From Okamejei kenojei (lineage: Eukaryota), in the NCBI GenBank assembly GCA_035221665.1, contig CM069164.1, positions 14,012,001-14,076,000 of the forward strand: 64,000 bases of DNA, written 5' to 3'. How positions within the stretch are numbered: position 1 is the stretch's first letter; each line of letters begins with the position of its first letter. Below are positions 1 through 64,000 of this stretch, one piece after another. The position numbers and the translations under genes were made by a program. Under the pieces are notes generated by a model that did no database searches, was not told the origin of the DNA, and was given only the letters and a program-made list of their open reading frames with translations.

Positions 1-372
1 ACTGTTGGATCTGCAGCCTCGCAGCGCCTGAGGCCCGGGTTGGATCCTGACCTCGGGTGCCGTCCTACGGAGTGACCACGTGGGTTTCCTCTGGGTGTGC
101 TGGTTACACTCCAAAGACACGCGGGTTTGTAGGACTGAAGAAGGGTCTCGACCCAAAACGTCACCCATCCCTTCTCCCCAGAAATGCTGTCTGTCCCGCT
201 GAGTTACTCCAGCATTTTTGTGTCTATCTTTGGGTTAATGGGCCCGAGTGTATAGGGTATGGATGCGAAAGTGGGATAACATAGAACTAGTGGTAATGGG
301 TGATCGATGGTCGGACTGGACTTGGTGGGCTGAAGGGCCTTTTTCCGTGCTGTATGTATCTGAAACTAAAAC
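1..372 (+). mobile_element. HE1/V-SINE-like tRNA-derived SINE, interrupted at ~134-230 by a Penelope-derived unit
   Basis: B-box-like GGTTGGATCC, core GGGTTTCCTC...GTTTGTAGG and tail GAAGGGCCT..TCCGTGCTGTA..AAACTAAA, all shared with many copies in the window. Confidence 0.8.
135..230 (+). mobile_element. Penelope-like terminal-repeat unit with a degenerate minimal hammerhead (GAAA changed to AAAA)
   Basis: CTGAAGAAGGGTCTCGACCC-AAAACGTC (135-162) followed by the recurring ATGCTG..TGTCCCGCTGAGTTACTCCAGCATTTT segment. Confidence 0.7.
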
Positions 373-534
373 TCAATCACATTTGAAATAAAATAATTCT
401 GTTCCTATTCAGCTTTTTCCCATATTTTTGATTACAAGTGGTTACTAAATTTGGGTGAGGGGGGGGGGGGGAAGAATGAGTCAACAGAATTGCTCCTGTG
501 AAGTGAAAATTGTGATTTTTTTTATTCTTGAGGG

Positions 535-617
535 TAGCCATGATCATATTGAATGGCGGTGCAGGCTCGAAGGGCCGAATGGCCTACTCCTGCACCCATT
601 TTCTATGTTTCTGTTTC
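535..617 (+). mobile_element. CR1 (HER1-like) LINE 3' end
   Basis: CCATGATCATATTGAATGGCGGTGCAGGCTCGAAGGGCCGAATGGCCTACTCCTGCACC followed by a TTTCTATG-type tail. Confidence 0.8.
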
Positions 618-639
618 TAATTCCTGACACAAATACACA

Positions 640-980
640 GACACAATACAGAAAGAGGCCATTTGGCCCACAGGGTCGGTGCCAGCCACCAACCACCCAT
701 TTACACGCATCCTACACCAACCCTATTTTCTATTCCACCCACATTTTCATCAAACCCTTCCATTTTCCACCTCTCTCCTGCAACTAGGGGCAACTTACAG
801 CAGTCAGTTAACCTCTGAACAGGTACATCTTTGGAATGTGTGAGGAAGCTGGATCACCCTGAGGAAACCCGCATGCTCACAGGGAGAACGTGCAAACTCC
901 ACAGAGACAGTGACCCAGGTCAGGATTAAATCTGGGTCCCTGGTGCTGTGAGGCAGCAGCTCCATCCGCCGGCAGCACCG
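640..980 (-). mobile_element. Diverged HE1-like SINE
   Basis: Reverse complement matches the SINE head and core (GGGAGAACGTGCAAACTCCACA, GCTGTGAGGCAGCA). Confidence 0.7.
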
Positions 981-1005
981 TCCCGTCCCGTCCCGTCCCG
1001 TCCCG
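978..1005. repeat. (TCCCG)n microsatellite
   Basis: Five perfect TCCCG units at 981-1005. Confidence 0.9.
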
Positions 1006-1287
1006 GAGTTAATTAGTTGCCAGAATTTAAATTCCTCAGCTGCCAGGATGGGATGTGAACCGTTCAGGCCTTGAGATTATTACCCCAGTCGCCCACCCTC
1101 TCGGGCAAAGGGCTCGCAACTTCGGATGCATCTTGAAATGTGAAGAGAGCTTGGGCAAGGGGGGCTGACGAGAGGAGGATCAGTTCCCAAACCTCATGTG
1201 TAATGCACACCATGAATACAAAATGGAATATGCTGCCTTTCGGAGCCTGTGAAGTGAGCAGGAATGATGACAGAATAAATTACACCA

Positions 1288-1579
1288 GTATCACATTAGG
1301 CAAGAAATGTTTTAACAGCTCAGGCATGGCTCTTAAAATAATTGCACGGGATCCCAAACAAGATTATATCATGCTGTTCAAATGCTGTTCCGTGCTGTAT
1401 TATGAATTTTCACAATGAAATGTCAACACTGTCAGCCCAGAGCAAGGTTTTATTGAAACAATTCTGCTTGTATAATTACGTGGGGTAGCACGTGGTCCTC
1501 AGTTGTAGAGGATTATGCAGATAGTGCTCCACTTTAGTCAAACAGTGCTAATGCAGCTGTGCGCCAGATATTAAGCACA
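1288..1579 (+). repeat. Left arm of a 292-bp inverted repeat (probable donor copy)
   Basis: Reverse complement of 2532-2823 with 9 mismatches and no indels by manual alignment. Confidence 0.97.
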
Positions 1580-1784
1580 GCAACCAACAAAAACACAATT
1601 AATCAGATAATTAAGAAGAGATGAAAATAAATTTGAACTGATTAGAAGCACAAGGAAAATACCAGCTTCCAAACACACCTTCTAAGCCCACTGACGGGTT
1701 CAATGAGTTATGGTCATTCAGTGTGGAAATAGGCCCTTCGGCTCAACTGGCCAATAATTACCAACATGCCCCATCTACACTAGT

Positions 1785-1892
1785 AGACAAACTCAGCTGG
1801 TGGGGCAGCATCTATGGAGCGAAGGAAATAGGCAACGTTTCGGGCCGAAACCCTTCTCCAGACTCAGCATCTGCAATTCCTTCTTGAACATT
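1785..1892 (-). mobile_element. Penelope-derived unit inserted into a CR1 3' UTR, with a 14-bp TSD
   Basis: CCATCTACACTAGT at 1771-1784 and 1893-1906; degenerate hammerhead on the minus strand at 1834-1861. Confidence 0.75.
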
Positions 1893-1980
1893 CCATCTAC
1901 ACTAGTCCCACCTGCCTGCATTTGGCCCATATCCCACGAAAACATATCCGATCCATGTCATTGTTCAAACGTATTACAAT

Positions 1981-2160
1981 AGACACAAAATGCCGGAGTA
2001 ACTCAGCGGGACAGGCAGCATCTCTGGAGAGAAGGAATGGGCGGTGTTTCAGGCATCACCCGTTGCTTTTCTCCAGAGATACTGTCCTGTCCCACTGAGT
2101 TATTCTAGCATTTTGTGTCTACCTTTGGCATAATCCAGCATCTGCAGGTCCTTCCTGCAC
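1981..2160. mobile_element. Fold-back Penelope-derived unit
   Basis: AGACACAAAATGCCGGAGTAACTCAG... is inverted-complementary to ...CTGAGTTATTCTAGCATTTTGTGTCT. Confidence 0.75.
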
Positions 2161-2325
2161 GATGTTCCTCAAGTTCCTGGTGGTTTCATTGCAAGACCGC
2201 TGACTTTGGTTCCACAGTACCTCAGTAACTTATAAAATTACTAGCAGCTACAAATAACAAAAGATTTTGAGTGGTATGGTTCCACTCACAGATTGTCAGA
2301 GAGTTATGTAGTAAAGCCAAGTGTT

Positions 2326-2387
2326 CCCATTCCCTCTCTCCAGAGATGCTGCCGGCCGGCTGAGTTACTCCAGATTTTTGTGTCCAA
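2326..2387 (+). mobile_element. Truncated Penelope-derived unit with a 9-bp TSD
   Basis: CCAAGTGTT at 2317-2325 and 2388-2396 flanks CCAGAGATGCTGCC..GCTGAGTTACTCCAG. Confidence 0.7.
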
Positions 2388-2499
2388 CCAAGTGTTGCCT
2401 ACCAGTTTCACCTTCAGTGCAATCTCTGTAAGTTGTTATTTGTTGCACGTGGAATCAAAAAGTTAAGTGTGAAGTTTGTTGGTTGGCCCTCCCTTACCA

Positions 2500-3088
2500 T
2501 GCTTAGGGAGTGCCGCACTGTCAGTGACACATGTGGTCAACATCTGGCGCACAGCTGCATTAGCACTGTTTGACTAAAGTGGAGCTCTATCTGCATAATC
2601 CTCTACAACTGAGGACCACGTGCTGCCCCACGTAATTATACAAGCAGAATTGTTTCAATAAAATCTCGCTCTGGGCTGACAGTGTTGACATTTCATTGTG
2701 AAAATTCATAATACAGCACGGAACAGCATTTGAACAGCATGATATAATCTTGTTTGGGATCCCGTGCAATTATTTTAAGAGCCATGCCTGAGCTGTTAAA
2801 ACATTTCTTACCTAATGCGATACGAGGCCCTGTCTACTCGCACAGGATATACAAGACAGTGTGGCACTATATTGAAGAGTTAAGGAGATTCGGAATTAAA
2901 ACACTGTCTGTGTTGATGTTAATGCCTGAGCAACATCATTAAACGTGGATTATTTGGTATTTATCAAGTTTGCAAGAGTTCGATGTTTCCAAATTACAAC
3001 TGTGATTAACATCCAAAATCCGCTGTTAACGATTTTTGGGATATCCTAAAAGGGATGTGAAAGGCACTATAGAAATGCAATTCTCTTT
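2500..3088 (+). mobile_element. Old Deu-domain SINE (SacSINE1/AmnSINE1-like), interrupted by the right inverted-repeat arm
   Basis: AGGGAGTGCCGCACTGTC lies before the arm; GAGGCCCTGTCT..TGGCACTAT.TTGAAGA..CAACATCA..GTGAAAGGCACTATAGAAATGCAA follows it, in the order I recall for the Deu domain and its L2-like tail. Confidence 0.65.
2532..2823 (-). repeat. Right arm of the 292-bp inverted repeat (probable derived copy)
   Basis: About 97% identical reverse complement of 1288-1579. Confidence 0.97.
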
Positions 3089-3204
3089 GCTAAAGCTGCA
3101 GCTGACGTTTCTCCCTCTCCTCTGAAAATCGTTCTTGACACTCGTTCCATCCTATCCCCTTGATTTTTGGAGCTTCTTGTGAGATCACTTGGCTAAGACC
3201 ATGA

Positions 3205-3437
3205 TCTCAGAGAGTTGTGGGTCTGTGGAATTCTCTGCCTCAGAGGGCAGCGGAGGCCGGTTCTCTGGATACTTTTAAGAGAGAGCTAGATAGGGCCGTT
3301 AACGATAGCGGAGTCAGGGGATATGGGGAGAAGGCAGGAACGGGGTACTGGTTGGGGATGTTCAGCCACGATCACATTGAATGGCGGTGCTGGCTCGAAG
3401 GGCCGAATGGCCTCCTCCTGCACCTATTGTCTATTGA
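3205..3437 (+). mobile_element. CR1 (HER1-like) LINE 3' end
   Basis: Translates as LWNSLPQRAAEAGSLDTFKRELDR, followed by the conserved 3' UTR and a CTATTGT repeat tail. Confidence 0.9.
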
Positions 3438-4182
3438 TCAGAGTTGCGGCACTGCAGGGCTCCCGACCTTCCTGCAGTGAAGCCAGAAATATCTGTAGAA
3501 ACCAGGTGAACACGCCACACGATCAAACCTCCACAAATCCTGAAATCCTTGTGCGGCTCGAGTTGCTGCCTCACAGCGCCAGAGACCCGGGTTTAATCCT
3601 GACTACGGGCGCTGTCTGTGCAGAGTTTGCACGTTCCCCCTGTGACCGCAGCACCACTGTGCTGCCCCCCCCCCCCTTAAAAGTACACTTTCAGGCTGTG
3701 TGACTTGGATAGGGGGTTAGAAGTTCTCAGACAACTGCTGCCCTTGCCCGGCTAAGCGATAGAGGCTGAGGCTGTTGTCTGAGAGGCTTTGGTGAGTTGT
3801 TGCATTGGGGTTTAGTCGGCAGCCTGTAGTGAGGTCATGCTGGTGATCGGGGAGCCAGTCGAGAGGGTTACGTCACGCTGGATCTACGGGAGTGTTTCTA
3901 CAGCTGCACTTGTTCAGTCCAAATGGTTGTTTACAGAGAGGTCATTGAATCACAATCAAAGGTTTTAATCATGCCTTGCTTTACATTGGTAAATCCTTCA
4001 GTTAGCCCCCTGCCTGCTGGCCCGGCTGAGTTTCCCCAGTCCATTGAAACAAGAATCAGATTTGTTGGCCAACACCTCCTCGGCTGATGGTAATTTGCCA
4101 TCAACTTCTTTCTCTGATCACTGTTATACTCCACACCCTGTACAACCTGCTCCGGATTCCTTCCCTGAACCCCCTCTTTTTT

Positions 4183-4458
4183 TTAGTTTCGAGATACAGT
4201 GCTGAAACAGCCCCCTCGGCCCACCGAGCCCTCACCGACCAGTGGTCCCCGAGCACTATCACTATCCTACACACTAGGGACAATTTCCAATTAACCTACA
4301 AACCTTTACGCCTTTGGAGAGTGGGAGGAAACCGGAGCACCGGAAAATGCACGCGGTCACGGGGAGAACGTACAAACTCCATACAGACAGCACCCCCAGT
4401 CAGGATTGCACCCGGGTCTCTGGCGATGTGAGGTAGCAACTCTGCCTCTGCACTACCT
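4183..4458 (-). mobile_element. HE1/V-SINE-like SINE
   Basis: Reverse-complement match to the full-length copy at 27394-27712. Confidence 0.85.
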
Positions 4459-4628
4459 TGCCACCCTCTTGCTCTTTTAATCTCTCCCATCCTGATGGCC
4501 CGTTGCTTGAGTCAATGTCTCCTCTGAGATGCCCTGGAACATCAGCAGCGCTTCAGAAACACAGACTGCTGTTGAGTTCAATACACTTCGGTGGGTGTCG
4601 TTTGGAGGTGGTTAAAAGCCTATTGTTA

Positions 4629-5039
4629 AGGGGTTGTCCCACTTGGGCGACCTAATCCGCGAGTTCTGGCGAGTTTGCCCTCGACTCATACTCGCAGCAT
4701 GGTCGACGCGGGGTCGTAGGAGGTCTTTGTAACTCTCCTTCATGCTCGAGAGTGGTCCCCATGTACCTGAGGCCTCAGCTAGGTCACGGCGTATTTTTCA
4801 ACATGTTTAAAAATGCCCGTGAGTAAAAAAAGGTCGCCATGGAAAGATTCTATACTTTTTTACTCATAGGTTTAGTCGTAGTAGGTCGATATGTTAGTCG
4901 TAGGTAATCGAGGATAGTCGAAGGTAGTCGTAGATAGTCTTCATCATGGTCGAAGGGAGGTCGAAGGAGGTCTTCAACATGACATTTTTTCAAACTCTCC
5001 TAAACTCGCCAATTAGCTCGCCCAAGTGGGACAGCCCCT
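4629..5039. mobile_element. PIF/Harbinger-type MITE
   Basis: TIRs AGGGGTTGTCCCACTTGGGCGA / TCGCCCAAGTGGGACAGCCCCT, with TTA on both sides (4626-4628, 5040-5042). Confidence 0.85.
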
Positions 5040-5949
5040 TTAGCTTCCAAGCAGAGTTTGAAAGGAATGCAAGATTGTTGCTGACACAGCAAGCATTGCA
5101 CTCAAAAACTGCCACAGAGCACTTTTGGAAAACCTCCAACACATAATTCCTTCAAGGTCTTCAATAATCTGATGCAGAATGTTCGAGTGCCGAAAGAATC
5201 TAGTTATTCAACAGCTCACAGTCAAATGGCCGAGGCAGTTAGTGTTGTAATCCATTACAAATGAGCTGAAAGTGCGAACAACATACACAGAGGTGACTGC
5301 ATGAACCAACTATGTCAAGTGGATGATCTACAAGGGGCCAAGGTGGGTAAAAGGGAGAGTGGATGCTTCTTTTCCATTTTAATTTGCTGCTTTAAAGGGG
5401 CACCAAGGGAAGGGTGGGTGGGGCACCATCAAAAGGACAAGCCTTTGGACACAATGAATACATTTTATGTGAAAGGGAGGGCTTGCGAGCTGTAATATTT
5501 AAAAAAATCTGAATTTAAAAATTTTAAAAATCTCATCAAAGAAACCTTTCAGTCTAAAGTCAAGGTGGATGAAGTCCGAGCAGCGTTTTCCATTCCTTTA
5601 GTTCCTAATTTATGGAAGACTTCAGTTTCTTCCATGTCATCTTGGACTATAGTCTACATCTCATTGTTTCTGATTGAAATTTCTAAGATGTTGAGGAGTA
5701 CGAGAGGAGGGGGTGCTTCCTCTCGTGGGAGGGTCTAGAACAAGGAGTCACGATTTAAAAATAAAGAATTACCTATCTGAGATATGGATGTGGCAACAAC
5801 TTTTCTCCCAGGCGTATGAGTCTGTGGAGCTCCCTTCTTCCAGGGTGGAGAAAGCAGCATCTTTGAATATTTTTAAGGCAGAGGATGATAAATTCTTGAT
5901 AGGCAAGTGGGTGACCGGTTAGACTTGAGTATTGTACACGACTTTGACT

Positions 5950-6900
5950 TAGAGTGAAAACGGGCCCTTCAGCCCAACTTGACCACACCGGCCATCATGT
6001 CCCAGCTACAGTAGTCCCACCTGGCCGCATTTGATCCATATCCCTCCAAACCTGTCCTATCCATGTACCTGTCTTAAACGTTGAGACATTGAGTCCCTGC
6101 CTCAACTACCTCCTCTGGCAGCTTGTTCCATACACCCACCACCCTTTGTGTGAAAAGGTTATCCCTCAGATTCCTATTGAATCGTTTCCCCTTCATGGGC
6201 GGGGGGGGGCGGGACATGCTTCGTAACCCGAAATTATCCGGCCCGCGGGCATGTTTTCCTCTTCTTGTGAGGACCTCCGTCACCCAGAATGTCAGAACAA
6301 GCGCACGGTTAGCGTGGCGAAACCACGACCAGCCACGGTGGAGACCGACTGTCCCCCAAAACCCTCTGCTCAACGGCCGCTCAATCACAGCGCGGCTCAC
6401 AGTCGAGATATGGGGCACTGAACGAAGTGCTGTGATTAGCCACCGAGCGGGAGGGAGGGAGGGTGGGCCCCAATAGAGAGTCGGCCCCTGGGAGAGAGGG
6501 AGTTGGCCCTGTGAGGGAGGGAGAGAGGGAGAGAGATGGGGGGGAGTTGGCGGATGGCCTGCATTATCCCCCAGTCGAGCAACAACAACAAATAATAATT
6601 GTGCCACCCTCCCACACCCTGCCCCCGAGGCCGGTGATCAGTGATTGCAAAGCCCCCCCACTTTCAAAAACATTCCATGGCCCCTGCCCTTCACCTTAAA
6701 CCTTTGTCCTCTGGTCTCCGATTCACCTACTCTAGGCAAGAAACTCTGTGCATCTACCCAGTCTATTCCTCTCATGACCTTACAAGATCACCCCTCAACC
6801 TCCTGCGCTCCAAGAAATAGAGTCCCAGCCTGCTCAATCTTTCCCTCTAGTCTTGGCAACATTCTCATAAATCTTCTCTGTACTCTTTCCAGCTTGATTG
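5950..6900 (-). mobile_element. CR1 LINE 3' portion (second subfamily), interrupted at 6197-6686
   Basis: Minus strand translates KGKRFNRNLRDNLFTQRVVGVWNKLPEEVVEAG; the CR1 sequence resumes after the insert. Confidence 0.85.
6197..6686. mobile_element. GC-rich hAT-like non-autonomous insert with one recognisable terminus
   Basis: Flanked by CCCTTCAT (6189-6196) and CCCTTCAC (6687-6694); the right end reads CAGGGGCCATGGAATG on the minus strand. Confidence 0.5.
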
Positions 6901-7062
6901 TATCTATATGTGGTATATCAGATCTGTTTAAATTGCTTGCAAACCAAAGGTTTTCACTGTACCTTGCGACATGTCACAATAATCAACTGGAATCTAATCC
7001 TAAACAGAAATACAAAGGCAAGATTACAATCCGATCAGCCATGATCTTGTAGAGTCATAGTG

Positions 7063-7855
7063 CTGACGTATGGTGCCAGCACAATAACCTGGCCCTCAAC
7101 ACCTGCAAAACCAGGGAACTGATTGTGGACTTTAGAAGGAGTAGGATGGGGACCCACAGTCCTGTTTATATCAACGGGTCGATGGTTGAAAGGTCAAGAG
7201 CTTCAAATCCCTGGGCGTGCACATCTGTGAAGATCTTTCCTGGTCCGAGAACACAGATGCAATTATTAAGAAAGCTCATCAGCGCCTCTACTTCCTGAGA
7301 AAATTACGGAGAGTCGGTCTGTCAAGGAGGACTCTCTCTAACTTCTACAGGTGCACAGTAGAGAGCTTGCTGACCGGTTGCATCGTGGCTTGGTTCGGCA
7401 ACTTGAGCGCCCTGGAGAGGAAAAGGCTACAAAAAGTAGTAAACACTGCCCAGTCCATCATCGGCTCTGACCTTCCTTCCATCGAGGGGATCTACCACAG
7501 TCGCTGCCGCAAAAAGGCTGGCAGCATCATCAAGGACCCACACCACCCTGGCCACTCACTCATCTCCCTGCTACCTTCGGGTAGAAGATACAGGAGCCTG
7601 AGGACTGCAACGACCCGGTTCAGGAATACACAGCCTCCCCACAGCCATCAGGCTATTAAACCTGGCTCGGACAAAACTCTGAACATTAATACCCCTCCAT
7701 CTGTTATTTGCACTTTATTAATTTATTAATCCATGTGTGTATTTACGTATATAATTGCAGTCAATGCCTACTATGTTCTGTTCTGCTATGCAACAAAATA
7801 ATTTCATTGTCCTGTCAGGGACACATGACAATAAACTCTTTTGACTTTGACCTTG
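7063..7855 (+). mobile_element. Rex1/Babar non-LTR retrotransposon, 5'-truncated (end of ORF plus 3' UTR)
   Basis: WCQHNNLALNTCKTRELIVDFRR, then KKAHQRLYFLRKLRR..FYRCTVESLLTGCIVAWFGN..IIKDPHHPGHSL; tail ACATGACAATAAA plus TTGAC-type repeats; frameshifted. Confidence 0.9.
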
Positions 7856-7884
7856 ATGGATTTTCCAAGTGGATAGAAACTGCA

Positions 7885-8080
7885 TACAATTTTACCAAAG
7901 CCAATTGACCTACACACCTGTATGTCTTTGGAGTGTGGGAGGAAACCAGAGCACCTGGAGAGAACCCACGTGGTCGCAGGGAGAACGAACAAACTCCGCA
8001 CAGTAGCGTCCGTAGGTCGGGATCAAACCCGTGTCTCTGGCGCTGTAAGGCAGCGATTACCTCTGCACGACCGTGCCACT
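7885..8080 (-). mobile_element. HE1-like SINE, partial
   Basis: Reverse complement of the SINE head and core. Confidence 0.8.
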
Positions 8081-9239
8081 TTACAGGTGGCTTTCATTAG
8101 ATCTCTGAAGACAATGCAGATAACGGAAGGAACTGTAACAGTCAGTCTTCATCTCACCGAATAGGAGAAATTGGATGGGCTGAATGGCCTCTTCCTGTGT
8201 ATCTAGCAATGGGTAATCACTTGCAAGGATGATGGCCAAAAACATTCAATGCTCAATGACGATTATCCCAACCTCAAATAAAAACAGAGAATACAGGAGA
8301 TACTCAGCAGTTCGGGCAGCATCCGCGGGGAGAAATAATCGAGAGTTAATGTTTAAGGTTGTGTAGGAAGGAATTGCAGATGCTGGTTTAAACTGAAGAT
8401 AGACACAAAAAGCCGGAGTACACCAAAGATTGACACAAAACACTGGAGAAACCAAATTTTTGTCTACCTAAGGTTTAAGGTCGATCAGTTATCCCAGCCT
8501 CAATCAGCACATTTGAGAAAACAACTTCATTATAGATTCACACAATCGCCAATCTCATCGTAGCAACAAGAGTTCAGAACCAGTGATAGTCGGGCTATAA
8601 ATGCTGGCCTCGCCAACGACGGTCGCATCCCGAGGAAGCGGATAAATAAAAAAAAACATTAAAGTGAAAGCAATCTCGAGAAACATACATCTGGTACGAG
8701 AGAAGAAAATGGTTCTTTTGAAAACGATCACAGCAGTTGAATGATCACGCTATAGCTTCCATATAATCGCACTTACAAGCTCAATCCACAGGAGAAATAA
8801 TACTTTGTGAAGACAAATTAAACCAGTTTTATGTTGCTTTCACACTAATCCCCAGACAGAGTACTTTGTACAAAGCCAGATGAAGTACTCGTCCTAATAT
8901 ACTCTGGTTCTGAAGCACAAGTCTGATGTTTAGTTGCTAAGACACATTTGTTCAGGTCAGCCTAGGATGCAACAAAGAAAAGAGAATAACTGCCTGGATT
9001 GTTGTCTGCTTAGTTCAAGCAATGCCCTCCATTTCTACAGGTCATTTACACGCTAGATATTTTCTTATGGAGGCCATTCAGCCCATTGAGTCTATGCTAA
9101 CTCCCAGAGTAATCCCATCAGTCCCGTTCTCCCATTTATTTTCCCTGCTGCCTCACATGTTGATCAACTCCATTCTGATTCTCCCACCAGCCACTTACAT
9201 TAGGGATAATTTACGGCCATGAATTAAACCACCAACCAA

Positions 9240-9595
9240 TATGCAGGAAAAATGTTCCCAATGTTGGGCGAGTCCAGAACCAGGGGCCACAGTCTTAGAG
9301 TAAAGGTGAGGTCATTTAAGACGGCTGAGATGAGAAAAAACGTTTTCACCCAGAGAGTTGTGAATTTATGGAATTCCCTGCCACAGAGGGCAGTGGAGGC
9401 CAAATTACTGGATGGATTTAAGAGAGAGTTAGATAGAGCTCTAGGGGCTAGTGGAATCAAGGGATATGGGGAGAAGGCAGGCACGGGGTTATTGATAAGG
9501 AACGATCAGCCATGATCACAACGAATGGCGGTGCTGACTCGAAGGGCCGAATGGCCTCCTCCTGCACCTATTTTCTATGTTTCTATGTTTCTATG
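9240..9595 (+). mobile_element. CR1 (HER1-like) LINE 3' end
   Basis: MFPMLGESRTRGHSLRVK..FTQRVVNLWNSLPQRAVEA followed by a TTTCTATG repeat tail. Confidence 0.9.
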
Positions 9596-10429
9596 GATGC
9601 GGGACTCTTCAATTTTACGATTCTTAATGTTTCCAAGTTCTTTATGGGTTCACCACTCCCTCAATCTGAAATTCACTCCAGCTTACAGTCAGACATCTCT
9701 GCGCTCCTCGAATTCTGACCTCTCATATCATCTGCCCCTCTCTCATTAACCGTGCCCAAGCTTCACACCCTGAGCTCCAGAACCACCTTCCAAAGCCAAC
9801 CCACCACGATGCTTGAACACAACAAATACTGCTTTGCCTGAATTCTAATCAGTTCTATCCAATATCTATGTTGACATCCAAATGCTGGAGGAAACTAGCG
9901 TGTCAGGCAGCATCTGTGGAGGGAAATGGACAGTTTGTCTTTAGTCAGAGGGTGGTGAATCTGTGGAATTCATTGCCACAGAAGGCTGTGGAGGGCAAGT
10001 CAATGGATATTTTTAAGGCAGAGATCGGGTGTCAGGGGTTATAGGGAGAAAGCAGAGAATGGGTTTTGTTGGAAAGGCTTGATGGCGGAGTAGATGACCG
10101 AATTGATGTCTCGAGTTGTGAGCTAAAGATTGGTGGGGAGGAGGATATAGTCAGAGCCCACCCCTCCCACTGCCCTTTACATACTGGCTATCTCCCCACT
10201 ACTATTTCAGTCCAGTTAAAAGGTCCTGACCCGAAACATCAACTGCCCATTTCCCTCCACAGATGCTGCCTGTCCCACGGACTTCCTCCAGCAGTTTTGT
10301 TTGTGGCTTCAGAAACAGGGTTGGTGACCTTATTTACACGGTGAAAGGAATTACGTTAGACAGCAACAGCAAATGGGCCGGCCATTTTACAATCACACCA
10401 GTGGCTTTCCCTTGGTGAAGTATTGTGGG

Positions 10430-10570
10430 ATCACGCATTGGTCTGAGGTTTGGAGGTTCAGGTCCCCAGTCCAAAGTCCAACCGGACACCCAGCGCAGCA
10501 CTGAGGGGGAGCCACACTGCCAGAGAGACACCACGTTTCAGAAGAGATGATAAATTAGGCTGCATCTGTC
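10430..10570 (+). mobile_element. Degraded Deu-domain SINE fragment
   Basis: GCAGCACTGAGGGGGAGCCACACTG..TTTCAG..GAGATGATAAA..AGGC resembles the Deu-domain start, as at 2500. Confidence 0.45.
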
Positions 10571-10576
10571 CACCAA

Positions 10577-10662
10577 AGGTAGACACAAAATGCTGGAGTA
10601 ACTCAGGGAGCATCTCTGGAGAAAATGTATAGGTGACGTTTCAGGTCAAGATCCTTCTTCAG
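10577..10662 (-). mobile_element. Penelope-derived unit with intact hammerhead core residues
   Basis: Minus strand 10662-10635 reads CTGAAGA-AGGATCTTGACCT-GAAACGTC. Confidence 0.7.
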
Positions 10663-12459
10663 CCAAGCTGGCCATGGAAAAGTTCCAAAGGTTAACAGAC
10701 ATAGTCATGGCTCGATTGAATGGCACAGTAGACTTGATGGGCCGAATGGCCTATTCCTTATGGATTTCCTATAACTTATGAACTCATACAATCCTTTAAT
10801 AACAAAACAGGACTGCTGAGACCCTGACCAATAAATATTGAGATCTCTGCGTGTCCAGTTAAGAAATTTCAGCGACATAAATAAAGGATTTTAAAAAAAC
10901 CAACTATGCATCTTAAATGCTTCAGACATTAAGCACAATATCCTTCATACACCTTCATCAATAGCAAGTAGGTTTAACCCCCAACGCTGATATGAAATTG
11001 GTTACCACTTAACCACCACGAACAAGTCAGATATTAATAATCATTGTGTGCAGACAAAAAAAGTTATTAACTGCGGGTGCGATAGGTTAGCTATTCTATA
11101 TTAATAAGTCATCTGCTACAGAATAATTACAGGCAGTCCCTACTGTGGAAGCAATCAGACAGAGAGAACAAATAACTGACCCCAAAGCATGCCAGTGTCT
11201 GCACCATCCATCAGCTTCTAGAACGTTCTCACCACACCCACCAATTAGGTTGCCCTCCCCCAACCCACAAGGGCTCCTCTCTCCGACAGAGGGTCAAAGG
11301 CCATCGGTGTGTATGCGCGTGCTTCTGCGATCTCATTATCCCCTTGTCCATACATTTATCTGGCAGGATAAGAGGAAGGATGGTGACCGAGCTATCATCA
11401 AAGATTAATGGGAAGTATGAAAGAGAAATCAGAGTTAACATGCATTCTGCTTAGTACAAGTGACGGCACTGACAGCATTATTAATCAGCAGCCGAGCAGA
11501 TTTAAGCCTGTCCTCTCTGCTTCTGAGCATCTCTTTCCAATTTAAGTCTTTAGTTTCTCCTTACTATGGCAACTGGAGGTCAAAAAGCCAGTTACTAATT
11601 GGTTCTACAGGGTACTGAATGGTAATGAGAAGGGTCCAATTATAAAATCACTTGGCATTAGAAATGATTAGCATGTAAGGAAAGCTCGCAGGCCACGGCT
11701 GAGAAGCAGTGCAGATTGGCTGTTTATCACACTCTTACATTTTCCCCTGGTGTTAGCTATTAATAAAATTTATAGGTCAATGGCAGCATTAATTTTACAA
11801 GAAGGCAGCAGGTAACGCACCCAGTGCTCCCCAGACGACTCTACCTTGTTCAGTTTGCTGGTTAATATTATTTAAGTGCTCAACGGTCCTCTGGGATGGA
11901 TGAAGTGAATGGTTGCCCCAACAGAGGCACCTGACAGAAGAGGCGCCGTTGGTCTCTGCAGGGTCGGTGCCCAGTGTGTCTCCCTGGCCTCCGCTGTGGG
12001 TTTGAGTCCGCGGGCCACACAGCCTCAGTTGTGCTGCAGTGCGGACCGTCCTGCGCTGCTGGCTCGCAGCATGTTCCCTCAGCTCCCGTCTGCATCTTTA
12101 CCAAGGTAAAGCAGGGCTGCGGTACTTCTGGATCAGAAGGTGCCAGGGCGCAGTGCTCAGCTGTGGCAGGCTGGTCTCAGCTCAGAGCCAGGGGGGCTGT
12201 GGGGACCAGAGAGAGCAAAATAAGGCAACACAATGCTGGAGTCAGGCAGCATCTCTGGAGTCAAAGAATAGGTGAATACGTGACATTTCAGGTCAGAACC
12301 CTTCTTCCGACTGAAGATAGGCACAAATTGCTGGAGTAACTCTGTGAGTTAGGCACGCGCCAGCCCTTACACCGGCCTGACCGAGCGGGGACCTGGTGCA
12401 GTGGCATGGAGGTCAAAGCCAGGAGGCCAGGTCCAGCTGCACTGATTTATTCACTGTAT

Positions 12460-12890
12460 GGGCACACACACGCACACACACATACGCACACGCACACACA
12501 CATTACACACACGCACACACAGACATGCACGCATATCACACACACACAGGCACACGTGTACATAAATACACACACATACGCACATTCACACATACAATAC
12601 AATGTTCTTCACTGTACCGCGATGCACGCAATGATAATAAACTAATACACACACAGACTCACACACAAATACACACAGGCATACACAGAAACATACACAC
12701 TCACACACACACACACATACACACACACACACAGCACACACACAGACACTATACCGAGACAGACACACACATACCATACACAGACACACACACACACACA
12801 CAGGCACAAACAATACACAGACACATACACACACAATACACACACAGGCACATACATAGACGTACAATACACACGCTCGCTCCCACACAA
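12460..12890. repeat. Degenerate (CA)n-rich low-complexity tract
   Basis: CA/TA/GA dinucleotide mosaic; it explains the H/T-rich and C/V-rich ORFs. Confidence 0.95.
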
Positions 12891-13057
12891 GGTATTTGCC
12901 CCATTTGTTGGTGATTAAACCATTCGGTCCATGTCTAAGCTCCTGAGTTCCCCCCACTCCCTCACCCCTTGAGATGTGATGTCATGAGTGTGAGGGAGAG
13001 GGTGTGAGTGTGTAGGTGTGAGAGCGTGAGGTTGCGTGGGAGTGTGTCAGTGTGTAT

Positions 13058-14671
13058 CAGTGCCAGATTTAGATACCCTAGGCTATTCCACTTGTGAGGC
13101 CCCTCCCAATCCCCCACCCCCACAACGACGGGACGATGGAAGAGTCCACCAGATTGACACCGATGTGCAGCCGAGCGTGGCCAATGGAATAAGGGCTGGA
13201 AAGCTGCGCTTTTTATTTATTGCCAGTGCTAGTGTCGAGTTATCAGCTTAAAACACTATTATTCTGAAATGGGGGGCAAGGAAATTTACTGAAGTGTTGT
13301 TTAGAGACTACAGTGTGTTGTGACAGCATATGTAAGAAAGGCCTATGACAGTGTCAAAAATATTATAGATCAGGCCCGTAGGAAGCTTTGCAAAAAGGGG
13401 GGTGGCATGGCAGGCTTACAAAATTTTATGTGAAAATAGTGCCCGCTTAAGGGCCTTGGAAGCTCTGGGGTTTTAGATGTTCTCTGGTGCATTCTGAGCC
13501 TTATTTTGGAGCATTTTTGCACCAAATTTATGACCAATATTTCAGAAATAATTTTGGTTGAGTCAAGAGTAATGAGTGGTTGGAATGGGATGATTGGGCT
13601 CATTGTTGTATACATATTCTTAAATCAATTGAAGCTGTCCTTGTTTCAATAATCAAGTTGTACTGTAAAATGTTATGTAAAATGTTATAAAGGAACATGC
13701 AAATAAAATACTGTAAGTTTTTGCAGTACATAAAACCTTTTTTTTAGAAAATGTTTTGTGTGTTGATTTGATTGCCTGTTACTGTTCGACTGTGTTAGTG
13801 TGTGCACATTAAAAATATGATGAAAATTAAAGTCGCAAACTATGGAATTCATATTTTTCAGTATTGTTATCAAAGAAAAGAAAGCAGTTCCAATTGTTTG
13901 ATATTATTCATATGGAGGAGAAAATATAATTGCTCTAAAACCTATCTTAATTTTGCGATCTCACTAAAGATAATCCCCCTTTCCCTCTCCTCCTTCCCCC
14001 TCCCTCTCCCTCCACCTCTCTCCCCCTCTCTCTCCCCCCTCCCCTCTCTCTCCCCCCCCCCCTTCCCCTCTCTCTCTCTCTCTCCCTCCCTCCCTCTCTC
14101 TACCCTCTCTGTCTCAACCCCCCCTTCCCCCCTCTCACATCCACCCCCCTCTCTCCCTCCCACCCACCGAGGCTCCAACTCTGCGCTGCAGACACCGCAG
14201 CCCTGGCCCGGAGAAACGGGCACTCCCGCAACACAATATTCCACTACTTACCTGGAGTAGACACGAGGCACCGAGGTGATTGTGTGGAGAACAAATGGAG
14301 ATCTGAGCCCGCCCGGGCCCACTGCGCACACACGGAGAGACAGCGTCATCTTGTGTCGCTACTGCGTCACCGGCTTCCCCCAACTGCGCAGGCGCGGACG
14401 GTCGCAATTTTTTCCCCAAAACCTCCAGCGGCCGGAACCAGAATTTCGGGTAATTTCCGTCAAAGTGGAAACGCTGATGGCGCTCCAATTTTTTTTTTCT
14501 CTGGATTGTTTTTGTTCTGGGAAAAAACACCTTGGCCGGAGGCCCCCTAGATTTTGAGGCCCGAGGCTTCAACCTATGAGGCCTGTAGGTAAAACCGTCC
14601 CTGCCGAGGCCCCCCTAGATCTCGAGGCCCTAAGCTTAAGCTTGTGAAGTTTATACGTAAATCCGGTCCTG
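13058..14671 (-). mobile_element. Non-autonomous hAT element of the same family as 22896-25408, in the opposite orientation
   Basis: TIRs CAGTGCCAGATTTA / TAAATCCGGTCCTG; perfect 8-bp TSD GTGTGTAT (13050-13057, 14672-14679); both subtermini match the 22896-25408 element. Confidence 0.9.
13975..14165. repeat. Polypyrimidine (CT-rich) tract
   Basis: Almost exclusively C and T. Confidence 0.9.
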
Positions 14672-14740
14672 GTGTGTATGAGTGTGAGTTTGAGAGCGAG
14701 AGGGAGTGCAAGTCTGTGAGTGTGTGAGAGAGTGTTTAGT

Positions 14741-14883
14741 AGGGGTGGGAAGATTGCAACCTTCACGTGGTCCGCCCTGTTTCGACTAATGCAATCAACT
14801 CGACGTGCACAAACAGAAGATCAAATAGAACAAGTTGTCCGACAACTTTAGGCTGCGCACGCCACACGAAAGAAGAAGAAGAT
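14741..14883 (+). mobile_element. Short retroposed element with an (AAG)n tail, possibly Vingi-like
   Basis: Ends CGCCACACGAAAGAAGAAGAAGA; GTGTTTAGT is duplicated at 14732-14740 and 14884-14892. Confidence 0.5.
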
Positions 14884-14887
14884 GTGT

Positions 14888-15185
14888 TTAGTGTTTAGAA
14901 ATACAGCACAGAAACAGGCCCTTCGACCCACAGAGTCTGCACAGACCAGTGATCCCCGCAGACTAGCACCGTCCTACACACTAGGGACAATTTGCAATTT
15001 TACCAAGCCAATTAACCTACAAACCTGTACGTCTTAGGAGCGTGGGAGGAAACCGGAGATCCCGGAGAAAACCCACGCAGGTTACAGGGAGAACGTGCAA
15101 ACTCCGTACAGACAGCAGCCCATAGTCAGGATCAAACCCGAGTCTTTGGCGCTGTGAGACAGCAACTCTACCACTGCGCCACTAC
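14888..15185 (-). mobile_element. HE1/V-SINE-like SINE, near full length
   Basis: Reverse-complement match from tail to tRNA-like head. Confidence 0.9.
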
Positions 15186-15194
15186 GCTGCGGTG

Positions 15195-15372
15195 AGTGCA
15201 AGTGTGAGAGAGTGAAATTGCGAGAGGGAGTGTGTGTGTGTGGGTGTGAGAGTGTGAGTGTGTGAGAGTGAGTGTGTGTGAGAGAGAGTATGTGAGTGTG
15301 AGAGAGTGTAAGTGTGAGTGCGTTTGAGTGTGAGTGTGTGAGTGCGAGTGTGAGTGCGAGAGAGTGTGTGTG
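15195..15372. repeat. (GT/GA)n low-complexity tract
   Basis: GTGTGA-type mosaic. Confidence 0.9.
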
Positions 15373-17809
15373 GAGGGAAGGGAATGTGGTGGTGCTCAGT
15401 CTAAGCAGGTTTGTTCTCATTAGACCCACCAATCGCTATGAATAATACCAAGCACTTTAAAAAAATAAGCAGAAGATAAATAAAACAGTAGGAAAGGGGA
15501 TAAATATTGCACCATATTGGTCAGCAGTCCTGTTTAAAAAACACGTCATGAAATGTGAAACAAAGGGGAAATGAGAGGGCCACTGGGCTGGGCCGGCAGT
15601 TGCCTCCTCTTCACTCTCACTATGTGTAACACTCGGGGAAAGCTCAGATCTTTCTCAGAATTTGATGTTAAAAGAAGTTTCATTTCAAGTCTGACGCCAG
15701 ATTATGTCAAAGTGCAATCAGCAAAGTGCAACCAGTGCGACAAAGTAAACGTCACGGCAGCGGCTGGGGTTTGATGCAGAGCGAGGTCCAGGTGTATGTG
15801 CAGAGCCGCTCAGGGACACCGGGACCATCCGGGCGGTGACGCCACTCCACAGGTGGGACGAGGGACCGGGTCAGCACCCTGTGCTGAACTCAACCAGCCG
15901 TCTCAAGGTGGAAGTCATCACACAAAAGTCAGAATAAGGGTCCCGACCCCAAACGTCACCAACCCCTGGTCTTCAGAGATGCTGCCTAACCCTCTGAGTT
16001 TTCCCAGCACTTTGTGTTGTTCATTTTCACAAATACCGTGACGCAGCTATTCACAGCCATCCAGTGTCTCCATTCAGCCCAGTTGATCCATGTTGGTGGT
16101 TATGTTTCACATCGAGCTCCTCCTGCCTTCTTCCCGCTGGATGTCCTCTAGCTTCCACTCTCATCCGGTTATCCACCCTCCTCTTCACAGCATCTCTGTT
16201 ATTCACCTCCGCCCGGCTCCAAGGCGGCTGTTTCCAAATTCACACCACATTGCTGACAAAACACGCTGAGATTGTAAAATGACACAGACCTTTGTGAGTG
16301 TGAGGGGAATGGGAGAAGGGAGCCAGGAGAACCAAAGCAGCCAGGCACTAACGATAGTTGCAGAGGCCATACTGTACGTCATCAATCAAAACGTTGCCCT
16401 TGTTTATCTTTGTAACTCCCAAGGTTCAAGCATTTCTTCTCTTCCGCCTGATCATTGCCCGGGGATTCGTTATCGCAGAGACAATACCTCAGGGCCCTGG
16501 GAGAATGGCACGGGGTTTTTAAGCTTTTTACAAGCATCTGTCGTTTTGTCTCTCTGTAAACCAGTATCAGAAACGCAGTGACATTGATCAGGAAGTTATA
16601 CACCAGGCCAGTCATAACCCAGAGACTGATCCTTCACCAGAAGTCTTAACTATAATCTTGGACAGGGGCATGCTACATTTAGTTTAGAGATACAATGCAG
16701 AAGCAGGCCCTTCCAGCGCCGACCAGCGATCCCCGCACACATTTAGACAGGTACATGGATAGGATAGGGTTAGAGGGATATGCCACATGTTGAGAGTTTA
16801 TTTGTGTGTGAAGGATCTGGATTCTCTTTGTATTATACATAGTCATGTGGAGCAATAAACTTGAAATGGCTTTTCAAACATTTTATTTTGCTGGAGTTCC
16901 TTTGTTCTCATGTGGATTGAGTTTGGGCCGATGGGAACTGTTTGCCGTGTTTCTGTACCTCTCTATCATTTTTTTTCTTGGCTCTGAAGAGAACTGCCTG
17001 GGTTTCTCCAACCTCAGCATTCCCAGGGCTCCCTTGCTACACACTCTTCGCTTTTCACATTCTTCCTACAATCCAGATTTGGACACAGTTTTCTAGTTCT
17101 CGTTGACCTCAGCTACATTGAGGCTCCCAGCCTCTGTATTTCAACCACACGTTTTACAGCACACCATCCCGACATTTTCTAATTTTTCAGCAGGTGCAAT
17201 CACGGCCAAAGTTTTAGTATAGTCTTTGGAGTGTGGGAGGCAACCGGAGCACCCGGGGAAAACCCACGCCGTCACGGGGAGAAGGTTCGATTTCCATACA
17301 GACAGCGCCAGTAGTCAGGATCGAGATTGCAGTGCAATACAGAGGAGTTATTAAAATACTAACATCCCATAACGGAATAACCAAATGAGGTAAGGTTAGA
17401 GTAAAAGTACAAGGCAGCAACTTTGGGAATGGAGTGTGCAGGAGGTGATTGGTTCAGGAATCTGATAGGAAGACTGTTCTTACGTCTGTATGTCCAATCG
17501 TTCAAACTCCTGTATCTTCTCCCAGAAGGTAGCAGAGAGAAAAGGGAATGCCTGGGTCACAGGCATCCTTGATAATATTTCCGGCCAGCATATATACTTA
17601 AGTATTCAATTTCAAGTGTCTAATTGTCATATGTCCCAGATAGAACAATCAAATTCTTACTTGTAGCAGCACAACAGAATATATAAACATAGTACACTGT
17701 AAAAATATAAGAAACAAGGAAAAAAAATCAACCTGTGTATATGTGTATATACATATACACACACACACACACATACATACAGATCCAATTTTTTTCCATA
17801 TCGTAACTC

Positions 17810-18235
17810 CGTCTGCACTGCGGCCAAATATTGAGTGTTGCCGGCCTTTACTGGAGACCAACCTTTGAGAGCCTGCGGGACTTTAACATCCCGGAGCCCG
17901 CAATCCCTTTGCCAGGGATCGACCTCGGAGCTCCAACCGTGAGTGCTTGCGGACTTAACATCTCTGAGCTCGCGGTCTCTGGTCAGAGACCGACTTCGGG
18001 AACTCCAAGCCGCAGGAGCTTCGACCGCCCCAACTGCAGATGGTTCGACTGCTCAGCCCGCGGGAGAATAAATAGGAAGAACTTTTTGCCTTCCTTCATA
18101 GTGAGGATTGTGGGGAATCTGCTGTGGTGGATGTTTATGTTCACTTTCACGTAGATGTGTGTCTTGTTGCTTTTTTTTCGTATGGCTGTATGGTAATTCA
18201 CATATCACTGTACCTTAATTGGTACATCTGACAAA
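17810..18235 (+). mobile_element. GC-rich non-autonomous retroelement with a Rex1-like 3' tail
   Basis: CpG-rich body, then GCCTTCC.TCA.AGTG.G and CACTGTACCTTAATTGGTACATCTGACAA; similar to 53500-54255 and 60450-61197. Confidence 0.5.
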
Positions 18236-18317
18236 AAAGGTAGCCACAAAGATTTCCTCCCTTGACCTAACCTCTCTCTCCATCCCTTGCCCACACAACA
18301 TACTGACAGTAAACTCC

Positions 18318-18600
18318 GTGTGTCGGAAGAGACTGCAAACACTGGTTTGCACCTCAGATAGATACAAAAAGCTGGAGTAACTCAATGGGTCAGGTAGCAT
18401 CCTTGGAGAAAAGGAACAGTTGTCGATTTGGGGTGAGACCCTTCTTCAGAGGGAACCAAGAGATATGAAAAGGTCATAGAACAAATGAATGAAAGACATG
18501 CAAAAAGACAGGTCAAACCCGACAACGATAATCAAGGAAAGGTGGAGCCCACAATGGTCCATTGCTGGCTGAGGGGGAGGTAATACCGAGTTTTAGAAAA
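18318..18600 (-). mobile_element. Penelope-like 3' region with a degenerate hammerhead
   Basis: GCTGGAGTAACTCA..GGTCAGG.AGCATC..GAGACCCTTCTTCAG (minus-strand CTGAAGAAGGGTCTC). Confidence 0.6.
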
Positions 18601-20209
18601 TGGAAAGAAAATAAAAAGAATACGGGACTGCATCTGCTCTTGGAAAATGCAACAAAGCCAAGAATGAAACAGGGTCATTCGAAATGTGGTTGTGCTTGGT
18701 TTTGTCAAGAGGCTGTTGGCATAATTTCTTGTGGTGACAATGCTGCAGTCCAGCTGGATCACTTCTGTATTGGTGAACGCAGCTTCCCATCAGAAGCTGA
18801 AGTGAAAGCCACTGTTTCAGTGAGGTGCAGGAAGCAGAGCACTTTGGTGAAGCCACTTTGTTCAGCCATGTTGTGCCCCGTGCTCCGTAGAAACTCCCAA
18901 AGGGGCCCCGGCCTAGATGCGATGGCGATCGATGCCACCTGGGTTCATGCTGTTGTATGGAGCTGTTGGGTCGTCAATAAACCTACTGTGCTGCTGCAAG
19001 TTAGAGTTTCATTGTTCCATATACGACAAGTATTCCCAAGTGGGGGAATCGAGAACCAGAAGGTGAAGGGGGAAAGATTTAATAGGAACCTGAGGATTTT
19101 TTTTTTTACATAAATGGTGGTGGGTGTTAGAGGAGATAGTTGAGTAGCAGGAACTATCGCAACGAATAAATATTTAGACAGGTACATGGATAGGACAGGT
19201 AGTGTAGACTAGTGTAGATGAGGCATGTTGATCGGTGTGGGTTAGTTAAGATGAAGGGCCTGTTTCTACGCTGATTGACTCTATGACTATATGACAACAA
19301 AACTCTCTAGCCTCGTGACTATTGAGCTTCGAGGACTAACTAGAGTCACACTTTTTAATGGAGTCCTTTGTCATTGCAAGGTACTAACTGCCAATGAGAC
19401 ATTTTACTCAAGTGGGAAGTGAGACGAGCAATTGGGGCACAGCACGTACGACAATGACAGGTTACGCCAGGAATATTGTGCAGGGTGTAGATAACACCGT
19501 GAGAGGCATCGGCAAGGTGAATGGTCACAGTGTTATTCCCAGTTCAAAGGAGTCCAGAAAACAGCATTGCGATGCAACTGGTAGAGCCAGGATCCATCCT
19601 GAAATATATGTAACATTTGGCTGACACAAAAAGTTAAATGTAAATTAAGCACCGAGAGATGAAACAAAGACTGTTAAAGCCTCTCGAGGTATGTAACGTT
19701 GCAGAGATTAGCAACAGTAACCGTGGCTCCCTTGCAGGCAAAGACAAGAAAATTATAAGGGGAAGACAAAATTGGTAGAAAATTAAATACATGCTTCGTA
19801 CCTGTCAACACGGGAGCAAACACAAAAACATCTCAGAACAAGTAGCGAATCGAAGATCTATTCAGAGTGAGGAACTTTAAGAAATTAGAATTTGTAACGA
19901 AGTAACGAATGGCATTAAAACTCAATATATCTACTGGCTAATTCCCAGCCTATCTCCTGGGAATTCAAAGAGTTCTCTCTAGAGATGCTGCTTCCATTGG
20001 TTTTAACCTTCTGTAGATTGTATGATGGTGGCCTTGGATTTAATTGTACCAACACATTCGGGATGAGAGAGGGAAGGAGAAATGCTTCAGGCATCTTTGG
20101 AAAATTCTGGAATCGGTTATTATAGACCGGATCCCATGTTGTTTGAACCTTTGGCCTTTCGGTTGCTACTCCTGCTGCCAGTGAAGGCAATCTCACATAA
20201 TTTGGTGAT

Positions 20210-20432
20210 GATTTCACACAGAGGGTGCTGGGTGTATGGAACGAGCTGCCGGAGGAGGCAGGAACTATTGCAAACGCGTAAGCAGCAATTAGACAGGTAC
20301 GTGGATAGAACAGGTTGTGAGGGATTAGGGCCAAACACAGGCAGGTGGGTCTAGTGTAGATGGGGCATGTTGGTTGGAGTGGGCAAGTTGGGCCGAAGGG
20401 CCTGTTTCCACACCGTATCACTCGATGACTCT
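20210..20432 (+). mobile_element. CR1 LINE 3' end (second subfamily)
   Basis: TTCACACAGAGGGTG.TGGGTGTATGGAACGAGCTGCC..GGGCCGAAGGGCCTGTTTCC..ATGACTCTA. Confidence 0.85.
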
Positions 20433-20996
20433 AATTAACGTTAAAACAAAGAGCAAGAGCTGGAATATGGAAATGAGGCAGCTTCGCTCTGCATCTGACT
20501 CTGACTGGAAGCTCTTGAAGTCAACACCACCCCTGGAACAAGTCATTACTCCTTCCCCCTGAATGAGCATCATTCCCTTTCAAACACTAACAGCCATCAG
20601 ACAAAAATAATCCTCATTTGAACCTCATTATTGCTAACACATGACACCTGGCAAAGTGAATTTATCAGCCGTTCACATTAACTAGACAAACTCCTTTACT
20701 GGTGCAACGTGTTCACTGAAGCAGCAGAAATGTGTTTCTAATAGCAGGTTGTTGTGTTGAGTTTCTGACATGTAGCGGAAAGAACCAGTGAAGGTTTGGA
20801 CAGAAATCTGTTCAGAATAGCATTGCAGCTATTCCCCCAGCACCGCCAGCCACATAGTGACCAGGGTCTGGTCTCCTGACAACCCTATCAACAGTTGGTT
20901 ATTGCTCAAGGCTGAGTGTCCTTCCCGATGTGGGTACAAAACCTCCCTTAGTTCCTTCAAAACCTCTTGTCTTCTAGTGACAGTGCTAATGGGCAG

Positions 20997-21745
20997 AGTC
21001 AAGTCCAGTCAATTTTATTTCTATAGCACATTTAAAAACAACTCTCGTTGGCAAAAGTGCTTTACATCAGTGCAGGTAGTAACGTGCTACATACGGTGGT
21101 ACACAGATCTAACAATACATACGTAAATACATACATACAGCGCTCACTCAGAGGACCTCAAGAAACGCTTGTGAGTAGAAATAGGTTTTAAGTCTAGACT
21201 TAAAGGAGTCGATGGAGGGGGCAGTTCTGATGAGGAGAGGGATGCTGTTCCACAGTCTAGGTGCTGCAACCGCAAAAGAGCGGTCACCCCCGAGCTTAAA
21301 CCTGGACCGCGGGATGGACAGTAACCCCAAGTCGGCCGACCTGAGGGACCTGGAGGTAGAATGGTGGGTTAGAAGATTTTTGATATAGGTGGGGGCAAGC
21401 CCGTTAAGGGCTTTGTATACATATAGGAGGAGCTTGAAATTGATTCTGTCCCATACTGGGAGCCAGTGGAGAGAGGCCAGAATCAGGGTGGTGTCGTCCC
21501 TTTCACGGGTACCCGTCAGATGTCTCACTACAGCGTTTCGGACCAATTGCAGGCAGGACAGGGATGATTGGCTGATGCCAGTGTATAGGGAGTTGCAGTA
21601 ATCAAGGCGGGAGGAGATGAATGCGTGGATGATTTTTTCCAAGGTCATCGAATTGGAGGAACGGTTTGATTTTAGCTATCGTGCAAAGCTGGAAGAAGCT
21701 AGCTTTTACCACAGCATTGACTTTGTTTGCCAAACTTTAATGCGG
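20997..21745 (-). mobile_element. L2-clade LINE 3' portion
   Basis: ORF 21148-21648 reads IHAFISSRLDYCNSL..LASLHWLPV..INFKLLLYVYKALNGLAP..RSLRS..RSFAVAAPRLWNSIP..FKSRLKT; typical L2 3' end GTGCTATAGAAATAAA. Confidence 0.93.
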
Positions 21746-22043
21746 AGAGCTCCAGGACAGACCCAGTGATGAAAGGACCATTGGATAAGGCTGGTATTTA
21801 ATGGTGCAAAGATAGGAACTGTAGATGATGGTGTATACAGAATATAGACAGAAAGTGCTGGAGTAACTCAGCGGGTCAGGCAGCATCTCTGGAGAAAAAT
21901 GATGGGTGATGTTTTGGGTCGGGACCCTTTATCAATTATTGATGGTGTGCAACCTAGAGGGGAACCTGCTGGTGCTCCCCATGCTGCCGCTGCCTTTGTC
22001 CTTCTTAATGATGGAAGTCCTGGGTTGAGGTGCTGAACGTTAA

Positions 22044-22860
22044 GCTAATTTAACGCATAGTTTTGTAACATGTATAAAACTTAATTACTATTGGACAGAA
22101 ATCTTTAGAGTTATCTCTGAAGTTCTTAAAATTAAACTGGACCCAGATCCAAAATTAATAATATTAGGAGTTCCGGATTCAAATCTAATATTAACAGTAA
22201 ACCAAAGAAATTTCTTGGATTACTGTTTGATAATAGGGAAAAAATTAATATTGAAATTTTGGAAGGGAACATTATCCCCCACAATTAAAATGTGGACAGT
22301 GGAAATGTTGGAGACGTTGCATTTGGAAAGAATCAGATTTGTCCTAATGGACAAATACAAACTCTTTGAACAGATATGGTCTCCATATACAGAATATTTG
22401 AAGGGGTAGCTGTTCTTGGCATCACAACTCAATGGGTACCCGGCAGGATTAGATGAAAATAATTCTTTTTTTTTTATTTGTATACATGTCTCTATTGATA
22501 TCGTTATTTGAAATTGTGTTATTCACTATTAAGATGTATACTATAATCTATATATATATATATAATACTTTGTTTTAATTAAATATATATAACAATTATT
22601 TTTTTATTTTTTATTTTTTTATTATTTCCTTTTTCTTTTTTTTTTTTCTTTTCGCTTTCTCTCTCTATATAATCATAATTATTATTTAATCACCATTCTT
22701 ATTGATTAAAATCTATTCTTTTCTTTTTTCTATTTTCTAAAATATAGGTTTATAAGAATTATTCGTAACATCCGTATATTTATTGAAATAAGTTGGTTGT
22801 GTATTTGAAAAGTTGTTATACCGTTGTTATGATGGATTACTTCTAATAAAAATATTATAA
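22044..22860 (+). mobile_element. L1-clade LINE 3' end (ORF2 C-terminus plus AT-rich 3' UTR)
   Basis: Open frame 22044-22409 reads HSFVTCIKLNYYWTEIF..DPKLIILG..KKLILKFWK..PTIKMW..LHLERI..FEQIWSP; AATAAA near 22846. Confidence 0.8.
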
Positions 22861-23029
22861 CATGAAGTGCTGAACAAGATAGCATGGGCTAGTACCAGGG
22901 CCGGATTTACGTATAAGCTAGACAAGCTTAAGCTTAGGGCTTCGAGATCTAGGGGGACCTCCGCCCGCTCCACCAAGGAGTATAAAACCTTTGATATATT
23001 GGCGTTGTTGCAAAACCTACCATCGGTGG

Positions 23030-23590
23030 GCTGTTTCCACGCTGCAGACCCCCACTCCCCTGAGTTTGACTGCGCTGGGTCCTAGTGCCAGTCCCCCCAA
23101 CCCTGGTAACCTCTGTGGCTGTTCCCATGGGTCTTCCCCATTCCCCTCAAACCATGTGACCCCAGCTCTTCCCCACCCACACTACAGTCCTCATACCCCC
23201 CTACCCCTTGACCACCCACCACCCCCCCACCAGACATCGCCTCGGCCTCATTCCACTTACCTGACTTCCTCCGGACCCAACCCCCATCCCTGCCGTGTGT
23301 TCACCATCCTCCCTGACCTCCCCCTCTCAGATACCGAACGGGCTGTACACAGCATGGGCCTCAGCTTTGTCTCCTCCGTCCCCACCTCAATGAGTTCCAC
23401 GCCCGCCGCGATTTGGAGCTCTTCTTCCGTCGCCTCCGCCTCACACCGTTCTTCCAAGGGACGGAGTCCTTGCTCCCATTGATGATCCCTTTTCCAACGG
23501 GCCCCCTCCTCTTGGACACCCCCTCATGGCCATCTTCCAGCTTTAGACCATTTTATTTTAAACTGCCGGCGGGACATCAACTGCCTCAAC
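23030..23590 (+). pseudogene. Penelope-like element ORF fragment (N-terminal, upstream of RT) nested in the hAT
   Basis: RVFTILPDLPLSDTERAVHSMGLSFV, ELFFRRLRL and WTPP..LPALDHFILNCRRDI across frameshifts; resembles the PLE LS..E..VL.KGL.F.P motif. Confidence 0.7.
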
Positions 23591-23880
23591 AGTATATAAT
23601 ACCATGTAATTCTGTGTTCAGGGAAGTGGAGAGAGGACTGCCAAGTGTCTGTGTTGCTCACTTGGCTGGGGTTTGTTTTCCTTGTCACTTCCATCAGCCG
23701 ATAATTAGTAAAGTTTTGAATTGGTCTACCAAACTGCTTTGTGAGTTATCTGTTTATTAAGAAGTGAACCTGTTTGCTTAGTTATAAATTCACCTTTTTC
23801 AAGCAGATTTGATTCAGATTTGAATCAGATTTTGCAATATAATTGTCAATAAGGACCAATTTTTAAGAAATAGTTCCCAA

Positions 23881-24860
23881 CGGGAGGCACATGCGAAAGC
23901 CACAGAAGCTATTTTGGAAAGTTACAGCGCTATCACTGATGCCCTCAGTCATTTGTACTCTGGTGTTAATGTGAAGGGTGATACCAGGCTTCAAGCTAAC
24001 AATCTTTAGCAGAAAATGGAAGAAGTGGAATTTGTATTTATGCTGCATTTTTGGACCCGTCTGCTAGGTCATTTCCACAGGGTCAACAAAGCCATTCAGA
24101 AATCCAAACTGTTATTGAGCACGTGTGCAGGTTTGTACAGTTCACTTCGGGATTTTGTAAGCAAAATTAAAGATTTTGATGAGCTTGAGCCACAAGCAAA
24201 GGCCACCTTGCCAGATGTTAACTACAGAACTGTCTCAGGGAGACAAGGAATAAGGAAATGATGGAAGTGCACCTGGTCCTGATACTTTAGATAAACTCTC
24301 TTCAAGAGATAAGTTTAGGATAAAATCCTTTATTCCTATACGAGATGCACTTGAAACCAATTTAAAAAGAAGAGGTACTGTGTACAGTGAAGTTGCACAA
24401 CAGCTGTCCTTTCTTGCTAATCTGACCACATCTAAGCAAGAAACTCAGCAAGGTGTTGAACTGTTGATGGAAGCACACCCAGAAGATGCTGATCTGGAAC
24501 TTACTGATGAACTTTTGCACTTTCACTCGTACGTGAGACAAAGCCATAGGCACACAGAAGAGCACTCTCTGCCTCATACAGACCTTTATCAAATAATATA
24601 CAAGGAAACAATTCTGATGGCCTTCCCTAATGTGGAAGCAATCTTGCGGCTGTTTCTTAGCTTAATGGACACCAACTGCTCGGGAGAGAAGTCTTTTTCA
24701 CGACTCAAAAGAATTAAAAATGAATTAAGATCCACAATGTCTCAAGAGAGGTTGTCTACACTGAGCATTCTGTGCATTGAGAGTGACAAACTCACACAAA
24801 CAGATCTTGGTGAACTTCTGGATGATTTTGCTATGAAGAAGGCGAGAAAAAGCATTTTTG
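23881..24860 (+). pseudogene. hAT transposase C-terminal half (ZMYM1-like), disrupted
   Basis: EAHAKATEAILESY..EFVFMLHFW..; FPNVEAILRLFLSL..NCSGEKSFSRLKRIKNELRSTMSQERLSTLSILCIE (hAT dimerisation domain with the catalytic Glu motif); in-frame TAG at ~24007 and a frameshift at ~24258. Confidence 0.9.
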
Positions 24861-25659
24861 CTCTTAGTGTATTTGTAGTTTCTTTATTTCTTAATATTCC
24901 ACATTCAGTTCAAGAGACACTTATTGTCACGTGCACCAATTGGTGCAACTAAATTTGGGGTCAGCATCTGGCGTCGGAACGGGAGAACATTCTCAGCGGC
25001 TTGGACTTCCGAATCGGCCACTTCCTACCGGAGACTGCGGCTCCCGAAGTCCACAGGCTGAGCTGGGCGGAGATTCACGCTGGCGGCCCTCGGCAAAGGG
25101 ATGTTGAAATCAGCGCGGCCCGAGGCTGGGAGCTCCGCAAACCACAGCTCCATGTTGAAGCAGCAGGCCCAGCTCTCCAGAGCTTCACACGGCGATCCAG
25201 GTAAGGCATCGCCCGCTCCACGGTGAATCCAATATGTGTTTTAAAACCAACTGTTTAATGACGACATACAGTAGGATCTAAAAGTGTCACACTGTCACTG
25301 TCGGGTAGTCACGGTCCTCTAGTCGTGGGGGTGTGGGATTGGGAGGGGTGGGGAGGGGCCTCACAAGTGAAATAGCCTAGGGCCTCTCTTCATCTAATTC
25401 CAGCCCTGGCTAGTACAGTAATTCTGTAGATGTTGCTGCTACTGGGCTCCATTGGTGGAGGGAGCGAGTGTTCCAATCAAGAAGACTACTTTGCTCCAAA
25501 TAGTTTTGAGCTACCTGAGTGGCACGCAGCTACCCAAGGGACGACTTCAGACTCTTAGATCATTGGGATCTCTTGCAGGACATGTGGGACCTCCACGAGC
25601 AGGATAGGTTGTGCCTGATCTGGAGAGGCAGCAATATCTTTACAGGAAGGTTTGCTAGT

Positions 25660-26480
25660 TGTTAGGGATAGTCAGCATGACTTTGTGTGGGGGAGTTCCT
25701 GATTGACTTTTTGGAGGAAGTTACGAAGGAGATTGGGGTGGATTGGGCAGTGGGAGTTTTGTACGTCGACTTCAGTAAAGCATTTGTCATGGATCCTCAT
25801 GGTAGGCCGGCCCAGAAGTCCACAGTGACTTGGACTTATTATCGAGTCCACATCACAACATTAGATATTGTTCAGAGAGAGCTAAACGCACTTCTCGGCG
25901 TCTGCATACAATGGAGCCTTGCGCTTCTGGTGTGTGGTGGTGGAAAGATTGGTGGAAGCAGGAGCGCGACGTGAACGCTCTTTCCTCGGCCTCAGTGAGT
26001 TGGTAAATTGCATCTGAAATTGGCTCCGTCATGGAAGATGGAGGGTAGTGGTAGAGGAGGTTGTTTTCTGCTCCCCACACTTCGGTGCTGGGAATATATA
26101 TGAATGATCTGGATGAAAATGTAGGTGGTCTGATGAGTAAGTTTGCAGATGACATCGATGCAGTTTGGCCGAAATTGGTGCGGTTTTGGACGGCGAGGAA
26201 GGTTGTCATAGGATATTGCCGGATATCGGTCAGTTGGAAAATTGAGTAGAGAAATAGCAAGTGACGTTTAATACCGATAGGTGTGAGGTGTTGCATTGGT
26301 GGGTGCATTGAAGGAACATTGCATGCTAGCCTCCAATGGTCGATGCATCGAGTATAAATGTTGGGAAGTCATGTTGCAGATGTATATATGTTTATTTGGA
26401 GTTTGTGGTTCTGGTTACAACATGGTGGGATGATTGGAGGGGCTTTGCAAGGGGTGCAGAAGAAGTTGACCAGGATGCTG
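25660..26480 (+). pseudogene. Degraded CR1 reverse-transcriptase fragment
   Basis: LIDFLEEVTKEI..VLYVDFSKAF and IYMNDLDENVGGLMSKFADD motifs, with many disruptions. Confidence 0.85.
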
Positions 26481-26776
26481 CCTGAAATACATCCCCAGCA
26501 AATTTCAAGGGTGTGCGGGGGACAAACCGGGATGAGTGAAAGGGAGTGCGCAAGCCGGGACCCAGGGTGTGAGAGGGAGTGTGGGAATGTGGGAAGCAAG
26601 CTCCTGGTGTGACACGGAGCGCACAGGAACCGGGAAGCGGATTATAGGAGCTTTACTGCATTTCACAAATAGAATTTAAACACACAAGCTGCTTTGATGC
26701 ATTTAAGCATCTGTCACCACTGTTCATCTAATCCTGTGGATTATTAGTCCTGAAACATAACCACTGTGTCACATCT

Positions 26777-27040
26777 AGTGGTGTAGAGGTAGAGTTGCTG
26801 CCTTACAGCATCAGAGACCCGGGTTCAATCCTGACTACGGGTGATGTCTGTTCGGAATTTGTACGTTCTCCCTGTGACCGTGTGGGTTTTCTCCGGGTGC
26901 TCCGGTTTCCTCCCACACTCCAAAGACGTGCAGTTTTATAGGTTAATTGGTTTCGGTAAAACTTGTAAATTGTTCCAAGTGTTTAGGATAGTGCTGGTGA
27001 TTGCTAGTTGGTGCGGATTTGTTGCGTTTCTCTAAACACT
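26777..27040 (+). mobile_element. HE1-like SINE
   Basis: GGTAGAGTTGCTGCCTTACAG..GGTTCAATCC head plus core. Confidence 0.85.
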
Positions 27041-27393
27041 AAGACTGTATCTCTGAAGTCAAAAGTCAAGGCTAAATCTCCAGCACAATGTATCTGACTG
27101 CATTGATCCAGACTTAATTTCTCTGACCCATTATATCCACATCAGTAAGATCTGTCCGTGACATCCTCCCTTCCAGCGAACGTCGCCTCATGTCGTAGCG
27201 TCTCCTCTGCCACATCAGTCACTGGGCTACTAGTACAAAGTTACCAAATTACAACCTACCTTCACCTCCAAGTTGCTGCCTGCAACCTTGTTTAAAATAC
27301 CAACGATATCCTCAATATTTAAGCAATGTAGGAAGGAGAGGGAACCTTGAGACTGGACTGCGCGAGAACAACAAAACAAAAGAGGCTGGTGCT

Positions 27394-27712
27394 GGTACGG
27401 TGGCTCAGCGGTAGAGTTGCTGCCTTACAGCGCCAGAGACTGGGGTTCAATCCTGACTACGGGTGCTGTCTGTACGGAGTTTGTACGTTCTCCCCGTGAC
27501 CTGCGTGGGTTTTCTCTGGGATCTCGGGTTTCCTTCCACATTCCAAAGACGCACAGGTTTGTAGGCTAATGGCTTGGTATAATTGTAAATTGTCCCGTGT
27601 GTGTGTGTGTGTGTGTGGGGAGTGGGGTAGTGTTAGTGTGTGGGGATCGCTGGTCAGCGCAGTCTCAGTGGGCCGAAGGGCCTGTTTCTGCGCTGTATCT
27701 CTAAACTAAACT
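27394..27712 (+). mobile_element. Full-length HE1/V-SINE-like tRNA-derived SINE
   Basis: Pol III A-box TGGCTCAGCGG (27401-27411), B-box GGTTCAATCC (27444-27453), central core and a CR1-like tail ending in CTAAA repeats. Confidence 0.92.
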
Positions 27713-28940
27713 GCAGATGCTGGAATCTGGAGCAAAAACAAGTTGATGCAGGGTCTCAAACTGAAACGTGAATTATCCCTTTGCCTCCATAGATGCTGCC
27801 TGTCCTCTGAGTTCCTCCAGCAGTTTGCACTTTGCTGGCAATTAACGTAAAGTCCTACACATTAGCAAGGGCGGACTGCAGCCATATCGGTTAACGTTGC
27901 CTTTACCACTGGGTTGGTAACAGCAAAAACGCCCATACATTCTGCATCCGGCAACTTACACAGCTGCACATGGAATGACTGGCAACAGAGAAGAGCTTGC
28001 AATTCCTCTACAATGTGAATAAAAAGACAAACAAACTATTTACAAGCCTGCATCCTCACATTATCTGGGCAAAGACTGCCTGGGATCTCAGACTGTGTTG
28101 AAAGTTACACGATTCTACATCCAAATGCAAAAGACAGGGGGGCCTTGACAAGAAATTTCATCGCAATAATATTAAAGTGTTCAGAAGTGGAAGTCTCTTG
28201 CATGATGCCGGCTAAATAGAATCAGTCACTTCAACTTCATACTTGGATCTGCAATGCTATCTGGCACTTTTACATAACCACTTCATCTCAATCACTGCGT
28301 CTGCCTCAAAGCTTTAAATGGAAACAGATGTGGAAAATTCTGTTTTTAATTAGCTTCCTTGTTCTCCCAAAGAACCTTCACTGGGATTTCTAGTGTTGCC
28401 TCCTACTGAGAGATGGCAATTCCACTTTCCCGTTGTGGTAACTCTGGTGAATTGAGGAAGTTCCAACTCATCACCGGTGGTTTGTAACAAACAGCATTTA
28501 CTACATGTAAAAGCTCTGTCGGTTTTTTTTTTAACCAGTATTTCACCGGCACCAGTTGCATTTTCAGCTTCGCACCAGGAGTTTCCAGCTATTCCAGTCG
28601 TACAACTTAGAGAGTAGAACACAGAACAATACAGCACAAAACAGGCCCTTCAGCCCACAGTGTCTTTATCGAACGTGATGCCAAGACCATCACTTACCCG
28701 CACCTAACCCAGATCCCTCCGTTCCCTGCATACCCATATCCCATGAGCGGTAGGGTTGCTGCCTTACAGCACCAGAGACCCAGGTTCCAACCTGATTACC
28801 AGTGTTGCCTGTACACAGTTTGTACGTTCTCCCGCCACCTTTTCGCTGGGAGCTCTGGTTTCCTCACACATTCCAAAGATGTACAGGTTTGTAGGTCAAT
28901 TGGCTTGGTAAAAATTGGAAAATTGTGTAAGATAGTGTAA

Positions 28941-29241
28941 AAGGCCTGTCCCACTGTACGAGGTAATTCAAGAGTTCTCCCCTGATTCGAACACGGAGAA
29001 TTACGCTAATAGCCGCTCGTAGGTACTCGGGGCTCTCGTGGACATTTTCCAACACGTTGAAACAACTTCACGAGCTCACCGACGTTTCCCGAGTACCTGC
29101 CGTTGGCGTTACGAGCCGCTAAGAGACATCCCGAGCTCCGACGTACCCGCGACGTACATTCCACGTACTTACCACGAGTTTGATTATTTTTTTAAAACTC
29201 CGGAGAGCTCTTGGGTAAACTCGTGTAGTGGGACAGGCCCT
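28941..29241. mobile_element. PIF/Harbinger-type MITE inserted in a SINE
   Basis: TIRs GGCCTGTCCCACTGTACGAG / CTCGTGTAGTGGGACAGGCC with TAA/TTA flanks; the SINE continues on both sides. Confidence 0.8.
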
Positions 29242-29299
29242 TTAATGATCAAGGAATGCTGGACAGCGCAGACCCGGTGGGCCGAAGGGCCTGTTTCCA

Positions 29300-29990
29300 C
29301 TCTATATCTCTAAACGAAGCTAAGCCTTTCCCAAATGATTTTAAATGTTACTAACGCATCTGCTTCAAGCACTATCCCCTGACTGACACCATGTCCCAGG
29401 CACTCACCACCCTCTGTAGAAATACATTTGCCCTACACACCTCCTTTAAACTTTGCCCCTCTCATCAAAAAATGATGCCTTCTAGTATTTGATTGTTCCA
29501 CCCTGGAATAGATTCTGACAGCCTATCTCATCTATGCCTCTCCATAATTGTATGTTCTTCTCTCAGGTCCCCCCCACAACCTCCGGCATTCCTGAGAAAA
29601 CAATCCAAGTCCATCCAACCTCTGCCTGTAGCTAATACTCCTTAGTCCAGGCATCATTCTGATAAAGAGACATTTTTGCTAAGAGACATTAGGACATATA
29701 ACCGGATTGTAGGGTTCAGAGGTTTATGGACCGAATGCAGGCAAATGAGAATAGTCCAATATACCAACTTGACCAACTTCCAACTTCCAGGGATGAGATT
29801 GGATATTTCCGTATTTCCACATTCCTTCATTAACCCCATGCTTTATTGGGATGTCTCATTGCAGCTGGACACAACATTGATGAGACCACTCTGGACTTAC
29901 ACCCCAAATTCTCCCGATACATCAACTCTCCGAAGATCCCCGTATATGTCCTACAAGAATATGACTTCCCAAGTGTATTACCTCCCACCT
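29300..29990 (-). mobile_element. Old CR1 LINE fragments
   Basis: CACTCACCACCCTCTG, CTATCTCATCTATGCCTC and AACAATCCAAGT are reverse-strand CR1 ORF2 3' motifs. Confidence 0.65.
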
Positions 29991-31219
29991 GTACGAAAGA
30001 CATGGATAGTATAGGATAGATAGTCAGAGAATCGTTTTCCCACAGCAGTGGAGTCTAGAACTAGAAGGCACGGTTAAGGTGAGAGGGGAGAAATTTAAAG
30101 GATATCTGTGGGGTATTAATATATATTTTTTAAATTATGTTCATGGATGGTGCCCAAGTTTGCTAATCTAAGGCTAATTTAGTTTAGTTTAGTTTAGTTG
30201 AGAGATACAGTTTGGAAATAGGCCTTTCGGCCCATCGAGTCTATGCTGACTCTCGATCACCCATTCACATGAGTTCTATGTTATCCCACTTTTGCATCCA
30301 CTTGCTACGCACTAGGGACAATTTACAGAGGCCAATTAACCTACAAACCTACACATCGTGGGGGTGTGGGAGAAACCGCAGCACCCAGAGTAAGCCCAAG
30401 GGGTCACATGGAGAACACGCAAACTCCACACAAACAGCACTCAAGGTCAGGATGGAGCCCGGGACTCTGGCACTCGGGCAGCAGCTCCACCAGCTGTGCA
30501 ACTGTGTCGCTAATGACAAGCTATTAAGCATTCACTCATTAACCAACATCCACTGGACACACTGAGTGGATGGTAGGACTTATAGCTGACCCCCATGTAT
30601 ACTAAAGCTGCTTTGAACCTCTCCTGAATTAAACTACACACAGAGGTTGGCGACTGTCTGGAACGAGCTGTCAGAGGAGGTGGTGGAGGCAGATACAAGT
30701 GCAGTGTTTAAAATAAGTACTTGCTTAGGAAAGGTGTTGATGGATACAGGGCTAATTCAGGCAAATGGGATTAGCATGGATAGGCGTGGTGGTTGGCGTG
30801 GAGAAGGTGGGACAAGTGAGCTTGTTGCTGTGCTGCACCATTCAATAATCTTCCCTTCTTTCTCATAGAAACATAGAAATTAAGTGCAGGAGGAGGCCAT
30901 TCGGCCCTTCGAGCCAGCACCGCCATTCATTGCGATCATGGCTGATCGCCCCCAATCAATAACCCGTGCCTGCCTTCTCCCCATATCCCTCGGTTCCACT
31001 AGCCCCTAGAGCTCTATCTAACTCTTGGGGCTAGATTCCCCCAGATACCAGCTCTCACCTGTCTCTAGGGACCATTTTCAAAAGCCAATTATCCACGTCT
31101 TTGAGATGTGGGGAGAAGCCAAAGCTCCAGGAGGGAATTCCCTCATCTAGGTTGGTAGCATCCATTGCAACACATGGGAGTGTGATGCACTAAAGGTGCT
31201 GCCTCTTAGATAAAATAAC

Positions 31220-31500
31220 TGGGTGGCACAGTGGTGGAGCGGTAGAGACCCAGGTTCGATCCTGACTATGTCTGTACGGAGCATGTACGTTCTCCCTGTG
31301 ACCTCGTGGGTTTTCTCCGGGGGGCTCTGGTTTCCTCCCAAAGTCCGAAGATGTACAGGTTTGTAGGTTAACTGGCTTCAGTAAAAATTGTAAAACTGTT
31401 CTTGGTGTGTAGGATAGTGTGAGTGCGCGGGGATCGCCGGTTGGCCCGGACTCAGTGGGCTGGGCCGAAGGGCCTGTTTCCAAGCTGTATCTCTAAAGTA
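31220..31500 (+). mobile_element. HE1-like SINE
   Basis: GGCACAGTGGTGGAGCGGTAGAG..GGTTCGATCC head, core and tail. Confidence 0.85.
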
Positions 31501-32254
31501 AAATATTAACTGAGCCCCTTCCCCTGATGCAGACTACCTTTGAAGAAGACCCTTCGGCCATTAATTCCCAAGTTGACTATCAAGGGACCCACGCACACAA
31601 ATCCTATGTTAATTTCACACATTCCCATCAGTTCTCCCCAGACTCCACCACCCACCTACACACTCGGGGAAATTTACAACGGCCCATTAACCTCCAGTAC
31701 ATCTTCGGCGCGGCACAGCCAGGGACAAACTCACACCATTAGCACCTGGAGTCAGGATTGAACCCAGGCTACTGCAGCTGTGAGGCAGTTAAGTGTGGGG
31801 GCAGGAGATGCCATGGTGATATTTCATGGAGAAGCAGTGGGATTCCTCCCTGCGGCCGGGGTAATCTCCACACCCTCTGGAGCGGGTTGTCTGATCAAGA
31901 TCATCCATCCGGCTGAGTGGAGCGCTGCAGTGGTTGTGCCCTCTGCCACATTTATCACAGGGGGGGTGGGGGGGGGGGGGGGGGCACCTTTCAGACGTAC
32001 GTCGTTGCCAGCGAGTGTCTGTCTACACTCTGCCTTGTTATACATAAGGGGGCCGCTGAGAACAAAGGGGGGATCCCGCCGTGGGGGGGGGGGGGGCACC
32101 AAGAATGAAGAGGGGCCCAGCAGGGGTCCGCTGAGAATGAAGGGGGGGGCCAAGCGCGGGGGGGGTGGGGGATGCAGAGAACAAAGGCAGACCCAGTGGG
32201 GACATCTGCGGCCTAGTACGGCTGCAGGCCTGATTTGCCGCTGCGCGAAGTTAA

Positions 32255-32565
32255 GAATAGACAATAGGTGCAGGAGGAGGCCATTCGGCCCTTCGAGCCA
32301 GCACCAACCACCATTCAATGTGATCATGGCTGATCATCCCCAATCAGTACCCCGTTCCTGCCTTCTCCCCATATCCCCTGACTCCGCTATTTTTAAGAGC
32401 CCTATCTAGCTCTCTCTTGAAAGCATCCAGAGAACCGGCCTCCACCGCCCTCTGAGGCAGAGAATTCCACAGACTAACCACTCTCTGTGAGAAAAAGTGT
32501 TTCCTCGTCTCCGTTCTAAATGACTTACTCCTTATTCTTAAACTGTGACCCCTGGTTCTGGATGT
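32255..32565 (-). mobile_element. CR1 (HER1-like) LINE 3' end
   Basis: SRTRGHSLRIRSKSFRTETRKHFFSQRVVSLWNSLPQRAVEAGSLDAFKRELDR. Confidence 0.9.
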
Positions 32566-33074
32566 CCGATTAACTTTCTGCAACTTTGATGGGTCCAGAC
32601 CCGTGGCGGCTCCTTGTGTACTGCCTAGGGGAGGGAGGGAGGGAGGGAGGGCGGGAGGGCGGGCTGCTGTATCATTTCACCAGATAGTAAGCAAAAGCAA
32701 CCAACGTCACTGTCCCTAGATACATGTGGCAATAAAGTGTCATTGAATTGAATAAATGAAGGAATTGCTGAGGGAAAACAGCAAGAAATGATAATTATGT
32801 AAAGGCACATTCTACATTTGTAACTGTGAATAGCAGCTTGTGAAGCCTGAATAAGTCCAATCCAAATTTAAACTGGGTTTCCTTTCAATGCTTGACTGGA
32901 AATAAATGGCCAAGCATGTTTATACGACGCTGCAGTTCGATGTCATCGTACCTTGGTTGTTTAATTCAGGAGAGGTTCACGGCAGGTTTTGTGTACAAGT
33001 GGTGGTCAGCTGTGAGCCCTCCCATCCAGGGTGGGTCCAGGGGTCGCTGATAACGGCTTTACAGCCTATCATTA

Positions 33075-33375
33075 GCGGCACGCTGGCGCAGCGTCAGCGA
33101 CCCGGCTTCGATCCTGACCTCGGCTGCTGTCTGTGTAGAGTTTGCACGTTCTCCCTGTGCCCACGTGGATTTCCTCCGGGTGCCCTGGGTCTCCTCCCAG
33201 GTCCCACGTTTCCTCCCGGGTTCGAAGGGTTAACGGGCCTTCCGTAGACTGGTATGTAGGGAGTGGATGCAAAAGTGGGAAAAGCATGGAACTACTATGA
33301 ACGGGTGATCGAGTGTCAGCTTGGACACAATGGGCTGAAGGGCCTGTTTCCAAGCTGTATCTCTAAACGAAACTA
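33075..33375 (+). mobile_element. HE1-like SINE
   Basis: Head with TTCGATCC, core and tail GAAGGGCCTGTTTCC..CTCTAAAC. Confidence 0.75.
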
Positions 33376-33914
33376 TGCTAAATTAGCCTTAGTTCAGCAG
33401 ACTTGGGCGCCATCCATAAATGAATTTGTTTTTAAGTACAAGTATGGCACACCACAAACTGAAACAGCATCCTGAGTAATACAGAAATGTGGAAGCTAAA
33501 CCGTCAGCTGTGGTTTCAACCAGCTGTCCTGGTTAACCTAAGTCTGACTTCAGATTTGTTTTAAATGCCTGCAGCCCCTCCTTTGTGGTGTTGGTGCGTT
33601 GCTCATCTCAGTATAGCTTGTGCGTCAGAACGAGCAAGGGAGCCGAGGTCCTGCCTCCAGAGGAAGATGGCTGCAATCGGCGGCGAGCCAGACTGAGTCG
33701 ACCTGTTTGTGAAACCATGGACCTGGGCTCCTGCAAGGCTCAGGGTCTCATTCCATCCACAGTGGTCTTCACACCCAACTAGGTTTCACACACCCCACCC
33801 ACGTCAGCCTCGATTCATCCAAATTTCCCCACACTTACCCTCTCCTCACTTAGATCCCACGTCTATCCCGCCTATCCTTGCTTAACTGCCCTTTTTCTGG
33901 TTCCAAATCACTAT

Positions 33915-34165
33915 CGAGGAAACACTTTTTCTCACAGAGAGTGGTGAGTTTGTGGAATTCTCTGTCTCAGAGGGCGGTGGAGGCAGGTTCTCTGGATGCT
34001 TTCAAGAGAGAGCTAGATAGGGCTCTTAAAGAAAGTGGAGTCAGGGGATCTGGGGAGAAGGCAGGAACGGGGCACTGATTGGGGATGATCAGCCATGATC
34101 ACATTGAATGGCGGTGCTGGCTCGAAGGGCCGAATGGCCTCCTCCTGCACCTATTGTCTATTGTC
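33915..34165 (+). mobile_element. CR1 (HER1-like) LINE 3' end
   Basis: RKHFFSQRVVSLWNSLSQRAVEAG followed by a CTATTGT repeat tail. Confidence 0.9.
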
Positions 34166-34220
34166 TATCCCCATTGACAATTTCCATTTTATTTTCCCCA
34201 ACTCTCCCTACTACAAGAGT

Positions 34221-34248
34221 CTGAAGAGGGATCTCGACCCGAAACGTC
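34221..34248 (+). ncRNA. Minimal type I hammerhead ribozyme motif within a Penelope-derived unit (34182-34305)
   Basis: CUGAAGA, GGG/CCC stem II, GAAA, palindromic ACGU in place of stem III, and a GUC cleavage triplet; stem I GAGU/ACUU can pair. Confidence 0.7.
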
Positions 34249-34651
34249 ACTTGTCCATTTTCACCAGAGATGCTGCCTGACCTGCTGAGTAATTCCAGCA
34301 TTTTGTGTCTATCCCCATTGACAATCATCTCCCCCTGCTTCTAAACCTCAACAAGCCCATGTTCTTTGATCTCTTTGTTCTTTCTCCACAGCCCCACCCC
34401 AATGCCTTCGCTTGGCCCTTTGATCCCATACAATCTCTGGCCAACGAGAGCCTTGTCTTACACAGGACTCACTGCCACTCACTCACTGCGTCGACACGTT
34501 AGTGGCCATTCCAACATCACCACCACAGTGTATTGGTGCACACCGACAATATTGTATCGCCGTCCGTCTCACTGTCACCGGGCAGATTCCACACTCTGCT
34601 GGTGATCATAAATAAAGGTGCAGGAAGGAGTGACTATGGTAGCGAGGGGCA

Positions 34652-34893
34652 NNNNNNNNNNNNNNNNNNNNNNNNNNNNNNNNNNNNNNNNNNNNNNNNN
34701 NNNNNNNNNNNNNNNNNNNNNNNNNNNNNNNNNNNNNNNNNNNNNNNNNNNNNNNNNNNNNNNNNNNNNNNNNNNNNNNNNNNNNNNNNNNNNNNNNNNN
34801 NNNNNNNNNNNNNNNNNNNNNNNNNNNNNNNNNNNNNNNNNNNNNNNNNNNNNNNNNNNNNNNNNNNNNNNNNNNNNNNNNNNNNNNNNNNNN
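34652..34893. other. Assembly gap
   Basis: Run of N. Confidence 1.
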
Positions 34894-34921
34894 TGGAGAG
34901 AGAGGGAGAGACGGAGAGGGA

Positions 34922-34954
<33 letters not shown>

Positions 34955-35002
34955 TGATGGAGAGGGAGATGGAGGGAGAGAGAGACGGAGAGGGAGATGG
35001 AG

Positions 35003-35220
35003 NNNNNNNNNNNNNNNNNNNNNNNNNNNNNNNNNNNNNNNNNNNNNNNNNNNNNNNNNNNNNNNNNNNNNNNNNNNNNNNNNNNNNNNNNNNNNNNNNN
35101 NNNNNNNNNNNNNNNNNNNNNNNNNNNNNNNNNNNNNNNNNNNNNNNNNNNNNNNNNNNNNNNNNNNNNNNNNNNNNNNNNNNNNNNNNNNNNNNNNNNN
35201 NNNNNNNNNNNNNNNNNNNN
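35003..35220. other. Assembly gap within a GA-rich repeat
   Basis: Run of N flanked by GA-rich sequence. Confidence 1.
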
Positions 35221-35724
35221 GTGATGGAGAGGACAATAAGGAAGGAGAGCGTAACTGAGAAGGAAGCGGAGGGAGAAGAAGGCAGAGGCAGAGGAAAGGT
35301 GTGATGAAGGGGGAGAGAGATGTGGAGAGGGAGACAGAGAGGGAGAGGGAGGCAAAATGGAGGTGGAGTGGGTGAGAGGAAGGAAGAGAGGGAGAGGGGG
35401 ATGGAAAGGAGGATGTTTTTGTTTCTGTGACCAAGTCAGTCCACCACTGGGTACTGTGACATCCACAGTCTGCACTCCCGTCCCCCCCCCCTTCCCCCAC
35501 CCCCGCGGAATTACCCCCTCTAAACTTTCAAACGTTGAACCTCTCTTTCTTCTTTTTAGACTCTCCTTCAAGCCTCCGTCTTTGACCACGTTTCTGTCGA
35601 TCCTATCAAAGATCTTCTACAGCTGCTCTTCGTATAGCAGCGAGGTGCCTCGGTGTTAAAGATTGCTCTCACTCACCCTTTATCTGACAGAAACCCGCGT
35701 GGCCCTGAACACAGATACGTGTAA

Positions 35725-36004
35725 TGCCCCTGTCCCGCTTATGAAACCTGAACGGAAACCTCTGGAGACTTTGCGCCCCGCTCAAGGTTTCCGTGCGGTT
35801 CCCGGAGGTTTTTGTCCTCCGGCAACCACCTTCAACTAGCATCGCAACCGGCTTCGACTAAAAAAATTACCGATTTTTCAAACGGAAACCACTTTCGACC
35901 ATTAGGGAGACTGACAAAAACCTCCGGGAACCGCACGGAAACCTTATGTGGGGCGCAAAGTCTCCAGAGGTTTCCATTCAGGTTTCCTAAGTGGGACAGG
36001 GGCA
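35725..36004. mobile_element. PIF/Harbinger-type MITE with long (~90 bp) TIRs
   Basis: TGCCCCTGTCCCGCTTA..GGAGGTTTTTGTC is inverted to GACAAAAACCTCC..TAAGTGGGACAGGGGCA; TAA/TTA flanks. Confidence 0.85.
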
Positions 36005-36764
36005 TTACTTGCATCTACACAATCGGTCTTTATGTGCTTGTTAACATGTTGGTAGCTTATTATTGCATATGGAGTTAGTTATTGTCCTTAGCATAAGTTT
36101 GTACAATCAGTTTATATAGTACTTTGGGCTTGGGTTTACTTTATTGAGCGCTTATCCTGGTGTTACAGCACAAATACTTTGTGTTCTGATTGTAATTTGA
36201 AGAAATTAAGCACAGAATTCTGATACTTCAGTGCACGACTGAGGGAGGGGCTGGGGTGTCTTATGACATCAATGAGTCCAACAGTGATGTTTGGACACCC
36301 CCTGCTCACCTTTCCCCTTACACCTTCCTTAGGTATCTCTCTTGGTAGCAGCAACTTGGGCCTACTTTTCTAGGCTATCCTCGAACAAGGTAATTTGGAA
36401 TGGTGACCACATTAACCTTCAAAGATGAAATATTTGTCTCGTGATAGCGTAACTTCTCCACAATATCTTTATAAACCCACCACAATACCTTTATTCTGAG
36501 CCAAGAGGCCCTAATGTCCAAGATTGCCCGTGATAGTGTTAGGTTGTAGAGAAGCAGGAACACCATGTGGTTCTACAGCCCAACTGGACGAACAGCTAGA
36601 GGAGCACGATAAACTGCACACCAGTTCAGGGAAACCACCCCCTCACTCTCCACACCCGCCCTTACCACAGACTGCCGTAACCACCCAACTATCTGCAGTC
36701 ATCTAACTGCAAAACAGAATGAACACTGAGCTGAGAAAGATATTAAGATAGTTTAACAGGAGTG

Positions 36765-37390
36765 AGAGAGGAAGGGATAGAGGTGGAAGGGGTGGGAGAG
36801 GGAAATGAGAGGGGGCAAGAGGGAAGAGAGAGGGGGAAGAGGGAAATGAGAGGGGGCAAGAGGGAAGAGAGAGAGGGGAAGAGGGAAGAGAGAGGGGGAA
36901 GAGGGAAGAGAGAGGGGGAAGAGGGAAGAGAGAGGGGGAAGAGGGAAGAGAGAGGGGGAAAGAGGGAAGAGAGAGGGGAAGAGGGAAGAGAGGGGAAAGA
37001 GGGAAGAGAGGGGGAAAGAGAGAGAGAGGGGGAAGAGGGAAGAGAGGGGAAAGAGGGAAGAGAGAGGGGAAGAGAGAGAGGGGAAGAGGGAAGAGAGAGG
37101 GGAAGAGAGGGAAAGGAAGAGAGAGGGGGAAGAGGGAAGAGAGAGGGGGAAGAGGGAAGAGAGGGGGGAAAGAGGGAAGAGAGGGAAGAGAGAGGGAAGA
37201 AGAGGGGAAGAGAGGGGGAAGAGAAGAGGGGGAAGAGGGAAGAGAGAGGGGAAGAAAGGGAAAGAGAGAGGGGAAGAGGGAAGAGAGAGGGAAGAGGGAG
37301 AGAGGGAAGAGAGAAAGAAAGAGAGAGAGAGGAGGAGAGTGAAGAAGAGGGGGAGATATGTGAAGAAGAGGAGAGGGGGAGGGAGAACTG
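36765..37390. repeat. Polypurine minisatellite with a ~20-bp unit (GAGGGAAGAGAGAGGGGGAA)
   Basis: Four exact units at 36881-36960 and variant units around them; about 500 bp of purines only. Confidence 0.95.
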
Positions 37391-38649
37391 AGGTGAAGAG
37401 GGAATAGGACACTGTGCTGATTTCGTCAGCTCCGGGTGACACATTTTGACATCCTCCACCCCATGGGGACTGTGGATGTTCAGACACCAAGCATATTAAA
37501 GACAGAGAAGGGGGGGTCTGATGGCCATCCATTCTCTCCAGCGATGCTGCCTGACCTGCTGAGGTACTCCAGCACTTTGTGTTATGCTCAGGATTCCAGC
37601 GCCTGCTGTTCGTTGTGCATCCGATAGATTTTTAGACATTGAGGGAATACAGGGATATGGAGTTAGTAATGGAACAAGGCACTGAGGTAGATGAACAGCC
37701 GCCATATTGAATGCCTGCAGCAGAATAAGCAGGCACAGTGGTGAGCTGCCTCACCGTGCCAGAGGCCTGGGTTCGATCTTGACCTCCAGTGCTGTCTGTG
37801 TGATTTGCACGCTCTCCCTGTGATCAAGTGGGTTTCCTCCGGGTGCTCCGGTTTCCTCCCACGGTTCTGGACTCCCCCAACATGGGGAACATTTTTCCTG
37901 CATCCAGCTTGTCCTGTCCCTTAAGAATGTTATATGTTTCTATAAGATGCCCTCTCATCCTGCTAAATTCCAGTGAATATAAGCCCAGTCGATCAATTTT
38001 TTTGGATCGATGGTTGGTGCGCTCTGTAAACCAAAGGGCCTGTTTCCATGCTGTATCTTTCAATCAATTAATAATAATAATAACAAATTAGCCTGGTTGG
38101 GTAGGATTTGGCCATTTGGATATTTCCCCAGTTTGCATTAAGTTGGTTTCTTTAGCCACACTGCCCCCTAATGTTCGACGTCGTGCTTGCGGTTCTGTGC
38201 CACATTGGCCTTTGGTTTTCTTTGTTTGTTTATATGTTTATTAATTATCTGCCTCTTGCTTTGTTTATTGGAATTAAATCAATTACTAAAATCCAGGCCA
38301 ATCCTGTGTGTGTGGGGGGGGGGGGGGGGGGGCAGGGTGGTTGTGAATAGAAAGAATGTGGAGATTTGTAAAGTTGTAAGCAGGCCACCAGAATAGGACA
38401 ACAGGCCTGGTGTGTGATGAGTGAACATGTTTAGACAGCAACTGTCACACCCTAGATTGCCAGGGAGGCGAGTAGAGGCAGAGAGTGCAAATAGATCGGA
38501 GTGTGTAGGGGTGGGACTGTGGGTGGTCTGTTATTTCTGTGGGTAAGCAAATAGCAATTCCCTCTCCCCCTTTGACTCTGCGATCATCTGCTCCAGAGTT
38601 CTCGCAGCAAACATGCTCCAGAGAATGCAACTCACACGAAGGCAAAGGA

Positions 38650-38845
38650 TACACACCAAATGCTGGAGTAACTCAGTAAATTCAAACTGGGTCTGGAAGG
38701 GTCTCGACCCTGAACGTTGCCCATCCCTTCTCTCCAGAGATGCTGCCCGTCCCGCTGAGTTACTCCAGCGTTTACCGAGTTCCTCCAGCATTTTATGTCC
38801 ATCTTTTGGGTTAAACCAGCATCGGCAGTTCCTTCCTTCGCACGA
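38650..38845. mobile_element. Rearranged Penelope-derived unit
   Basis: GCTGGAGTAACTCAG, then CTGGAAGGGTCTCGACCCTGAACGTT (degenerate hammerhead) and CTGAGTTACTCCAGC. Confidence 0.65.
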
Positions 38846-39721
38846 AGACAGTTCGGGATCTGCGGAGCCGTCACTAAACCTCCCTGTTACACCGTCGAAT
38901 CCTCGGGTATTATAATTGGAGCAACACCGACAACAGGATAAGATGAATACTGAGTGCAAAATGAGGCTTGCAAACAGATGGTTGCACCCGCATCGCAAGC
39001 TATTAGTGTGGAAGATGCTGCCAGTGTTGCTAATTCATGAAAATTTATGGCTGCAAAAATCTGTCAGTTTATGGCAGGTTTCTTTCCCCCAACCCGAGTC
39101 TCAGACAAACCACAAAGGGAGTTTTTTTTTTCTTTCTTTCTTTCTGACAGCAGACCAAGTGCTGAGAACACAGTTTCACTTCCCCCAAACTAGCCACTGA
39201 CTATCTTATCGCACCCACTGAAGCCAGTCATCAGACCCGACCCCTCCTCTCCCTCTCCGCTATCTCTACCCTACTCTCGTCCTGACCTCTGCTAATCTCT
39301 CAAACAGCCTGCTGCGACAAGCTGATATGAAATTTCTTCACAGGCCTTAAGCAATTTGTCCGGGCTTGTGTCAACTTTACTTCATTTTAAATCATCGGCT
39401 GACTCACTAACAAGCTCGTTGGCCTTGAGGTTGATTTAGAAACATTCTTTCTCTTCCCACTGCCCAGCCCAAGTTCAATTACTCACCACCTTCACTCATT
39501 CTTACAAGCACAATAAAGCAATTTTGTTGCTGTCCTACAAACTGGTCAGGACTCTACATTTTTCATTATTTCAAAAATAAACTTTCTTCAGAATTTTTTT
39601 TTTAAATATATATATATGTGTGTGTGTGGAAAAAGTTACCCCTCTATTAAATCTATATGAACCATATTCTTTATTTCAAAAATAAACTTATTCTTCCGAA
39701 TAAAAAACATATATACCTGCA

Positions 39722-39853
39722 NNNNNNNNNNNNNNNNNNNNNNNNNNNNNNNNNNNNNNNNNNNNNNNNNNNNNNNNNNNNNNNNNNNNNNNNNNNNNNN
39801 NNNNNNNNNNNNNNNNNNNNNNNNNNNNNNNNNNNNNNNNNNNNNNNNNNNNN
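39722..39853. other. Assembly gap
   Basis: Run of N. Confidence 1.
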
Positions 39854-39998
39854 TGTGTGCATGTATATATATTTTTTATTCTGAAGTCTATTTTGAAATA
39901 ATGAAAATGTAGAGTTCATATAGATTTAATAGGAACCAGAGGGGTAACTTTTTCCAGACAGGATGGTGGGTGTATGGAACGAGCTGCCGGTGAAGGTA

Positions 39999-40220
39999 CA
40001 GTGCCCTCCATAATGTTTGGGACCCTTCATTTATTTATTTGCCTCTGTACTCCACAATTTGAGATTTGTAATTGAAATAGATCACATGTGGTTAAAGTGC
40101 ACATTGTCAGATTTTATTAAAGGGTATTTTTATACATTTTGGTTTCACCATGTAGAAATTACAGCTGTGTTTATACATAGTTCGCCCCCCCCCCCCAATT
40201 TCAGGGCACCATAATGTTTG
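39999..40220 (+). mobile_element. Single Tc1-type IR/DR terminus inserted in a CR1 3' end
   Basis: TA followed by CAGTGCCCTCCATAATGTTTGGG, with an inner direct repeat CAGGGCACCATAATGTTTG at 40202-40220. Confidence 0.6.
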
Positions 40221-40765
40221 ATATGGGATATGGGCCAACACAGGCAGGTGGGACTAGTGTAGATGTTGGCCGGTGTGGGCAAGTTGGGCTCAAGGGCCTG
40301 TTTCCAAGCTGTATCACTCTTTGACTCTATGAAAACAAAAACTGTTGAAATTCTATTCAGACATTCTCAGTATCAGTAGACTACACGCCCTTACGTGGAT
40401 CTCTTCCCTTGTTTGAGGGGGTGGCCCCAACAGGCTCTGCCCCTCAATGTCCAGCAGTGGAAGGACTCTAGACTGCGGTCCTCCCCCACAGAGCCTTGGT
40501 GTTGCTGCACTAACATTCAGTGAGACCCCCAGCACATTCCCCTCCAGTCTGGAATGTGCCAGTCGGCAACAATCCCTGAATGACATATCTCTCTGCCGAG
40601 ACACCAACACGTTTCAGGCAGACCAAAGAGTGTCTTTCTCCGAGTTGGTCTTCCAGCCACACAATGTCCATCTGTAAGTGTGCTCTATATGTCTGACGCT
40701 TACCAAACACACCCTTACATCCATCACTCATATTAGTCTTGAACACGTCCTGTGGGAACAAGTTA

Positions 40766-40981
40766 CGGGCCAGTCCCACTTTCACGACCTAATTCACGAC
40801 CTTTTTTACTCGTGGGCATTTTTATCATGTTGAAAAAACGCCCCGACCTACTTGATGCCACGAGTACCTACGACTAGCATCACGACCTACCTACAACCTC
40901 GTGACGACCATGCTGCCAGTATGAGTCAAGGGCAAACTCAGCAGAGGTCGTGAATTAGGTTGTGAAAGTGGGACAAGCCCT
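40766..40981. mobile_element. PIF/Harbinger-type MITE
   Basis: TIRs GGGCCAGTCCCACTTTCACGACCTAATTCACGACCT / AGGTCGTGAATTAGGTTGTGAAAGTGGGACAAGCCC; TTA TSD (40763-40765, 40982-40984). Confidence 0.85.
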
Positions 40982-41384
40982 TTACACATTTTCATCACAA
41001 AATCTTCTTCTGAATTCCTTTTGAATTAATGACCATCTTGTGTTTACATCAACTGGCTTTGAACGCAAGCCACAGCTAATAGTCACTGCAGTTCTCAATC
41101 ACAGCCCAAGGACAGCAAAAGCTATGATTAATCTGGGAGAATGCTCTCTTTTTTAAAACGTTCATGCAGGAAATTTAATCAGCGCATTGTCAAACGCATC
41201 TTCTGCCCCGAGTGAAATTGAGCTTCTTCTCGGAACTTCTCTACTCTGGCTGTCGACACCCAGCGTCACCATAGCCACGGAGATGCTGTGGATCGTGATC
41301 CATCATCAGCGCAACTTTACCTGTTCATCCGTGCTTTCACATCCCTCCATCATCTTCCCCCCCTCCCCCTCCTACTCCTCTGCT

Positions 41385-41668
41385 TCAGAATAAGGGGTCG
41401 GCCATTTAGGACTGAGACGAGGAAACACTTTTTCACCCAGTGTTGTGAATCTGTGGAATTAACTGCCACAGAAGGCAGTGGAGGCCAAATCACTGGATGT
41501 TTTCAAGAGGGAGTTAGATTTAACTCTTAGGCCTAATGGAATCAAGGGGTATGGGGAGAAAGCAGGAATGGGGCACTGATTTTGGATGATCAGCCATGAT
41601 CATATTGAATGGCAGTGCAGCTCAAAGGGCCAAATGGCCGACTCCTGCACCTATTTTCTGTGTTTCTA
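41385..41668 (+). mobile_element. CR1 (HER1-like) LINE 3' end
   Basis: RIRGRPFRTETRKHFFTQ plus the conserved 3' UTR. Confidence 0.88.
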
Positions 41669-41916
41669 ACCTCTTCGACTCTCTCTGCTAGGGAGAATCA
41701 GCTTTTTGCCAAACGTTTGGCAACATGCACCATACTCAAAACGTTAAACACTTTCCCGCAATGCCACTTCGAGGGGAGGAACATCCTGGAGATGGCTGGC
41801 TGCTGAATCAACAAAATTGAAAGTCAGACAAAAACACCAAGTGCTGGAGTAACTCAGCGGGCCAGGCAGCATCTCTGGAGAACATGGATAGGTTGAAGTA
41901 TGAAGAAGGGTCTCGA

Positions 41917-42370
41917 TGCCTCTACTTCCCGAGAAGATTACGGAGATTCGGGACTTCGAGATTCCCTTCAACTTCTACAGGTGCACAGTAGAGAGAACAT
42001 TGACTGGTCGATTCATGGCCTGGCTCGGCAACGTGAACGCCCAGGAGAGGAAAAGACTGCAAAACGTTGAGAACGCTGCCCAGTCCATCGCCGGCTCTGA
42101 CCTCCCCACCATCGAAGGGATTTATCGGAGTTGCTGCCTCAAAAAGGCAGCCAGCATCATCAGAGACCCACACCATCCTGGCCGCACACTCATTTCACCC
42201 CTGCCATCGGGAAGAAGGTACAGGTACAGGAGCGTGTGCGTGTGTGTGGTACATTCACTTTTTTTCTCTCTCGTTTATCATATTGTTTACAGTGAACCAT
42301 GTTTAAATATTCTGTTGTGCTGCAGCAAGTAACAATGTCATTGTTCTATCTGGGACACATGACAATAAAA
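41917..42370 (+). mobile_element. Rex1/Babar 3' fragment inside a Penelope-derived unit
   Basis: NFYRCTVERTLTG..AWLGN..ERKRLQ..IIRDPHHPG..LPSGRRY; tail ACATGACAATAAA. Confidence 0.88.
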
Positions 42371-43338
42371 CATAGATGCTGCCTGACCCGCTGAGTTACT
42401 CCAGAATTAGTGACGAACATGGTCAGGACCCATCTTCAGATAATAGTCATCATCAGCTCGTGGCTCCTGCTTCTCCTACCATAGCATATTGCAAAGTGTC
42501 CATTGGCTGTGAATAACTCGGGATATAGCGAGGTCATACAAATCCTCAGCACAATCCGTACGGAAAAGGATCACTCTATTGTCAACACCACTTCAAAACC
42601 ACCAGGATGTTTTTAATGCAAGGTGCGGTCCAAGTGAAACAGTCGGCATTTCACCACCAATTTTGCTAATGGAATCGGAACCAGACATCCTACGGGACCT
42701 CCACCAGGCATGTTGGCAGAAGCAGCTCACACAACGGCCAAAGAAAAGTTCCACACAGCCCCAAACTGAAGCCAAGATCCTTTCCACCCTGTGAAAACGC
42801 TTCTGACCCGTCTATCCTACCTCTGCCCCTCATAACTTGAGATACTTCTACCAGATCTATCTTAACCTCCGGCATTCCAGAGAACACAATCCAAGTTTGT
42901 CCAACGTCTCCTTGTTGATAATATTCCCTGATCCTGGCATCATTCTGGTAAACCTCCTTTAATAGGGCGGCCACAGTACTTCAAATGCGGCCTAACCAAA
43001 GTCTCATACAGCTGCATCATGACTCAATAAACCACATCATTTCTCATATTTTTTTATAACATAGAAGGAGTAGGTAATTGGGCCCATCAACTTTATGCTT
43101 TCTCTCAGAAAAACCCCATTGAGACCATTCGTCCATCCATTTCCGGGATGCCCTTCTCTTTCCCATGCCCGTCATCATTCTGCCAATTCTCCTGCAACCA
43201 ACCTACACTTGGGTGAGTTTACAGCAGCCAGTTAACCTACCTGTCTGTCTTTAGGATGTGGGAGCAAACCAGTGCACCCGGGGGAAACTAATGCGGTCAC
43301 AGGGAGAAGTATAGCTGCACACAGACTGTACTAGAGGT

Positions 43339-43474
43339 CAGGCCCTCCCATTGATGAACAGAGGCCTAGGCCAATTTCAATTTTCGAGGCCCTCAAATCA
43401 AGATCCCTTTGCAGCAGACAGGCATGAGGCCCATGCCAAATGGCACTCGCAGCCCCACCCTCTGATCGGGCCTG
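43339..43474. mobile_element. 136-bp hAT MITE inserted in an HE1-like SINE
   Basis: CAGGCCC / GGGCCTG ends; 8-bp TSD CTAGAGGT / CCAGAGGT; the subterminus resembles the right end of the 22896-25408 hAT. Confidence 0.8.
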
Positions 43475-44558
43475 CCAGAGGTCAAGATTGAACCCTGGGC
43501 ACTGGAGCTGTGAGGCAGCAGCTTGACCCACTGCACCACCTTTGTGAATCATGAAACAGCCAAATAACCTTACACAGTTCTACAGGAACGCATTCCTACA
43601 TCAGAGATGATAGTTTAGTTTAGAGATATAGCATAGAAACAGGCCCTTCGATTCCACACCGACCATCGATCACTATGACCGCGTGGATTTGCTGCGGGTT
43701 TCCTCCCACATCCCATAAATGTGCAGGTTTGTAGGTTAATCGGCCTCTGTAGATGGCCCCCAGTGTGTAAGGGGTGGATGAGAAAGTGGGACAACATAGA
43801 ATTGGTGATTTATAGTCAGCTCGTGCTGGATGGGCCAAAGGGCCTGTTCTCACGCTGTGTCTTTCTATCAAGATCACATCCATGATCCTTCCCACATCAC
43901 ACCCAGCCCTCGCTGCCGCTCTGCCCTGCCTCCAACCACAGCGGCTGTTTAATTGGCCTCGTGAATGATGGAAATGAGGAAGGAGATATTAACGCCTGAA
44001 GAAAACAAAATGTTTTCAAAATACGAATAAAAATAAATCAGTTTTAAATATAAATGGTAATTAGCTCTCTTATCAACCTGCTCGTCTTCGAGAGTGCAAC
44101 CCCATCTGTTCATTACATCGCTCACAGCAACAGTGCAGTCAGTTTTTGAAGGAAATGGTGGGTGGGAACCAAGTTAATCGAATTCAGAAAGACATTTATC
44201 TTCAGGTTATTTGTGTCTTTCTTTTTAATCTGTCGCAATCACAGTTTTAAAAAAAATCATTTCCTATGATATGGAAATCAGAAGGCAAGGCAGCCTTCTA
44301 AACCTCGGTAAACAGGGAGGCCATTCCTCGATTTCCTCCTGACCCCACTTTGTTTCACATCCCCCTTCAAGGATGGGAGTTGCCCGGCCGGTTCAGCGGT
44401 GTATCCTGAACACAATTGGTTCCTCAATGAGTGCCACTACAAAAAAAAATAGAAAATTATTTTAAAAACTAGATGCTAGAAAACGGATTTAAAAACCGAA
44501 AAATGCTGAAAGCACTCAGTAGGTCTGTGAGACCCAGAACAACTCTGCTTCTCTTGCT

Positions 44559-44730
44559 GTGTACGAAGGAACTGCAGATGCTGGTTTAAATTAAAGGTAG
44601 ACACAAAACGCTGGCGTAACTCAGCAGGACAGGCAGCTTCTCTGGAGAGAAGGAATGGGAGACGTTTCGGGTCGAGACCCTTCTCTCCGCCTGTCCCTCT
44701 GAGTTACTCCAGCGTTTTGTGTCTACCTTC
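44559..44730. mobile_element. Fold-back Penelope-derived unit
   Basis: AAGGTAGACACAAAACGCTGG.GTAACTCAG is inverted to CTGAGTTACTCCAGCGTTTTGTGTCTACCTT; the junction lies next to GACGTTTCGGGTCGAGACCCTTCT. Confidence 0.75.
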
Positions 44731-45019
44731 CGCATCTCTCGACATCGATGCAGCTTGTATTTCCAGCATTTTCTGTGTTTACTTGGCTAAAGGGAACGCA
44801 GATTATCCAATCGGTGTTGGCAAGAGTTAAACGATGCACAACTTAAGTGGTGACTAACTTCAGAACATAACGGGCAAGGCAATGAAAGGCCTTGATGAGT
44901 GTGCAACACTTCCCAGATTTACTACCACACTAAATTCCCCAAACTGTGTGAAGCCGTAACTCATCAGCCCTGGCCTCTGCATTGCTGACACAGTAACACG
45001 GCAACATCATCTCCACTCC

Positions 45020-45192
45020 AGCAAAACACAAACTCTGCAGAAACTCAACGGCTCAGGCAGCATCTTGAGATGCAAAGTGACAGATGCCGTTTCAGGTCGA
45101 GACGGATTCCCTCCTGTCCATTCCCTCCACAGATGCTGCCTGACCCGCTGAGTTCCTCCAGCAGGTTGTTTCATGCTGAAGATTCCAGCCTC
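45020..45192. mobile_element. Older fold-back Penelope-derived unit
   Basis: AACTCAACGGCTCAGGCAGCATCT is inverted to AGATGCTGCCTGACCCGCTGAGTT; centre CGTTTCAGGTCGAGACG. Confidence 0.65.
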
Positions 45193-47054
45193 CAAAATAT
45201 TGACCTTGTCACCTCATCTGCAGTTAGATTTAGACGGGTCATCTGGACTCTTAAGTGTCTTTAAAGAAGAGAGAACTGCTACATCAGTCCACTAACACAG
45301 ATATAAATTCTCCTGGGTCGTAAACCCCATCTATCAAACCATGAGTCACTGTTGCAGCAAAACCCACAAGTGTTTGGCAGGTCAGGAGTAGAATTCGTAA
45401 GTATTTTGGAAACCACAATTAAACTGGTTTCAATGTGAAACAATTCACGGAGGCTTGACATATTGAAGGGTGGGGACGTGTGGGAGGAAGAATTTCCCAT
45501 CATTAAAAACAAATTTGAAGGGATTTCAATTTCCCACAGTTCCAAAAAGCAAGTCACTTGGTCAGGCCGCTGATAGTGAAGTAGCTGTGCAGCCAGAGTT
45601 AACAATCTTTTTTTAAACCGCTTTCAATGAGAAGGCTTCCATTAACAATTAAGTGTTATGCCTGGACTCTGCGGAGTCATCCTCCCAGCACAGAGCTCAG
45701 GGAACTCAGAGCAGTTTTAAAAATCCATTTTGGCATTTCTTCAGTTTATAATCTGGCTATTTCTCAGATTCGACACCAAACTGCAGTTTCATAAGTGAAA
45801 GGAGTAGAATTAGGCCGTTCGGCCCATCAGGTCTACTCCACCTTTCAATCACGGCTGATCTGTCTTTCCCTCTCAACCCCATCCTCCTGCCTTTTCTCCA
45901 TAACCCCGGACACCCGTACTAATGAATCTCAGGTGGATGTAAACTCGGCCATTGCTTCATCTAAGCAAGAGGGTTTCCCTCGTAAAACCCAAAGAGCTGG
46001 AGTAACTCAGCAGGTCAGGCAGCATCTCTGGGGGACATGGATAGGTGAACTTTTAGATCAGGACCCTTCTTCCGACTCTTGTCTTTTTGCGGAAGGAGAT
46101 AGAAACGGGCTGTACAGAGTTAGGGAACGTCAGGTTCAAGGTTGTGGAGGGTTCCCCCGGTATTCTCCCTAGAGGAGATTCTCATTCAGGAGCGAGCTGC
46201 ATGTCCTATGTATGGCACAATCACTTCTAGATTTCTGCTCTCTTTTTGACCATCCGTCAGACCACAGTCTGACTGCTGGGGTTTCGAAGACGTCTGGCGA
46301 TTCTACAGAAATATGCTCCAGCTTAATGAGCCAATCATTCTCCAATTAATAGCGAGGCAGGCAATCTGTGAGAACGTCTCAAACCAGTTACATTTCCTGT
46401 GAATCATTTGACGTCTCTTTAATAGAACTGCCTCCTGGTCTGTTAACTGGATGGGAGCGATTGGGTGAAATGATGACTGTGTTCCAGCTAATCTGAATTG
46501 TGGTGTTAATCGAGGGTCGTGATGGAGAGGTATTACTAATATCCACCAGCAGCAACCACAAGACACTCCTTGGATGATTGCACAAGGGTGCCTGACTCCA
46601 ACTCATCAAACCGCAGATCCTCCCAGAGCACAGACCTGGCTCCACTGCGTGACGTGACCCATCACCGCTCGCCTCCACTCTCACTCACTAGCATCAACAC
46701 CTGGTCTGCCACGCGCCAGCGTTTAAGACAGACGCAACTTTGCAACATTTGTCGGTGCCGACACTCGTGTACTGCTGAGGCTGTTTGCAAAAACAAAGCA
46801 TTTCACTGTAACCAGGCACATGTGACAATAAAGTGTCATTCACTCATTCAAGTGGTGGAGTAACTCAGCGGGTCACGCAGCATCTCTGGAGAGAACGGAC
46901 GGGTGTGGACCCTTCTTCAGGCCGTTTAAGACGTTTAAGGTTTGCTTTCAAATCCATCCATCCATGGTCACAACCATCCCCATCTCTGCTTGCAGCTCTG
47001 CAGCCCACCAGACAACGGCACCAGTACAATTCAGGCCTCCTGATCACGGCCAGT

Positions 47055-48035
47055 TAGAAACATTTAGGTGCAGGAGTAGGCCATTCAGCCCTTCGAGCCT
47101 GCACCGCCATTCAATATGATCATAGGCTGATCATCCAACTCAGTATCCCGTACCTGCCTTCTCTCCATACCCTCTGATCCCTTAGCCACAAGGGCCACAT
47201 CCAACTCACTCTTAAATATAGCCAATGAACTGGCCTCAACTACCCTCTGTGGCAGAGAATTCCAGAGACTCACCACTCTCTGTGTGAAAAAAGTCTTTCT
47301 CATCTCGGTCTTAAAGGATTTCCCCATATCCTTAAGCTGTGACCCCTTGTCCTGGACTTCCCCAACATCCAATCTTCCTGCATCTAGCCTGTCCAACCCC
47401 TTAAGAATTTTGTAAGTTTCTATAAGATCCCCTCTCAATCTCCTAAATTCCAGATATAAACCGAGTCTATCCAGTCCTTTCTTCAAACAGTCCTGACGGA
47501 ATCAGTCTGGTGAACCTTCTCTGCACTCCCTCTATGGCAATAATGTCCTTCCTCAGATTGGGGAGACCTGTACGCAATACTCCAGGTGTGGTCTCACCTA
47601 GACCCTGTACAACTGAAGTAGAACCTCCCTGCTCCTGTACTCAAATCATGAAAGCTAACATACATTCGCACTGCCTGCTGCACCTGCATGCCTACTTTCA
47701 ATGACTGGTGTACCATGACACCCAGGTCTCGCTGCATCTCCCCTTTTCCTAATCGGCCACCATTTAAATAATAGTCTGCTTTCCTGTTTTTGCCACCAAA
47801 GTGGATAACCTCACATTTTATCCCACATTATACTGCATCTTCCCACTCACCCAGCCTATCCAAGTCGCAGTCTCCTAGCATCCTCCTCACAGCGACACTG
47901 CCCCCAGCTTAGAGTGTCATCCGCAAACTTGGAGATATTGCCTTCAATTCCCTCATCCAGATCATAATTTATATTGTTAAATAGCTGGGGTCCCTGCAGC
48001 CCTGCGGTATACCCCCACTAGTTACTGCCGGTGCC
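47055..48035 (-). mobile_element. CR1 (HER1-like) LINE, about 1 kb of the 3' end, frameshifted
   Basis: LDRLGLYLEFRRLRGDLIETYKILKGLDRLDAG..FFTQRVVSLWNSLP; upstream ISKFADD on the minus strand. Confidence 0.92.
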
Positions 48036-48396
48036 ATCCCGTTTTCTCCTACTCCTACTCCTACAGTTGTAATCGACCATCCATTGGCGGTCCTGTGACC
48101 CAGGCTACGACCTCTCAACATCCCTCTCTGAAGCAGTTCTCTCCTTCTCTCTCCTTCTTCCTCAAGACACACTTCTCTGGCCAGACTTCGGATAACCGGC
48201 AACATCTCATTACAACCACACTTGGTTTGATCATCTTCGCTGCAAATCCACTCGAGTCTTGAACTCTGGAACGTCAAACCCGCGTCTCTCCGCACCAATG
48301 CTGCACATCCTGCTGACTATTTCCACAATTCTCAATTTCACGTCAGGTTTTGTTCAGCTGCCTTTCCCGACCTCAGATTATTGTGTATTTTCCAGT

Positions 48397-48885
48397 CATA
48401 GAAACATAGAAATTAGTTGCAGGAGTAGGCCATTCGGCCCTTCGATCCAGCACCACCATTCAATATGATCATGGCTAATCATCAAAAATCAGTACCTTGT
48501 TCCTGCTTTTTCCCCAAACCCTTAATTCCGTTAGCCCTAAGAGCTAAATCTAACTCTCTCTTGAAAACATCCAATGAAATGTCCCCCACTGCCTTCTGTG
48601 ACAGAGAATTCCACAGATTCACAACTCCTCTGGGTGAAAATGTTTTTCCTCATCTCAGTCCTAAATGGCCTATCCCTTAATCTTAAACTGTGACCCCTGG
48701 TTCTGGACTCCCCCAACATCGGGGAACATTTTTCCTGCATCTAGCCTGTCCACTTCCTTAAGAATGTTATACGTTTCGATAAGATATCCTCTCATCCTTT
48801 TAAATTCCAGTGAATACAAGCCCAGATGACCCATTCTTTCATCATGTCAGTCCTGCCATTAATCTGGTGAACCTACGCTGCACTC
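48397..48885 (-). mobile_element. CR1 (HER1-like) LINE 3' end
   Basis: PMLGESRTRGHSLRLRDRPFRTEMRKNIFTQR plus the tail. Confidence 0.9.
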
Positions 48886-50522
48886 TCTACTGATTCATTA
48901 CCCCAGAGTGTTCTGGCTTCACACTAAAGTTACCGAGCCTCCAGAAAGACACTTCTCAGAATTATTTCAGGAGATTATTCACAGGAGAATTATTCCCAGG
49001 AGAAAATATCCAATAAAACCCCAGTGGTCTTAAAGATCTCTGGGAAACAATGATGACATCTAAGCATTGGGGGCGGGAGAGGAAAATGAATTTTGATCTT
49101 TGACCTGATACTTCTCCAGCAGACAGCTCTGCCATCTAGAGTTTAATGAGCGACTCTCCATTTCACATCATTTACATTCCTTCAGCAAAGGCCAATGTGC
49201 CTGAGGAACTCAGCAGGTCAGGCAGCATTGAGGCAGCAAATGGGCCGACAATATTTCAGTAGAGGTGTGAATGACAATCGATCATGACCCTCCAACAGAT
49301 TGTAGTTGTTGGTCTCTCTGTTTCACGCTCTTTGCTTTTCCTTTTCCAACTGGCCTCAACTCACAGCTTTCACGTTCCTATGTTCATACTTCTCCTTTCT
49401 TTCTCTCTCTCTCTCTCTCTCCCCCCCTCCCCCCCCACCCATCAACTGGATGATTTCATGACCACTCCTGCACACAGCAACAGTGGGTTCAGTCTGTCCC
49501 TTTGCCCTACCCACCCCTCCCATTCTCTCTGCAATTTGTGCCCTCCCCGCCAAAGGGTCTTCAAGCCAAAACCTTGATTTACCCTTTCTCTCCGCATCGC
49601 TGCCGTCCTGTTTTCAGCTTCTGTGTTAGCAGACTATATTCGGGGGGTGGGGGGGGGAGACTAGGACAAGGAGCGAGTATAGGTACAGGAACTACTTGGC
49701 AAACAATGTCTAACATCAGTTTAGTTTATCCTCCATCTCCCACCATATCACATGATTCAGTGACAATTTTGGCTCATGAAAATGATCGGACTCTATCAAT
49801 AAGTCTTGATCTGCCCCTGACACGAGCTGAACAAACGCTCAATGGGGGACTTTGCAAACCCTGGTCCAAAGTCACCCGTTCCTCCTGAGCTGTTACACAG
49901 CCTAGATATCGTCAACTCCAGCAATGCAAATAGAGCTTATATCTTGTAAGAATAGATAAGCAACCTCCATTAGAAGGTGATAAAGATGAATGATACATAG
50001 CGATCTGCCATTGTTGATGATAACCCAGAGCAATAATTTGACAGGAACAAACACAAGTCATAGTCCAAAGGTGTAATTTGGTACAATAATTGGAAGATAT
50101 ATTCTGAACAAGGCCATTCATCCCCTCTAGGCCATGCTGCTGTTAGATCATCAGAGTGGGGGCTTAGCTGCATTTCTGCCTAGGATCCATGTCCTTCATT
50201 ACACAAAAAATAAAATCTATTTTGAACACAACTTTCCACAATTGTTTGCTGGGGGAAAAGAGATTTCATTGGTGTCCCCGAGAGGTAGATGGTGTGAATT
50301 GGGCATAATGGTGTTAACAGGAGGTAGAGGATTGATGGATTAAGGGGTCGGAGTGCTTTTGAGAAGCTAAAGAAAAGCGTATCAGGAAAGTATCGGTGCC
50401 CATGAACTATAACCGTGATGAACCAAAATGGTGCAATATTTCCAAGGAATGGCCAGATTTGAGTTTTCAAACAAGATAAAAGCTGTGACATTTTCAAGGC
50501 AACTAATATTCCAACATGGGGA

Positions 50523-50850
50523 TAGAGTCATGGAGTGATACAGTGTGGAAACAGGCCCTTCGGCCTAACTTGCCCACACCAGCCAACATGTCCCAGCTGC
50601 ACTAGTCCCACCTGCCTGCATTTGGTCCATATCCCTCCAAACCTGTCCTATCCATGTACCTGTCTAACCGTTTCTTAAATGATGGGACAGTCCCAGCCTC
50701 AACTACCTCCTCTGGCAGCTCGTTCCATACACCAACCACCCTTTGTGTGAAAAAGTTACCCTTCAGATTCCTATTAACTCTTCTCCCCTTCACCTTAATC
50801 CAATGTCCTCTGGTCCTCGATTCACCTACTTTGGGCAAGAGACTGTATCT
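50523..50850 (-). mobile_element. CR1 LINE 3' end (second subfamily)
   Basis: LPKVGESRTRGHWIKVKGRR..FFTQRVVGVWNELPEEVVEAG..RLDRYMD. Confidence 0.9.
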
Positions 50851-51174
50851 CATGTAGGGGATGAGACAGAGGAATAGGACTCACAACCCATGATGGAGAT
50901 CAGGTCACGTTTGAGCTGTGTGTGATTTCCTCCTTATTCTTTCATCCATTTCTGCTTCACTCAGTTAATCATTTTTCTTGCTTTCCGTATTTGTAAATGT
51001 TTCAAGAGTCTCCACTTTGCTGTTACAAGTTGGAAATAGAGCAATTGAAACTGAACTCCACTATGCTTTGAAAAAAAGACAATTACCACAGCGTGAAATG
51101 TGGAAGGGAGAATTATCACCTTTAGATTCCATCATGAACTGGACGGGAAGTGAAGAGAGAAAAAGCCAGCAGCT

Positions 51175-51265
51175 CATAGAAGGGTCTCGACCCGAAACGT
51201 CGCCTACCTCCTTCGCTCCTTAGATGCTGCTGCACCCGCTGAGTTTCTCCAGCCTTTTGTGTAGC
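51175..51265 (+). mobile_element. Penelope-derived unit, 5'-truncated within the hammerhead
   Basis: AGAAGGGTCTCGACCCGAAACGTC..AGATGCTGC..CCCGCTGAGTTTCTCCAGC; the CTGA motif is missing. Confidence 0.65.
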
Positions 51266-51593
51266 TCAAATTAACTGGCTTGAAAGGGGAGTTCTTAACC
51301 ACATTCACATTTTAAGAACAAAGTGAATTACTGAAATTGTTTTTTAACGTTCAAGGATTTCTTCAACTTTTGATGATTTTTTGGTAAGAGAAGGTGCAGA
51401 CCTTCAATCCGGTTCCATTCAATTAATAGCAGAATATTTCAACAGTTACCAAAAAAGCCCCATTCCAATCCAGTAGAGGTGTGAATGGCGATTCAGTTCT
51501 GTTTAGTTTATTGTCACGTGCCCGGAGGTGCAGTGAAAAGCGTTTGTTGTATGCTAACCAGTCAGCAGAAAGGCTATACTTGATTACAATCGA

Positions 51594-51781
51594 AGGTAGA
51601 CAAAATTCCTGGAGAAACACAGCGGGTGTGGTAGCATCTATGGAGCGAAGGAAATGGGCAACATTTCGGGCCAAAACGTTGCCTATTTCCTTCACTCCAT
51701 AGATGCTGCCACACCCACTGAGTTTCTCCAGCAATTTTGTCTACCTTCGATTTCCCAGCATCCGCAGTTCCTTCTTGAACA
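51594..51781. mobile_element. Fold-back Penelope-derived unit with a 13-bp TSD
   Basis: Hairpin 51588-51752 centred on TTTCGGGCCAAAA; TGATTACA(A/T)TCGA at 51581-51593 and 51782-51794. Confidence 0.8.
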
Positions 51782-53499
51782 TGATTACATTCGATCCATT
51801 TACAGTGTGTAGATACATGAGACGGGAACCACGTTTAGTGCAAGGTAAAGCCAGCAAAGTCCGATCAAGGATAGTCCGAGAGTCATCAAAGAGGTAGATA
51901 GTAGTTCAGGATTGCTCCCGGATTGGGATAGGGTGATTCAGTTGCCTGATAACAGCAGCGGATGCCCACAAATTAATTCAGAGAGCGATCTGTCGCCAAC
52001 ACGCTTGTTGAGACATAGGCGCCGCACCACCTTCTCGACACCGCCCGGGGTAATTCAGCAACTCAAACACGGCCGCTGTGGTTTGAGTGAAAACTATTAC
52101 CAGAGCATGAAATATAGAACCAAAAATTATCACCTTAGACTCCATCACAGATTGGAATGAATTAGACAGCCACAACTGCCCGAATAAGCAAGCAAGTTGA
52201 ATCAAAAAGCTTGCAGGAGCCATTGGTAACTAGGTCAAGCTGTTTGAGAAATAATGAACATGAGTTTAATAACTCATTGATAGCCATCTCTTATTCTTTA
52301 ATTGATTGTTTCCATGGCGATTAAACATAAATATACCATTCAATAATCTCACTTAAAATTGTCTTTTCACATATACCTTTAGGAGGTGTGAGATTTGCAC
52401 TGAAGGCATGTTGGACAGCTTACCGCAGTGGTCTTCTGTACTGCCACAGGCTGTAGATTGGTCAATCGTTTTGCATGAAAACATGCAACTTGATGCTTGC
52501 AATTCTTCCATGCATTCCCGCTGGAGGGCCACGTCTTGACCCTAGGCTTACTGATCTTGCGTTACATCAGACTCTTAAATCACACTGTCCTTGGACTTTG
52601 AAGTGTGTCACAAAATGAAATATAGCTGCTCCAAGCATGGACTTTGAAGCATGGAGAAGACTTGGGTCAGGTCTCACGCTGTAGGAACACCACCTCTGGG
52701 CCAAGAGAACGCCTCTGCTTTTGTTCACTTTAGGAGTACGTTCATGTTGCTCTGTCCACTGTCACCTTGGTTGAGCCAACACAACATCAGCGAGCTCGCT
52801 ATCAACAAGACCAGTCTCTTACTTGGACTCCTCTGGGAGAATTCCAGGAGAGGCAAAGGAGCCTGCAATTCAACAAGTACAGCAAGTGAGCAGGTCAGGA
52901 GTTGGTGGACTCAACTGGAAACCAAACTCAGTTGACCTCCACCTCCTCCATCCTCTGTCAGTAGGGAGGATACCCCGAGATCATCTTGCATGTCCCCTCC
53001 GAGTTGGCCCAGCGTGTCACTTAGTTCTCAAAGCATCTAGCGACAGCCAATTAATGCTGCCAGATTTCCACCTCAGAACAGAGGGGTGTAGGCCTGGCCT
53101 GGCTGCTACTTAGAGGCTTGGACTATGGTTCTGTCGGAGCAGTATTTGGGAGGTGGCGTCACTGGTTGGTGTGTTTGATCATTAACTAGGATTGTCGGCA
53201 CCTTGTCGTGTGGGCTGGGGTGTCCTGGGACAGAGGTCGACCCACTGGGTTGTCAGCAACAGGCCCCAAGGCGTCGGGGGGGGGGGGTTGGTCAGTCTTT
53301 GATGAACAAAACTAGACGGAGACCGGCCCGGGCAGACATTGATATTGGTGCGTCAGACACTTGTGTGAGCATCTACTTGGGTCTTTTTCCACCCAGAGGA
53401 AATGGTGGTTGCAGGTTCCCTCTCAACGTGTACGCATTATCTAGCTGAGCATCTGACTTGCCAAGGCGTAGGAAACTATGGTCCAAGAGCCGGTCAATG

Positions 53500-54255
53500 G
53501 CCCGTTTAAAGTTTGTTTTTGGGGAAACTTAACTTTTTTTATGTGGGGGAGGGGGGCAGGTTAAGGGGGAAACTAACTCCCAGTCACTTCCTGGCGGGGA
53601 CGCGACTGTTTCTCCGAGTCGCGTCCTCGCCCTCCACCTCGCGGCCTACCTCCTGGATCCGAGCGGCCTTTCCTGCCGGGGACCGGGAACCGGACCAGAG
53701 CTACAACAGCGGCGGTGGCGCTGGAGTCATCACGGAGCGAGCGATACCTACCTGAGTCGCCGTTGGATCTCCGCAGCGTTGGGCCGCTGCTCCAACACCA
53801 TGGAGGTCTGGTTTAGAGAGCTCCCAACGCGGGCAGTGCTGACTGTCATCCTGGGGCCCTTTGCCGAGGGCCTCCAGCGATGCATCTCCACCCGGCGCGC
53901 CCTGCGGACTTTGGGAGCCGCGGACTCCGGTAGGAGGGGGCCGACTCGGGGTCCAGGCCGCTGAGGACGTCCTCCAGCCCTGACGTCGGACTTCCATCAC
54001 CCCGGGGAGCGGGCCTGAACATCGGGCCGCCCGTAGCAGCGACTGCAGGGGGCTCGGGGAGGCCCCGACCACGGGGGAACAGTGGGGAACATCAGGGGAA
54101 GAGACTGACTTTGGTGCCTTCCCTCACAGTGGGAAATGTTGATCCTGCTGTGGGGGGATGTTTTATGTTGAATCCTATCTACTCCATGTGTTCTTTATAT
54201 TTACTGTATGGCGATTTAATTTCGCTGTGCCAATTGGCACGTGACAAATAAATGC
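53500..54255 (+). mobile_element. GC-rich non-autonomous retroelement with a Rex1-like tail
   Basis: CpG-rich body; tail GCCTTCCCTCACAGTGGG..TGTGCCAATTGGCACGTGACAAATAAA. Confidence 0.55.
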
Positions 54256-55972
54256 ATCTCATCTTATCAATGGTCGGAATGGACAAGGTGGGTCTGTTCT
54301 ATACGACTGTTTGGGGCCATCAGCAGATGATTGTTGGGTGTACTGGTGTGACAAGTCCACAGAGGCTACAGTCCAATTTCCCAATGTTTAATTTAGATTA
54401 GTTTTGTTTATTATTGCCCCATGCACTGAGCTACAATAAAAAGCTTTTTGCTGCGTGCTATCCAGTCAGTGGAAAGACTATACGCGATTAGAATGAACCT
54501 GTCCACAGTGTTCAGATACAGGACAAAGGGAATAACATTTAGCACAAGATAAACTCCAGTAGAGTCAGATTAAAGATGGTCTGAAGGTCCCCAGCAAGGT
54601 AGATAGTTGATCAGGACTGCTCTCTAGTTGGGTCAAGGATGGTTCAGTCGCCTGGAACCTGCCCCAGAATTTGGAGGTGTGCATTTTCACACTTCTGTAC
54701 CTCTTGCCTGACGAGAGAGCAGAGAAGAGGGAGTGGCTGGGGCGAGAGTGGCCCTTGGTTATGTTGGCGGCCCTGTCGGGGCAAGGTGAATGGTGGATGG
54801 GGTCAATGAACACCATTCCACCCAGAAATGATCACTGGGCTCGAATCGATTATTGAGCGGCTTGTGAAACAAGTGCTCATCCAGTTGAGGCTGGACCAAT
54901 GCAGGAGTGTTGGGACACGACACATATCCTCAAGCAACCCATCCAATGGACCGTGCCTGTGCTATCTGAACTTCCCTTCCATTGTCCTCCCTCCCTCCCC
55001 CCCCCCTTCAAATCCCCCCTTCCTCCCTACCAACACTCCCAGATGGGAGCTCCCATTGAAACCCAGCTGTCCGCAGCAAGGGACTGTCGATTGCACAAAT
55101 ACCAGGCACCTGACCAAACGTCCCCGGCTTGTAGGTGAATAATGACCCAATTAGCAAACATTTCGATAAAACCCTTAAATCCAACATGCAGGACAGCAGC
55201 CTCCACAGGACTTCACTGAAACTCCAACTGAATGCAACTGTTTATAACAAGGTCACATTTGTCACCATAATTACTGATGTCATCTTCTCGCCCTCTGAGG
55301 ATGTGCACACGGGGGCTGGGTGTACCGTACAGGAAACATTGAGGTAATGAGTAAAATATTTCACTTCCTGCTCATTAAGACATCTTGTCAAGCCATCAAG
55401 CATTTCATTTTATTTCATAAAATCTCATTCCCTTTGTTTAATTTTGCTTCCCCTAATTGGAACATTGCACCATTTTATTATTGAGAATCTCTGAACATCC
55501 ATCCACCCCACATTATCTGATGGTTTTCCTTTTGAAAGTTGCCAGGGGCCGAGGTATGTCCACAGAGTTAGTTCCATCACTAATGGCTCCATTCCTTCGA
55601 GCGCTGTGTCAGCTTGTGCGTGGATTTTGCTGGTGTGGTGGTCTGTTACTGGACTCTAGTGAACGCTCATGAAGACGGATATCAGCCGAGACAATGCACT
55701 CCACCCCGAAAACACGCCAACGAGCAGAGCGCAAGGCAGAGGAACGTCCCCAGGGAAGGAGACGCCAAAGTGGCTTCTTACTCAAGAGCGTTTAATTGTC
55801 ACATGTACTGACAGCAGAGCAATGACAATCTTACTCACAGCAACGTAACCGGCCTGTAAACATGATACACAGATAATACACATATACAAATTAATATGCA
55901 CAGTACTAGTGCAAGACAAAACAAAATCCTTAGTGCAATCTAAGACGTCGTAGAAGTTCCAGTTGAGGTTAG

Positions 55973-56375
55973 TCATCTTCATCATCGGTGGTCACTCGCA
56001 ACGAGTATGACTGACCTCTCCTCTCCATTGGGTCGTCTACTTGTGGGTCTGCAGATGCCGATCCACACACGTTGGTGCAAGGTGGGCAGTGGGGACTGGC
56101 GGTGGTCGGTAGTCGTCGAGCCCCCTTCTCCCTCTCCTTACGGAGCTGTCGCTTTGTCTCTGCGACACGGCGTAGTTCCAGTTCGTGACGTGCAGCTCCT
56201 TCCTGCAGGGATTTCCTCCAGGAGCGCCTGTCCAGTGCAATGTGCTCCCAGTTGCTCGATGTGATGTGAAATTTCTTCAGACTGTTCTTTATGTTGTCCC
56301 TGAAGCGTGTATCTTGGCCTGCCGGCCGCTCGCCGGCCTTCCTTCAATTGAGAGTATCGCGCACTGTTCAAGAGC
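55973..56375 (-). mobile_element. RTE-clade LINE 3' end
   Basis: Minus strand reads YSQLKEGRRAAGRP, a degraded C-terminal segment, then CTCGTTGCGAGTGACCACCGATGATGAAGATGA. Confidence 0.7.
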
Positions 56376-56384
56376 CTAATGGTT

Positions 56385-56690
56385 TATTTTAGCTTAGCTT
56401 AGAGATGCAGCACAGAAACAGGCCTGTCGGCCCATCGTGTCCTCACCAAACAGCATCCCCGTATACGAGCACTGTACCCACACACTAGGGACATTTACAT
56501 ATTTTACCGAAGCCAATTAACCTACAAACCTGAACGTCTTTGGAGTGTGGGAGGAAACCGGGGCACCCAGAGTAAACCCAGGTGGTCCACGGGGAGAGCT
56601 TACAGACTCCGTACAGACAGCACTCGTAGTCAGAATCAAAGCCAGGCCTTTGGCCCTGGAAGGCAGCAACTCTACCACTGCACCACCCTC
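56385..56690 (-). mobile_element. HE1-like SINE
   Basis: Reverse-complement match from tail to head. Confidence 0.85.
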
Positions 56691-57495
56691 AGCTGGTGGA
56701 AAGAAGCTATTCTTGAACCCGCTGGTCAACGTTGTCAGGCTCAGGCACCTTCTCCCTGACGGTAGGGGTGAAACAAGAGGGTGGCCAGGGAGGTGTGAGC
56801 ACTGAGGCAGCCACTACTCCATATCCCTTCAATGCGAGGAGATCAGTAGCTGCGATGGAATTAGCTTGGGGTTTAACGGTCAGCTTTCCTCTCTGGTCCA
56901 GAACCAGCTGCGACCTCACTGAGTGGTGCAACAGGGTTGAAAGGCCTCCCCTCTATCCACGTCACTAAAAGTCTATTAAAATACATGCACTGACAATTTT
57001 GCGGCTGTGTCCTGGTTCCTTGTCAGTGAATTCCCGTTGCAAATCTCTTTCTCTCCCTTCAGGGAGCACAGCCCTGAAACATGATATTGTGTCTATAATA
57101 CATCTCCACCTCCTCGCTAAAGCTGCTGAGTCCTTAGCTTGTTACCAGTATTACAAACATCGGATGTCACGTCACATTAGCAGCTTCCACCCTGACAACT
57201 CGGAGAGAAATGTCAGCGCGTCTCAGCACCTTTGGATGTACCGGCAGAGACGCCGTCTGTTGCTGGTGCATCAAATACCATCACCGCCTGCAGCCCGCCC
57301 TGCTGCTTTCAAGCTGGTAAATAATGTATCAAAGCCAGTGTAGCCTTCAACACTCACTTGTCAGCCCGCCCCCAGGAGGGCCAGGTTGAGATGCCGAATT
57401 AAAATAGACATCTCCTCACACCATCGGAGAAGGAGAAATCTTTCAGAAGCAAATCCAAACTCGTCGCAATTCACTGACAGGAAAAACACTTGCAA

Positions 57496-57527
<32 letters not shown>

Positions 57528-58214
57528 AGAGAAAGCCAGATTTAACTGCTTTGGGCAACAAACTAATTTACAGCAGGAATTGAATATTTGCTCTCTCCCC
57601 CCCCCCCCCTTAGGAAATTGCAACGGGAAACGTAATTATTTTTTTCTATGCAGGCAGGGTGAATTAGAGGCACACGATGGAGCCCACACCAGGAGGTTGC
57701 TGCTTCCAACATCTGCTGCTTCCCTGTACAAGGCAGATTTTCCAATGCCCCAAGATCATCAGATAACTGACCACCTGGGATTGAGGTGACCACTCAGGTA
57801 AATCAATTTTGAAAGATCAGGGAACTGCAAATTAGGGCACAGCAGATGGGGCGAGGCCTGGGGTAGGTCACCCCATGACCATATTAAATGTCAGGACAGG
57901 TTTGAGGGGCCGAGTGGCCTACTCTCGATGGTCAGTGGCTCCGCGGAAGGAAGGAAGGAAGAGTCTACAGGTTGTTAGATTCAGCGATCATACATGAGCA
58001 CTATCCTACACAATCAGGACAATTTACACATTTTTAACCAAAGCCAATTAATCTACAAACCTGTACGTCTTTAGAGCGTGGGAGGAAACCCAGAAAAAAC
58101 CCAGGTCACAGAGAGAACATAGAAACTCCGTACAGACAGCACCCATAGTCAGGATCACACCCGGGTGTATGGGAGGCTTTATTTTTTTATTATTATTTAT
58201 TTTTTAATATAAAG

Positions 58215-58260
58215 AGCTACCTAAAATTGGAGAATTCAACGTTCATACTGTCGGGTTGTT
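58215..58260 (-). pseudogene. Extreme C-terminal fragment of a Penelope-like ORF
   Basis: Minus strand reads QPDSMNVEFSNFR*, resembling the L.P.G.N motif that ends PLE GIY-YIG domains. Confidence 0.5.
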
Positions 58261-59887
58261 TTGGAACATTTCAAAATGTTGCGACCACAGTGGGCTGCAG
58301 GATTCCTGTGGCTTTTTTTCCTGGAAACAATGCCGATGGAAGAGATGGAGAAATTAGTTTAACTGCGCTCTGTGTCAGAGCCGAAACAATGTGCTCTCTG
58401 TCCAAAAGCAGCAACTTGGGCAATGCCAGAATCCTCAGAACTGTCACGGCCCCAAGTTTCAATAGAATGAAGATGGTGGGTTTACAAGCCATCCCTTTAG
58501 ATCCCTGGAACACACAAGGTAAACACAAGGTTTCACTGCCCACTGTTTCGGGGCCAGATTCATTTCCCGTCGATTGTAACCACACTAAGCCAATTCAGAC
58601 CCCTATCGCCTTTCACCCGTTCACAAGCTCAGTTACAGTACCTTGGCAACGCAGCCTTCACCCTGATTCATGCCAGCTGCTTCAACTCAAAGGGACTGGA
58701 GATCTAAAGGGACTCAGTTTGTGTTTGGAGAGTAGTGCAGGAATTATCGGGCCCCATTTACAATTCCATCGTCCCTTAGGCAGCGTCTCCCCACCAACTC
58801 CTTGGATCCCTTGAACCTTTAGCATTGGGGCAGAGCCTGAAGCCAGGGTCACAGTCCACCCTTCCTCCCTCCACCCTCATCTAGCTCAGTTGTGGGGTCA
58901 GTCTGCACCTTAGAAATTACCGCCACGCCCGCACACCGTGCCCAGAGGGAATATATGGGGAAAGAATGGGCCTGGACTGACTAATTAGACAATCCTTCCA
59001 AAGTGATAAAGGCTGATAGGCCTTGTTCTCTGACACCAGGTAAATGAATATTGACCTGGCAAAGAGTGCCGGAGGTAAGAGCTAAACAGTTAACACAACA
59101 CCTGTTACTGACAATGGCTTGAAGACAACCGATCCCAACTATGGGTGGTGTCTGTATGGAGTTTGCACGTTCTTCCAGTGACCGCGTGGGGTTTTTTTCC
59201 CCTCAGGTGCTCCGGTTTCCTCCCACACTCCAAAAAGACGTACAGGTTCGTAGGTTAATTGGCTTCAGTAAAAATGGTAAATTATGCGTAGTGTGCAGGA
59301 TAGTGCACAGCTATCGCTGGTCAGCGCGCTGAAGCGCCCGTTTCCACACTGTATCTCTGATTTAAACTAAACCAAACCATGATATTAAGATAGAATGGTA
59401 ATATAAAGTGGATTCGTTTGTGTAACTTCATAAATAACCATTCAAAGACAATTTTTGTGTAACATGCAAAGACTCTCGAGATTTAAATGAGTTCAATTTG
59501 ACTCTTGGCTGCACTAAGTCAATTAATAAGTGCTTAAGAAATTCTTTGGCACTAATTAACTCCAAGGCCTACAAACGATTTCACAGAGGCACTCAAGAGC
59601 ACTCGCGATTCATTGTGAATGATTCGAGGCCATTAGGACTACTGAACTACCATATCCTGCGGTGAAGGCCTCAGATTTACACAACGGCCTCTCCGCGCTA
59701 ATGACATCCAATATCAGGTTGGCAGCCACCAGGCATTCCAGCCAAAAAATGCATGCACTTCTCAACCGCCTGTTACAATCACAGGACATCTTGCAGTGCA
59801 GTGCAGTGCAGCAGGTGAAGCATGTTTAAAGGGTGCCCTCACTGATGCAACGCAGAAAATTCTTTATGCCATTTCAATCACAGGACG

Positions 59888-60172
59888 ACACAATGGCACA
59901 GCAGTAGAGTTGCTGCCTTACAGCGTCAGAGACCCAGGTTCGATTCTGACGGCGGTGCTGTCCGTATGGAGTTTGCACGTTCTCCCCATGACCACGCAGG
60001 TTTTCTCAGGGTGTTCCTTTTGCTTTCCGCCAAAGACGTGCAGATTTGTAGATTAATTGGCTTTGGGGAAATTGTAAGTTGTCCCTAGTGTGTAGGATAG
60101 TGTTAATGTTCTGGGTGATCGCTGGTCAGTACAGACTCGGTGGGCCGAAGGGCCTGTTACCGTACTATATAT
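59888..60172 (+). mobile_element. HE1-like SINE
   Basis: Head, B-box GGTTCGATTC, core and tail. Confidence 0.85.
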
Positions 60173-60449
60173 TTCTAGAGTCTAACTTCCAAAGACAGCA
60201 CAGATTATCAGGATCAAACCTGGATCTCTTTAGAGTCGAGAAGAATGAGAGGTGATGTCATTGAAGTATACAGTTCCTGCCAGGCTTGGTCGAGTGGATG
60301 CAGGGACGGTGAGTATCCTGGCTGGATAGACCACATCCAGGGCTCAGTGTCCCCAAAAACCAAAGGTCACCAGACATTTAGGATATTTTACTCTTCTAAT
60401 AACTATTTGCAGACAATGGTTACTGGAGACAAGAAGAAATTTCTTCACA

Positions 60450-61197
60450 AAGATGTGACGCCATCAGCAATGGCAGCCTCGCCAACGGTCTGTCTGCCTT
60501 TTCGTCTTTGTTATTTTTAGTGTGTTTTAAAAAGTTTGTGTTAATGTTCTCTGGTTTGTTTTATGTGGGGGGTTGTGGAGGGGGGGTCGTGGGAAAACCT
60601 TTTTTCCAATTTCTTACCTTGCCGGAGATGTGATTGTTTTCCGGGTCATATCTCCGGTCGCTCTGCAGCCTAGCATCATGTAGCTGGCGGCCTTGCTCGA
60701 GACCCACTTTGAACCCCACCAAAGGGCCGTGGACTTACCATCGGAGCCTGCGATCCCTCGCCTGGGATCGACGCTTCAACCGCCACATACGAATTTCAAC
60801 ATCGTGGAGATCGCAGTCTCGGGTACAGACTGATGTCAGGAAGCTCCAAAGTCGCAGGAGGTTCAACCAGCCACAACCCGCGGGAGCCTAGATCCCCCCC
60901 AAAGCGCGAGCTTGATCGCCCCAACGCGGAGGGCCCGACCGCCGGCTACGGGAGCCAAGATCATCCCGTCAACAGAAGGCTCGAGGCCCCCCGACCGCAG
61001 GGGAACAAAGAGGGGAAGAAGATTGAATGTATTTTTCACCTTCCATCAGTGAGGAATGTGGAGGAGTCACTGTGGGGGGTGTTTATGTTAAAATGTATTT
61101 TATGTGTTTTGTTGCTTTTTAAAATGGTATGACTGTATGCAAATCAAATTGCTCGTATGTTGCAAAACATACTTGGCTAATAAAGTATGATTATGAT
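60450..61197 (+). mobile_element. GC-rich non-autonomous retroelement
   Basis: 5' part similar to the 53500 element; CpG-rich body; hairpin GTATGTTGCAAAACATAC, AATAAA and a TATGAT repeat tail. Confidence 0.55.
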
Positions 61198-61446
61198 ACC
61201 CTTGATACTTTCGCCTCAAGAGAGCGGCATATCTTGAAGTCTGAGACGGACACTTTCAGATACAAATGAAATGAAGAGATAAAGGGGTCAGTGCAGAATA
61301 GTGGTCGAGTTAGAAGATTGGCGGTGACCTTGCCTTATGATGGATCAGATAGGAGGGACTGATGACCTTCCTCCTACGACCATTTTCTTTCAATCGTACG
61401 CTTTAGACATACAGACGCGCTCGCTGGGGGATAAATGCTCCCTAAA

Positions 61447-61712
61447 CTTTTAGTTTAGAGATGCAGCACGGAAACCAGGCCCTTCGACCCACCGGGTCCG
61501 CGACGACCAGCGATCTCCGCACACCAACACCAAGCCAATTAACGGACAGACCTGTACGTCTTTGGAGCGTGGGAGGAAACCGAAGATCTCGGCGAAAACC
61601 CACGCAGATCACGGGGAGAACGTACAAACTCCACACAGACAGCACCCGTAGTCAGGATCGAACCCGGGTCTCCGGCGCTGCAAGGCAGCAACTCTACCGC
61701 TGTGGCACCCTG
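61447..61712 (-). mobile_element. HE1-like SINE
   Basis: Reverse-complement match from tail to head. Confidence 0.88.
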
Positions 61713-63412
61713 ACCGCCCGAGAATAGAACTCTTGCAAGAATAGAGAAACATGAAAAACAGAAAAATCAGTTATATATATATTTTTTTAAATTGCATTTA
61801 AATTCAAAGACCAATTACACACAAGGTGCGATCAAAGACCGGCAGATCAAAGTGAGCGAAGAAACTCCAAAGTGGGGATGAAAGAACTCGGATTAAATAG
61901 ATTCCTGTCCCTTTGCTGGTAGATCGTTATACAAGAAAATTAAAAATACTGTTAATACATTAACTTGCCTAATGATGCAAAAAAAAAGACTATTCAATGA
62001 GAATGCAAGGAGGAAGATTCCACTCAGTCTTCTGCACCTTTCAATACATCAAAGAGCATAGTCAAGGCACCGATAATTAGGAAGGGTAATATGATCAAAA
62101 GTAGATGCGATGAATTGCATTTAAACAGGCTTAATCACTTCTTATACCTACACGAGTCCAGTTGCAATCACATTTCATTACTTTCAAAGGATTCTCCTTT
62201 TTGATATTCACTCACTGCTCTATTCCCAGCAAGCATTTTTTCTTTTCCCCAAGAATTAATTGCAGAGATTCATCTCGTGTGGGTTCCCCCCCCCCCTGAA
62301 GAGCAATACATTTCAAAACTGCTCACACATTTTGAAAATGTTTGCAGAGTGTATGGTGCAATTAAAGGAGGCAGTGGCAGCAGTGTCATCTCAGCCAACA
62401 ATAGATGCACCCTCAGCAGCGACAACACTAATCTAACATCACGGGCCTTGGTAAATCCACCTGCGTCATGCAGAGATGCACAGAGAGGCACGTCAGCAAC
62501 TAGAGCAGTGGATTAGACCCCTGGTGAAAAGCAACTGGAGAATTCAGGCTTCTTAATGGCACGGCACGCTACCAATTCAGGCCTCCTGATTATCTCCAAT
62601 GTTAATTGTCCTGCCAAGGAAGAGGACAAAGTGTAAGGCAGATCAGCCATGATTATTGTGAATGGTGGGGTAGGCTCGAGAGGCCTGCTCCCAATTCCTC
62701 ATGTTTACAGAGCAACTTTAGTGCCTTTAACTATCCCAAAGTGCGACACAAAAGCGCGTCAAACAAAGCCAGTGTCAAACCATTTCAGGAGATATTGGAG
62801 AAGACGGCCGTGTGACTGAGGTGGAATTTAACGAGTGTCATAGGAGGAAGGAAGGCAAGAGAAGCAGAGAGGGTCATTTTGAACTAATGGACAAAATAAT
62901 TTCACAGAGGGAGAGCATCTCTGGAATTCTCACCAGCAGGGGTTTGTGGAGGCAGGACTACTGGAGCTGTCTAAAGTAGTGGCAAATCTGTGAAAGACCA
63001 GGGGATTGGCACAGATGAGAAGCCGTGGCAAGGGGTAGATCACCAGTGATTGTACTAAACAGCAGGGCTAATGCTGCTCGGCCTACTGAGCATTCTCAGC
63101 ATTTTCCATTTCATGTCGTATTTCCAGCATCTTCAGTTTTTTACATTTCTTCTTGTCCTTCTACAGAGGCAACAATAAATAAATGCTTCAATGTGCTCAG
63201 ACGCAGCTCCCATTGCTTGACAGAACCCAAACGTGGAATCAATGAACCGTGTGAAATCATTGAGCTCGTCCAAGTTTCAAACTATCAGTTTGAGCTGAAA
63301 CCCTCGATGATAGTGAGCGAGTGTGTGTGTGTGTGTGTGTGTGTGTGCTGGGTCTTTCATTAGGCCTCTGATGCTGGACTCAGCCACACCAGGAGTGAAG
63401 GCAGAATGCAAG

Positions 63413-63690
63413 AGTGGTGCAGCGGTAGAGTTGCTGCCTTACAGATCGCCACACCCGGGTTCTATCCAGACTACGGGTGCTGTCTGTATGGAGTTTTACA
63501 CCCTCCCCGTGACCATGTGGGTTTTCCCTGGGTGCTCCAGTTTCCTCTCACACTCCAAAGATGCACAGGATTGGAGGGTAAATGCCTTCTGTAAAATTGC
63601 ACATTGCCCTGTGTGTCGGATAGTGCGAGTGTAAGTGTTAATTGGCATGGACTCAGAGGGCCTGCTTTACACTTTGTATCTCTAAAGTCG
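63413..63690 (+). mobile_element. HE1-like SINE
   Basis: GTGGTGCAGCGGTAGAGTTGCTGCC head, core and tail. Confidence 0.85.
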
Positions 63691-63749
63691 AAATCTCACT
63701 GCTTCTCCCTCTCGCCCTTTATAAAACATCTCAAATCCCATCACTCTTT

Positions 63750-63915
63750 ATGCTTTCAAGAAAGAGCTAGATAGGGCTCTTAAAAATAGCGGAATCAGGG
63801 GATATGGGGAGAAGGCAGGAACAGGGTACTGATTGGGGATAATCAGCCATGATCACATTGAATGGCGGTGCTGGCTCAAAGGGCCAAATGGCCTACTCCT
63901 GCACCTATTGTCTAC
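63750..63915 (+). mobile_element. CR1 (HER1-like) LINE 3' end
   Basis: GAGCTAGATAGGGCTCTT..GGCCTACTCCTGCACCTATTGTCTA. Confidence 0.88.
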
Positions 63916-64000
63916 TCTGGCCCAAGCATTTGCATCTTGTCCCAACATCTCCTTTCTGGAAAATAGGGTCTTTCATCATCCATCTCAGTGTCAAGTTTAG

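Follow-up and report, generated by a model that had tools for sequence, protein, structure and literature searches.

An inverted repeat with arms at 1288-1579 and 2532-2823 lies in the window analysed here (the whole stretch of DNA, 64 kb in length). Each arm is 292 bp long, and the two differ at 9 positions, with no gaps, across a 952-bp spacer. Self-BLAST returned this pair as the best non-self match within the 64-kb window (E=1.6e-137), with exactly the coordinates, arm length, mismatch count, lack of indels and spacer length that had been given in a first-pass annotation of the locus. The annotation had also described the arms as matching no other repeat in the window, and self-BLAST found no third copy there, the next-best arm match having E=0.13. 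Some 30% of the window matches other parts of it, and among its 15 two-copy segments the arm pair alone exceeds 91% identity.

Transitions account for 7 of the 9 arm mismatches. Three of the nine, at 1570, 1573 and 1575, fall in the innermost 10 bp of the left arm; at least three mismatches in either terminal 10 bp would occur with P=0.004 under random placement. Because of this cluster, the arms were trimmed to a clean pair, 1288-1569 and 2542-2823 (6 mismatches in 282 bp); we count 2532-2541, whose origin is uncertain, as part of the junction. Both CpG-to-CpA differences (1293 and 1444) are carried by the left arm. The features of the locus are collected in Table 1.

Table 1. Coordinates of the inverted repeat, its junctions and the SINE sequences around it.
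Feature	Position	Strand	Remarks
Left arm, likely donor	1288..1569	+	282 bp of non-repeat DNA, about 40% GC
Donor continuation	1570..1579	+	Matches right junction segment at 7/10 bases
Spacer	1580..2531	.	952 bp; unique DNA and several short interspersed-repeat fragments, with the SINE 5' part at its end
Possible guide stem	1581..1591	.	Identical over 11 bp to the reverse complement of 2475-2485; patchy to about 50 bp
5' remnant of Deu-domain SINE	2501..2531	+	Adjoins right arm; may reach back to about 2431
Inner junction segment of insertion	2532..2541	-	Putative error-prone copy of 1570-1579, or filler
Right arm, likely inserted inverted copy	2542..2823	-	Appears to replace about 24-26 bp of SINE
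3' part of Deu-domain SINE	2824..3095	+	Deu match restarts at first base beyond arm
Second, uninterrupted Deu-SINE copy	10500..10562	+	Empty-site proxy, outside the inverted-repeat structure

The right arm appears to split a single Deu-domain SINE from which 24-26 bp were lost, a reading that is well supported but indirect. Two SINE-side motifs reported earlier sit at 2505-2522 and from 2824 onward. On the inner side, 2501-2530 agrees with 10500-10529 at 22/30 positions without gaps, which is the best match in the window and was equalled by 2/300 shuffled queries; the match extends to 2531 (23/31) and then drops. On the outer side, comparison by eye with the Deu block printed in the supplement of PMC7245038 gave 14/19 identities at 2824-2842, counted from the 30th base of the block, and 18/28 at 2853-2880. 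The first 29 columns of the same block agree by eye with 10528-10556 in the second SINE copy at 16/29 positions, and 9 of the 13 differences are transitions. Gapped alignments against the in-window copy were weaker: that of 2431-2531 was equalled by 10/500 shuffles (8/500 for a negative-control region), and that of the right flank, equalled by 156/500, was not significant. The Deu central domain is present in the host element, judged by its by-eye identity to the published block. The 3' end of the element at 3095 was set from the tail structure that we assume for a SINE, and SacSINE1 is presumably the name of the family.

In searches for further copies and for the SINE consensus, nhmmer with single copies as queries detected no other Deu copy in the window below E=0.2, literature text searches gave no match to the two short SINE motifs, and the available supplementary material of PMC4824008 and PMC5804259 contained no matching SINE sequence. 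Deu-domain SINEs of SacSINE1 type are reported from sharks and the little skate in the available text of PMC5499810, where copies in the little skate are described as old, at about 74% identity to their consensus. The host element resembles such DeuSINEs (PMC4824008, PMC5499810 and PMC7245038, as far as their available parts describe them) in matching the published Deu-domain block, in a family whose copies are old, and differs from them in being interrupted by an insertion.

Since the right copy sits inside the SINE, in place of about 24-26 bp, the left arm is likely the donor and the right arm the copy at the recipient site; this polarity is read from the diverged in-window SINE copy and from the by-eye match to the published consensus block. 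A local templated inverted insertion, with the left arm as donor and a Deu-SINE as host that had lost roughly 25 bp, was also what the first-pass annotation had proposed, and both the estimate of 24-26 bp and the SINE homology, which ends at 2531 and restarts at 2824, agree with it. The two SINE halves are collinear across the spacer, which therefore shows no net inversion. Inversion of the spacer between the arms was considered and rejected, given this collinearity and a perfect identity of only 142 bp, short against the roughly 200-300 bp above which recombination becomes efficient.

The junctions carry few marks of homology. No direct microhomology was found between the flanks at both ends and no long homology at the breakpoints, and the outer junction shares at most one base by eye with the published Deu block, where the lost 24-26 bp would hide any more. 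Three overlapping short palindromes lie at 2516-2535, centred on the right inner junction; as many were found in 37/2071 background segments in what was a post hoc test, and two of the three could arise from one substitution in SINE sequence. Comparable palindromes were not found at the other three arm ends. The mismatch cluster and the palindromes give the right inner junction the look of a repair scar. A stem formed by the inverted match of 1581-1591 with 2475-2485 might have tethered the donor to the recipient, which we regard as a weak lead: 17/1000 shuffles gave a match as high, the comparison was made post hoc, the stem is 45 bp out of register, and its A-rich stretch also scored as a false positive when used as a control.

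The differences between the arms carry the imprint of germline mutation. Transitions make up 5 of the 6 in the clean arm (p=0.018), and the arms disagree at 2/14 CpG positions against 4/268 elsewhere (p=0.03), with both lost CpGs in the left copy. The clean-arm divergence is 2.2% (95% range 0.8-4.6%), corresponding to about 10 My (4-22) at 1.05e-3 substitutions per site per My and to 67 My (24-145) at 1.6e-4, where both rates are as quoted in the available text of PMC5499810 and the dating assumes no conversion between the arms. We saw no sign of such conversion between the arms, the longest identical run being 142 bp (P=0.10). The transition- and CpG-biased pattern speaks for a genuine event, some 10-70 My ago, as against an artefact.

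An artefact of assembly, in which a chimeric read or the pair of alleles at a single segment had been joined in inverted orientation, would have to arise in an assembly that does contain gaps (three N runs in the window), and allelic differences are likewise transition- and CpG-biased. However, the closest gap is about 32 kb off, and six differences in 282 bp would be found between alleles with P=3e-5 at a diversity of 0.002 (that of the epaulette shark, another species, in the available text of PMC10587355), with P=0.003 at 0.005 and with P=0.07 at 0.01. Read chimeras would be identical or show indel-type errors, not CpG transitions, and two clean junctions with a 25-bp deletion within a SINE are not the usual mis-join, all of which makes an artefact highly improbable. 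We also consider it very unlikely that the arms are mobile DNA, either as the long TIRs of one 1.5-kb fold-back transposon or as two insertions of a low-copy 290-bp element, although an element present a few thousand times in the genome could have no other copy in a 64-kb window, the arm length falls in the range of long-TIR Tc1-type elements, and the end bases of the left copy look Helitron-like by eye on the minus strand. The SINE spans from within the spacer to beyond the right arm: it breaks off at 2531 and continues at 2824, so that the 1.5-kb block does not form a transposon complete in itself. No TSD surrounds the whole block or either arm; the first-pass annotation had likewise noted the lack of an outer TSD, and no direct repeat could be placed at both outer ends. 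Terminal self-complementarity reaches at best 8/14, with no terminal inverted repeat inside an arm beyond that best terminal 14-mer; the right copy is without the Helitron-like 3' end, no G+C-rich subterminal hairpin was seen by eye, and a target deletion is atypical of cut-and-paste insertion. Among specific candidates, a fold-back or long-TIR transposon at 1288-2823 was rejected for its missing TSD and for not being self-contained (the 64-kb window holds no dispersed copies), and a MITE, SINE or Helitron as a single arm for the missing TIR and TSD, with Helitron-like ends in the left copy alone and no hairpin. ARAGORN, which is insensitive to decayed heads, found no tRNA gene.

A further route to an inverted copy would be RNA: a reverse transcriptase of LINE or Penelope type would have copied a nearby transcript at a break within the SINE. 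LINE and SINE fragments are abundant in the window, and target deletion without a TSD is known from endonuclease-independent insertions. Against this, neither arm ends in poly(A), a simple-repeat tail or retroelement sequence, and landing less than 1 kb from the source would be left unexplained. Insertion from RNA is hardly to be expected here, even with 17 complex deletions with probable RNA templates described in humans in the available text of PMC4617611.

We consider it likely that the locus is a real, probably neutral local inverted duplication, produced by a single copy-and-paste accident in the germline and belonging to a known class of mutation. According to the available text of PMC4617611, 54% of sequenced human inversions are inverted duplications, nearly all of them shorter than 1 kb and within 5 kb of their source, and such duplications are not typically tied to retrotransposition. 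A further 277 human events of this class, with a median of 284 bp and mostly 1-15 bp of microhomology, are described in the available part of PMC12350158, which suggests a replicative origin. The locus resembles the duplications described in these two sources in being inverted, in its size (282-292 bp, below 1 kb), in its distance from the source (a 952-bp spacer, below 5 kb) and in its lack of retrotransposition marks, being without TSD and without tail; its 282 bp may be set beside the median of 284 bp in PMC12350158. At the outer junction at most one base of microhomology can be read by eye, with the lost 24-26 bp hiding any more, where the human events mostly have 1-15 bp. The duplication differs from them in that it is known from one assembly and is already 2% diverged, whereas the human events are polymorphisms with a known empty allele.

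The repeat, its ends, its missing TSD and TIR and its mutation spectrum are there to be read directly, and its class suggests template switching (of fork-stalling/MMBIR type) as the mechanism by which it would have formed. Synthesis crossing an old Deu-domain SINE in the rightward direction would have stalled or broken at about 2531 and switched to an opposite-sense template about 950 bp behind, at 1579 or 1569; opposite-sense copying would have run back to 1288, and synthesis would have rejoined about 25 bp downstream of its departure point, at what is now 2824. The switch points would thus follow the order 3-2-1-4; with a fork moving in the other direction, the mirrored order would apply. 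The ten inner junction bases would represent error-prone or filler synthesis, and the copies would since have diverged by about 2% through ordinary mutation. Fork-stalling template switching and templated break repair of polymerase-theta type cannot be told apart here. In the available text of PMC7954356, the four-point order 3-2-1-4 is a majority pattern that gives one inverted repeat. At our locus point 3 is 1288, point 2 is 1579 or 1569, point 1 is 2531 and point 4 lies about 25 bp further, and the likeness to the short-range template switches of PMC7954356 extends to the single inverted repeat and to a small loss between points 1 and 4. Unlike those switches, whose tracts have a median of 12 and a maximum of 128 nt in the same available text, the 282-bp tract and the jump of about 1 kb exceed the reported range.

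Of the earlier interpretation, the local templated inverted insertion thus stands, and its hints of an enhancer and of a transcribed strand, taken up below, do not; it passed over the membership of the locus in a well-described class of structural variant. The locus is one clean case, outside mammals, of a known mutation class, and the split SINE lets the direction of copying be read. Related species could be scored for its presence or absence as a dated marker, and many such loci could be used to gauge the rates of template switching and of conversion between arms in slow-mutating cartilaginous fish. Its importance is small and would grow only with evidence, from RNA or from conservation, that either the stem or the duplicated donor is in use.

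A duplication of the same origin could also be functional, as a duplicated enhancer or as a transcript duplex of about 290 bp that serves as a substrate for ADAR or Dicer or affects splicing; we think this distinctly unlikely. The predicted fold of either strand contains 284-288 in-register arm pairs at about -530 kcal/mol, in keeping with the dsRNA of about 290 bp that had been anticipated if the locus is transcribed, and no other closely spaced inverted pair in the window is as perfect as the arms, which have no indels. For an intragenic inverted duplication in humans, a hairpin in the pre-mRNA has been put forward as the cause of exon skipping (available text of PMC8756506). However, duplex potential is routine in the window, because 17 other inverted pairs of at least 80 bp lie no more than 3 kb apart and 2 of the 4 that were folded are similar in energy (-500 to -570 kcal/mol). 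The G-U pairs, which had been taken as a hint of strand, number 5 in a minus-strand and 2 in a plus-strand transcript, as had been counted along with the seven transitions, but the bias is not significant (p=0.45), and in the clean arm the counts are 3 and 2. The four motifs behind the enhancer hint give 7 hits, a score reached by 1/101 non-repeat windows, but they had been picked from the arm itself. A 30-motif panel drawn up independently of the arm gave 9 hits against a mean of 7.4, and 36/101 windows scored as high. With no motif excess in this fixed panel, and with a donor that has lost 2 CpGs, the enhancer reading is unsupported.

The gene content of the window points the same way. We detected 482 ORFs of at least 55 aa, of which 351 are mostly non-repeat, and scanned 300 of the latter with Pfam. 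No host gene was recognised among these 300/351, the only clear matches above the Pfam cut-off being a hAT dimerisation domain and an ALKBH8_N domain inside a repeat, and one further match lies at its cut-off (E=0.005). A crude exon scan yielded 4 candidates only, none of them recognisable (no Pfam match in the 3 scanned), although short exons can escape ORF and exon scans; the window may lie within a long intron of a host gene. Rfam gave no match at gathering level and 10 weak matches in 900-3300, none within the arms. The neutrality of the duplication is thus probable, as judged from negative tests within the 64 kb.

Two reading frames at the arms were rejected as coding. The 93-codon ORF at 1137-1415, which enters the left arm, had no candidate among proteins of 51-163 aa and no Pfam match; a full-library search returned one hit, P0002 (E=5.6e-9), a protein of 5817 aa matched in 13 stretches, the best of 18 aa, which we read as weak matches summed over a repetitive protein. 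A 48-aa ORF within the arm had a sub-threshold Pfam match (E=0.034, 15 bits against a cut-off of 27) that was taken as chance.

There remains a slim chance that the locus is a retained regulator, located in a long intron or a non-coding transcript, whose near-perfect 282-bp stem of unique sequence is edited, diced or steers splicing, with a minus-strand donor site at 2812/2811 in the right arm. If so, a single replication slip would have given a cartilaginous fish a regulator of hairpin-RNA type that stayed free of indels for 10-70 My. The intragenic inverted duplication in CHM (PMC8756506, available text) is alike in having an inverted copy near its source, a few bases replaced and a predicted long hairpin, and the hairpin-RNA loci that yield endo-siRNAs in Drosophila, as far as described in the available sources, are alike in possessing a long inverted repeat able to pair. 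The CHM duplication, however, is larger (1,752 bp), includes an exon and affects splicing, and the Drosophila loci are transcribed, diced and have targets, whereas no exon was recognised at the 282 bp described here. Among the matches listed in a literature search, no report of a hairpin-RNA locus named a skate or chondrichthyan, which is no proof of absence.

A possible cryptic exon was noted on the minus strand at 3045-2812: the antisense SINE tail offers a site resembling an acceptor, and downstream of it the right arm has a canonical GT donor at 2812/2811, where the left arm has GC (1301). The site scores of this exon, obtained with a home-made frequency matrix, are ordinary, with 16 donor sites in the window scoring higher, and stops occur in all three frames, and the exon was rejected.

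Several other inverted structures were observed in the window. LINE 3'-end fragments at 32256-32507 and 33915-34162 form an inverted pair with 94% identity across 252 bp and 1.4 kb between its members, for which a duplex of about -500 kcal/mol is predicted; they share no flanks and are probably independent insertions of one young subfamily. The first of these fragments is bracketed by an inverted SINE-like pair at 30140-30637 and 32956-33420 whose members are 71% identical in an alignment of 508 columns and separated by 2.3 kb, and for which a duplex of about -570 kcal/mol is predicted. LINE-tail motifs in the window are similar by eye to elephant-shark CR1 tails shown in the supplementary material of PMC7245038; with the SacSINE1-type SINEs reported from sharks and the little skate, this makes a cartilaginous fish the likely source of the DNA. 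Three N gaps of irregular size, at 34652-34893, 35003-35220 and 39722-39853, adjoin GA- or TG-rich tracts, and the last is flanked by a 76% inverted pair at 39623-39721 and 39858-39960.

An abundant short repeat, often arranged head-to-head, occurs at 10638-10662 (-) and 34221-34245 (+), with related repeats such as those at 135-224 and 1979-2162. Its motif resembles what we take to be a minimal hammerhead core of Penelope type; a search of the window for the exact hammerhead-like pattern gave 2 hits against 0.42 expected, which was not significant (7/100 shuffles). The pair of short repeats in the spacer has weak miRNA-like Rfam matches far under the cut-off.

A hAT relic at 22894-25382 contains the dimerisation-domain match mentioned above (E=1.5e-6, ORF 24254-24949), and sequence like its two ends recurs, oppositely oriented, at 14603-14673 and 13076-13124, which suggests that 13076-14673 may be a shorter, non-autonomous relative. 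The ALKBH8_N match (E=1.4e-13) is in an ORF at 7190-7726, inside a repeat that recurs at 41896-42224; this ORF is likely a LINE fragment and not a host exon, given the association of ALKBH8_N with LINEs. Two long non-repeat blocks, at 57130-57800 and 11430-11850, were picked out by eye as candidate conserved non-coding elements.

Follow-up and report, generated by a model that had tools for sequence, protein, structure and literature searches.

At 34162-34325 of the window, the whole 64,000-nucleotide (64-kb) stretch of DNA that was analysed, a short repeat copy carrying a minimal hammerhead motif lies between the two copies of a direct repeat, at the 3' end of a 5'-truncated LINE (Table 1). 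Read directly from the window, 34221-34248 is CTGAAGA GGGATCTCGACCC GAAA CG TC. These are the core letters given in the original prediction; stem I (GAGU/ACUU, 4 bp) and the GGG/CCC pairing of stem II can likewise both form as it proposed.

Table 1. Features of the hammerhead locus and of related copies in the window (strand as +, -, or. for arrangements involving both orientations or given without strand)
Feature	Position	Strand	Basis or remark
Minimal type I hammerhead motif	34217..34252	+	descriptor, folding, published consensus comparison
Stem I	34217-34220/34249-34252	+	GAGU/ACUU, 4 bp
CUGAAGA	34221-34227	+	
Stem II region	34228-34240	+	
GAAA	34241-34244	+	
Palindrome ACGU, in place of helix III	34244-34247	+	also in family majority
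Predicted cut	after C34248	+	
Left 20-bp direct repeat, likely target-site duplication	34162..34181	+	exact match to right copy
Right direct repeat	34306..34325	+	first 8 nt are the element's own 3' end (microhomology)
5'-truncated LINE 3' end with (TTGTCTA)n tail	33915..34168	+	last 7 nt are the first 7 nt of the left repeat
Pyrimidine-rich 5' part of insert, rare in family	34182..34216	+	82% C/T
65-nt conserved body to family short 3' end (TGTCTATC)	34249..34313	+	without optional tail in the 34221 copy
Further copy whose core letters are complete; stem I absent, stem II weak	10572..10664	-	pattern and descriptor scan
Head-to-head inverted pair	1979..2147	.	plus arm with tail
Partial direct tandem	12216..12355	-	3' piece joined directly to next copy's hammerhead
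Inverted arm, copy and partial direct tandem with tail	38643..38830	.	
Head-to-head inverted pair	44559..44729	.	minus arm with full tail of ~37 nt (44559-44595)
Head-to-head inverted pair	45026..45192	.	
Near-perfect palindrome, 165 bp	51588..51752	.	82-nt arms, 90%, 1-nt loop
Frameshifted, stop-containing stretch	23260..23590	+	translations; adjoins no hammerhead copy
14-codon piece ending in stop	58217..58258	-	not followed by a hammerhead copy

The hammerhead motif and its insertion site

The pattern CTGAAGA-N8-20-GAAACGTC matches the window twice, at 34221-34248 and, on the minus strand, at 10635-10662, where a relative with an intact core had been announced, and at least two matches were found in 0 of 100 shuffles. 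A full minimal-hammerhead descriptor, comprising the core, a complementary pair before UH, a stem II of at least 3 bp and a stem I of at least 2 bp, was passed in the window by 34221-34248 alone and by no site in 200 second-order simulated windows. In Rfam, nothing in the window reached the gathering score, and around the site (33500-34700) no hammerhead family appeared even at E values up to 10; Rfam models presumably do not cover motifs that lack helix III.

The earlier description of this hammerhead as intact holds for its core letters but not for its stem II, in which, in the register of the family majority, the extra base is G and an A·C mismatch appears. The unpaired non-G base (H) between A9 and G10.1 is A in the majority, whereas the 34221 copy has G and folds better without an extra base: its stem II energy is +1.7 kcal/mol with that base (majority register) and -3.1 in a shifted 3-bp register, against -4.8 for the majority stem. 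Its 4-bp stem I depends on T34251, a position at which C accounts for 78-84% of the depth when contigs from four public DNA runs, one run for each of the organisms A, B, C and D, are compared at 85% likeness. In contexts of 132-301 nt the hammerhead pairs have a predicted pair probability of at most 0.01, the predicted fold is not the hammerhead fold, and the unit is no more stable than shuffles (z = -0.76). A constrained dimer (stem II and the ACGU duplex, without stem I) came to -9.3 kcal/mol against a dimer minimum of -21.6, figures that are uninformative on activity. We predict that the 34221 copy is a poor ribozyme where it is now located.

The 20-bp direct repeat is exact, as had been reported (20 of 20 positions). 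At the left repeat, the opening 7 nt belong to the (TTGTCTA)n tail of the LINE; at the right repeat, the opening 8 nt belong to the short 3' end of the family. Because these overlaps can be assigned either way, the insert measures 124-132 bp and the duplication 12-20 bp; the 124 bp first proposed for the insert thus lie within the range without being its only value. The simplest single event would be an insertion into the LINE tail by an element whose end matched the target, with a 20-bp duplication, and a 12-13 bp duplication beside a chance match seems less likely. No empty site was seen among the 15 joints listed from the four runs, to which 771 further ones belong. Joints between LINE tail and family turn up in every one of the four runs; given how common the two repeats are, chance would be enough to produce them, and the LINE tail was not counted as a targeted insertion site. 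The right flank proved not to be a degenerate tail.

In organism B a contig of 132 nt runs through LINE tail, repeat and hammerhead (34141-34271); it shows 7 differences and 1 gap, and the insertion therefore predates the split of organisms A and B. The divergence across the hammerhead locus (8/132) is of the same order as that of the organism B flank contig (24/305). The two repeat copies are identical, whereas the unit stands 11% from the window majority, so that part of this distance is probably a subfamily difference, and some apparent defects of the 34221 copy may be subfamily traits rather than decay. The pyrimidine-rich 5' part of the insert is weakly alike to copies at 10213 and 46074, and is likely a remnant of the terminal repeat upstream of the ribozyme.

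The LINE 3' end, which we take to be of CR1/L2 type, has nine other copies in the window, two of them at 91-94% identity with the same tail, and a longer copy of it has protein relatives that include a sturgeon record at 48%. The window is repeat-rich eukaryotic DNA, and its repeat types may point to a shark or ray as host. LINE 3' ends show two tail types, (TTGTCTA)n and (TTTCTATG)n, and several copies begin matching at one place, 33915-33919. The single-copy left flank (33640-33911) is present in organisms A-D at about 88-99% identity, with the organism D flank contig diverging after 33851; organisms B and C give no cover over the right flank at 34354-34489. A further short interspersed repeat, abundant and presumably SINE-like, occupies 33089-33199 and about 20 other places, its copies being 70-85% identical, and to the right of the hammerhead unit lie three assembly gaps (592 N) and long GA-rich tandem tracts (34652-35220, 36797-37354 and 39722-39853).

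Abundance, decay and ends of the repeat family

An iterated profile search for relatives of the unit gave 33 matches in the window and none in 5 simulated windows. Grouped by hand, these fall into 24 loci that cover about 4.3% of the window; around 20 relatives had been foreseen, and all 11 of the places named for them lie inside family matches. Summed depth relative to the single-copy flank reached 47,000-180,000x over the hammerhead and 230,000-420,000x over the body in the four runs, and only 75-575x over 34184-34217. Summed depths of this kind are not copy numbers and give an order of magnitude only, ~10^5, which nevertheless bears out the very high copy number originally suggested. The difference in depth places the core of the family at 34218-34313 and marks the 5' part of the unit as rare. 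No family match above the profile threshold falls in the last 12 kb (52000-64000), against about one per 1.6 kb before, and blastn gave one weak family match at 63071. Degenerate exact patterns of the family had no match in viral, metagenome or prokaryote contig collections.

Fifteen copies span the motif, and their majority reads CUGAAGA-A-GGGU-CUCG-ACCC-GAAACGUC, with all 11 core positions, the extra base A, G10.1-C11.1 and the palindrome ACGU. Stem II has 4 bp in this majority (GGGU/ACCC round CUCG) and 3 bp in the 34221 copy; it is 88% paired across the 15 copies and is closed by G10.1-C11.1, G-C being commonest. The 2 pairs of helix I are 63% paired. Stem I looks short across the family, with 2 bp in the commonest AGT/ACC form and a range of 2-4 bp. 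Covariation in stem II, whose absence was one of the refuting outcomes put forward with the original prediction, did not appear in these 15 decayed copies, which speaks against the hammerhead reading, though in a sample of low power: none of 4 pairs showed two-sided change, and the score was reached by 74 of 500 shuffles.

Core letters are kept in 160/189 cases against 1560/1870 for the downstream body, and CpG positions in 127/182 against 1875/2221 elsewhere, with G12, which lies within a CpG, kept in 12/21. Since the core is kept no better than the body and CpG positions fare worst, the hammerhead cores decay neutrally. Sixteen copies reach CUGA; two of these have all core letters and one has both stems. 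Upstream of CUGA, 3 of the 16 are pyrimidine-rich, 2 resemble the 34221 copy, and most share nothing further upstream.

The 3' ends form two groups. The larger (18/33) lies at model positions 85-104, the short end, which is 65 nt past the cut site, and 10/33 matches stop at the modelled tail end (two of them poorly matched); 4/33 end between the groups and 1/33 is shorter. The optional tail of 37-40 nt (about 37) occurs in 8 of 11 hand-picked copies. Loose ends accumulate behind 34308 and 34313 in all four runs, and those behind 34313 read into the tail. At the other side, 14/33 matches reach CUGA or beyond, their starts falling within 8 positions of the model start, and 4/33 begin at the cut site; the 14 matches still contain what precedes the cleavage site, so the RNA from which they were copied was uncut. 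Of the 33 5' ends, six fall close to the cut, at model positions 30-38, a number too small to claim cleaved templates.

Head-to-head inversions occur at 6 of the 24 loci and partial direct tandems at 3, and no tandem pair of intact cores exists within the 64-kb window. Inversion centres are not fixed but vary between loci, and solo arms make up most of the copies. The palindrome at 51588-51752 belongs to a second subfamily and is centred on a hairpin intrinsic to its stem II region; it looks like a fold-back of cDNA inside the ribozyme motif. At 9873-10309 a LINE piece separates two family arms that stand head to head, and this is likely a palindromic copy that was interrupted when the LINE inserted later.

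Probable kinship with Penelope-like elements

Two stretches had been proposed as Penelope open reading frame pieces, at 23030-23590 and 58215-58260. Both have broken frames, and word search, phmmer, Atlas and Pfam returned no relative for them, which is weak evidence given such short, broken queries. The stretch 23260-23590 may resemble the N-terminal part, and 58217-58258 the C-terminus, of the open reading frame of a Penelope-like element (PLE). Pfam found no RT or GIY-YIG domain in 450 of the 461 listed frames of at least 55 aa (the remaining 11, beyond 62606, were left out), and no RT/GIY-YIG remnant adjoins a family copy in the window. Since the protein searches gave nothing, PLE parentage has to be argued from the motif and from three structural marks. 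Elsewhere in the window, 24254-24949 holds a 232-aa frame with a hAT transposase C-terminal dimerisation domain (PF05699, E 1.5e-06), a DNA transposon remnant, and LINE-like ORF pieces lie at 7190-7726, which matches PF09004 ALKBH8_N (E 1.4e-13), and at 41904-42329.

Minimal hammerheads in PLE terminal repeats, mostly as solo copies, have been described since 2014 (PMC4209133), with a >80% consensus for metazoan PLEs of CUGANGAH / G..C / GAAAN-palindrome-NUH (Cervera and De la Pena, PMC4209133). The family majority fits this consensus, in line with the original assignment to the minimal type I hammerheads of PLEs. The likeness extends to the absence of helix III, the palindromic ACGU, the extra base between A9 and G10.1 in the majority, the G10.1-C11.1 pair, and the occurrence mostly of solo copies, a few being paired on opposite strands. 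The family majority also has CUGAAGAA...CGUC in common with the PLE rows of fugu and Xenopus, and some published rows have no extra base (PMC4209133). The family differs in its short stem II (4 bp, or 3 bp in the 34221 copy), in a stem I of 2-4 bp, and in an apparent copy number of ~10^5 against 4,000-9,000 descriptor matches in coelacanth and Xenopus, figures that were measured differently (PMC4209133). The section of the minimal-hammerhead alignment on which we draw has no cartilaginous fish rows, and shark, Callorhinchus and Leucoraja are absent from the supplement PDF (PMC4209133).

In PAc, the Poseidon element of the green anole (Frangieh et al. 2024, PMC11167929), reverse transcription can start at two internal places downstream of the hammerhead, and the optional tail of 30-40 bp is the stretch between them; insertion proceeds without need for cleavage, the ribozyme cuts only with protein present, and priming in vitro involves no homology to the target. 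The family shares with PAc a hammerhead shortly upstream of the 3' end, an optional tail and an uncut RNA template. Its cut-to-end distances are ~65 and ~102 nt, against 85-92 nt for the PAc site given; the 8-nt target match of the 34221 copy contrasts with homology-free priming, and no ORF could be linked to the family (PMC11167929).

Published PLE insertions are marked by a 30-40 bp tail that may be absent, by truncated copies inverted at the 5' end and by partial tandems (PMC3846280; PMC8557442). As in the Penelope elements of Adineta vaga and other animals, our family combines head-to-head inverted repeats with palindromic junctions, partial tandems, an optional tail and heavy 5' truncation; it differs in duplications of 12-20 bp at one locus, against 8-10 bp there, and in copies of only about 100-135 bp (both comparisons from the portions of PMC3846280 and PMC8557442 considered).

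The literature search, which also drew on parts of PMC6155905, PMC7936874 and PMC6431247 and did not reach most subscription papers and repeat databases, returned no published description of the family. A 13-nt family motif occurred, among full texts, in one unrelated paper only, and term searches of the supplements of PMC11167929 and PMC8557442 gave no match.

Origin of the copies

We consider it the best explanation, at a probability of roughly 0.6, that the family arose when uncut RNA of a PLE terminal repeat was copied into cDNA that was truncated or folded back. Such copies would be inactive from the moment they inserted, and ribozyme action, if any, would take place only in the parent RNA, as a dimer joined through ACGU. 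The 34221 copy is then a fixed, decaying member of a very high-copy repeat with a minimal hammerhead motif, and likely a PLE 3'-terminal piece. The motif, the family, its two kinds of 3' end, the inversions, the decay and the presence of the locus in a second organism are shown by the sequences, whereas PLE parentage, the steps of priming and fold-back, and inactivity are inferred. This reading is favoured because the majority fits the published minimal-hammerhead consensus, because inversions, partial tandems and tail are as in PLEs, and because the 5' ends are those expected from uncut templates of the anole kind. We counted against it that no RT/GIY-YIG domain lies beside the copies, that stem II shows no two-sided change, that stem I is short, and that the 8-nt match is unlike anole priming. 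Mobilisation by a PLE, as first proposed, is thus likely from the motif together with inversions, partial tandems and tail, although no PLE protein was confirmed in the searches.

Mechanistically, the PLE protein would nick target DNA and begin reverse transcription at one of two internal sites, ~65 or ~102 nt downstream of the hammerhead cut, giving copies without or with the 37-nt tail. Synthesis would usually end early, near the hammerhead, where the cDNA would sometimes fold back or re-prime to yield head-to-head palindromes. At the locus of the 34221 copy the short-end start may have been used in the older LINE tail, with 8 nt matching the element end and a 20-bp duplication as the outcome. 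The ribozyme itself would act in the RNA of the parent element, two motifs pairing via ACGU, perhaps with the help of protein, and not in solo copies; single minimal hammerheads do not cleave in vitro and dimers cleave weakly in the published assays on which we draw (PMC4209133).

Solo copies of PLE minimal hammerheads are already known as a kind, and it is the scale and geometry of the family that could matter, the 34221 copy alone being unlikely to. An abundant family with two 3' ends and variable fold-back points could allow starts and stops of reverse transcription to be mapped from one genome; 5' ends at the cut across the family would tell whether cleaved RNA serves as template, and priming by microhomology could be tested in the same way.

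The 5' ends lie so close to the ribozyme that they would also fit a dedicated short RNA. A possible, though on balance unlikely, account on these lines is a non-autonomous mini-element, headed by the hammerhead and some 100-135 nt long, that has source loci of its own and spreads SINE-like in trans on Penelope machinery to ~10^5 copies and ~4% of the window, its palindromes recording fold-back inside the ribozyme. It would explain why 14/33 matches begin within 8 positions of the model start, why most CUGA-reaching copies share nothing further upstream, and why summed depth is several hundred times lower immediately before the core; in a rotifer, PLE terminal repeats are enough for mobilisation in trans (PMC3846280; PMC8557442). 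However, the model start was set at the core, so the 5' pile-up is partly built in, upstream sequence may merely differ between subfamilies, and the 34221 copy and two others keep a pyrimidine-rich upstream stretch. Loss of one palindrome arm would give the same picture, and an inverted tail remnant does abut the copy at 1864, with a score not above background. Were it real, few ribozyme-derived repeat families would be larger than that of this mini-element, and its copies would lend themselves to study of how Penelope transposition is primed and how the second strand is made, both of which are unsolved.

The copies were originally called retrozyme-like, which would make them monomers left by a classical non-LTR retrozyme, whose tandem units cleave as dimers, circularise and reinsert. 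We find this improbable. The partial tandem at 12216-12355 does join a 3' end to the next hammerhead; tandem retrozymes and PLEs are reported from the one chondrichthyan genome of a 2026 preprint, which derives retrozymes from PLE terminal repeats in the part we used (Li et al., 10.64898/2026.07.22.740005); large target duplications are also reported for retrozymes (PMC7229834). The family is, like them, short, non-coding, equipped with a type I hammerhead and tied to PLE terminal repeats (PMC7229834; 10.64898/2026.07.22.740005). Retrozymes are defined, however, by tandem units each with a hammerhead, and the 64 kb hold no tandem of two intact cores, the three direct tandems are partial, and 14/33 templates were uncut. 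Among the 15 joints listed (771 further; contigs break in repeats) none is head to tail. In the sections of PMC7229834 considered, moreover, retrozyme hammerheads are canonical with helix III and a loop 1-loop 2 contact, minimal ones belong with PLEs, and the unit length is 150-450 bp, whereas the family has a minimal motif without helix III, no Rfam match and a shorter unit; head-to-head inversions and tails are PLE traits. The PLE-fragment reading, the short trans-mobilised element and the retrozyme nonetheless share the connection to PLEs.

A repeat outside the PLEs, for instance a palindromic miniature DNA transposon with an incidental hammerhead match, would account for inverted repeats at a quarter of loci and for the PLE protein and Rfam hammerhead searches without a match, but is highly improbable, since the 11 core positions, extra base, G10.1-C11.1 and palindrome are all family majority, none of the 200 simulated windows passes the descriptor, and inversion centres that vary by locus, in copies that are mostly solo arms, are unlike fixed terminal inverted repeats. 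Least probable of all is that the 34221 copy works as a ribozyme, perhaps one recruited by the host: no other copy combines all core letters with a 3-bp stem II and a 4-bp stem I, the latter lengthened by the minority letter T34251, and its locus is common to organism B, but without helix III it would need a partner, which in published assays brings weak cleavage at best (PMC4209133, in part), its hammerhead pairs are hardly predicted to form in context, random decay would be expected to leave one copy in 16 that passes, and the locus has diverged in organism B to the same order as its flank.

Follow-up and report, generated by a model that had tools for sequence, protein, structure and literature searches.

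Structure of the Hairpin Insertion

The window analysed here is a 64,000-nt stretch of DNA of the cartilaginous fish Okamejei kenojei, in which the insertion referred to as site A occupies positions 51581–51794. An inverted repeat is present at this site, with two arms of 82 nt each (51588–51669 and 51671–51752), which are 90% complementary and separated by the single base 51670. The predicted RNA fold has a minimum free energy of −128.5 kcal mol−1 with a z score of −17.6, and none of 200 shuffled sequences equalled it. The hairpin that the initial annotation placed at 51588–51752 is real by this measure, with arms of 82 nt instead of roughly 75 nt.

On the profile of the repeat family described below (cons), the left arm (51589–51677, minus strand) extends from cons ~104 to 13 and carries no tail. 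The right arm (plus strand) pairs with it over 51671–51752 and is 29 nt longer, the additional 29 nt being a tail that is found on this arm only (51753–51781, plus strand). The junction of the arms, at 51663–51677, is a 15-nt self-complementary stretch composed of the stem II loop, the 3′ strand and GAAAC (cons 13–27), which is native to the subfamily of site A, and the CUGAnGA half of the hammerhead motif is missing. The arms differ at 8 of the 82 positions, four of which are of the CpG type, and these differences look like neutral decay rich in CpG changes. In the comparison of the window copies, the two arms are mutual best matches (79/89).

As a target duplication, 13 nt with one mismatch enclose the arms (51581–51593 and 51782–51794, both plus strand), and 1.1% of 2931 random flank pairs score at least as high; the 13-bp duplication noticed initially is thus recovered. 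The last 5–6 nt of its left copy match the first bases of the left arm as well, as primer–template microhomology. The host repeat also exists as an empty copy at 54422–54600 (plus strand), which aligns with the left flank of site A up to the duplication and with the right flank from the duplication onward. The duplication and this uninterrupted host-repeat copy indicate that site A is one insertion, lying between the duplicate copies at 51594–51781. Strand switching after insertion was considered and rejected, as the left arm begins exactly at the duplication. The neighbouring repeats are labelled SINE and CR1, which we take to be their classes.

Identity of the Repeat Family

The profile of the family has 135 positions and was built from 14 copies in the window. 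It places CUGAnGA at cons 3–9, followed by one extra base, a 4-bp stem II at 11–22, GAAA at 23–26, the expected cut after 30 and the tail at about 105–135, and the alignment shows a palindromic helix III remnant, ACGT or AACGTT, after GAA. The profile search of the 64-kb window gave 42 matches at E ≤ 1 and 32 at E < 1e-6, and the reversed window gave one weak match. Ten matches with E > 1e-6 were kept out of the stand-alone count, three of which belong to the units at sites B, E and J described below. Because the family is short and dense, with 32 strong matches in 64 kb, entire insertions can be read directly together with both junctions and duplications.

The majority line of 15 copies holds the CUGAnGA ... 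GAAA ... UH core in order, with CUGAnGA kept in 5 of these copies and both boxes in 2. Stem II is paired in 54 of 60 cells across the 15 copies, which is above slid controls and not above shuffles, and there are no compensatory changes. The Rfam hammerhead models gave no match at the gathering score in the window and none at E up to 10 on 34150–34330; in the portion of PMC4209133 considered here, minimal hammerhead variants were found with relaxed descriptors and not with Rfam-type models. The predicted monomer folds contain a competing hairpin in place of the ribozyme fold. From its sequence, the motif is read as a putative minimal type I hammerhead ribozyme.

A Pfam search of 248 frames (≥70 aa, after a complexity filter) gave no RT or GIY-YIG match, and truncated copies would lack such an ORF. 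The same frames contained no PLE or host-gene domain, and the only matches were a hAT dimerisation domain and ALKBH8_N. The family is most likely a Penelope-like terminal repeat, as judged from its structure.

The reference stand-alone copy (34162–34325, plus strand) retains both CUGAnGA and GAAA intact, includes 39 nt of sequence further upstream and is bounded by a perfect 20-nt duplication. The tail is carried by 3 of the 15 stand-alone copies. Beyond the core, the upstream flanks of 15 copies have almost nothing in common; the exceptions are inverted arms, repeats of unrelated kinds and a match of 18 nt shared by two of the copies. Partial tandems occur at 12228–12355, and internal repeats are found at sites D and J. 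Assignment to the non-LTR retrozymes was rejected, as adjacent same-strand pairs hold at most one ribozyme in register and no tandem of two complete hammerheads is present. In bacterial and archaeal genomes, the 22-nt core gave a single match, which extends over at most about 25 nt and was treated as chance.

Further Head-to-Head Insertions

The initial annotation listed six further sites of the same minus-then-plus design. This stands for the 14-nt duplication at 1785 (site B) and for the hairpins at sites C, F and G, with that at G weak, and site D has short arms; site B is not a fold-back and site E is nested.

Site B (1771–1906) has a perfect 14-nt duplication (1771–1784 and 1893–1906) around both arms. 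The minus arm, at 1785–1867 (cons ~96 to −3), has no tail, the plus arm at 1865–1892 consists of the tail alone, and the two overlap by 3 nt at the junction. The site belongs to the subfamily of site A and contains an intact copy of it. The empty copies of its host sequence overlap by 13–14 nt, which indicates one insertion. The arms have no common template sequence, and the site forms no hairpin and folds no better than shuffles (z 0.87). Site H (27709–27836), which was not in the earlier list, is the mirror image of site B, with a tailed minus arm (cons ~122–88) followed by a plus arm that starts at the ribozyme edge and spans cons 3 to ~97.

Three sites form hairpins, with z values obtained on 150-nt stretches chosen by the analyst: −17.1 at C, −10.6 at F and a weak −6.1 at G. 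At site C (1979–2160), a minus arm of cons 95–20 meets a plus arm of cons 27–133 with the tail inside the ribozyme, and the arms are identical at 57 of 67 positions. A nested origin for this site was plausible by eye, scored p 0.14 and was not adopted. Site F (44558–44730) has a tailed minus arm (cons 134–7) and a plus arm (cons ~37–99), one being the best match of the other with 48 of 51 positions identical, and its duplication is a decayed candidate only. Around this site, 44500–44776 holds a possible older head-to-head unit, too decayed to be counted. At site G (45018–45192), a tail-less minus arm (cons ~97–13) and a plus arm with part of the tail (cons ~30–116) flank a short spacer and are identical at 50 of 64 positions. 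Site G is old, and the arms of C and G are not each other's best match; a single origin is uncertain for both sites.

Site D (38635–38850, unit 38643–38843) consists of a short minus arm (cons 101 to ~65), a 10-nt spacer and a full plus arm with the tail. Its arms are 38 nt, one beginning at the ribozyme edge and the other at cons ~65, and its duplication is weak, with 7 nt exact (p 0.076) or, by eye, 10 nt with one mismatch. Site J (8347–8481), also absent from the earlier list, has a 13-nt duplication, a tailed and internally duplicated minus arm at 8360–8452 (cons 134–72) and a tail-less 16-nt plus arm at 8453–8469, and its junction lies far from the ribozyme, at cons ~72/82.

Site E (41830–42440) is best read as a nested insertion and not as a fold-back. 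A plus copy interrupts the ribozyme of an older minus copy and in turn contains an unrelated insert of ~450 nt. The remainder of the minus copy at 42404–42440 (p 0.0047) is the sole flank with p < 0.05 of 10 examined, and the outer pieces have their best matches in the same copies of the subfamily. Sites J and F lie within older copies, and together with E they give, by eye, an apparent preference for the family's own copies as targets.

Probable Single-Event Origin of the Units

Site I (9872–10306) was excluded from the counts because it is interrupted by another repeat, and site E, being nested, was excluded from the arm counts. Among 45 segments, which are the 42 profile matches and three short arms added by hand, there are 15 adjacent pairs, of which 9 are minus-plus (site E included), 1 is plus-minus, 4 are minus-minus and 1 is plus-plus. 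Random placement is expected to give 0.38 minus-plus pairs, and none of 5000 simulations reached 9.

Target duplications of 9, 13, 13, 14 and 20 nt are present in the family, each with p ≤ 0.035, and they enclose both arms at sites A, B and J. In the flank-pair search, no duplication was found at C, E, G, H, I or most stand-alone copies, and none was significant at C, F or G. The empty-site search with separate flanks succeeded at 1 of 21 loci (site B), and the empty copy for site A was then obtained by direct alignment. These duplications agree with the retrotransposon, target-primed route proposed initially. Their lengths vary within the window and no two junctions among the units are alike, so neither a master fold-back copy nor a fixed duplication length is indicated.

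The proposal that the hairpins are MITEs, copies of a master palindrome mobilised by a DNA transposase, is scarcely credible, since the likeness is one of hairpin shape and size (A, C and F), with a hAT dimerisation domain elsewhere in the window, whereas all junctions and arm lengths differ, the duplications range from 9 to 20 nt, the ends are asymmetric and most copies are plain single arms. The palindromes earlier called MITE-like are so in shape only. The hairpins are at most hypothetical sources of small RNAs. In annotation, such hairpins can be confused with MITEs or pre-miRNAs.

Arm Ends, Junctions and the Ribozyme

In the units A, B, C, D, F, G, H and J, 10 of the 16 inverted arms end at cons −5 to 33, with the ends placed manually on decayed copies, which exceeds a uniform model with p 0.004–0.03 depending on the assumed range. 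At least one arm ends in this zone in 7 of the 8 units. When the count is limited to the units with a duplication or close arms (A, B, D, F and J), 5 of 10 arms end at the ribozyme (p 0.11–0.29). The stand-alone copies have 13 of 15 5′ ends in the ribozyme zone too (Fisher p 0.22 against the inverted arms), where nine of the 13 lie at cons 2–6, the profile edge, and some of these may mark the end of the common sequence. True stand-alone 5′ ends were fixed for three copies: 135 (at the ribozyme edge), 2326 (cons 32) and 34220 (39 nt upstream). The inversion breakpoints of the window copies thus cluster at the ribozyme, as was expected initially, but the ends of plain copies do likewise. The ribozyme is a general 5′ stopping zone, and its cleaved end would account for few cases at most.

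Three junctions, those of A, F and J, fall on short self-complementary stretches, one of which is outside the ribozyme, and that of B does so weakly through its 3-nt overlap. In the subfamily of site A, represented by the intact copy in site B, a variant stem II makes cons 13–27 self-complementary at 14 of 15 positions. This stretch is the top self-complementary site of that copy, such pairing being reached by 13 of 2000 shuffles, and site A is centred exactly on it. The earlier description of two GAAACG halves fused through stem II was correct in position and in the loss of CUGAnGA, and the base pairing of the 15 nt accounts for the arrangement. At site F, the junction has 6–7 nt of microcomplementarity between the antisense of cons 7–13 and the sense of cons ~37–43 in the downstream pyrimidine tract, and the same pairing is dominant in the predicted monomer fold. 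The junction of site J is on a 9-nt quasi-palindrome at cons 70–78. Inspection of the junctions at C, D and G gave no clear microhomology.

Proposed Mechanism of Inversion

Each of the eight units has exactly one tailed arm, with a tail of ~30 nt, and one tail-less arm (p 0.002–0.004 if the arms are independent). In six units the tailed arm reaches the AC-rich end (cons ~134), and in G and H it stops at cons ~116–122, while the tail-less arm ends at cons ~95–104. The arms are non-nested, neither containing the other, in B, C, G and H, and one arm lies inside the other in A, D, F and J. Between the tailed arm and the start of the other arm, there is a gap of ~12 nt in B and an overlap of 9 nt in H. 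The unpaired centre derives from the tail-less arm in A, B, C, G and H and from the tailed arm in D, F and J; since its ownership varies, neither arm is always the first to be made.

These features are, in our judgement, somewhat more probably than otherwise the result of two cDNAs, each begun on a different target strand and in its own start zone, that are joined by annealing at microcomplementarity. Each insertion would then be the 3′ terminal repeat of a Penelope-like element, produced in one event by target-primed reverse transcription. The endonuclease would nick both target strands 9–20 nt apart, as the duplications suggest, and each nick may prime its own cDNA on uncut element RNA, as the observed pattern of starts suggests. 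One start zone would be the AC-rich end of the tail at cons ~134 and the other 30–40 nt upstream, at cons ~95–106. Both cDNAs would run toward the 5′ end and often halt at or just before the hammerhead, like plain copies, in keeping with the observed clustering of ends. Their 3′ ends would anneal at self-complementary sites of the element and be filled in, a step seen at A, F, J and, weakly, B, which may hold more widely. Two of the best self-complementary sites lie in the ribozyme region, so that junctions often fall there. Where the cDNAs overlap on the template, a long hairpin would result (A, C, D, F and G), and where they abut, an L1-like 5′ inversion without a hairpin would result (B and H). 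The hairpins would be by-products, apparently in neutral decay.

The case for two cDNAs is drawn from eight units in one window, in which C, G and H are without a duplication and C and G are perhaps independent insertions. Site B is the sole well-bounded unit that excludes a plain fold-back, and the loss of an arm from an unstable palindrome via the 3-nt microhomology would look identical. The argument from the centre of site A concerns one base, and the nested units A, D, F and J require the same template stretch to be copied twice.

In a possible though clearly less probable explanation, a single cDNA or, as proposed for rotifer Penelope, an antisense transcript folds back on a short inverted repeat and serves as its own template, leaving the part that is not copied as the tail, and the non-nested units later lost a part of the centre or one arm. 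Long palindromes are unstable, which would favour such later loss. The nested arms of A, D, F and J are in accord with self-priming, as are the junctions of A and F, which lie on inverted repeats able to form a hairpin. A folded cDNA copies only what it already contains, so that the tailed arm should enclose the sequence of the tail-less one and also provide the loop, which is true of D, F and J. However, the arms of B, C, G and H are non-nested, the loop comes from the tail-less arm in five of the eight units, and B and H would need the loss of almost exactly one entire arm. In addition, the centre base of site A, 51670, carries the reading of the left, tail-less arm, whereas folding of the tailed arm predicts the other base. 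Self-priming was also inferred for rotifer elements from palindromic junctions in the available text of PMC3846280.

A tentative extension of the two-cDNA reading, which we consider rather unlikely, is a dimeric RT-endonuclease holding two RNAs that are paired via the hammerhead helix III palindromes. Each subunit would prime from one nick and one start zone, both would stall at the paired ribozymes and the cDNA ends would be placed side by side, so that the hammerhead would serve as a cleavage-independent terminator and coupler. If this were true, the hammerhead would generate the inverted-repeat signature of Penelope independently of cleavage.

The initial annotation regarded the ribozyme stem or its cleaved end as the preferred template-switch site. 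As a role beyond that of a general stopping point, this is unlikely, and the earlier reading of the ribozyme as the cause of the switch is probably wrong. The counts of inverted-arm ends at cons 10–30 (6 of 16, against 2 of 15 in the stand-alone copies) leave room for a modest excess, and the right arm of site G and the stand-alone copy 2326 begin 1–2 nt from the expected cut. However, neither this contrast nor that over the wider zone is significant (Fisher p 0.22 in both), and the junction of site J is outside the ribozyme. Furthermore, 9 of the 16 arms extend upstream past the cut site and only one or two begin at it, which indicates that most templates were uncut. Catalytic mutants left insertion in vitro unchanged in the part of PMC11167929 covered here.

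The formation of head-to-head pairs by independent insertions into or beside earlier copies is very unlikely as a general explanation. It fits site E, it is in keeping with the location of J and F inside older copies and with the 15–22% difference between the arms of C and G, and it is refuted for A and B by the empty host copies. Duplications outside both arms at A, B and J, the 9:1 orientation bias and the rule of one tail per unit also speak against nesting, as do the nine of 10 flanks that show no outer-copy remainder at p < 0.05.

Self-priming fold-back and twin priming make countable predictions in the nesting of arms, the ownership of the loop and the centre base. The structure itself is already known, and the one-tail rule and the non-nested arms make an open mechanistic question countable. 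If twin priming from two start sites is true, initiation at two sites in vitro would be linked to the inverted repeats of Penelope elements.

Comparison with Known Systems

In the open-access literature covered, mostly titles and the openings of abstracts, there was no paper on twin priming from two start sites in Penelope elements or on an inversion junction within a ribozyme. Likewise, the accessible portions of the retrozyme preprint (bioRxiv 10.64898/2026.07.22.740005), the L1 preprint (10.1101/2024.12.14.628481) and PMC6431247 contain nothing on inverted junctions at ribozymes.

In Adineta vaga, as described in the sections of PMC3846280 used here, the endonuclease-bearing elements Pen2a, Pen2 and Pen3a carry inverted and direct terminal repeats that share a 15-bp overlap; their junctions are palindromic, one inverted repeat has a 31-bp tail and the duplications are 8–10 bp long. 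The portion of PMC8557442 considered gives the same pseudo-LTR scheme for all Penelope clades and calls the origin of the tandem and inverted structures undefined. The insertions in the window resemble those of the rotifer elements, as far as these are described in that text, in the head-to-head inverted copy on the 5′ side, the overlap or palindrome at the junction, the one-sided tail, the short duplications and the partial tandems. In contrast to the rotifer elements as presented there, the whole insertion here is 130–200 nt with no ORF, so that its arms fold into a tight hairpin. The palindrome at the junction lies here inside a hammerhead, which is absent from the part of the 2013 rotifer text consulted (PMC3846280), and the non-nested units favour two primings over the self-priming proposed for those elements. 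Site A is likely a member of the known Penelope inverted design, as a compact example.

The minimal hammerheads of metazoan PLEs, according to the available text of PMC4209133, have CUGAnGA, one extra base before stem II, a G-C closing pair, GAAA and a palindromic helix III remnant. They occur there mostly as dispersed single motifs, with opposite-strand hammerhead pairs 100–700 bp apart in Schistosoma. The present family has CUGAnGA, GAAA, the palindromic helix III remnant and the mostly dispersed single motifs in common with them, shows candidate counterparts of stem II, its G-C closing pair and the extra base, and differs in its 4-bp stem II without compensatory change in 15 copies and in the retention of both boxes in 2 of 15. 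The non-LTR retrozymes, in the preprint text covered (bioRxiv 10.64898/2026.07.22.740005), are likewise short, non-coding and PLE-related with a type I hammerhead; unlike the retrozymes of that text, the copies here form no tandem of complete ribozymes and begin upstream of the ribozyme, not at the cut. Short PLE insertions, with a median of 128 bp, are reported for Chlamydomonas in the part of PMC9977147 examined.

For L1, 46% of the cases of twin priming lie within 20 bp in the text of PMC12016303 considered here, a proximity like that of the arm ends in B and H. The present units are like the L1 5′ inversions of that text in that opposite cDNAs lie within one duplication and in that the arms of B and H abut. 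They are unlike L1, as presented there, in having no poly(A), two preferred start zones in place of a free internal one, and frequent arm overlaps of 40–90 nt, which give hairpins.

Twin priming of L1 is reportedly due to Ostertag and Kazazian (2001). Within the Penelope-like elements, the purified PAc protein of Anolis Poseidon, as described in the available portion of PMC11167929, cuts and extends both strands, initiates at two sites on either side of the tail, has been modelled as a dimer and does not depend on ribozyme cleavage. Inverted insertions are not analysed in the text of that work covered here. In the PAc system of that text, as in the present family, the ribozyme precedes AC-rich 3′ ends by ~90–125 nt, a start zone lies at each boundary of the tail and the templates are mostly uncut.

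Candidate sequence signals within the ribozyme-bearing repeat

The family consensus contains a perfect 12-nt palindrome at consensus positions 99-110 (e.g. 44583-44594 and 8381-8392), which is located at the tail boundary, where the tail-less copies end. The palindrome may mark the second start zone, the proposed upstream start of cDNA synthesis at consensus positions ~95-106.

At the other end of the repeat, the ribozyme's 5' core can base-pair with a pyrimidine tract at consensus positions ~37-49, as seen in the copies at 135-238, 18319-18449 and 44558-44690, and in the monomer folds predicted for two of these three, the pairing between the core and the tract replaces the ribozyme fold. This pairing may act as an off-switch of the putative ribozyme. 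Only the stand-alone copy at 2317-2396, which has a 9-nt duplication, is a good candidate for having been copied from a cleaved template: it starts at consensus position 32, within 1-2 nt of the expected ribozyme cut. An actinobacterial MAG (L001, 4001-4022) contains an exact 22-nt match to the ribozyme core that did not extend further, and this match is regarded as chance.

Nested and inverted copies

Older copies of the family host three insertions of the same family, at 8275-8487, 41830-42440 and 44500-44776, and the insertion point lies in the ribozyme segment for two of them (those at 8275-8487 and 41830-42440). Self-targeting by the family is a possible reading of the three nested insertions. 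The stretch 9872-10306 holds two oppositely oriented copies, one minus and one plus, that belong to a single subfamily (52/62 identical) and lie 280 nt apart with a different repeat between them; they may form a longer inverted unit that retains upstream terminal-repeat sequence. For the inverted repeat at 39623-39960, which is centred on an N gap (39722-39853), the reported 97-nt arms are mostly gap and probably result from an assembly problem at a palindrome.

Other probable transposable elements

The 232-aa plus-strand frame at 24254-24949, which matches the C-terminal dimerisation domain of the hAT family (E 1.5e-6), is a hAT DNA transposon remnant. The plus-strand frame at 7190-7726, which matches ALKBH8_N in Pfam (E 1.4e-13), is presumably the end of a LINE-type repeat and not a host gene. 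Four elements of 220-410 nt (4628-5040, 28938-29244, 35713-36016 and 40762-40985) have related terminal inverted repeats that share the motif GTCCC(A/G)CTT/G, and they look like true MITEs, in contrast to the head-to-head hairpins of the ribozyme-bearing family.
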